The notes beneath the pieces are model-generated. The model searched no databases. It saw only the letters and a program-made list of their open reading frames with translations, and was not told where the DNA came from. From Nemertoderma westbladi (lineage: Eukaryota > Animalia > Xenacoelomorpha), in NCBI GenBank assembly GCA_032718475.1, contig JAUCBJ010000493.1, positions 1-42,507 on the forward strand: 42,507 nucleotides of DNA. The letters run 5' to 3'. The position numbers and the translations under genes are program-made. Of the stretch, positions 1-42,507 are shown piece after piece (the first letter of the stretch is position 1; every line of letters begins with the position of its first letter).

Positions 1-1871
1 GCTTACAGTTTGCAGTATATATAATTCTGGAATAGAATTAATTACAAGTACCGGTATAATTTCAGCCTAGATTTATAGAAATAAGATAATAGGCCTATCG
101 TAAATACCGGTATATCAATTATTTTAGAATAATTGAATTTCTGAAATTTAGGGTTACTTGGTTACTTTAACTTACTTTATTACCGTTATTTAAGCAGTAA
201 TCCAACTGATATTGAGACCTAATGGTTTTATGGTAGGCCTACTATTTATAAATCGTTAGATTTGATTTATAATGTATTTATACCCGTTTTAATGGGTTTA
301 GTCAATGTTTGAAATAAATGTTATTATTTCTGGGGTAATCACTACACAAAGCGGTGCGCTTTTAGTGAAGTGTTACGTATAGGACACTAAAACAAATGAT
401 TCTAATTTACCTAAGTTACTTAATACTACAAATTACGTCCAATTCGGGTGAGATTACAATCTCTAAATAAACACAAAAATTTACAAAACACAAAATACGA
501 ATTTTTAGGGTAATTTTACAAGAAGTCTACAAACCAGCCTAACAAAGGGTTAGAATTCTGGTTATTACAACGGACAGGGTACTACGGTATTTGAAATAAT
601 AAGTAGTAGTAAATACACTGCGTTGTCTAGATAGGAAAATACCACCGCCTGACGACCTATAGCCGTATCGCTATAGGTTCTACGTTATGTATCACGGAGT
701 GTTCCTACCTAGAAGTTAATAGAGCTAATCGAATGTGCCTATCAACCACTTTACAACACAAATATAATGCCTACACTAATTACTTCGGAAAGTACTGTAC
801 ACTAAACCCTAAATTAGGTACGAGTACTTGTACAACAGATAATCAGTAGTTAAATATACTTGAACAGCTAAAAGAACCACGGCATCTGCTGGAGTGACCG
901 ATGCACAAAATCACCAGTCTTTACCTACGCCGAGCAGCCCGTGTAGTACCGGGGTTAATTTAACTATAGCGGTATGTATAACAAACACAATTACTGTAGG
1001 AACAAACTTGGGGAATGAATGTTGCGGATAATCGCATAAACTCTGAATAATAAATATTACGCTACGCGTACAAACTACTCAAACAAAATACAGACCGAAC
1101 ACTGACAGACTACTATCAAGCCTAAACAAACTACGGTATATGCAGACTCCGAAATGATTAGGGAGTATGCGCTCTAACCCAGTAGTGCGACTTATTCTTT
1201 AGTTGGGGGTTTACCTTACAGCGTTCGCTGCCCCTACTGCCTAACCGTACTTAATCGGACAGATGATCTACACACGCTGCAATCCGTTCAGACCTAATGA
1301 CAGCCAGACAACTATCCAGCCTGCAAATTATCTAAATAAAATTATACGCTACCCGTACAGACTTACACAAACAAAGTTCAGACTAAACGATGGCAGACTA
1401 CTCTCAAGCCTAAATAAACTACAGGACATGCAGACTCCGAAATGATTAGGGAGTATGCGCTCTAACCCAGTAGTGCGACTTATTCTTTAGTTGGGGGTTT
1501 ACCTTACAGCGTTCGCTGCCCCTACTTCCTAACCGTACTTAATCGGACAGGTGATCTACACACACTGCAATTCGTTCGGACTTAACAGCAATCAGACAAC
1601 AGCTCAGCCTACAAATCGTCTGTACAATCTGATCAGGCTTACACGCCTTCTGTTCAATACTGGCCTACAAATAAATAAAACTTGACAGAAATAAGTAAAC
1701 CATATAAAGGAATAAGGGGTGATCAATCCCTAATCCCTCAAACAGCCTACCGGTATACAACAATCAAATCGAATAATACTAGTGTACTTATACGGAAGTA
1801 CCGGTTAGGACAGCTTGGCCTATGGACCTACAGAAGTACCGGTTCTAGCGGTTGGGCCTACTGACCTACAG
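1..1871 (-). mobile_element. BEL/Pao family copy A: fragment of the 5' leader, cut off by the window edge and by a junction at ~1871
   Basis: Colinear and highly similar to 33129-~34930 of the full element, including the 288-bp tandem duplication. It ends in the short VNTR and then switches abruptly to gag-derived sequence. Confidence 0.9.
1050..1620 (-). repeat. 288-bp tandem duplication (2 units) with a structured core, copy A
   Basis: CAGACTCCGAAATG occurs at 1143 and 1431; the cores are ~1141-1272 and ~1429-1560. Confidence 0.9.
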
Positions 1872-2267
1872 GACAGCTGCTTCCTGGTTCCGTTTGACTT
1901 GGGCCCGAGTGCCGATGATAGACCTATGGTGTTGGATTAGCTTAGGGTCTGATACTACTACTGGAGGGATGACCTTCTTTCAGTAGGAGGTGAGCTGAAC
2001 TCCTTTCTTAATCGCTCCACACTCCTATCTGTGTCACAGATGGTTGTATCGATTAGACTGTCTGATAGGTTTTGCTGGGTGTCAGACATGTTTAGCTATA
2101 CAGTTGAATGCTTACTGCTATAGTTACAGTTAAAGCAAGTCTAGTAATTCAGTATGACCGTTGGCCTAGTACCGGTAATTTATTACAGTATATTAGAATA
2201 CCGGTATACACTTATAGTATATATAAGTATTATAAACTAGGTTTGTCACAGAGTACCGGTATATAAA

Positions 2268-3485
2268 TGTTCGCGCTTTCAGACCTTTGGCAGTTTAACC
2301 CGCCAAATTAAGATGTCTTCTAGATATTAAATCGCTTTTTAGCCTATGACAAGTATTTGATTCACTACACTAGTCGAAACCAATCCGTGCGCGACCATTC
2401 ACCCGCTGGATATTCCCGGGAGATTGGGTTCGACGGTTTAATTTTATTGCTATGTAAGCCTAATGTATTATTCGACTGACAGTATTATATAATCTCTGAC
2501 AATATTATTCACCTTCGGGAATATTAACAGTTCCTTTAGGACGTGGCGCTTTATCTATATAAACAGAGTTATGACTTAAACTACTCACAACGATATGGCT
2601 TAATTATAATTCACATATATGGCGCATTCTTTAGGAATTGCTTCTTTAACAGACTCACTCATACGCAATGCTGCACAATACTGCACACTAATCTGCCAAT
2701 CTTCACTGATTTTAATCACATATAAAAGGAACACAGACTGACTCATGTAGGGTCTATCAAATAACATTAGATTCACTTCAAACCACTTTAACATAAGTCA
2801 CAATCGTTATTGGTAACCTTTCTCTCTTACCTTCGGTATATCAAGAATATTGGGTGTCGGGGTTATTTCTCGTTATTCCAATATAATAATTCATCAACAA
2901 ATATAATGAATAACCGACAACAAATAGCAGTATGCAGTATTCACAGATCAATCGTGCCAGTTTGTTTTGATATTTACAGAGTTTAAAGTCAGTTTGTTGT
3001 TTGAATGCGTAATTGCAGTGATTCCATGAGAGTTAAAGGATATATGTCCTTATAATTAAACCTACTAGTGTTGAGCTAAAAAACAGAAAGCACAAAACAC
3101 TAAAAAGCCGTTCTTTCGTGGCTTTGAAAAACTCGTGACTACTGCTCTATACGAGGATACCAACTCCCTTATTCCACGAAGCTCCCGTTCAACACAGAGA
3201 AAGAGCAGTGAGATAGGAAATTTTCAGTTCAGCAGCTCTGTGATAGGTCAAAATCAAGGCTAACTCAAATTCTATTGGGAGATACAAAAACAAGGCTATG
3301 ACGCAACCTCCCTAGGCTTGTTGGCCGATTAAACAGAGCCCAGATGCCTGCGTACAGCAAATCAGCCAATAAGCTGGTAACTTGCACTATTTTTAGCTGT
3401 AGATCACTTTGAGAGTATTCTTAGCGACTGGGGGGGAACTGGCCAACAAGGCAAACGAATCAGTTATCCCACAAAAGCTTTTACA
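2268..3485 (-). mobile_element. Solo LTR of the BEL/Pao family inserted into copy B
   Basis: TGTTCGCGCTTTCAGACC...AAAAGCTTTTACA termini as in the 24141 LTR; 5-bp TSD ATAAA at 2263-2267 and 3486-3490. Confidence 0.9.
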
Positions 3486-4434
3486 ATAAATTTAGCACAA
3501 ATATATATAAATATATAATAGGCCTATCGTGAATACCGGTATACAGCTTACACTTATAGTATATATAAGTATAATTATGAACTAGAATTAATTACAGAAT
3601 ACCGGTATGATTTTAGCTCAAATTTATAGAAATAAATATAATAAGCCTATGGTAAATACCGGTACCGTCAACCGGGGTGAAGTGGGATCAGAGGGGTGAA
3701 GTGGGATGAAAAAATATTTTGTTTAAAATGACAATAAAATGTAAATGCAATTACTTATTGTGAAAATTGCGACTAGTGTGTATGAAGATATGTATCTTCA
3801 TAATTATTTTGATGCATAACAGAGATAATAAATTATATTTGCTTGAAAGTTTGAGACAACCTAAAATGTTAAAAAATTTTGGCATCAAAAATTACATGTG
3901 CCCTACTAAAGTAATTTATATTTACTGAAAAGTAATATGTTCACTAAATTATATATCAATCTGTTTTGATGTTAACTTAATATATCCCAGTTTAAATCAT
4001 ATTAAAGCTGTAAAAAACTGTGAAATGTCACCTGGGGTGAAGTGGGATAATTTTTGGGGTGGAGTGGGATATTGATTATTTTACTACTGGTAACGATTTA
4101 TTGCTGTATTTGGTATTAGCATTTTATGTCGTGGTATGTAGGCCCATTAAAAACTTACCGGTATATTCTTAAAAATGAAAGTTTATTTTCTACCATCAGA
4201 CGATACAGTAAGCCTAACGGCAAGACTACAAATATTATGTAGGCCTTTGTTTATACCGGCAGTTCAAAGGTGTATAATCAATATAGGCCTACAGGTAGCC
4301 ATATGATTTTTGTAGTTTAGTTACTGAAGAAATGGTTAGAAGCCTACCAAGGCTTAGAGCATACCGGCAAGACAACAAATATTTTGTACTGGTACCCATC
4401 GTATTTATGTTGTTTATTTATACATACTGAGGAA

Positions 4435-6693
4435 ATGGTTAGACAATGGAAGCATGTCCCGGGAACCAGGGTTAATAGAAATTATAATGCATCTTCAGTT
4501 GAGGCCGCAGTAAGGAAGAGGCAGGCTACAGGAACATCATACAAGAAACTGGAAAATGAATTTGGCATTCCGAAGTCAGTCCTTCAGCGAAAAATGAATA
4601 ATAAACAACAGGGATCATACGGGGGACAGACTGCTTTAACAGCTGTAGAAGAAGAGGTCTTAGTTAAGAATATCATTACCTGTGGGAACTGGGGCTTTCC
4701 TTTAACAATGCTAGACATACGGTTCCTGGTGAAAAATTATCTGGATTGTGCAGGAAGAAATGTTCGTGAATTTCAAAAACCAACTACCGGTACATCTCTT
4801 AATGGTGGAGTGGAAATCGTGAAGAATCTACCTGGTGTAGAATGGGGTAACCTATTCTTGAAGAGACATAAGGAGTTATCGAAACGACTAGGCCAGAATA
4901 TAAGTCGCTCACGTTCAGGTCTAACAGCAGATGAAGTAGCCAAATACTTTGATAATCTGAAAGCATCATTGGAAGGTGTCGATCCTGAACTGATGCTTAA
5001 CTACGATGAAACAAATCTCACAGATGATCCGGGTCGAAAGAAGGTTATTGTGAAACGAGGAACAAAGTATCCTGAAGTTATTATAAATTCATCTAAGACA
5101 GCTATATCACTAATGATAGTTAAATCTCATCTCCGTGTGCAATGTAAAAATAGGTACAATAGTCCTACAGTAAGTTATTAGTTTATTAATTATTTACTAT
5201 TTATACTGTAATTACGTTTTATAATAAATTGTTCTGTACATTACATCTTTATCGTTGAGTCGGACATTGTCACGCTCTCGGTAAAGTTGTACATGTACAT
5301 AGTGTAATTACGTTTTATATTGGTTTTAGGTTAGCGTAGTGTAATATTGTATTTGTAACCAAGTAACATAAAGGACCCCCTTGGAAATAAGCTGCAAAGC
5401 TTTAGGGGTAATCCTATATGTTATGTTGGACAATACCTTTATACCGGTACATTGTTTGGTGTATTTGTTATTGTTTTTACATAATGTATAAATAAATCTA
5501 TCTATCTAATGATGGCTGGAACTGCTACTGGCGTGGTTCTACCGCCATATGTTGTGTACAAAGCTGAGTGCATGTGGGATCAGTGGAAGGAAGGAGGATT
5601 AACGAGTGCTTGGTATAATCGTACCTCATCTGGCTGGTTCGATGCAGCTTCGTTTACAGATTGGTTCAATAAGATAGCAATGCCATATTTCAAAAGATTT
5701 CCAAAGGAGAAACCCAAGTTGATGATTGGTGACAATCTCAGTAGTCATTTTTCTCCGCAGGTGATTGAGAAGTGTCAGAATTATAACATTCGGTTCGTTC
5801 GCCTGCTGCCAAATTCAACCCATCTTATGCAGCCGCTTGATGTTGCATTCTTCGCACCCCTCAAACGAAAATGGCGATTAGTTTTATCGTCATTTAAGGC
5901 TAAAGATGGAAAGAAACAACTTTCTCTTCCAAAAGATAAGTTTCCAGGTTTGTTGAAAGGTGTGATGGCGTCGATTGATAGTGAGGGTAGATCTACACTG
6001 GAGAGTGATGTTGAGCCAATTCTTGGGGAAAATATTTCTTCTAATGTGACAATGATATCCGGGTTCAGAAAGTGTGGAATACATCCATTTAATCCCTTGG
6101 AAGTATTATCAAGGTTGCCAAATTATGTTTCTCCAGATACCTCAGTAGTCGATGTGATGGATCATGCATTTGTGCAAACATTAAAAGATCTGCACCCAAC
6201 CTCTGAGACCAGAAAGAAAAAACGGAAGAAGAAGATTAATTAGCCAGCAGGAGTTGCGGTTTCTCTTGGGGACTTTCCTGCAGATGGAGAAGAAGATGAT
6301 AGTGATGAAAGTGAAAGTGGGGAAGAAGACGGTGATTCTCTCAACCCAGAACTTGATATACAGGCACATGGGCCACCAGGTAAACATCCTCGAGTATACA
6401 CTGGATTCAGTAACATTGCTTTAAGGGAATTCTATACATTGGGAGACTTTCAAGTGGGTAACATGGTTGTTGCTATTTATGATAATGAATGGTTTCTAGC
6501 AGATGTGTTACAAGTTAATTCAGATGATTTGAACGTTTCCTTTATGGACCGCCGTCGGCTTGATTGTTCCTCACAATGGTTCTGGGTCTGGCCATCAACT
6601 AGAGATATTTGTGATGTTCCATTGAATTCAATTCTTGGGCGATTTCATGATGACCTGTTAGGTAATACCAGTAGGAACTCGAGGTCAATATAA
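4435..6693 (+). pseudogene. pogo/Fot transposase (HTH, CENP-B-type HTH, DDE_1 domain, acidic linker, Tudor-like C-terminus), disrupted
   Basis: Motifs NYDETNL, IGDNLSSH and QPLDVAFF (35 residues between the 2nd and 3rd D). Removing the 5118-5513 insertion restores KTAISLMMAGTATG. A TAG at 6241-6243 is followed by an in-frame continuation into the 6439-6693 ORF. Confidence 0.92.
5118..5505 (+). mobile_element. 5'-truncated non-LTR retrotransposon tail (CR1/L2 group) inserted in the transposase
   Basis: TSD CTAATGAT at 5110-5117 and 5506-5513; ends AATAAA(TCTA)n; 3'UTR stem GGACCCCCTTGGAAATAAGC...GCTTTAGGGGTAATCC. Confidence 0.8.
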
Positions 6694-8139
6694 AATAGAC
6701 ACCACAACAATTAATGCAATAGAAACTGCCTATGAACAATATAATAACTGATAGACATGTCCTACCTATGCAATTGAATGCTATAATGCACAATACGAAC
6801 TATGCTAATGTTTATTTGAAATAAATAAAACTTTTAGATTTTTGTCAATTTTTTCAATAGTTTGAATGCAGTAATTTTTTTAAAAATATAAAAAATTATC
6901 CCACTTCGCCCCAGACTAGATTAGAACTGGGAATCTATACAATAACAGTGATATCTTAACCAATTTATGAACTGTCCCACTTCACCCCGAGTACTAGGGG
7001 TGAAGTGGGACATTCGAAAATTAAAAAAAATATAACTAAAATCCGAAATTTTCAAAAAAATTCAATAATACCTGTTGCATATATACTTAATAAATCCTTT
7101 ATAAATAATATTGTCCCGTTTGCCTTATCCAATTCGATAAAAAAATGAGTTATTTTATATAATTTGTCCCACTTCACCCCGGTTGACGGTATGTCAATTA
7201 TTTTAGAATAATTGAATTTCTGAATATTTTAGGGTTACTTGGTTACTTTAACTTACTTTATTACCGTTATTTAAGCAGTAGTCCAACTGATATTGAGACC
7301 TAGTTGTTGTATGGCAGGCCTACTATTTATAAATCGTTTGAGTTGATTTATAATATTTATATACCCGTTTACAATGGGTTTTTTCAATATTCGAAATAAA
7401 TGTTATTATTTCTGGGGGGTCACTACACAGAAGCTGGGCGCTCTCAGTGAAGTGCTATTTATTGGACACTAAAACAGATAATTCTAATTTACCTAAGTTA
7501 CTTAATACTACAAATTACGTATGATACGGTGAGATTTATTCTCTAATTAAACACAACAAAAATATTACGTACGAATTTTTAGGGTAATTTTACAGGAAGT
7601 CTACAAACCAGTCTAACAAAGGGTTAGAATTCGGTTTATTACAACGGACAGGGTACTACGGTATTTGAAAATAATAAGTAGTAGTAAATATATTGCACTG
7701 TCCAGATAGGAAAATACCACCGCCTGACGACCTATAGCCGTATCGCTATAGGTACTACGTTATGTATCACGGAGTGTTCCTACCTAGAAGTTAATTACCG
7801 CGGACTACCAGATCCAACGTGCCTATTAACCACTTTACAACACAATACACTGCCTACACACTAATTACTTTCGGAAAGCACTGTACACTAAACCCTAAAT
7901 TAGGTACAAGTACTGGTACAACAAATAATCAGTAGTTAAATATACTTGAACAGTTAAAAGAACCACGGCATCTGCTGGAGTGACCGAAGCACAAAGTCAC
8001 CAGTCTTTTCCTACGCCTAGCAGCCCGTGTAGTACCGGGGTTAATTTAACTATAACGGTATGTGTAACAAGCACAATTACTGTAGGAATAAACTTGGGGA
8101 CATGAATGTTGCGAATAATCGCATAAACTCTGAATAATA

Positions 8140-8700
8140 AATATTACACTACCCGTACAGAATACTCAAACAAATACAAACTAAAACGCTGGTAGACTAC
8201 CACCAAGCCTAAATAAACTACTGTATGTGCAGATTCCAAAATGGTTAGTTAGTATGCGTTCTAACACGGTAGTACGACTTATTCTTTAAGAGGGGATTGA
8301 CCTTACAGCTATGGCTGCCCCAACTTACTAACTGGCACTTCATCAGACAAACTCTACACAAGCAGCAATCTCTTCAGACCTAATAATAGCTAGACAACAA
8401 TCCAGCCTACAAAATATCTGAGTAATAACTATTACAGTACCTGAACAGACCACACAAACGAACACAGGCCAAAACGTTGGCAGAATACCGTCAAGCCTAA
8501 ATAAACTACAGTATGTGCAGATTCCAAAATGGTTAGTTAGTATGCGTTCTAACACGGTAGTACGACTTATTCTTTAAGAGGGGATTGACCTTACAGCTAT
8601 GGCTGCCCCAACTTACTAACTGGCACTCTATCGGACAAACTCTACACACGCCGTAATCTCTCCAAACCCAACAACAATCCGACAACAGTCCGGCCTACAG
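8140..8700 (-). repeat. 288-bp tandem duplication with structured core, copy B (divergent variant)
   Basis: CAGATTCCAAAATGG occurs at 8230 and 8518. Confidence 0.9.
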
Positions 8701-8879
8701 TTATCTGAGCAATCTGAGCAGACTTACACGTCTTCAGCTCAATATTAACTTACTAGGAAATAAAACTGACAGAAATAAGTAAACTATACAAAAGAATGAG
8801 GGGTGATCAATCCCTATTCCCCTGGCAGCCTACAATATACAATAGATCACAATCGAAATAATACTAATGTACTTATACT

Positions 8880-9030
8880 GGAAGTACCGGTTAGGACAGT
8901 TGGGCCTACGGACCTACAGAAGTACCGGTTCTGGCAGTTGGACACGGACCTACAACAGTACCGGTTCTGGCAGTTGGGCCTACTGACCTACAGAAGTACC
9001 GGTTCAGGTTTACCGGTCGACCGGTACTTT
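8880..9030. repeat. ~35-bp VNTR (GACCTACAGAAGTACCGGTTCTGGCAGTTGG) next to the 5' LTR
   Basis: 3-4 imperfect units; a shorter version is at ~1795-1871. Confidence 0.75.
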
Positions 9031-9070
9031 CAACTTTATTGCTTACTGCAATAAAGTCAATAACTGTTAT

Positions 9071-10328
9071 TGTACGCGCTTTTGAAGACCTTTAGCAGTT
9101 TAACCTGCCAAAATTTATATGTCTTTTGGTTTATAAATATACTTTAGAAGTTGACAAATATTTAATACCAATAAACACAACATTAGCAGAAGCCAGCCTA
9201 GTGCGCGTCCATTCACCCGCTGGATATACCCGGGAGACTGGATTCTGAGGGCTTAGATTATTATTGCAGTGTAAGCTTACTGTATTATTCGATTGATCGT
9301 TAATAAATAATTTCTGACTAATATTATTCACTTTCGGGAAATATTAACAGTTCCTTTAGGACGTGGCGCTCTATCTAGATAAACAGAGATATGACTTATA
9401 CTAATCACAACGGTAAGTCGGTAAGGCTTATGATTCACGTATGAGGCGCATTCTTTAGGAAATGCTTAGTTATCAGTCACAATCATGCACACTACCGGTA
9501 ACACACAATACTGCTCACTAATTTGCCGACCGTCAATGAATTTTATCATATATAAAGCGAACAGCAATTGACTCATGTAGTGCTTATCAAATAGCATTAA
9601 ATTCACTACAAACCACAACAATATAAGTCGCAATCGCTATATATAACCCGTCTCTCTAACCTGTAGTGTATCAAGAAAATTGGGAAATTTGGGTTCTTTA
9701 TAAATGTTCTCCAAATAATATTCAACCAAACAATAGTAAATAGCAGTATAATAAGGTATATGGAACCGATAATGTAAAACTGAATTGCGATCAGTTGTTA
9801 TAATAAGATAAGTGATTTGATAACAGTTATACGCTTTATAATTTAAGCCTACTAATGTTTCTTCTAAAGTATGAAAAACGAGTTGACTCCAGAGCCGGTG
9901 TTCCTGGCCTAGATAGCAACAACAAAACAGTATCACAAAAACAGTAAGACTGAACACTCCTAGCACGATCGGCCGAAAGCTCCACATCGACAGAAAAAAT
10001 CGCTCTGATTGGCTTAAGCTAAACAAAGAACCATGTGTTCAATGGCTGTTTCCATGCCAGCAACCAGCTGCTAGATGTCGCAATCTGAATCATCAAGGCC
10101 AAGCCGTGTAAAGGTATTTGGTGCATTGCGGGTTTTTTGCCTTACCATGTCCGCCAAAGCAGGTATATAGAAGAATGACTTTTATGTCCGTTAAAACACC
10201 TGTAACGGTACCTTACGGGCGAGGGGAATATATATACAGTTAGAGAACCTTTTAGAGTATTCCAGCGCCTGGGGGGAAACTGGATTGCGAAGCAACGGGG
10301 CCAGTTATATCCCACAGAAGCTTTTACA
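9071..10328 (-). repeat. 5' LTR of BEL copy B (divergent subfamily)
   Basis: TGTACGCGCTTTTGAAGACC...GAAGCTTTTACA, homologous to the other LTRs. It abuts LINE endonuclease sequence; the expected TSD AAGAC is at 10329-10333 and its partner would be outside the window. Confidence 0.88.
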
Positions 10329-10763
10329 AAGACCTCTGCAGTTTAAATTAAAAATTGAAAAGGTCGGAGGGTTATTTAAATTTGTTATTTCTCCATTAAA
10401 AGAGCTTTCTGTATAAATGCCGCCATCAATATTTATTTTATTTATGTTTTCGTCAGGGTGAAGGTGCGAAAATGTTTGATTGAAAATACTGTTGTCAATT
10501 TCATCGGAAGGTTCTTGAAATATGTCAAAATCGTCAGGTCCAACCGAATAAAATGGAAAAATATCCTTATAACAATGAAAGCAGTAAATGTCCAGGCCCA
10601 TCCGCATACCGTTAGCAATATTATCAGGTTGTTGGTATGACCCACACGGTATATGATATATATTGCGACAAATACTACATGAAAATTTGGACTCAAAGGT
10701 GCTGAATTTGGTGTAACCAAAATTACAGGACAGGGGATTTGGGTAAGGACCAAACCTATCATG
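10329..10763 (-). pseudogene. LINE ORF2 N-terminus: PHD finger and first AP-endonuclease motif
   Basis: The frame reads CSICRNIYHIPC...YCFHCYKDIFPF...FSIFNLNCRGL and is truncated at the LTR. Confidence 0.8.
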
Positions 10764-11148
10764 GATGGTGGGGGGGGGGGGGGGGGTTAATGAAATGAAA
10801 CAGACGAGGGTTACAATGATAAATGACTATTGACTGTTAACCTTACTATCTGCATTTTCTTAGCCTGGAGTTCGCCAAAGTAATAAGGTTGGTTAATATG
10901 CCTACAATGTGAGATGGGTGAAATAATTAAAGGAAATGTTAATAATGTGAAGAAAGAAAATGAATATTACATATATATATTCCAATACACCCAACACCAG
11001 TAGAAATTGTTACTACATATTTATACATATATCTATTTACCATTAAGAAATAATGTCGAATGACAGACCTGACCCGTTTAGTTTGGTCTAGATAGTCTGG
11101 AGGGCTTAAATGTTACTTACAATCACAAGTTATAGGGAATTCAGAGAG

Positions 11149-12111
11149 TTAACGATTAGTTGTGCAATAGTTGCCGTCCCCAGTGAGGTCGACTGAGCGT
11201 GAGCACATTGGGGAGCCGGAATGATTACTGTCGACTGTTGCACGATAGATCACGTCATCGCCTTCCTGCGATCGCGTTGGGGATACAGGCGGTTGCTGAT
11301 TAATAGGACGACCAGAAGGACAGCCGCGAGGGAGGCGATTAGTGGACTGGTTCCCATTATGCCTTGTTTGGTTAGACTTGGGAATGTCACGAGATTGCTG
11401 AAGGTAAGCAATGTCTTCCTGCGATGAGATTAATATCGGAATATCGTTCCGGCCTGCTGACATACGAACGTAAACAGAACCGTTGGTTGAATATGCCGCT
11501 GCAACTTTCTTGTTAGTCTTTAGCTTAAGAGCATCGCGCAAGAGAGTTGCCCTTAACAAGGTAAGATGATCAGATAAGTAAACACCTTCCGGAAGTTGTT
11601 TGCGGTTTCGGAAGGCGATGTGACGAGTAGAGTGCGTATAATTAGAAACATTAAGATTATTAATTATTATTAGATTATTAATTATAAAGCGTATAATTAT
11701 TGGTCGACATTTGGTGCGGACGTTCTTAGGTGTTCCTAGTCGAAGGAATAGGTCAACCTCGTTTCGTGGGATTCCTAGTTTCTCTAGCAGCTCGTAAACT
11801 ATATGGTTGGTATCCTCGACGGATCCCTCGTTAATTCCATGGAGAAGAACGTTGTGTCGTTTCATGTATTGGTCCAATTTATCATTGGCGTCTATCAACC
11901 GTTTGTTTTCTTTCCTTAGAGCTTTGTTATCGCTTATTAAGCCGCTTATTGCTTCCTGTAGATCCGGAATAGCTTTTATGGACTTTTCCAAGTTTTTTAC
12001 ATTTCCATCCATGGTTCTGACTTCCAGTACCAAGGTCTTTATCCAGTCCTCGAGTTTGTCAATTTTTTCGGACGAGTCCGGATTCTGATTCCCACTACGT
12101 TTGGGCGCCAT
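11149..12111 (-). CDS. LINE ORF1 protein (coiled coil, RRM, CTD; L1-ORF1p-like)
   Basis: Heptad coiled coil; DQYMKRHNVLLHGINE; RLG...RPIIIRF; VYLSDHLT; STNGSVYVR. Confidence 0.85.
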   Translation of the reverse strand: MAPKRSGNQNPDSSEKIDKLEDWIKTLVLEVRTMDGNVKNLEKSIKAIPDLQEAISGLISDNKALRKENKRLIDANDKLDQYMKRHNVLLHGINEGSVEDTNHIVYELLEKLGIPRNEVDLFLRLGTPKNVRTKCRPIIIRFIINNLIIINNLNVSNYTHSTRHIAFRNRKQLPEGVYLSDHLTLLRATLLRDALKLKTNKKVAAAYSTNGSVYVRMSAGRNDIPILISSQEDIAYLQQSRDIPKSNQTRHNGNQSTNRLPRGCPSGRPINQQPPVSPTRSQEGDDVIYRATVDSNHSGSPMCSRSVDLTGDGNYCTTNR

Positions 12112-12597
12112 GTGTGGGATGGGCTTGAAAGTTGGTCTATCAAACCGCTACAGAGTTATCTGCTTATAGTGGTTGATGTAGTAGGCCTAACGATGTCGAA
12201 TTTATGGCAGAACAGCAGGCAGGGTATTTCAGATGTTACCGGTATTCAGTCATTTCAGTATCCCGGTTACCAATGGTAACCTAGGTAACCTTCTAGGTAA
12301 CAATGCCCTTTTTGTAGGGTGATAATTACTGTCATTATACAGCTGATAGTTAATACGGTGATATATTGGTTTTGGGTTGTCGAAGTGCATATAGGAATTA
12401 TTCCTGTAACATGGGTGAGTCGAGATTCAAGTTCATATATATAATATCTATAACTAACAACTTGTAAAGATAGTTATGGACTACATTTTATAAAATAAGA
12501 AATGGTTTTGGTATTAAATTGTATTCATATTTATCTTATCAGCTGATCTTGAAATTATATCTAGCATGAATATCAATCAACCTTCGTAACACAGACA

Positions 12598-12984
12598 CTA
12601 GTCACTAGAACTACTGGAAGACGATGTAACATATTCTTTGCCCTCAATAACTTTCAGCCATTGGTTCCTGACTTCTCTACTTTCGAACCAAAACGTCTCC
12701 TTCACTTTGTCCTTTTTCATTAACTGAATTCCGTGTTCTAACGATATCCTGTTCTCACCACGATTTGTGGTCAACATAGATTTCGGTTGAATTGGTTCTG
12801 CGGTGTAATTTTCTAGGGCGTATATTTTTTCTTTGTTTTTCTGTATTAAGGAACTATTTCGTGTTATGGTCAATTTGGTTTTGTTCTCACCGTTGGATTG
12901 TATTTCTCCCCAATATAGTTTCAGTTTTTTCGTGCTCTTGCTCTTTTTGTAGAGAATTCCTTCCTTTACAAATTTCAGTAGATG
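12598..12984 (-). CDS. Terminal exon (PH-like domain) of a predicted two-exon gene, paralogue 1
   Basis: Acceptor TTATAG|CAT at 12985, phase 0, 129 codons to TAG. KEGILYKK...KLYWGEI...FWFESREVRNQWLKVI fits the PH pattern. Confidence 0.7.
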   Translation of the reverse strand, partial: HLLKFVKEGILYKKSKSTKKLKLYWGEIQSNGENKTKLTITRNSSLIQKNKEKIYALENYTAEPIQPKSMLTTNRGENRISLEHGIQLMKKDKVKETFWFESREVRNQWLKVIEGKEYVTSSSSSSSD

Positions 12985-13074
12985 CTATAAATAACCATAA
13001 AAATAATATAATATTTTGGATATGAAGAATTTAATGGCATATTTCGTAAATTTCGTATTCCCACCCCACCCCCC

Positions 13075-14586
13075 CCCCCCCCCCGGAAAATCTAAACGTT
13101 TTAGCGAAAACGTGTGATATTCTGTTTGTACGTAGATTTCTCTAGTCTGAAACCGACCGAAAAAAAAATTTCAAAAAAATATACTGGGGTGGTTATATTG
13201 CAGCACCAAAATTACAAGTGGTAAACAATTTTCAAAAATCTTGAAAGTTACAATTTTCGGCTAATTGTTTTTCAATATAGGTTTTCTGGTTCGCAAAATC
13301 CATTGGGAAATGTTTAAAAACGATGTGATTACTATTGTTTTACTCCTCTACGTGTAGGCAAAAAAATGAAAAAAACAAGTAATCATCACTTTTCAGTTAG
13401 AACACAAAATTTTTAATTAACTTATACGATGCTATAAATTCACATTTTTATAGGTTTTCTGGGGCGCTGATTCTAATGGACTACATTTCTAATTTGCAGG
13501 AACATTGCTACTCGTATTTTTCGGCGTAAAATGGCAAATTTGGTGCTAGCACTAAATTTTGTAGCCATCACCTAAAAGCCAAAAAATACAAGTTTGATAC
13601 GCCCAGCGCTGTTTTATTGGTTCCATCCTTTTCAGAACCCTCACAAACCCGTTCGGGTAAAACGCAAGAAACAAGATGATACTTTCTATTGATCAATTTG
13701 CTTATTTTCTAAAATTTGGTGCTAGCATAACAATTTTCACCCACCAAATATCGCGGAAAATACAAGTTTCTAAACTCTTGCGCAATTTTTACTTATTCCA
13801 TTGAATTCAGAACCCTCACAAACCCGTATAACGCAAGAAACAAGGTGACCCAATCTATTGATATATTTGATATATTTGATGGTTTTAAAAATTTGGTGGT
13901 ATCACCAAATTTTGCACACACTTTAGAAAAATACGAGTTTTAAATGTCTATTTAGATAATTATTTATTACATTAAATTCAGAACCGCCATAAGAACCGCG
14001 AGAAATTCGTTGTCACAAGCAATTTAACTATTGAATGGATTTTCAAAATTTCGTGCTGGCACCAAATTTTGCACACAGCGCCGAAAAATACAAGTTTGAT
14101 ACGCTAGGTGCAACTTGTATATATTCAATCGAAACCAGAACCCCAAAAACCCCTATTACGCAAAAAACAGGTCCAAACAATGAATTTACAAAATTGACAT
14201 ATTTCAAAATTTGGTGCTGGCCCCAAAATTTATCACCCGCCGAAAAAACAAGTTTGAAATTTCGAAATTTAATTATATGAATACCTTCTAATTGCAAACA
14301 CAAAAAAACCGGAGTAAATCAAAAATAGAGATGTTACAAATCATATTTCATAAAATGTAATTTTCAAAAATCGTCTCCAAAAATGTTCCTAAAGTAGGTT
14401 TAAAAAATGGTGCTATAACTCGAAAACTTCCAAATATTTTTGAAAACGGTTTTCACTATTACGAAGACAATAGTTTTTTAGGAAAAGTCATCAAATTTCA
14501 GATTGCCAACTGCGTTTGTTTTAGAGTTATAACAAAAAACCACGGGATAGGGTCATATTGAACCCCCCTATATTTTTTAGGGTTAA
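13075..14586. mobile_element. Non-autonomous DNA-transposon-like intronic element with ~160-180-bp internal repeats
   Basis: Five units carrying the palindrome AAATTTGGTGCTAGCACCAAATTT (~13537, 13711, 13889, 14046, 14207). The right end is ...AGGGTTAA; no matching left end was found. Confidence 0.55.
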
Positions 14587-14635
14587 ACCATATGTATAAA
14601 CTATATTTAATAGGGTTAAATAATAAATAACTTAC

Positions 14636-15142
14636 CCGTTTGGATTCGTCTATGTTCATGTATTGAAAAAAGAATGAGGTCAATATGTCAACATCATTTT
14701 TCTCAGCAGCATGTATGTTAATTCGAAATTTGTATTCACCTTCCCCAAAGATGGAAAGCCCACCGCCATATTGTCGTCCAATAAACGATTCAACAAAACG
14801 TTTGGTGCGATAAACCGTGATAGGGAATTTACCCAAAGAAAATAACCACTTGACAAACTCAGACTTTTTCTCAAACATGAACATGCTACTTCTATCGTTT
14901 TCCCCTATCAACGCATCAGGCACTAACTCATACTCATACAGTGGACCCTCATTGAGATTATACTCCCCTAACCCATTGTTTTTAGCAAGATCGGGGGAGA
15001 ATACAAAGAATAGTGAATCATCTGACAGATCGTGGAGAAGTTGTTCCTGTTTCCGAATTGCATCTGTAATTTTTTCATTGGTACCGGTAGTTACTTGTGG
15101 AAGAAGGCGCTTTTCTTCAACTTCCTTTATTTTACGAGGCAT
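14636..15142 (-). CDS. First coding exon (169 codons, unknown domain) of the predicted PH-domain gene
   Basis: AAAATG start; open for 169 codons to CGG|GTAAGT (donor at 14635); phase 0, matching the 12984 acceptor. Confidence 0.62.
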
Positions 15143-15325
15143 TTTGCATTGAGTATTATTTAAGACAATAATTTATATATTTATGATAAGTCCAGTAGAA
15201 TCTTCCCTACATAGCAGAGCTAAGAATCAATTGTATTGTTGCTTTGTTTTCATCTGGTTGTCGATACGGATTATTATTAATTATTCCAAAATGTAGACCA
15301 AGCAGTTAAGTTTTGTAGTACTTAG

Positions 15326-17230
15326 TACTAGTGTGTTATATATAGGTACACTCCTCTAAAATATTTTTACTAGCTAGTTTTTTCTATTCCTTTTTATGAA
15401 CATGTTCCTGAAAATGTTAGCTAATTTATAAAAATTAATAAATGTTCTAGAAAAAATATTTTTGTTCTAGAACAATTTAAAAAATAATACAAAATTAATG
15501 TACTATTTTTACTTTTCAATAATGTTCTAGAACATCTTCGCTAATCAGAACTGGGAAAAATAGTTCTAGAACAAATCATTTTTGTTCTAGCGCCAAAGTG
15601 GTGAGGGTTGGATCCCGATGGGTATCAACACAATAAAGTATATAATATATTATTATTAGTATTACATAATCAGGTCAGTATATATTATCACAACTAGTCT
15701 GGTACCAGCAACACAGACAGCGGTACTTTTTTACTTTAATCCCCCACCCCACAGATTATTCCACTCACTATTTTGTGAATTTTTGTCAATTGGAATGTTC
15801 CCCAACACTTGTTGCCTCTGTTGAAAAAAACATTTGTTCTAGAACACTATCTATTGTTAATAGCTGTGTTGGTACTAGTGTGTTTTGTGCACACACCCCC
15901 TCAAATTTTTTATACTAGCTAGTTTTTGTTACTTTTTTTCAAACCCATTCTAGAACTTATTGTCTATTCATTTAATATAAAAATTAGAATATAAAAAATA
16001 GAAAAAAACAAGCTAATTTGTTTATATTTTTATTTTTTTATTGTATGTTATCTTTGTATAAATTTTTTAAACTAGCTAATTTTTGTTTTCTTTTAAAAAA
16101 AAATGTTCTAGAGCATATTATCTATTCATTTAAATATAAAAATTTTGTTCTGGAACAAATATTATTTGTTCTAGAACAAAAAAACAACAAAAAAACAAGC
16201 TAATTTGTAAATTTTGTTAATTTTTTATTTTGTGTTATATTTGTAATATCACATATTTAATAAAACTCACTAGCTACAATGAAAATTTATAGTTGTTAGT
16301 AATTGTTTTTAACACTTACCGGTACTAATCAAATAAAAAAACACCACAAAATAACATATTTTTTAATGTTCTAGAACAAAAAATATTTGTTTTAGAACAT
16401 TACTTTTTACGAAAATGAATAGACAAAATGTTCTAGAACATTAAAAAAATAAAATAAAAAAAAACTAGCTTTGATAACTTCAAAAAAAACTAATTAATTA
16501 ATTTTGTTCTAGAACAACAATTATTTGTTCTAGAACAAAATTAATAAGAAAAATTAATAGACAATATGTTCTAGAACATTAAAGAACAAAAAGTAACATA
16601 AACTAGCTAGTATAAAAAATTTGAGGGGGGGGGGGGGCGGTGTGCATGTGCACAAAACACACTAGTACCAGCCCTGTTTATAGCTACCGACTTTAGCAAA
16701 TACCGTATAATATTTGTTTATTTGGTAATTTGACATTTTTTGCGCTGTTACTATAGAATTATATATTCTAGAAAACTGTATTTAAATATCTATTAGAACA
16801 TATATCTCTAGAACATTTTTAATAGATATATTTTTTTCATGGTAGCTATTGTTTTTTTTTACTAGCTAGTATTTTTTGAAATTTTAAATATACGGTATAT
16901 TATATTTTTATATTTTTGTTATTGGTTGGTTAAGTGTTCGTGAACATTTACAAGATATTATTTATTAAGGTTGCTAGTGTTTTTTTTTACTAGCTAAGTA
17001 TTTTTTTAAATTATAAAAACAAAACGTGAGAACATTGATATTTCAGAACTATGCCTAAATAGCAATAATAGCTAGTGTTCTAGAACAAATTTTTTTTAAA
17101 AATGAATTCATGAAGTGTTGGGGAACAACATCCAATAGAAAAAACGGCAAAAAATAGACATGCAAAAAATCTGAGTGGTTGGGCGGGGGGGGGGGGGGGG
17201 GGGGGTGTAAAGTTAAAAAGTACCTAATAC
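15326..17230. mobile_element. Nested foldback/MITE-like elements rich in TGTTCTAGAACA and ACTAGCTAGT palindromes
   Basis: Inner inverted arms 15870.../...16670 (TGGTACTAGTGTGTTTTGTGCAC / GTGCACAAAACACACTAGTACCA). Outer inverted arms ~15721-15865 and ~17060-17224. A further partial arm starts at 15326. Confidence 0.75.
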
Positions 17231-17789
17231 AGGTATATTATAATAATATATTATAATATATAAATAATATATAATATAGGTTCCGCTCCGGTATTATGTT
17301 AAAGATCATTTTTCAAAAAAGAAATTTGGCATGAACTAGCTAGAAGTATGCATACACCACTAAAACTAGTACTCATTTAGTAGGTGGTTTGGTGGTACAT
17401 ACTTATTACTATATTTGGTATATAAGTGTAGACAAGACGATATATAATTGCAGTAGATGACTTTAAGTTTAGATCATATTCCTAGCTACTTATTTAAATA
17501 TCATATTCTAGAACATGTTGTCAAGATTTCAAAGAAATTATCAAAAGCATGATCATTACATTAGATATACAATTCACTGTATTCAGATAATAGCGAGAGT
17601 GAGTCTAGCAGAGGCGGCGCTATGGGAAGCTATGAGTCTGCTGCCAAGCATAAGCCTAGGTCTACATTATGTTTTATGATGTTTTAAAGTTAGACATAGA
17701 CCACGTACTTTATTGGTACAGTACATGACGGCGATGTGAGAACTTAGAGACGCCGCCATCATGTATTGTAAAATTGATACATTGTAAAT

Positions 17790-18060
17790 GGATGGACGTT
17801 TGTAACATCCACATAGAAATAAATTCGGCCAATGTATCAATTGGTGGAGTAGGAATTCTGCTAAGCCCATTGGCACTTGAGACCCTAAACAACATGGAAT
17901 CTGTAAATTCCAGGGTTATGATTGCAATATTTGATGGGAACTGTAATGTTACTACGGTCCAACCACTGTATCAAGATTCAGGACAAGCAATGAAGTTTTA
18001 AGAAGATCTGACTGGACTTATAAAGGAGATTCCGAAACACAATGTCAAATGTCAACCCAG
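17790..18060 (+). pseudogene. RTE-clade LINE endonuclease fragment
   Basis: SANVSIGGVGILLSPLA...SRVMIAIFDGN, typical of RTE endonucleases. Confidence 0.7.
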
Positions 18061-18383
18061 GACAAGCAAGCGAATCAACTAATGACTGAAAAAACTTAGA
18101 ACTGATAATGTAGTAAAAGATGCTTACACAGTAGAATTTCCAAACCACTAATGTACTAGTCAATCTATGAAGGACATTTCGCCTATTATTGTAACAGAAC
18201 AGTAGTTTCTATATTTATCAATAGGACCTTAAAGAAATATCTAGTAGGGCTGACTGGTATGTATGTACTGTACCGCAAATACCGTTATTAATAATATTAT
18301 AATGATATACACTGGCTTCTTCTGCTATTGATATTAGTAAATACATAACTGATTACATAATTCACGACTTCCGTTAATCTAAT

Positions 18384-20240
18384 ATGGATGACTGCACCAA
18401 CTGTGGAGTTCATCAACCGAGACTTTGTCCAGGAGGTCTTTGCAAAAAGTGCAAAGATGCGAATTCCACAGGCAACTACGTGGTGAGACCGAATTCGATC
18501 TCGAACCTAAACTTAACCTCTTCCCAGACATCTACTACACCCTTTTATTACTCAAGCGATATTCAATCACCGCTAAACCTGTTTGATACTTGGGATAATC
18601 ACCAGGCCACCCTATCGCAACCCTCATTCCAGGAATGCACCCTTCCCTGGGCCTCACAACTTTTCGACGATATCACACTTGCTCGCACTCCCATAAACGA
18701 TTTGAATGCCCATATACAGGAACTCACTAAACGGATCGATTCTCTCGACTTGGAATTGAAATCCATAACCAATGCTCACACACAGAAAATAAATGCCCTG
18801 ACTACCGACGTCAACATTTTGAAATCTGCTTTAGCCAACCAGATCGCCTTTTCCGAACAGTTGGACCGTCAGTTGCGTAATTCCAAATATCGTAATTACA
18901 AATATCTTCATCCCCATCATGGGAGTTTCCGAGGACCCATCCGGCAGCGTCAATTCAGAAGTGGACTTCTCCTCTTCTAAGAATATTTTAAACGCCCTTG
19001 AAGTTGTTGTTCCCGATTTCTATGTCAGGCGACTTGGTATTGAAAGGACTGTAGGACAGCGCCCCCAGCCGATATTACTAACTCTAGGTAAAGGTGCCCC
19101 CCAAGGAGCAAAATCATCTCTGCTGCCTCTAAATGAAAGTCGGCTCCCAATGAGGGTCTCCGCACCGTCTACATCAAACAGGATACCCATCCTGCAATCC
19201 ATAGAGTATACGCGGCTATACTCTGTAGTTGATGAAGAGAAGAAGATACCTGAAAACGTAAACCAAAATATATTCTATTCGAATAAAGATAAAGCTGTAT
19301 TCCGCAACAATGACATAATCGACCGATTCAATCCGGTTTTTTAACTGTCAGCCAATCGCACTCTTTTAGCCCTACGAATTTTATCTTGGAAAATTGATGG
19401 TATTAAGGAAAAGTACTTATTAGCTAATGTTCTTTCTGTATTTGTTAACTATGATATTATTTGTTTACAGGAACTGAAAACTGCTTATAAGATAACTGTC
19501 CCAGGTTTTTATCTTATCCATAGTCTCATTGTTCCTTAACAGGGCTACTGGGGAGGTGTAGCCATACTAACTAAAAATTATTTACTTGATTTCATATCCA
19601 AAGTCAACTCGGGTACATAACAAGTTTGGCTTTCTTGTAAAAACATACCTAATTATGTTTTGGGTTCCTTCTTATACATACATTAATCCATCTGAGTCTA
19701 GATATATGTAGACCCATCAGTTTTAGCAGAAGTGCAAAGTCGTATATTTTGTGCTGATAATAATTTTTACACTTATTGGTGACATCAATGTTAGGCTCGG
19801 TAATTTGTGTACTGATTTATCTCACTCTAGTGCATACCATTACAGAACGCTTGATTATATTTTATGTAATAAAATGGTCATAAACTAAAAGGTCATGAAC
19901 TAAAACAACTCTGTTTTGACTGTAATCTGGTTAATATTAGTTATTTGTGCATGGATAACATAAATTTTGGAAGGGGTATAACATTCAAAAGTAAAGATAC
20001 TTATATATCTAAGTTAGACTGCGCCTTTGTTAGCGTTAATGGTCTTAACTGTGTTACAAAATTCAACCCCCTCAATAGTTTAGGCCTAACCCTGCCCTCA
20101 AACCACTGTCCCATCAAGTTGTCACTTAACTTTAAACCTACACGACTTTGTACGCGTGATATAAGCCAGCGGTCAAGCTGCTTAATTAACCACTCACACC
20201 TTGTCCCTCCCCTTAACCGTTCTAAAACAGTTAAAGTGTA
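18384..20240 (+). mobile_element. Decayed LINE (L2/Daphne-like): frameshifted ORF1 and ORF2 endonuclease, 3'-truncated
   Basis: ORF1 pieces 18384-18980 and 18919-19344 (Cys-rich N-terminus, coiled coil, RLG...QPILLTL). EN motifs ILSWKIDG, YDIICLQELK, GGVAIL, IGDINVR, SKLDC and SNHCPI are spread over several frames. Confidence 0.8.
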
Positions 20241-21422
20241 GCATTCCCATGATATCCCATCTGTTGACAGTTTGACTGTTATTGTGGTGTAACACAGTAA
20301 ACGGACATTAAAGTATATTATTATTGTTGTGACTTGGTTGCCAGGCAAATTATTTACTGTCAGTCAGTATATCTTAGTATGCAGTATCTTATTTGGTTCG
20401 ATACGGTATTTGATTATCTATTGTATTTAACTGAGATATGATACCGGGAGGGTGTGGCAACACAGTATAACAAGCAAATGACTGCCTAATTAATTCTGTA
20501 AGAACTCAAGTCTGGTGATTGTGTTTCCCTTTAGAGGAAACGTATTGTGACAAGTCTTTGGTCTTGATATCGCTACAGTATTCAATTTGTGACAACTCTC
20601 AATCGTGATGTAACTAATAATAAGAGCTTTGCTTATAATAATGGTCTGAAATATCGCCATATATTAATTATTTAGTAAGTCAGAGGTATAACAATATACA
20701 AATCTGATACAATTGTCCAGATTATCACTGATACTTAGTTACAGCAACCCACCTGTTGTGGCTCGTGTAAACCTTGATTCTGTAATATCGGCGATATATT
20801 AAGCAAATAATAATGACAAATTGAATTTACCGGTAGAATATCCAATATAACGATAAATAATTATAATTCAATTATTAACTCTTTAAGTTTATACCTTAGG
20901 CCTGTAATAACCACCAGTCAATTAAACCTGACCGGGGATCAGTGCCTCTGCATGGGCAATGCGAGTTCTTCTGTCCAACAATAACAAAAAGAGTGAATAA
21001 ACCACAGAACTAATCGTACTTATATATCAGCTTATCAGTAAGGAGCATAGCCAATAAGTTGGATCCTTATACAAGCCGTATACAAACCTTAATACAAGCT
21101 GGATATGCAGATAATGGCACTAGATGGCGTCAAAACCCTTTAGTAAAGCATAATTTAACCAAAATAGTCTATATTATATCGTAATCAACTTTATCAATAT
21201 AAAATGGTGTTTTGAGCTTAAAATTAGTAAAATAAGTAATTTAAAGGCAGAATTCATGAATGCAGCAACAAGAATACTCCACTATTCTGTTATTGCATTT
21301 GACATTACATTGATAACTGGATAGGCCTACAGGCCTATACATTATGTTTATAATAATTTAGCTTGTTGCTAAACTGGTGACCCAACCCGAAATCGATTCT
21401 CTACCTACCTGCCTACCTTAAA

Positions 21423-22235
21423 ATGCCTCTTGCTGCCGAAGATATCGCTGCCCTGGCCATGGCCTTACATATACTTCTTCCTGCTGCTACTGGTACTGGC
21501 ACTGAAAGCAACTCTGGCAACGCAATTAACACAGTTTCAATAAAACTGCCCACGTGCTGGACTGAGAACCCAGAGATCTGGTTCTCCCAAGTTGAGTCAC
21601 AGTTCGTCACCCACAGCATCACCATGGACTCAACAAAAGTACACTGTGGAATTTTATTACTGCCGTCTGTGGTCACTGCCCTGGACAATGTAACAGCTAA
21701 GGAAGTCGGGCCCATCCTACTCAATCCATTGGCCAGAGACCAGTATGGTACCTTGAAACATGCCCTCATTGCCTCTTTCAGTAAGATTCAGGCCCAGAAA
21801 GACAATGAACTTCTTTCACTTTCTGGACTCAGAGACCACAAACCATCCAGCTTCCTTCGCTACATGAGGTCCCTCAATGCCGATCCGGAGACACTCTTCT
21901 GGGTGTTATTTCTCTCCCAACACCCGTCCGAAGTCTGACGCATCCTTGCCAGTTCGAACACCTTCGACCTCGATGTTCTAGCCACCAACACCGACCGCAT
22001 CATGGAGGCAACCTGTAATGACCCTGTCAACATTGGAATCGCCAAGGTGAGAATAAAAAATGCTCCCAGAGCTGCGCAGACTCCTACCTCTGTCTCTACT
22101 ATCTCTGCTTCTTCCATAAGAAGTTTGGCAATGCTGCATGAAATTGCAACTACAGAGATTGCTGACTTAGTCACCTTCTCCCCTCCCCAACATCCTTGAC
22201 TCATGGTTCGGGAAATGCCAGGGCCAACCACTAAA
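21423..22235 (+). pseudogene. Gypsy gag
   Basis: VSIKLPTCWTENPEIWFSQVESQF...LRDHKPSSFLRYMR; in-frame stop at 21936-21938; decayed C-terminus. Confidence 0.8.
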
Positions 22236-22311
22236 CATCTCAGCAGCCGGCCAGAATGCAAAAATAACTATGACTGTGTCGGATCATCGCAGTGGCCAAA
22301 CTTACCTAGTG

Positions 22312-23045
22312 TATGGTGGCCGACTGCTGCCACATAAACCATCAATGTCTAATAAAAATAATCGGTTAAAAAATCAATAAAAAAATTCAATAAAAAAAAT
22401 TTCAATAAAAAATTTCAATAAAAAATTAAATAAAAAAAATTTCAATAAAAAAAATTAAAAAAAAATTCAATAAAAAAAAATTCAATAAAAAAAAATTCAA
22501 TAAAAAAATTCAATAAAAAAAATTTCAATAAAAAAAATTACAAAAAAATTCAATAAAAAAATTCAATAAAAAAAATTCAATAAAAAAATATGTTACATTT
22601 TTTTCTTAAACCCACCGTGGCCTACAGCTGCCAGGTATTCATTTAATACTAACCACTGCAGTTATATTATACTGTATAGGTGGCAGTACTCGGCCACAGC
22701 GAAATAGAAAAAAAAATTGCAAAGTAAAATTGAATTCACACGTGGCCGACTGCTGCCAAATACTTTCAAACACATGGAAACATGGCCTACAGCTGCCAAA
22801 ATGTGTATTTCCTGCAGTATCATTAACTAACATACTGTTTTGCTGTACCGGTAGGCTTCCAGTATCCTGTAGTTCGAGATTAGTTTCAGTATTCCGGTAC
22901 TGAAATTCAAGCTACGAGCCTACATCAGTAGGCCTACATACAAATCTTGTAGGTACAATGCGGCAGCAGTGATCAGGCCCGGGACGGTAGGTAATTTAAG
23001 GGTTTCTGCTAATAATGGCATGGAATAGTGATTATGGTTTAAAAT
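22312..23045 (+). repeat. Left TIR of the IS3EU-type element
   Basis: Reverse complement of 37600-38330; contains an (A)nTTCAAT minisatellite (~22370-22590) and repeated GTGGCC...GCTGCCA motifs. Confidence 0.93.
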
Positions 23046-23610
23046 CATTTCTCAGTGAAGCTGTTACGCAAAATTGGTCTAGAAAAGAGTTGCTGCCTGC
23101 AGCAAAATCTAAATTTGGTCAGTATCATTGGTCAATGAGAAGTTTGGATCGGCGTCTGAAGTTTTTTGAAATCAGTTACATCAATTATAATGTTGATATT
23201 CAAACTATTCGCAAGGCTTTAAAGAAGGAGATGGAGGGTCTGGAAAACATTTAGGATATAGAGCCATGAATTTGAAGCTTCGCACTGTTTACAATATATG
23301 TGTTCCTCGTGATATTGTATATGAAATAATGAGAGAAGAGTACCCGGATGTGCTGGAAAAACGACGACTAGAAAACCGTAAACGGGTCCGCACTGGAGCT
23401 TTCAATTCAAAGGGTCCTTTGTGGTTAGTATCCGGGGATGGGCACGATAAATTGTGCGGTTATCAGAACTCAACATTCCCCTTAGCTATTTATGGTTTCC
23501 AAGATTCGTATTCAAGAAAATTATTACTGCTGAGAGTTATGAAGTCAAACTCCTGTCCTAAGGTTATTTCGCGACTGTATATTGAATTGATTACTACTTT
23601 GCAGTATTGC
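23015..23610 (+). pseudogene. IS3EU-type DDE/integrase-like transposase, N-terminal half, frameshifted
   Basis: WSMRSLDRRL and GPLWLVSGDGHDKL...AIYGFQDSYSRK motifs; a 1-bp loss near 23240 breaks the expected EGPGKHLGYRAM. Confidence 0.82.
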
Positions 23611-23754
23611 ATGTGTCAACCAACGCTCTAACATTTCCTTTAACATTCACTTTATATCACTCGATTTACTTTACCTCACTCGCTTTACCCGCCTTTAATC
23701 GATTTCTCTCTCTCTCTCCCTGTCTCTCTCTCACTCTCTCTCTCTCACTCTGTG

Positions 23755-23955
23755 TTAATTACTTCACTTTCTTACTAACTCCGATCGCGAGTTGTTAGTG
23801 CTAGTACTTGACCTCACCCTCTCAATTACTTTCACTTTCTTACTAACTCCACACGTGAGTTGATTGTGGTAGTACTTGACCTCACCCTCTCAATTACTTT
23901 CACTTTCTTACTAACTCCACCCACACGTGAGTTGATTGTGCTAGTACTTGACGCC
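23755..23955. repeat. ~65-70-bp tandem repeat (about 3 units), preceded by a CT microsatellite
   Basis: TTCACTTTCTTACTAACTCC...GAGTTG...AGTACTTGAC is repeated. Confidence 0.8.
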
Positions 23956-24140
23956 CTGTCCTCTCTTATTTTCGCCTCGGTTGTGTATTTATCGTTTTGT
24001 CCCAAAATTGCAATACTCACTTCGTCTCCAAATTATGTCATTGTTGTCACCGGTATTTTAATCAAAAGGTACGCATGTTTGCATATTTGTACACACACAT
24101 ATCGAAAAACTAGACTTTCATTCCCGTAGATTGACCAGTC

Positions 24141-25378
24141 TGTTCGCGCTTTCAGACCTTTGGCAGTTTAACCCGCCAAATTAGGATGTCTTCTAGATAA
24201 TAAATCGCTTTAGCCTCTGACAAGTATTTAATTCACTACACTAGTTGAAACCAATCTGTGCGCGATCATTCACCCGTTGGATATACCCGGGAGATTGATT
24301 TCGACAGCTTAATCGTATTGCTATGTAAGCCTAATGTATTATTCGACTGACAGTATTATATAATCTCTGACAATATTATTCACCTTCGGGGAATATTAAC
24401 AGTTCCTTTAGGACGTGGCGCTCTATCTATATAAACAGAGTTATGACTTAAACTACTCACAACGATATGGCTCAGTTATAATTCACATATATGTCGCATT
24501 CTTTAGGAAATGCTTCTTTATCAGTTTCACTCATACACAATGCTGCACAATACTGCACACTAATCTGCCGATCTTCACTGATTTTAGTCACATATAAAAG
24601 GAACACAGACTGGCTCATGTAGGGTATATCAAATAACATTAGATTCACTTCAAACCACTTTAACATAAGTCACAATCGTTATATGTAACCCTTCTCTCTT
24701 ACCTTCGGTATATCAAGAATATTGGGTTTTCGGGGTTATTTCTCGTTATTCCAATATAATAATTCATCAACAAATATAATGAATAACCGACAGCAAAATC
24801 AGTAAAGTTAAGGTATAAATGATTTTGTATGGTATGCCGCATTTATGGATGTTATGCAGGTCGATAAAGGATATATGTCCTTATAATTAAGCCTACTAGT
24901 GTAAGGCTAAAGCAGAAAAGCACAAAATACTCTAAAGCCGTTCTTCCTGGCTTAGAATCACTAACAACACTGATAAGAATAACTATAAGAATACCAGCTA
25001 CCCTTATTCCACGAAGCTCCCGTCCAACACAGAGGATGAGCATTGAGATAGGAAAATTCAGTTCAGTAGCTCTGTGATAGGTCAAAATCAAAGCCAACTC
25101 AAATCCTATTGGCAGATACAGAGAGCTGCAACGTGGCAATATCAGCCGTTAGCCGTCGTCATGGTAGCGACACTGTTTTCAAGAGTATCGAGCTTTTTAC
25201 GTCATGAAATTGCAGATTATGTCCTCTAAAGTACAAGTACAGTTCAAATACAGAAGAAATGACTTTTATGTCCTCTAAAACACCAGTACAGCAAGGACAC
25301 GGCCTTTTTATGCCTGGCAAACCAACTACAGAGTACTTTAAGGGAAAATAACCGGTTAATGACGCAAAAGCTTTTACA
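24141..25378 (-). repeat. 3' LTR of BEL copy C
   Basis: Near-identical to 35038-36275; two substitutions were seen by eye. Confidence 0.96.
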
Positions 25379-25386
25379 CCGCTCCC
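25379..25386 (-). other. Polypurine-tract-like sequence GGGAGCGG
   Basis: Directly upstream of the 3' LTR on the minus strand. Confidence 0.6.
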
Positions 25387-27570
25387 AGAAAATGGGATTT
25401 AAGTCTATAAAATATAACAAATCACAGTTTCTAAAATATAAAGATACTCTAAACAGTTAGTCTTTCTTACGCAGACGGCGTTTATGCAGTTTTTGAGGCT
25501 AGCAAGAGTCCTTTTCTCTTTGGGGCGAGCCACTTTACTAGAAAGGCTATAACTCCTGGGTAAAGGGTGCAATACAATTGCATTAGAAGGTTTGGGTTTA
25601 CGGTCGGAGTCTCGTCCATTTCGATATACTTCTCCTCGAGCTGATTTTCCTCCGCTTGTCATGAGATACGTTCGTCCAAAACTCTCGCAGAGAATAGGGT
25701 TTTCTAAGCTTGATATCTTCTTAGAGATTCGAGATTTCCCAATCGAACTGAGATAAGGCCAATTCGTTTATCGATTGGACTTACTGTCACAACTTACGTT
25801 TATCTGAACAAACGCAGATTTCTTTTTTGATCTTTATAGAATAGTGTTTAACTCGTTTTGTACAACGCTCTCCTTCACCTTGATGAAGGGTTGTATCGCG
25901 TTAAACGGGGACGACCATACGGTTGGATAGTGATATTAGGTGTCCGCGTCACAATCCGGCTAGGTAAGATGGGCGGCTAGCTATAAATCACTGTCGGAGT
26001 GTTACCGATTAATTGTTAGGGTAGCACTAGATCTTTGAACAGTGAATACAGTCCGCGAGGATCCGCGACACCACCAGGATCACAGGTCTGAGGTCCAACT
26101 AAGGAATGAGGAGGTTTGACCGAGTATTCCGGGACTCTGATCGTAGGTTTACTCCAGGATCGTTCGAACCGAGTGAGCATAGGTGATACGTCAAACAAGT
26201 TTCGGTTTTCGTGGATGTTTATGTCTTTCCGTTTATTAGTTGGGTCTAGGGCATTTATCGTAATAATACCAAAGACGCACGTCTGGTAGGGTAAACGCGG
26301 GTGATATTTATTGGTTGTTACAATGCTTCTATCAAGAATTCCAAATATACGTAGGAGTTACCGCGTCCATTTGTTTCTTTAGTGTCTTTTCTTTCGAGTC
26401 GATTTCGAATATAATTTTCGCATTCGAATTTCAGTTTATGGTTCCGACTCCGCTGGGCAGGATATATAGTCGACATAGTCCGTATTGTGTAAATCGATAG
26501 GATGACCAGTAGTTAAGAAGTCCATATACATACCATTACAATGCGTGTAGCGAGCGGTGAATTTTCCATAGTCCAATTCACGCGTAAGTTACTTCCAGGA
26601 AATCGTAGGTTCGATATAACGACCATCATCCTTCGTAGCAGTTGGACTAGTATCACCGCGTATCAAGCTATCAACAAACGCTTGAAAGTAGAGTATATCG
26701 CTCCCTGATACCAAGACCATCTTCTATCAACTCCGTCATATCTGCTATATATGAGTTTATCCATATTATAAGGAGTTTATATTTAGGCTAGCGAGCGTCG
26801 CTGCCTACCCCAATCAGCCCCCGGACAGTGCGAGATCCTCAGCACCGATGTGTCGTCGCCGCTGTACTTTCGCCAACGACGTAGCCGCACAACGACAACG
26901 ACAACCGGTACAAGTCACTCGACTGTCCGTCCCAAAGGCTTAGATACACCTCAGGTTCTTACTGGAGAGTTAGGGTTACTTTCACAATTGCGACTCGCTA
27001 CTGTAAACACACCTTAGTAGTAACATTCGCCTATAAACTCACAAATACCACACACACAACTTGTCACAAATTACACACACTCGGGTCACTTGTCCGTTAG
27101 TCAATGCCTTCCAGAATGTCACTGTATTATTATGTATCCTTGGATACTATCAGTGCACTATTTATTCCCTATGCTATTCAATGGGACAAGCTTTCTATTG
27201 TTCTTTTAACTCAATTCTAATTCTAGCGTGGTTGTTGCTATGGTGACATTATGCAAAGCTAGCGGTAGAATTAGGATAATTCCAATGCATACAGATCTGG
27301 GATGTTATTTAATAGTAATTCTTTAATAGTCAATGTCCTGTTTTATACATGACTTTATAAATTTTATCGGCTATTGACTATGCTTGGGAGACTTTCGCAC
27401 ACTCCTACGCATAATAAGATAAATCTCCGCTCCCTTGATCTATTAATTTATGGAATTTTGGGAATGTTATAAATTGCGTAAGAATGGCAATTTATTAAAT
27501 TCATTAAAAGGCATGAATTTAAATTTATTCCCTGAAATTTTATTATTTGATAATTAAATTGACATATTTT

Positions 27571-27850
27571 GATTCTAGAACATGTCTGGGGACACAAGAT
27601 CCTTAATTCTATGAAAATTGTCTTTTTAAGAATATCGGTAAATGCTACGATATCTTAATTGACTAGAATTGTTAAAGGATCTGAATTTTACAGATTTTGA
27701 CTTATTAGATTTGCAAATATTAAATAATTAATATTTGAGATGGGCACCGATTTATTCCAGAACTGGTCTGGGGACGTTAACCACTGATTCTATAATTTGT
27801 CTTTCAAGTATATCGGTGGGTGCCGCGATATCTTAATCAACTAGAATTAC
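27571..27850. repeat. ~182-bp-spaced diverged repeat with hairpin potential in the BEL 3' noncoding region
   Basis: GTCTGGGGAC at 27584 and 27766, each followed by an ATATCG...CGATAT stem and CTAGAATT. Confidence 0.7.
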
Positions 27851-28398
27851 AGATGGTCAAAGGGTTTAACAGATTTATTTTGCGTTATACGCTACTGTTA
27901 AAGGGACATCACGCTACTATATGTATTATTTAATATACGGTATGAGAGCAATATCGCACGAAGCAATGTCAGTGTGAAGAGGCAAGTCGTTTCCAAGGTC
28001 TACCCAGAGCTTGGTTTAGCCGAGACACGAGGATCTGAACTTTGCATTCCTAATACTCTGCCTACCAATAATACTTGAATATAGTAGTGGCTTTATTGTA
28101 CTTTAATAAGTACGGACATTTCATCTTACTGTAGTTACGTATTTGTAATGTAATACGGACAGTAAGGAAGAAGGAAAAGAATTATTTCTTGCCGTCGCAT
28201 TAAATATAATATATACGTAATTAAGTAATAAACGCGAATATATATTGCACTAATCTACTAAATAATCGCTAAAATAACATTCTACTGAATAAAATTAAAG
28301 AAAACGATTATAATAGAATTACATAGTAATACATACATAAATATAAAAATAATAAAATAATATAAAATAATAGAGTCACACACCCACTCCATATGTTG

Positions 28399-30057
28399 TT
28401 ACGTTATGGAGTCCCTAGATGTTTGAAGGATTAGGGAGGTGGTCGTGGGAAGAGAATCTTGCCTTCCACAGTTTCCGGAGAGTCCTCCATTCCCTTCCGA
28501 TAAACACAAACGACCGACTGGGTGATTGAGTCGCTGCATCCTGAATACAATTCCAGGTTTCCTCTTCGTCCTGGAATAGTGACGATAGAAACATCGCTCA
28601 AAGTATATGACGGCGTCACAAAGCCGATTCCAGGAGCTATAGTGGTCCGTCGCTCTCTGCAGGAGAGGTGAGAGTCCCTGCGAGACGTCTGATGTTCCAG
28701 AGCTCCAATCGCTCTCTCTGATCTTCATGAAGGATCCACTCGCAGTGGGGAGGTCCAGATCCACGGCGTCGTCCCTGGCAATATGTAATACCGACAGATC
28801 TATCCCGGGTTCAAATAACTCCGCTCCACCCGTCCGGGTTTTAGGTTTAACTTTCTCCGCTCCCTTGGCTGGTCTAATCTCAGTTGGAGTAAGATGGGGA
28901 GGCCATTCATCCTCCTTACTCAGGAAGTCGGGTTCACCTAACCGGTCTGTAGTATCTGTCAGTTCTTGAGGAGTTGCTCCTCTGGAAGCGATGTCAGTTG
29001 GATTAAATTTCTTGGGGCAATATCTCCATTGATCTACATTGGAGCTAAGATTGTCATTATCTGAGGAGTGTGGTGTTCCCTCAGTTGGGTCATCTCCCTC
29101 ACTAGTATCATCTTCCCATTCACTCACCTGGCAGACTCGATCTTGAAGCAGTCTTTCCCTGAGCGTTCTACGGGAAGGTCCAGTAAGGTACCAACCTACT
29201 CTAGTTCTTACCGCATAGGTCTGTAGTGGCTGTGGTTGAGCAGGTCGTTTCTCTAATGTCTCCAGCGCCTCATGCGCGTTTTGGCCGATGAGTATTTGCA
29301 CTCCAGGATAATCAGTCTGGAATCGAAGTATGTTAAGATGTTGGATGCTCTCATCCTCGTCCCAATTATAAAGGTCTGCTTGATTAGTAGCGAAGTTCTT
29401 TATAGCCACCATTTTCACTGACCTTATACTGTATTCTCCTAGTTTATCCTGTGGGGTGGACAACTCACCTATATAATAGTCGGCAGCTACAGTAGAATTC
29501 CAAACCTGCATGATCCCTGACATGTTTAGCTTGGTTCGGAACTTGGGTTGTCCAGCAAAGATGACTTCGGCTAGTTCTTTATCGATGAATGTTCCTGTGC
29601 TACCGGAGTCCAGGAGGGCGTTCACTATATAGCTCTTCTGAGGTCCGTGGACCCGTAACTGGACTACAGGAAATTCTCGGATTCCTATATTGGAAGTTGG
29701 CGCTTTCCAAGATGGTTGTTGATCGGAAGTAGTTAAGGTAAGGTCGCTGTCTGTGTCTTTCTCATACACGAGTGCTCGATACACTGCGGTGGTGTTTATT
29801 AGGTAACAGGATTCGTTTTGGTCGGAGAACTCGTCCGTATAGAATCCTTCCATCTCAGATTGATCAGTGTCGTTCACATCACTGAATTGGACATGTAGTT
29901 CGGACTCACTTACCTGACTCGGGCTGTTTCGTTCGAATTCCGTGTGCAACAAGATATGATGTTTTGCGCCGCACTTTGCACACCTTGCGTCGGAGTTACA
30001 GGTTCGCCGTTGGTGTCCTCGTCTGAGGCAATTATAACACAACCGCTTATCCCACAT
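28399..30057 (-). CDS. BEL/Pao Gag zinc knuckles 2-3, aspartic protease and in-frame RNase H C-terminal remnant
   Basis: CYNCLRRGHQRRTC and CAKCGAKHHILLH; ALLDSGSTGTFI; ILIGQN; TRVGWYLTGP; QWRYCPKKFNPTDIASRG...GEPDFL...EWP; YSSWNRL. Confidence 0.9.
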   Translation of the reverse strand: MWDKRLCYNCLRRGHQRRTCNSDARCAKCGAKHHILLHTEFERNSPSQVSESELHVQFSDVNDTDQSEMEGFYTDEFSDQNESCYLINTTAVYRALVYEKDTDSDLTLTTSDQQPSWKAPTSNIGIREFPVVQLRVHGPQKSYIVNALLDSGSTGTFIDKELAEVIFAGQPKFRTKLNMSGIMQVWNSTVAADYYIGELSTPQDKLGEYSIRSVKMVAIKNFATNQADLYNWDEDESIQHLNILRFQTDYPGVQILIGQNAHEALETLEKRPAQPQPLQTYAVRTRVGWYLTGPSRRTLRERLLQDRVCQVSEWEDDTSEGDDPTEGTPHSSDNDNLSSNVDQWRYCPKKFNPTDIASRGATPQELTDTTDRLGEPDFLSKEDEWPPHLTPTEIRPAKGAEKVKPKTRTGGAELFEPGIDLSVLHIARDDAVDLDLPTASGSFMKIRESDWSSGTSDVSQGLSPLLQRATDHYSSWNRLCDAVIYFERCFYRHYSRTKRKPGIVFRMQRLNHPVGRLCLSEGNGGLSGNCGRQDSLPTTTSLILQTSRDSIT

Positions 30058-30074
30058 GACTTCACGTCTATCCT

Positions 30075-32870
30075 TTAGTGATTTTTCAGGAATTTATCAC
30101 ACGCATTTAAACGGTGGGGCCCGTCGCACAGCACACATTTCGGCTTGATGTTACTTACTTTAACCTGTGCTATGTGGTGCGCACTTGTTCTTTCCTCGGG
30201 CTTTCTCACCTGAATTCTTTTAGGAGACGTAGGAAGGGTTTTTTGTACCGGTTCCCTTCTGTCATTGGGTCGAGACTCGGATTTACTTACCTGATCTTTA
30301 GGCATTTTATTGACATAATAAGATCTGTCAGTGTCTTTCCCGCTGTCCTCTCCTTGAGAGGTTTGGCTTTCACCGTCGTCGGTATAACATACTGGTGTTA
30401 CCCTTCTCCTAGAAACGGGTTTCTCACTTACCTTGTTTTCCAATGTCTTCTCTCTGGACTGCCTTAGGAGCTGTAATTTCACTTCTCTATCTAAGAAAGA
30501 CATGAGATCAGCCATGGTAGGACTTCGTCGTTGTTGTTCATTCATGTACAACACTTTCTTGTCCCAGCGTGTACCTACTCCACCCTTGGGCAAAGTAGAT
30601 GCTAAGGCTCCTACAACCATAGAATTCTGGTATTCATGAGACTTACCTAACCAATCTAGTTGTCTACAGATCTCCTGAATCTCATCGGAAAACTCTATAA
30701 TCCCGCTGCTAAGAAACTTTCGGGGCGCCATTAATTTCGCATATAAATACCTAGCTATGTTAGTCCTATTACCATACCTGATGTTTAGTGTATCCCAAAC
30801 TTGTCTTAATCCATCTGGATGTCCAATAAATTTTAACGCCATTGACTTGGGAGATCCTTCCAAGCACTCGATGAGGAATCTAAGTTTCTCTCCATTAGAT
30901 AGCACAGAGTTCTGTATGTTACCTTTGTAATATTCATTAAAAGGTAACCATTTCATCTCATCTCCATTGAACTTGACGATCTCTCCCACCTTTACCGCTT
31001 GCCGGGCTTCGGTTCTAGCCATTTGACGCGTAAAACTTTCTTGGGCCATCGTGTTATTTAATATCGAGTTATCGGTATATAAATTTCTCGGATTATGATC
31101 CGGTCTATAGGGAATATCATTATCAACAGGTTTATAATTACCCTTAATAGGGTTCACTATAGGAGTTTCTACTTCGCTAGCAGTATAGATGCGTGTAGGC
31201 TCCACACCTTGCGCATGAGATACTTCAGACCTAACAGGATGACACATTGTTACAGGGGGTGGTGGTATACCCCTTTGTGTATTTACTAATTTATCGCGCT
31301 CTAGCGCGATACTTTGCTGCACTTCTTGCAACTCTAGTCTACTTTCCCTTACTGTGCCCTTAAATTGCTGAACAGTCTCCTGCATCTGCCCAAGCAGGAG
31401 ATCCATCCCCCGCCGTCTCTCGTCCACCCATTCGACCGCCGAAGCGGGAGTCGCCAACGTTGTAGCGGGCGGACGAGGGACAACGGGCGACAAATTATGA
31501 ATATCTCGCTCGGGGTCCAGGACCTGAACTGTCTCCTGGGCAGTTCTACGGGGCACAGGTAGCTTAGTGCTATGCAGAGGGAATTTAGAGGTAACTTCAG
31601 GGAGCACAGGTGTGTCTATCACCGAAGGGGTGATTTCGAGAACAGGCCTAATTATTTCAGGCTCATCTACTATAGTAGGGAGTCTTTCTATTTTAATTAT
31701 TTGGTCTGTGGGTTCTGTACTGCCTAAGTTGGTGCTATTTAGTTGCCTTCTAACAGCTGGAGGCAAATCAGGCAATTTCTGACGGTGTAATGTTCTTTTA
31801 CGTCTGCTTAGGCGAGATCGATTTCCTCCGCCTTCAGTGTCGGTGGTATCGCCTTCCTCAGATGATGTATAACCTTGTCGTTTGGGAGTAGATCGATTCA
31901 TCATCTGCATATTACTAGCTGTTAACTGTTTATTAAAGTTATCTTGCCTCTCTTGAAGATTTTCCAACTCTAGTTGGGTTGTCTCTTCAGATGCCCTCCG
32001 TTCTGCTTCTGCCACTGCTATCTTTCTTTCCGCTTCTGCCGCTGCCGCTTTCCTTTCCGCTTCTACGGCTGCAGCTGCCACTTTTGCCTCTGCCGCTGCC
32101 GCTTTTATTGCTGCAGCTGCCGCTTTTGCCTCTGCCGCTGCCTCTGCTGCCTTTCTTTCCGCTTCTGCCGCTGCCACTGCCGCTGCTGCTGTCTTTCTGT
32201 CTTCTATACGTTTTTTCCTTACTTGTTCTTCCTGGACTCGTGTGATGCGGAGTTGTTCATCAAATTTAGCTTGGTTCGCCGCTAACATTTCCGCATCGAT
32301 TGCGTCCAGCACAAGCTTGGTTCCTTCACTATTAGGGCTAAGCCCCTCCAGCCTTCTCCTCAACTCTTCGTCCCCTACAAAGCGTTGATAGTCTGACAGA
32401 TAGATGTCAATGGCATCTCTCTTTCGCGGTTTCTCTGCTGTCACTTCGCTTTCTTCTTGAGAAAAAGTGGCGTCGGTTGATTCTTCATAGGTTGGCCGCT
32501 CATCATAAACTTTATCCACCATCTTCGCTCCGCGTTCGGGCGTCCGCTCATCAGTATCCGAACTACTGGAGCTATCAGGCCGCTGAAAACTAGGTTCTTG
32601 GCTAGGATGTTGCTGCTGTTTGACAGCTGCTTCTTGATCCCGCTTGACTTGGGCCCGAGTGCCGATGATAGACCTACGATGTTGGACTAGCCTAGGGTCT
32701 GAGATTACTACAGTAGGGATGGCCTTTCTTACAGCAGGAGGTGACTTCGACTTGGATCTAGGATGTTCTATACTTGGATCTGGGTCACTGATCTTTTTAA
32801 GACACTGTCTAACAGTCATTCTAACACTATCTAGGAGACTATCCGACAGTGATTGGGTTGTGTCAGACAT
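30075..32870 (-). CDS. gag: BEL/Pao Gag (Ala/Glu coiled coil, DUF1759-like capsid region, first zinc knuckle)
   Basis: IVKFNGDEMKWLPF...EKLRFLIECLEG...WDTLNIRYG; CVLCDGPHRLNAC. Confidence 0.92.
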   Translation of the reverse strand: MSDTTQSLSDSLLDSVRMTVRQCLKKISDPDPSIEHPRSKSKSPPAVRKAIPTVVISDPRLVQHRRSIIGTRAQVKRDQEAAVKQQQHPSQEPSFQRPDSSSSSDTDERTPERGAKMVDKVYDERPTYEESTDATFSQEESEVTAEKPRKRDAIDIYLSDYQRFVGDEELRRRLEGLSPNSEGTKLVLDAIDAEMLAANQAKFDEQLRITRVQEEQVRKKRIEDRKTAAAAVAAAEAERKAAEAAAEAKAAAAAIKAAAAEAKVAAAAVEAERKAAAAEAERKIAVAEAERRASEETTQLELENLQERQDNFNKQLTASNMQMMNRSTPKRQGYTSSEEGDTTDTEGGGNRSRLSRRKRTLHRQKLPDLPPAVRRQLNSTNLGSTEPTDQIIKIERLPTIVDEPEIIRPVLEITPSVIDTPVLPEVTSKFPLHSTKLPVPRRTAQETVQVLDPERDIHNLSPVVPRPPATTLATPASAVEWVDERRRGMDLLLGQMQETVQQFKGTVRESRLELQEVQQSIALERDKLVNTQRGIPPPPVTMCHPVRSEVSHAQGVEPTRIYTASEVETPIVNPIKGNYKPVDNDIPYRPDHNPRNLYTDNSILNNTMAQESFTRQMARTEARQAVKVGEIVKFNGDEMKWLPFNEYYKGNIQNSVLSNGEKLRFLIECLEGSPKSMALKFIGHPDGLRQVWDTLNIRYGNRTNIARYLYAKLMAPRKFLSSGIIEFSDEIQEICRQLDWLGKSHEYQNSMVVGALASTLPKGGVGTRWDKKVLYMNEQQRRSPTMADLMSFLDREVKLQLLRQSREKTLENKVSEKPVSRRRVTPVCYTDDGESQTSQGEDSGKDTDRSYYVNKMPKDQVSKSESRPNDRREPVQKTLPTSPKRIQVRKPEERTSAHHIAQVKVSNIKPKCVLCDGPHRLNACDKFLKNH

Positions 32871-34189
32871 GTTTGATGGTACAGTTGAATGCCTACTGCT
32901 ATATTACAGTTAAAGCAAGTCTAGTAATTCAGTATCACTGTTAGCCTAGTAATTAATTACCGATACTGCTACTCAGTGTAGCGTGATATATATATAATAT
33001 TAGTATACCGGTATGCTTATAGTATATATAAGTATTATTACAGACTAAGTTTATCACATAATACCGGTATAATTTTAGCACAAATATATATAAATATATA
33101 ATAGGCCTATCGGGAATACCGGTATACAGCTTACAGTTTGTAGTATATATAATTCGGGACTAGAATTAATTACAAGTACCGGTATAATTTCAGCCTAAAT
33201 TTATAGAAATAAAGATAATAAGCCTATTGCAAATACCGGTATGTCAATTATTTTAAATAATTGAATTTCTGAATTTTTGGGTTACTTGGTTACTTTACTT
33301 ACTTTATTACCGTTATTTGAGCAGTAATCCAACTGATATTGAGACCTAATGGTTGTATGGTAGGCCTACGATTTATAAATCGTTAGATTTGATTTATAAT
33401 ATATATATACCCGTTTTAATGGGTTTGTCAATATTTGAAATAAATGTTATTATTTCTGGGGAGTAATCACTACACAAAGCGGTGTGCTTTCAGTGAAGTG
33501 TTACTTATAGGACACTAAAACAAATAATTCTAATTTACCTAAGTTACTTACTACTACAAACTACGTACGATTCGGGTTGAGATTACAATCTCTAAATAAA
33601 CACAAAATTTTACAAAAACACCAAAATACGAATTTTTAGGGTAATTTTACAAGAAGTCTACAAACCAGCCTAACAAAGGGTTAGAAATCTGGTTATTACA
33701 ACGGACAGGGTACTACGGTATTTGAAAATAATAAGTAGTAGTAAATACACTGCGTTGTCCAGATAGGAAAATACCACCGCCTGACGACCTATAGCCGTAT
33801 CGCTATAGGTTCTACGTTATGTATCACGGAGTGTTCCTACCTAGAAGTTAATAGAGCTAATCGAACGTGCCTATTAACCACTTTACAACACAAATATAAT
33901 GCCTACACTAATTACTTTCGGAAAGCACTGTACACTAAACCCTAAATTAGGTACGAGTACTTGTACAACAGATAATCAGTAGTTAAATATACTTGAACAG
34001 CTAAAAGAACCACGGCATCTGCTGGAGTGACCAGTGCACAAAATCACCAGTCTTTACCTACGCCAAGCAGCCCGTGTAGTACCGGGGTTAATTTAACTAT
34101 AACGGTATGTATAACAAACACAATTACTGTAGGAACAAACTTGGGGAATATGAATGTTGCGAATAATCGCATAAACTCTGAATAATAAA

Positions 34190-34755
34190 TATTACGCTAC
34201 GCGTACAAACTACTCAAACAAAATGCAGACCAAATACCGACAGACTACCATCAAGCCTAAACAAACTACGGTATATGTAGACTCCGAAATGATTAGGCAG
34301 TATGCGTTCTAACCCAGTAGTACGACTTATTCTTTAATTGGGGGTTTACCTTACAGCATTTGCTGCCCCTACTTCCTAACCGTACTTAATCGGACAGAGG
34401 CTCTACACACACTACAATCCGTTCAGACCTAATAACAGCCAGACAACTATCCAGCCTACAAATTATCTAAATAAATATTATACGCTACCTGTACGGACTT
34501 ACACAAACAAAGTACAGACTAAACGATGGCAGACTACTCTCAAGCCTAAATAAACTACAGGACATGCAGACTCCGAAATGATTAGGCAGTATGCGTTCTA
34601 ACCCAGTAGTACGACTTATTCTTTAATTGGGGGTTTACCTTACAGCTTTTGCTGCCCCTACTTCCTAACCGTTCTTTATCGGACAGATGATCTACACACA
34701 CTGCAATCCGTTCAGACTTAACAACAATCAGACAACAGCTCAGCCTACAAATTGT
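34190..34755 (-). repeat. 289-bp tandem duplication with structured core, copy C
   Basis: Cores at ~34276-34407 and ~34565-34696. Confidence 0.9.
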
Positions 34756-35037
34756 CTGTACAATCTGATCAGGCATACACGCCTTCTGTTCAATACTGGC
34801 CTACAAATAAATAAAACTTGACAGAAATAAGTAAAAATCTCAATAAAAAACCAGGGCTGCAGTCCCTGATTAATTATTAAGGCCTACCGGTATATAACTA
34901 TCAAAATCGAATAATACTGCTGTACCTGTACTGCTGTAGGTACCGGTCCGGGTGGTTAGGTAGTCAGGCCTACTGGGTACCGGTTGCCGGTACTTCAGCT
35001 TTATTGCCTACTGCAATACAGAAGCAATATCCTTTAT

Positions 35038-36275
35038 TGTTCGCGCTTTCAGACCTTTGGCAGTTTAACCCGCCAAATTAGGATGTCTTCTAGATAATAA
35101 ATCGCTTTAGCCTCTGACAAGTATTTAATTCACTACACTAGTTGAAACCAATCTGTGCGCGATCATTCACCCGTTGGATATACCCGGGAGATTGATTTCG
35201 ACAGCTTAATCGTATTGCTATGTAAGCCTAATGTATTATTCGACTGACAGTATTATATAATCTCTGACAATATTATTCACCTTCGGGGAATATTAACAGT
35301 TCCTTTAGGACGTGGCGCTCTATCTATATAAACAGAGTTATGACTTAAACTACTCACAACGATATGGCTCAGTTATAATTCACATATATGTCGCATTCTT
35401 TAGGAAATGCTTCTTTATCAGTTTCACTCATACACAATGCTGCACAATACTGCACACTAATCTGCCGATCTTCACTGATTTTAGTCACATATAAAAGGAA
35501 CACAGACTGGCTCATGTAGGGTATATCAAATAACATTAGATTCACTTCAAACCACTTTAACATAAGTCACAATCGTTATATGTAACCCTTCTCTCTTACC
35601 TTCGGTATATCAAGAATATTGGGTTTTCGGGGTTATTTCTCGTTATTCCAATATAATAATTCATCAACAAATATAATGAATAACAGACAGCAAAATCAGT
35701 AAAGTTAAGGTATAAATGATTTTGTATGGTATGCCGCATTTATGGATGTTATGCAGGTCGATAAAGGATATATGTCCTTATAATTAAGCCTACTAGTGTA
35801 AGGCTAAAGCAGAAAAGCACAAAATACTCTAAAGCCGTTCTTCCTGGCTTAGAATCACTAACAACACTGATAAGAATAACTATAAGAATACCAGCTACCC
35901 TTATTCCACGAAGCTCCCGTCCAACACAGAGGATGAGCATTGAGATAGGAAAATTCAGTTCAGTAGCTCTGTGATAGGTCAAAATCAAAGCCAACTCAAA
36001 TCCTATTGGCAGATACAGAAAGCTGCAACGTGGCAATATCAGCCGTTAGCCGTCGTCATGGTAGCGACACTGTTTTCAAGAGTATCGAGCTTTTTACGTC
36101 ATGAAATTGCAGATTATGTCCTCTAAAGTACAAGTACAGTTCAAATACAGAAGAAATGACTTTTATGTCCTCTAAAACACCAGTACAGCAAGGACACGGC
36201 CTTTTTATGCCTGGCAAACCAACTACAGAGTACTTTAAGGGAAAATAACCGGTTAATGACGCAAAAGCTTTTACA
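35038..36275 (-). repeat. 5' LTR of BEL copy C
   Basis: Direct repeat of 24141-25378. Confidence 0.96.
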
Positions 36276-36374
36276 CAGTCTATCTATAGCAGAAACTAAC
36301 AAAATTCCTTGACTTGGTGCGGCACCCTCAATATAATCTGACCATTTAAATTATCAAAATACGTACTACACACC

Positions 36375-36660
36375 CATCCATCTTACTAACATAATCATTC
36401 GTACAGTACGTGGACTCGGGTTACAGCGGGATTCCACATTTCATTCATATAATAAACCCCCCAAGTCTTGTCTTACTAACATGATCATTTTGTACAGTAC
36501 GTGGACTCGAGTTGCAACGAGATTCCACTTATCATTCACTTAACAAGCCCCCCCTCAGTCCCACTAACATTATCAAGTACTGTAAGTGGCCCCAGGTTAA
36601 AGCGGGCTGCCACATGTTCATTCATATAACCACCCCCCTCTCGATATATACTGACATTAT
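36375..36660. repeat. ~100-bp diverged tandem repeat (3 units), each with a GTGG...CCAC hairpin
   Basis: ACTAACAT...GTACAGTACGTGGACTCG...ATTCCAC...TCATTCA...CCCCCC is repeated. Confidence 0.7.
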
Positions 36661-37220
36661 ATTATATAATTAATAATAGTAACCCTTCACAATGCCCATC
36701 AACCTCAAACAGAATTATTGAATCTCTGCACATTCATTGGTCGAATCTACTAATTTGTTAGCCCTAGTATGTCCGTCATGTGTTACATCAATGCAAACCT
36801 CATGTTTTAGGCCTGACCCCCTCCATTCAGCATCTTGACCTCCTGTTATCACCTCGCGATGTAATAATTTACCATTATATACTTCATTCTGAGCAATTTC
36901 GTCAGTCTTCCTATTTTCTCCACCGGTTGTCACAAATTGTTTTTTACCACTCGCTCACTCGCTCGCTCCCCGTCCGCTCGCTTGCACGCCTTTTCATTCG
37001 TCCCATTTCATTTACTTTGATAACACTTTATTTCTACTGATATTTGTAACCACATACACTCGAAGTAAATGTTTCATTCAATTCCCCTCCCCTTATTTTA
37101 TCAATATTTTTACTACGTTATCGAAATATATTATGTTATTTATTAGTGCTTTTATTGTCCACATTTCATTATCATAACTGCCCGTGATTTGTAAATACAA
37201 AACGATTGAATGCGAGCGCG

Positions 37221-37599
37221 TTAATAAATAAACTCAATTTTGCAACCGAAACCTCCCTTGAGTGTCCCAATGATAGACAGCATGCCTGTTTTTACAAGAT
37301 AAACTGGGGTTTTCTTGCCACCAACTCCAAGCTGTGCCATGTTAAAACAAGATGGTCCACGATCGCTAGCCAGAACATCACATGTATTCTTTGACTGGTT
37401 ATAAAAGTTCTCGCAAGCAGTCTTAATATTCGGGATAGTAAGTTCGTCGTAAGTAAACGGTACAAATTCGCGAGTATCCAATGGTTCGTACTTCTTCATC
37501 TTACCGGATGGGACAGAACTCAGCCGTAAAACAAGAATTTCATTCGGTGTCTCGGTTTTCGATTTCACAGAACTCCGGACTTTTCTTTCCTTAATCTTA
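37221..37599 (-). pseudogene. Second (convergent) ORF of the IS3EU-type element, 5' part
   Basis: Open frame ...LTIPNIKTACENFY...CDVLASDRGPSC positioned inward from the right TIR; no in-frame ATG at its 5' end. Confidence 0.55.
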
Positions 37600-38330
37600 A
37601 TTTTAAACCATAATCACTATTCCATGCCATTATTAGCAGAAACCCTTAAATTACCTACCTCCCGGGCCTGATCACTGCTGCCGCATTGTACCTACAAGAT
37701 TTGTATGTAGGCCTACTGATGTAGGCTCGTAGCTTGAATTTCAGTACCGGAATACTGAAACTAATCTCGAACTACAGGATACTGGAAGCCTACCGGTACA
37801 GCAAAACAGTATGTTAGTTAATGATACTGCAGGAAATACACATTTTGGCAGCTGTAGGCCATGTTTCCATGTGTTTGAAAGTATTTGGCAGCAGTCGGCC
37901 ACGTGTGAATTCAATTTTACTTTGCAATTTTTTTTTCTATTTCGCTGTGGCCGAGTACTGCCACCTATACAGTATAATATAACTGCAGTGGTTAGTATTA
38001 AATGAATACCTGGCAGCTGTAGGCCACGGTGGGTTTAAGAAAAAAATTTAACATATTTTTTTATTGAATTTTTTTTATTGAATTTTTTTATTTAATTTTT
38101 TTGTAATTTTTTTTATTGAAATTTTTTTTATTGAATTTTTTTATTGAATTTTTTTTATTGAATTTTTTTTTAATTTTTTTTATTGAAATTTTTTTTATTT
38201 AATTTTTTATTGAAATGTTTTATTGAAATTTTTTATTGAAATTTTTTTTATTGAATTTTTTTTATTGATTTTTTAACCGATTATTTTTATTAGACATTGA
38301 TGGTTTATGTGGCAGCAGTCGGCCACCATA
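37600..38330 (-). repeat. Right TIR of the IS3EU-type element
   Basis: Reverse complement of 22312-23045. Confidence 0.93.
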
Positions 38331-39970
38331 CTAGTGGATTGCGGAGCCGAAGTTTCGGTTTCCCCCACCATGGACAATGACAAATGCACCTACCCCACTG
38401 CACCGTTGGTTGCTGTCAATGGCATTCTGATTGCCACTTGGGGTAAAAGGATGATCAACCTCCACCTTGGCAAGGGCCATGTCCGTGTCTTCACGCAGGA
38501 GTTCCACGTAGTCAATGTTACTTCTCTGATCCTCAGCACCATCAACCTTGCAGGGAGATCTTTAATATGTATATCTGTATGAATATGTCGAACTTTAAAG
38601 CGATCCTGAAAAAGATCGCTTGTCACCATCTGCTATCGCTGAAATCCACATCAACCACGCCAGACCCTGCTAGCAGCTCCTCTATGGGTTTCTGGAACTC
38701 CTAATCCCAAGATTCGAGACGACTGCAGCCAACAAACATGGTGTGGAGCACCACATCATTAGTGAGGGACCTCCTCTACACACGCGCACCCGTCGGCTCA
38801 TCTCTGAGATAGTCACGGATGCCAAGGCTGAGTTTGCTAAGATGGAAGAACACAGAATAATCTGATGTTCGAACTCACCATGACCCTCCCCACTACATAG
38901 TACCCCTAAACCAGGTGGTGGTTGGCAGTCCTGCAGTAACTACCGCCGGCTCAACAACGCCACTGTTGAAGACCGATACCCCCTACCACACATTCAAGAT
39001 TTCAACAGTCACCTGGAGGGTATGTTGGTCTTCTCCAAGATCGATTTGATACTGGGATACCATCAGATCCCCATGGCAACCAAAGATACCCGGAAGACAG
39101 TGATTATCACTCCCTTCAGTCTTTGAGAGTTCCTCAGAATGCCATTTGGGCATAAAAACGCCATCCAGGCGTTTCAACAGCTCATAGATGGCAACCTATG
39201 TGATATCCCATTCGTGTTTGCCTACCTCAATGACATCCTGGTAGCCAATTGAACAGTTGCTGAGCACATCAACCACCTCCGCCAAGTTTTCCAGCTCCTA
39301 TCAAACAACGGAATGGTCAATAACTGTGCCAAGTGCATCTTTGGTGTCTCTGAACTGAGTCACCCCTCTTCGTTCTTCTTGTGCATCGGCAACAAAGTAG
39401 TTGCCAATGCCATATCTCGCGCTCCAATAGCCAATGCCGTCCCATCATCTCTCCCACCGTCGATTTCCGGCAATTTGCAACTGCGCAACGGTCATCCACC
39501 GAGGTCAATGATTACAGGACTGCCATCACCAACCTCATCCTCGAAGATGTCCCCTTCGACGACTTCACCCTCCTGGGCGATGTCTCCACAAGTAGAACTC
39601 ATCCCATAATCCCTAAGCAGCGGACTCTGCGTGTATTCGATGCAATGCATGGACTCGGCCATTCCAGCTGTCAGCCACCACAACGTGCCGTCTCATCCCA
39701 CTTCGTCTGGCATGGCCTGAAATGCAACATTTTTAGATGGTGCCAAGAGTGTCACACATGCCAATCTTCTAAAATTCACCAGCACGCCCATGCTCCACTC
39801 ACACGTCGACAACCCCCAGATTCCTGGTTCAACAGCCTATACATCGACATCGTTGGCCCTCTACTGGTCTCCAAAGGTATGACATATCTATTTTTGATCA
39901 TAGATTGCTTCAGCCGATGGCCAGAAGTCATCCCAGTTTGTGACTCAACCACCGAGACCTGCACCCGAGC
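38331..39970 (+). pseudogene. Gypsy pol: protease, RT, RNase H mostly deleted, integrase truncated
   Basis: LVDCGAEVS; NYRRLN...DRYPLPHIQD; FSKIDL..GYHQIP; MPFGHKNA; YLNDIL; jump to VVANAISR; H..GH...CHTC; IDIVGPL; IDCFSRWPE; many stop codons. Confidence 0.92.
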
Positions 39971-40474
39971 CCCTAGGAACCGAAGGTAGTTTACTGTCAC
40001 AATTCAGCCCTGAAATGAATCTGTGTTGGTTTTATGATTCAGTGATCAAATTCAAAACGGTTCTAACGAATTTCCCAATTCTTTCAGCATGGGTAGATAG
40101 ACACCCTAAATCTAAGATCACTCACAAATTTTCAGACTCGGAGGGTCCGCGATCTAGTAATGAAAAATGAATATGCTAAAAATGAATCTTGATCGAACTC
40201 AACTAATCCAAAACTCAATTTTTAAATTATCGCTAAGAAAATCCCCCTCCATACACTCTATGTTGAGTCGGTATTCAGTTTCACAAGGGGGTCTACCATG
40301 GTATGCCCATAACTAACCTTCAGTATAACTAACAACTTATAAAAAAGTCATGTACTACATTTTTTAAAATAATAAATTGTTTCTTGTATTAAAATGATGT
40401 TTTATTCATATTAATATTTTCAGCTGATCTTGAAATTATGTCCAGCATGAATATAAACCTACGTTACACAAACA

Positions 40475-40837
40475 TTATTCACCAGAACTCGATGTAACAG
40501 ATTCCTTGCCCTCAATAACTTTTAGCCATTGGTTCCTGACTTTTATACTTACGAACCAAAACTTATCCTTCACTTTGCCCTTTTTCACTAATTGAATTCC
40601 ATGTTCTAACAATAGGCCTATCATTCTCTCACCATGATTCGTTGTTATTGGTTCTGCAATGTATTCCTCTAGGGCATAGATTTTGTCTTTGTTTGTCGGT
40701 ATTAAGGAACAATCTCGTGTTATGCTCAATTGGTTTTTGTTCTCTCCGGTGGATTTTATTTCTCCCCAATATAGTTTCGGTTTTTTTAAGATTCTATCTT
40801 TGTAGATGATTCCTTCCATTGCAAATTTCCTTAGTCG
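40475..40837 (-). CDS. Terminal exon (PH-like domain), paralogue 2
   Basis: Acceptor TTTAG|CGA at 40838, phase 0, 121 codons. Homologous to 12598-12984, including the 3' flank (40324-40475 vs 12449-12598). Confidence 0.7.
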   Translation of the reverse strand, partial: RLRKFAMEGIIYKDRILKKPKLYWGEIKSTGENKNQLSITRDCSLIPTNKDKIYALEEYIAEPITTNHGERMIGLLLEHGIQLVKKGKVKDKFWFVSIKVRNQWLKVIEGKESVTSSSGE

Positions 40838-40944
40838 CTAAATATACAAATCGCACCATAAATATAATAGGCCTATAGATATAATGAAATTGTAGGGATA
40901 AAAGGACTACTATTCGATATAAAAAAGTAAGTGGAAAATTTGCA

Positions 40945-41150
40945 GGATATTGCTTTTGCCATGAGGACCAGCCAGTGCATAATCTTGTGCTTTGGCAGCC
41001 TCATGGAGTGAATAAGCATGGTGGGCAGCCCATGATTTTCTTGAGACATGTCTTAAAGGACACTGGCCTTGAAGATGAGGATGATTTAGCAAATGTCATG
41101 GGTGATAGGGAGTTATGGCGGTGCAATTTTGTCGACAAGCACCGTAGGTG
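40945..41150 (+). mobile_element. RTE-clade LINE 3' fragment
   Basis: LVLWQPHG...GGQP...DTGLED...MGDRELWR, a typical RTE ORF C-terminus. Confidence 0.72.
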
Positions 41151-41229
41151 CACCATCGTAGGTGCAGATGAGGGTAAAGGCGTGTGTACTTTTCATTGTA
41201 GATCTAAACAAGTAGTAATAGGCAAATCG

Positions 41230-41570
41230 ACCATTGATTATTTTATAGGCGGAGTAAAATTACTTAAATTGTGTGTAGAGTTTAGTGTAAGTGAGTGACT
41301 CGACAGTATATTCAAACCACAGCGTGGTCTCACCGGCTTTCAGAACTAGGCCAGAGTTACAAACTACTCCGGTGGCATGTACTGTACAGGACCAAAAGTA
41401 TGGAACAAGCAAAAACCTAATGAGACAAAACGGTATGGTTGGAATATAAAATTTGCCGAGAGGTACCGCAGTGACCTTGAGCCTGAAAATGTTAGGTGTC
41501 GATGAATGAGATCCTGGATATATGCACAAGCGGTAACCCCAGAGTAGCCCCACACCACACAATATTTAAT
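41230..41570 (+). mobile_element. Possible CR1/L2 LINE 3' fragment
   Basis: One frame reads YCTGPKVWNK, resembling the GPKLWN motif at CR1/L2 ORF2 ends. Confidence 0.35.
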
Positions 41571-41686
41571 GATTACTTAGTAATACTAATAGATTCGGCA
41601 ACCTAAAGGCAGTAGCAAAGCTAGTGGAGCCATTAGGTTGATGAAGTAAGGTGGGGCATGGATTATTGTTTACTTTTAGAATAATT

Positions 41687-41845
41687 GGGGGCGGGGGGGG
41701 GGGGGGTTAGAACGGGGGGGGGGTTAGAACGGGGGGGGGGGGGGGGTAGAATCTGAGGGGGGTATAACGGGAGGGGGGGGGGGGCTTAGAACGGGGGGGG
41801 GGTAGAATCTGAGGGTGGTTAGAGCGTGAGGGGGGGGGGGGGGGT
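41687..41845 (+). repeat. G-rich minisatellite (Gn-TTAGAAC / Gn-TAGAATCTGA)
   Basis: Multiple long G runs with short spacers. Confidence 0.85.
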
Positions 41846-41879
41846 ACTCAGTAGTAGCGTGAAATTTGGATTGGACGAG

Positions 41880-42507
41880 TATTCAAGGGGATATTAGTAA
41901 ATTTGGGACGGGAATCTGAAGGGCTGGGTTAGCACTATAGATCAAATACTTATTCTTAATTCGCTCATTACAAGTACAACGTGGTCAAATCATGCGTTAG
42001 ATGTTACGGTAATTTGTCGGTAAATAGTTTCGATTTTCTTATGGGAGTCCGTCAAGGAGAATGTTTCTCTCCACTCTTGTTTGCGCTTTTCTAAATGATC
42101 TGGAAGCGAATTTGTCCGCGAGGGGCTTGATGGACTCGAAGTGGGCACCTTCCGTTTGTTCCTTTTCTTTTTGCGGACGACGTGGTCTTGGTTGCCAGTA
42201 GTGTATCTCAACTCCAAGCACACTCGATGTGTTGGAGACCTACTCTACATATTGGGATATGGAGGTGAACCTTAGTAAGTTAGAAATCTTCGTGTTTAGA
42301 CGTTTGTTGTCGTAGATTAGGTAGTAAAGAACACTGGTTTTAACGGGGACAGGGAGTCACAGAAGTTCCTTTTTTTACTTATTTGGGTGTAGTAGTATTT
42401 TATTATACAGGCAATTTCTACAGAACTCAAAAGTCTTTGGCAGAGAAAGCTAACAAAACGTTTTTTCCATGGTAAAATATATGTCTGCGATAGAGTACCT
42501 GTCTCTT
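41880..42507 (+). pseudogene. Decayed LINE reverse transcriptase fragment (L2/Daphne-like)
   Basis: GVRQGECFSPLLFALFLNDLE, FADDVVLVA, WDMEVNLSK and FTYLGV motifs across frameshifts. Confidence 0.85.

What the first reader, a model, noticed from the sequence alone, without database searches (positions are those of the whole stretch)
34276..34696. Tandemly duplicated ~130-nt RNA structure with compensatory covariation in the BEL leader (6 copies in the window)
On the element's sense (minus) strand each core folds into a long closing helix (TGTAGA/TCTRCA, TCCGA/TCGGA, GGTTAGG/CCTAATC, AGTA/TACT). This encloses (a) a GGGG-CAGC-N4-GCTG-TAAGGTAAA-CCCC bulged arm, (b) an invariant AAAGAATAAGT linker and (c) a CGYaCTA-loop-TAGaRCG arm. 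Across copies A (1141, 1429), B (8228, 8516) and C, the N4 loop varies freely (plus strand GTTC, TATG, ATTT, TTTT) while its stem is fixed. Paired positions co-vary: CGC/GCG in A vs CGT/ACG in B and C, and TTAGG/CCTAA in A and C vs TTAGT/ACTAA in B. It matches no ribozyme core I can recognise. Inference: an undescribed cis-acting RNA (packaging or dimerisation signal, IRES-like module, or a new ribozyme).
Basis: partly seen in the sequence, partly recalled or inferred. Interest (0 to 1): 0.85.

Follow-up and report, generated by a model that had tools for sequence, protein, structure and literature searches.

The report
Duplicated three-way RNA in retrotransposon leader
A family of BEL/Pao jumping genes in an animal genome carries, twice in a row near the front of its RNA, a 91-base stretch predicted to fold into a three-armed shape that matches no catalogued RNA family, and it likely serves as the handle by which the element's RNA is paired and packaged.

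Summary
The six cores exist as described. They lie in a 288-289-nt tandem repeat in the leader of a young, RT-less BEL/Pao element (C) and two relatives (A, B). The six copies are only three lineages, and only two pairs change on both sides; one of these has an ambiguous register in B. Single-copy folding is no better than shuffles (z -1.5 to +0.75). The shared fold does beat column shuffles (0 of 500). In contigs from four runs, variation falls at 14 of 41 unpaired and 5 of 50 paired positions (p=0.008). New here: the 91-nt core is nearly identical between the two tandem units of each element (2/273 differences) while the unit flanks differ (116/597), so it is repeatedly copied across. No Rfam hit. 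An IRES at the core is disfavoured, because AUG depletion starts about 700 nt upstream. A self-cleaving ribozyme would cut the genome RNA off from its primer site. Best reading: a likely Gag-binding packaging/dimer-linkage signal (0.4); no selected structure 0.25. In passing, the element shows an 11-nt self-priming signature instead of a tRNA site. No relative was found outside this family. Interest 0.42.

The parts
34580..34670 (-). Inner core C2 (5' copy on the RNA), predicted three-way junction. P1 34670-34659 with 34591-34580 (1x1 mismatch 34663/34587); P2a 34658-34655 with 34632-34629; P2b 34654-34651 with 34646-34643; loop 34650-34647; 10-nt bulge 34642-34633; 15-nt linker 34628-34614; P3 34613-34607 with 34600-34594 (A.A mismatch); hexaloop 34606-34601; 2-nt joiner 34593-34592
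34562..34699 (-). C2 including the two outer closing helices
34291..34381 (-). Inner core C1 (3' copy); 34273-34410 with outer helices; differs from C2 at 1 of 91 positions
34185..34762 (-). Two tandem 288-289-nt units that carry the cores; unit flanks about 19% diverged from each other
1156..1534 (-). Cores A1 (1156-1246) and A2 (1444-1534) in rearranged relative A
8243..8621 (-). Cores B1 (8243-8333) and B2 (8531-8621) in truncated relative B
35038..36275 (-). 5' LTR of element C, 1238 bp, TGT...ACA, 2 differences from the 3' LTR
24141..25378 (-). 3' LTR of element C; a 5-bp target duplication flanks the element
32871..35037 (-). 2167-nt leader, strongly AUG-depleted on the sense strand (7 observed, 36 expected)
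35027..35037 (-). 11-nt primer site, not tRNA-like, perfectly complementary to 35771-35761 inside the LTR (self-priming signature)
30075..32870 (-). gag ORF (DUF1759, first zinc knuckle)
28399..30093 (-). Second ORF: two further knuckles and the aspartic protease, then a jump to the end of the RNase H region; RT absent, no integrase hit

Best explanation
The duplicated 91-nt core is predicted to fold into a three-way junction in the element's RNA and likely acts as a Gag-binding packaging and dimer-linkage signal. Shown: the position 370-750 nt behind the 5' LTR; retention in an element that has lost RT and so must be copied in trans; variation concentrated in loops; near-identity of the two cores within each element. 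Inferred: P1 stacks on P2, the conserved single strands (bulge UAAGGU, linker AAAGAAUAAGU) and the C-NNN-G-U hexaloop present purines to the zinc knuckles of Gag, and two co-packaged RNAs are held together there. Reverse transcriptase then switches template inside the core and copies one unit's core over the other. Also inferred: the fold is weak enough to be scanned through until Gag binds it.
For: Loop-biased variation across thousands of contigs: 14/41 unpaired vs 5/50 paired positions vary, p=0.008. The two sides of the P3 compensatory pair track across four runs (26/32, 17/24, 22/30, 95/97% of depth). Consensus fold beats column shuffles. In a 37-window scan of the leader, sense-strand SCI of 0.93 or more with 30 or more variable columns occurs only in the two core windows. 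Core homogenisation: 2/273 vs 116/597, p=3e-18, while A-C divergence is the same in core and flank (13/182 vs 24/400). Dimer linkages are reported recombination hot spots in HIV-1 and MLV (PMC516450, passages). [quoted passage not shown] A 250-bp direct repeat is deleted at 16-40% in a retroviral assay (PMC3187697, passages), so keeping two units in three lineages suggests selection or regeneration. Hexaloop positions 2-4 vary and positions 1, 5, 6 do not, as a pseudotriloop would (PMC3884659, passages).
Against: No binding, probing or RNA data. No palindrome of 6 nt or more in any core, so there is no classical kissing-loop dimer signal; predicted homodimer gain is only 8-9 kcal/mol. The core is not clearly slower-evolving than its flanks (B-C 29/182 vs 89/394, p=0.08; six-copy paired vs unpaired p=0.12). 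P2a and P3 have pair probabilities of only 0.2-0.7, and P1 shifts register in B. Some paired sites vary with no partner change listed: 34644 (0-22% across the four runs), 34659 (0-2%) and 34586 (4-51%). For 34586 clipping of B-type contigs is plausible (best identity 0.80-0.84) but not proven. The structure was chosen after seeing the copies. If Gag is made from a shorter transcript that starts inside the LTR, that RNA would also carry the cores, which a sole packaging signal should avoid. Ordinary DNA gene conversion could also homogenise the cores.
Confidence: 0.4

Rival explanations
1. No selected RNA structure. The unit is an ordinary tandem repeat of an LTR-element leader, possibly a DNA-level enhancer or insulator array, that happens to contain short inverted repeats. 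The cores stay alike by DNA gene conversion.
For: Folding energy is not beyond shuffles. Only two compensatory events in three lineages; 63-80 of 500 column shuffles of the 139-column window also give two (for the inner core only 3-4 of 500). Core diverges about as fast as the flanks. Tandem repeats in the 5' UTRs of ZAM, gypsy, Tirant and accord act at DNA level (PMC8872304, passages).
Against: Loop-biased variation. SCI near 1 with 0 of 500 shuffles matching. Random placement of the observed 20 changes gives at least 2 compensatory and at most 2 broken pairs in 0.09% of trials. The G-U pattern favours the RNA strand. The homogenised tract coincides with the P1-closed domain.
Confidence: 0.25
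2. A nuclear-export element for the long unspliced RNA, working like the RSV direct repeats or the MPMV CTE and binding a host export factor.
For: Duplicated structured element with conserved purine-rich single strands. RSV uses direct repeats for export of unspliced RNA (PMC12789967, passage). It would be useful on both a genomic and a shorter Gag RNA.
Against: No Rfam match. CTE and the RSV repeats lie near the 3' end. It does not by itself explain core-limited copying.
Confidence: 0.12
3. A translation element: an IRES, shunt or enhancer that helps ribosomes reach the gag AUG across a very long leader.
For: The leader is 2167 nt. If the genomic RNA starts near the self-primer at 35771, it has nine AUGs between 35739 and 35385 and could not be scanned from the cap.
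Against: AUG depletion starts about 700 nt upstream of the first core (2 observed vs 13.4 expected between 35339 and 34671 in C; 2 vs 12.5 in B), although the antisense strand is also low there (4 vs 10.7). This fits scanning through the cores. The cores lie 1.4 kb before gag. No IRES family hit.
Confidence: 0.1
4. A new class of small ribozyme. The variable-loop arm is a dispensable stem and the conserved single strands form the active site.
For: Conserved single strands with a variable-loop stem and unremarkable folding energy are typical of small ribozymes (recalled). The 288-nt tandem spacing resembles retrozyme units (recalled). Unchecked notes report many hammerhead arrays in this genome.
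Against: Hammerhead CUGANGA occurs only in B-type sequence and not in A or C; hairpin, twister and HDV-like short cores are absent (motifs recalled). No Rfam hit to E=10. Cleavage here would separate R-U5 and the primer site from the genome. An invariant run of 11-13 nt is not surprising when 19 of 91 sites vary (inference).
Confidence: 0.08
5. A splicing-related element: the bulge is a 5' splice-site-like sequence (AAG|GUAAA) that binds U1 or is hidden by the fold, or the unit is a captured spliced-leader-RNA-like module.
For: Donor-like bulge in A and C. An Sm-site-like U-rich stretch lies about 60 nt downstream (sequence; consensus recalled).
Against: B reads AAG|GUCAA. The Sm-like stretch is paired in all six copies (helix 2). 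The region downstream stays AUG-depleted (4 vs 22), so it is not constitutively spliced out.
Confidence: 0.05

Closest known systems
Retroviral packaging and dimer-linkage signals (HIV-1 SL1-SL3 psi; MLV palindrome plus GACG stem-loops) and the Ty1 5'-terminal packaging region (PMC516450, PMC12789967, PMC4974528: passages read)
   Same: Structured leader RNA behind the primer site of an LTR retroelement whose Gag has zinc knuckles; local excess of sequence exchange.
   Different: No palindromic loop and no GACG loop; a three-way junction with a 10-nt bulge; duplicated as part of a 288-nt unit; lies 1.4 kb before gag; in BEL/Pao, for which my searches listed no such structure.
RSV direct repeats and MPMV constitutive transport element (PMC12789967, passages)
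   Same: Repeated cis RNA element acting on unspliced retroelement RNA.
   Different: Those lie near the 3' end; no Rfam match here.
5' UTR tandem repeats of Drosophila ZAM, gypsy, Tirant, accord (PMC8872304, passages)
   Same: Tandem repeat in the leader of an LTR retrotransposon.
   Different: Those are described as DNA-level insulators or protein sites; here the substitution pattern favours an RNA fold.
Pseudotriloop hairpins of HBV epsilon, foamy virus, HIV TAR and the IRE (PMC3884659, passages)
   Same: Hexaloop with C1 and G5 fixed, positions 2-4 variable, 3' pyrimidine at position 6.
   Different: The closing pair is A-U, not the favoured G-C; only one arm of a larger junction; no shared sequence.
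Small self-cleaving ribozymes (hammerhead including rearranged forms, hairpin, twister, pistol, hatchet, HDV-like)
   Same: Size, multi-way junction, conserved single strands.
   Different: No Rfam hit; searched core motifs absent or not conserved.

Membership tests
BEL/Pao LTR retrotransposon (host element) | Gag DUF1759, three zinc knuckles, aspartic protease; relatives carry Pao peptidase A17 and DUF5641 | tested here: met
   4 of 6 relatives scanned carry PF05380 and PF18701
BEL/Pao LTR retrotransposon (host element) | TG...CA LTRs with 5-bp target duplication | tested here: met
Autonomous BEL/Pao element | RT, RNase H and integrase present | tested here: not met
   tblastn with 26 long relatives finds no RT or integrase in element C; about 550 residues are skipped between 29173 and 29046
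Any Rfam 15 family | Covariance-model match | tested here: not met
   only RT-19 at 26 bits (gathering 78) elsewhere in the window; none to E=10 on the C and B repeats
Retroviral-type psi/dimer linkage | Located in the leader downstream of the primer site | tested here: met
Retroviral-type psi/dimer linkage | Palindromic or GACG kissing loop | tested here: not met
   no palindrome of 6 nt or more; loops seen
Retroviral-type psi/dimer linkage | Specific Gag/NC binding, needed for packaging | not testable with these tools
   needs experiment
Hammerhead ribozyme (any permutation) | CUGANGA and GAAA core conserved in all copies | tested here: not met
   CUGANGA found only in B-type sequence
Hairpin, twister, HDV-like ribozymes | Conserved loop motifs (recalled short patterns) and Rfam models | tested here: not met
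   pistol, hatchet and twister-sister were compared only through Rfam and by eye
IRES at the core | Upstream AUGs tolerated before the element, start codon close behind | tested here: not met
   (indirect test)
Pseudotriloop hairpin | C1-G5 cross-loop pair, 3' pyrimidine bulge, G-C closing pair | tested here: inconclusive
   first two fit by sequence and variation; closing pair is A-U; criteria from PMC3884659
Tf1-type self-priming (host element, in passing) | Sequence right after the 5' LTR is complementary to an LTR segment, not to a tRNA end | tested here: met
   11/11 in C and 11/11 in B with three compensatory differences
Tf1-type self-priming (host element, in passing) | The LTR segment is the 5' end of the transcript and is cleaved off | not testable with these tools
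   no RNA reads listed

The most novel reading that the evidence does not exclude
The core is a new class of small functional RNA: either an unrecognised ribozyme, or a junction that joins two genome RNAs in offset register so that reverse transcriptase rewrites one tandem core from the other in most replication rounds, making an internal repeat behave like a second pair of LTRs in a self-primed BEL/Pao element.
Probability: 0.12. Interest if true: 0.85.

Novelty: new variant of a known kind. Interest (0 to 1): 0.42.

Why it matters
How BEL/Pao elements select and pair their RNA is, in the papers my searches listed, not described; even for Ty1 and Ty3 the packaging sequences are loosely defined (PMC4974528). 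A compact 91-nt candidate with natural variants gives a direct in vitro test. The sharply bounded copying between tandem cores is a natural record of where template switching or conversion happens. If the RNA proved catalytic it would be a new ribozyme class. The limit is that it is known from one family in one genome and no function is shown.

Tried and rejected
No whole genome is held for this window, so genome-wide copies could not be collected. Pattern scan of metagenome contigs: 29 matches, none with the downstream CCCC, linker or P3, rejected as chance. Pattern scans of viral contigs and prokaryote genomes: 0. Related-locus scan of viral contigs with the protease ORF: 5 pattern hits, none confirmed. 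Gag C-terminal homologue search: none at E<=0.001. The profile-free search gave only distant relatives (24-54% identity) with no DNA context. Sequencing runs: no RNA holder listed; one run is only guessed to be RNA and is not used as evidence of expression. Contig depth gives no copy number, and short contigs cannot phase the two sides of a pair or reveal single-unit deletions inside the identical core. One search used a mis-registered structure for the two outer helices (76.9% paired); the corrected count is. The core as a self-encoded tRNA-like primer was rejected: the primer site pairs with the LTR instead (the first duplex scan missed this). Strand-swapped P1 between the two units has predicted probability 0. 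A resemblance of the hexaloop to HCV IRES IIId (recalled) was dropped because its G run varies. Resemblances to group II domain V and Y RNA (recalled) were dropped on order of motifs. Earlier-finding look-ups by sequence and by words found no note on this structure.

Full report
Setting. The finding lies in the leader of an LTR element (C) on the minus strand, 36275 to 24141. Its LTRs are 1238 bp, differ at 2 sites, read TGT...ACA and are flanked by a 5-bp target duplication. It encodes Gag with DUF1759, three zinc knuckles and an aspartic protease. Four of six relatives scanned carry the Pao peptidase and DUF5641 domains, so it is BEL/Pao. tblastn with the 26 relatives of 1500 residues or more finds neither RT nor integrase, and about 550 residues are skipped between 29173 and 29046. 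C is therefore young and non-autonomous. Two partial relatives, A (leader 1-1870, rearranged) and B (7187 onward), share the leader.

Observation. All six cores are present. They sit in a 288-289-nt tandem unit. The inner 91 nt form a predicted three-way junction: P1 (11 bp with a variable 1x1 mismatch), P2 (4+4 bp with a 10-nt 3' bulge and a 4-nt loop), a 15-nt linker, and P3 (3+3 bp around an A.A mismatch, with a hexaloop). Two outer helices close it. The copies form three lineages. Only 2 of 39 pairs change on both sides. B breaks two P1 pairs and is predicted to prefer a P1 register shifted by 4 nt (homologous register 0.08-0.27). One position of the 4-nt loop is fixed. No copy folds better than dinucleotide shuffles.

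Tests for selection on the fold. (a) For one copy per lineage, the consensus fold has SCI 0.99-1.02; 0 of 500 class-preserving column shuffles reach its energy or SCI. Two compensatory pairs arise in 4 of 500 shuffles of the inner core but in 63 of 500 of the 139-column window. (b) In a 37-window scan of the leader, high SCI with many variable columns occurs on the sense strand only at the two cores, though two compensatory pairs also appear in an antisense window outside them. (c) Random placement of the observed changes gives this pattern in 0.09% of trials (structure fixed beforehand). (d) Contigs of four public runs laid on core C2 (1811, 382, 25 and 13 contigs) list variants at 19 of 91 inner positions: 14 of 41 unpaired and 5 of 50 paired (p=0.008). 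The two sides of the P3 pair track across runs (26/32, 17/24, 22/30, 95/97% of depth). Against: 34644, 34659 and 34586 vary with no partner listed. For 34586 clipping of B-type contigs at the 80% threshold is plausible but unproven. On the six window copies alone, paired versus unpaired is not significant (7/50 vs 12/41, p=0.12). I put the chance of a selected RNA fold at about 0.7.

Core-limited copying. The two cores of one element differ at 1, 0 and 1 of 91 sites, while the unit flanks differ at 116 of 597 (p=3e-18). Between A and C, core and flank diverge equally (13/182 vs 24/400); between B and C the core is only slightly slower (29/182 vs 89/394, p=0.08). Lineage-specific changes, including loop bases, appear in both cores, so selection alone cannot explain this; one core is copied onto the other. 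The tract matches the P1-closed domain plus a few bases. Template switching between co-packaged RNAs or DNA gene conversion would both do it. Dimer linkages of HIV-1 and MLV are reported recombination hot spots (PMC516450, passages), RNA hairpins can be too, and direct repeats of this size are normally deleted often (PMC3187697, passages).

Leader context. ATG is the most depleted trinucleotide of the sense leader (7 vs 36, below all 300 shuffles; antisense 22 vs 29), in A and B as well; background tiles are much closer to expectation. Depletion begins near 35380, about 700 nt before the first core, behind a TATA-like box at 35330. This suggests that ribosomes scan through both cores, and argues against an IRES at the core or constitutive splicing from the donor-like bulge. 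There is no tRNA-type primer site. Instead the first 11 nt after the LTR are the exact complement of an 11-mer inside the LTR in both C and B, at homologous places and with three compensatory differences (expected 0.001 per LTR), as in Tf1/Tj1 self-priming (PMC4600332, passages). The core is thus not the primer.

Mechanism. A cis element kept by an RT-less, actively spreading family, placed behind the primer site, weakly folded, with exposed purines and a C-NNN-G-U hexaloop of pseudotriloop pattern (PMC3884659, passages; closing pair does not fit), and marking a copying hot spot, is best read as a Gag-binding packaging and dimer-linkage signal (0.4). All binding steps are inferred. There is no palindromic loop, and a shorter Gag mRNA would carry the cores too. 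Rivals: no selected structure or a DNA-level repeat like those of ZAM and Tirant (PMC8872304, passages) 0.25; export element like the RSV direct repeats (PMC12789967, passages) 0.12; translation element 0.10; new ribozyme 0.08; splicing-related 0.05.

Comparison and novelty. Rfam gives nothing at the repeats. Recalled hammerhead, hairpin, twister and HDV-like core motifs are absent or not conserved. No relative was found in viral, metagenome or prokaryote collections, which hold little animal DNA, and no genome is held for this window. Paper searches (listings and abstract openings only) showed no description of a structured BEL/Pao leader element. The library lacks most subscription papers and I read no supplements. 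Structured leader signals are a known kind in retroviruses and Ty elements (PMC4974528, passages), so this is a new variant of a known kind with untested function. Self-priming in BEL/Pao was not seen in the listings, but 17 unchecked notes of this scan already report it in other genomes.

Verdict. Observation confirmed with corrections; interpretation partly supported; interest 0.42.

Noticed in passing
window 35037-35027 with 35771-35761 (C); 9070-9060 with 9830-9820 (B): Self-priming signature in a BEL/Pao family: no tRNA-type primer site; perfect 11-nt complement inside the LTR in two lineages with three compensatory differences. A keeps 10 of the 11 LTR bases, but its primer site is rearranged away.
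   Followed up: partly
window 35771-35038: Two possible start regions in the LTR: the self-primer at 35771 is followed by nine AUGs down to 35385, then a TATA-like box at 35330 and an AUG-poor stretch of about 2.5 kb to gag. This suggests separate genomic and Gag transcripts, or an intron in the LTR.
   Followed up: partly
window 35039-34993 and 9072-9030: Two short hairpins directly behind the 5' LTR in both C and B overlap the primer site and contain AATAAA; they may gate priming or polyadenylation (sequence).
   Followed up: no
window 34820-34835, 1689-1704, 8769-8784: A 16-nt stretch conserved in all three lineages amid diverged flanks, about 150 nt upstream of the first core, is complementary over 7 nt to the core's linker; a second 7-nt match lies near 33730. 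About 0.5 such matches are expected by chance in the leader (rough estimate).
   Followed up: no
window 1-3664: Relative A is scrambled (leader end, LTR, gag start, leader start) and is a recombinant: B-like upstream of about 1690, C-like in the repeats and beyond.
   Followed up: partly
window 33240-34184: The leader downstream of the repeats is more conserved between B and C (75/930 differences) than the repeats are, and has windows of SCI near 1 around 33920-34130 and 33700-33850 with too few variable columns to judge.
   Followed up: no
window 22311-23045 and 37600-38331: 97% identical inverted pair of about 735 nt containing a 13-14-nt A-rich tandem array, flanking element C; possibly the terminal inverted repeats of a DNA transposon into which C inserted.
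   Followed up: no
window 4321-6693 (+), 21381-21938 (+), 39354-39989 (+): Other mobile-element fragments: DDE_1 transposase (5485-6243), DUF7041 Gag-like piece, and an integrase zinc-binding/rve piece.
   Followed up: no
window 31957-32216: Alanine/glutamate/lysine-rich repeat inside the long N-terminal part of Gag, predicted by eye to be a coiled coil.
   Followed up: no
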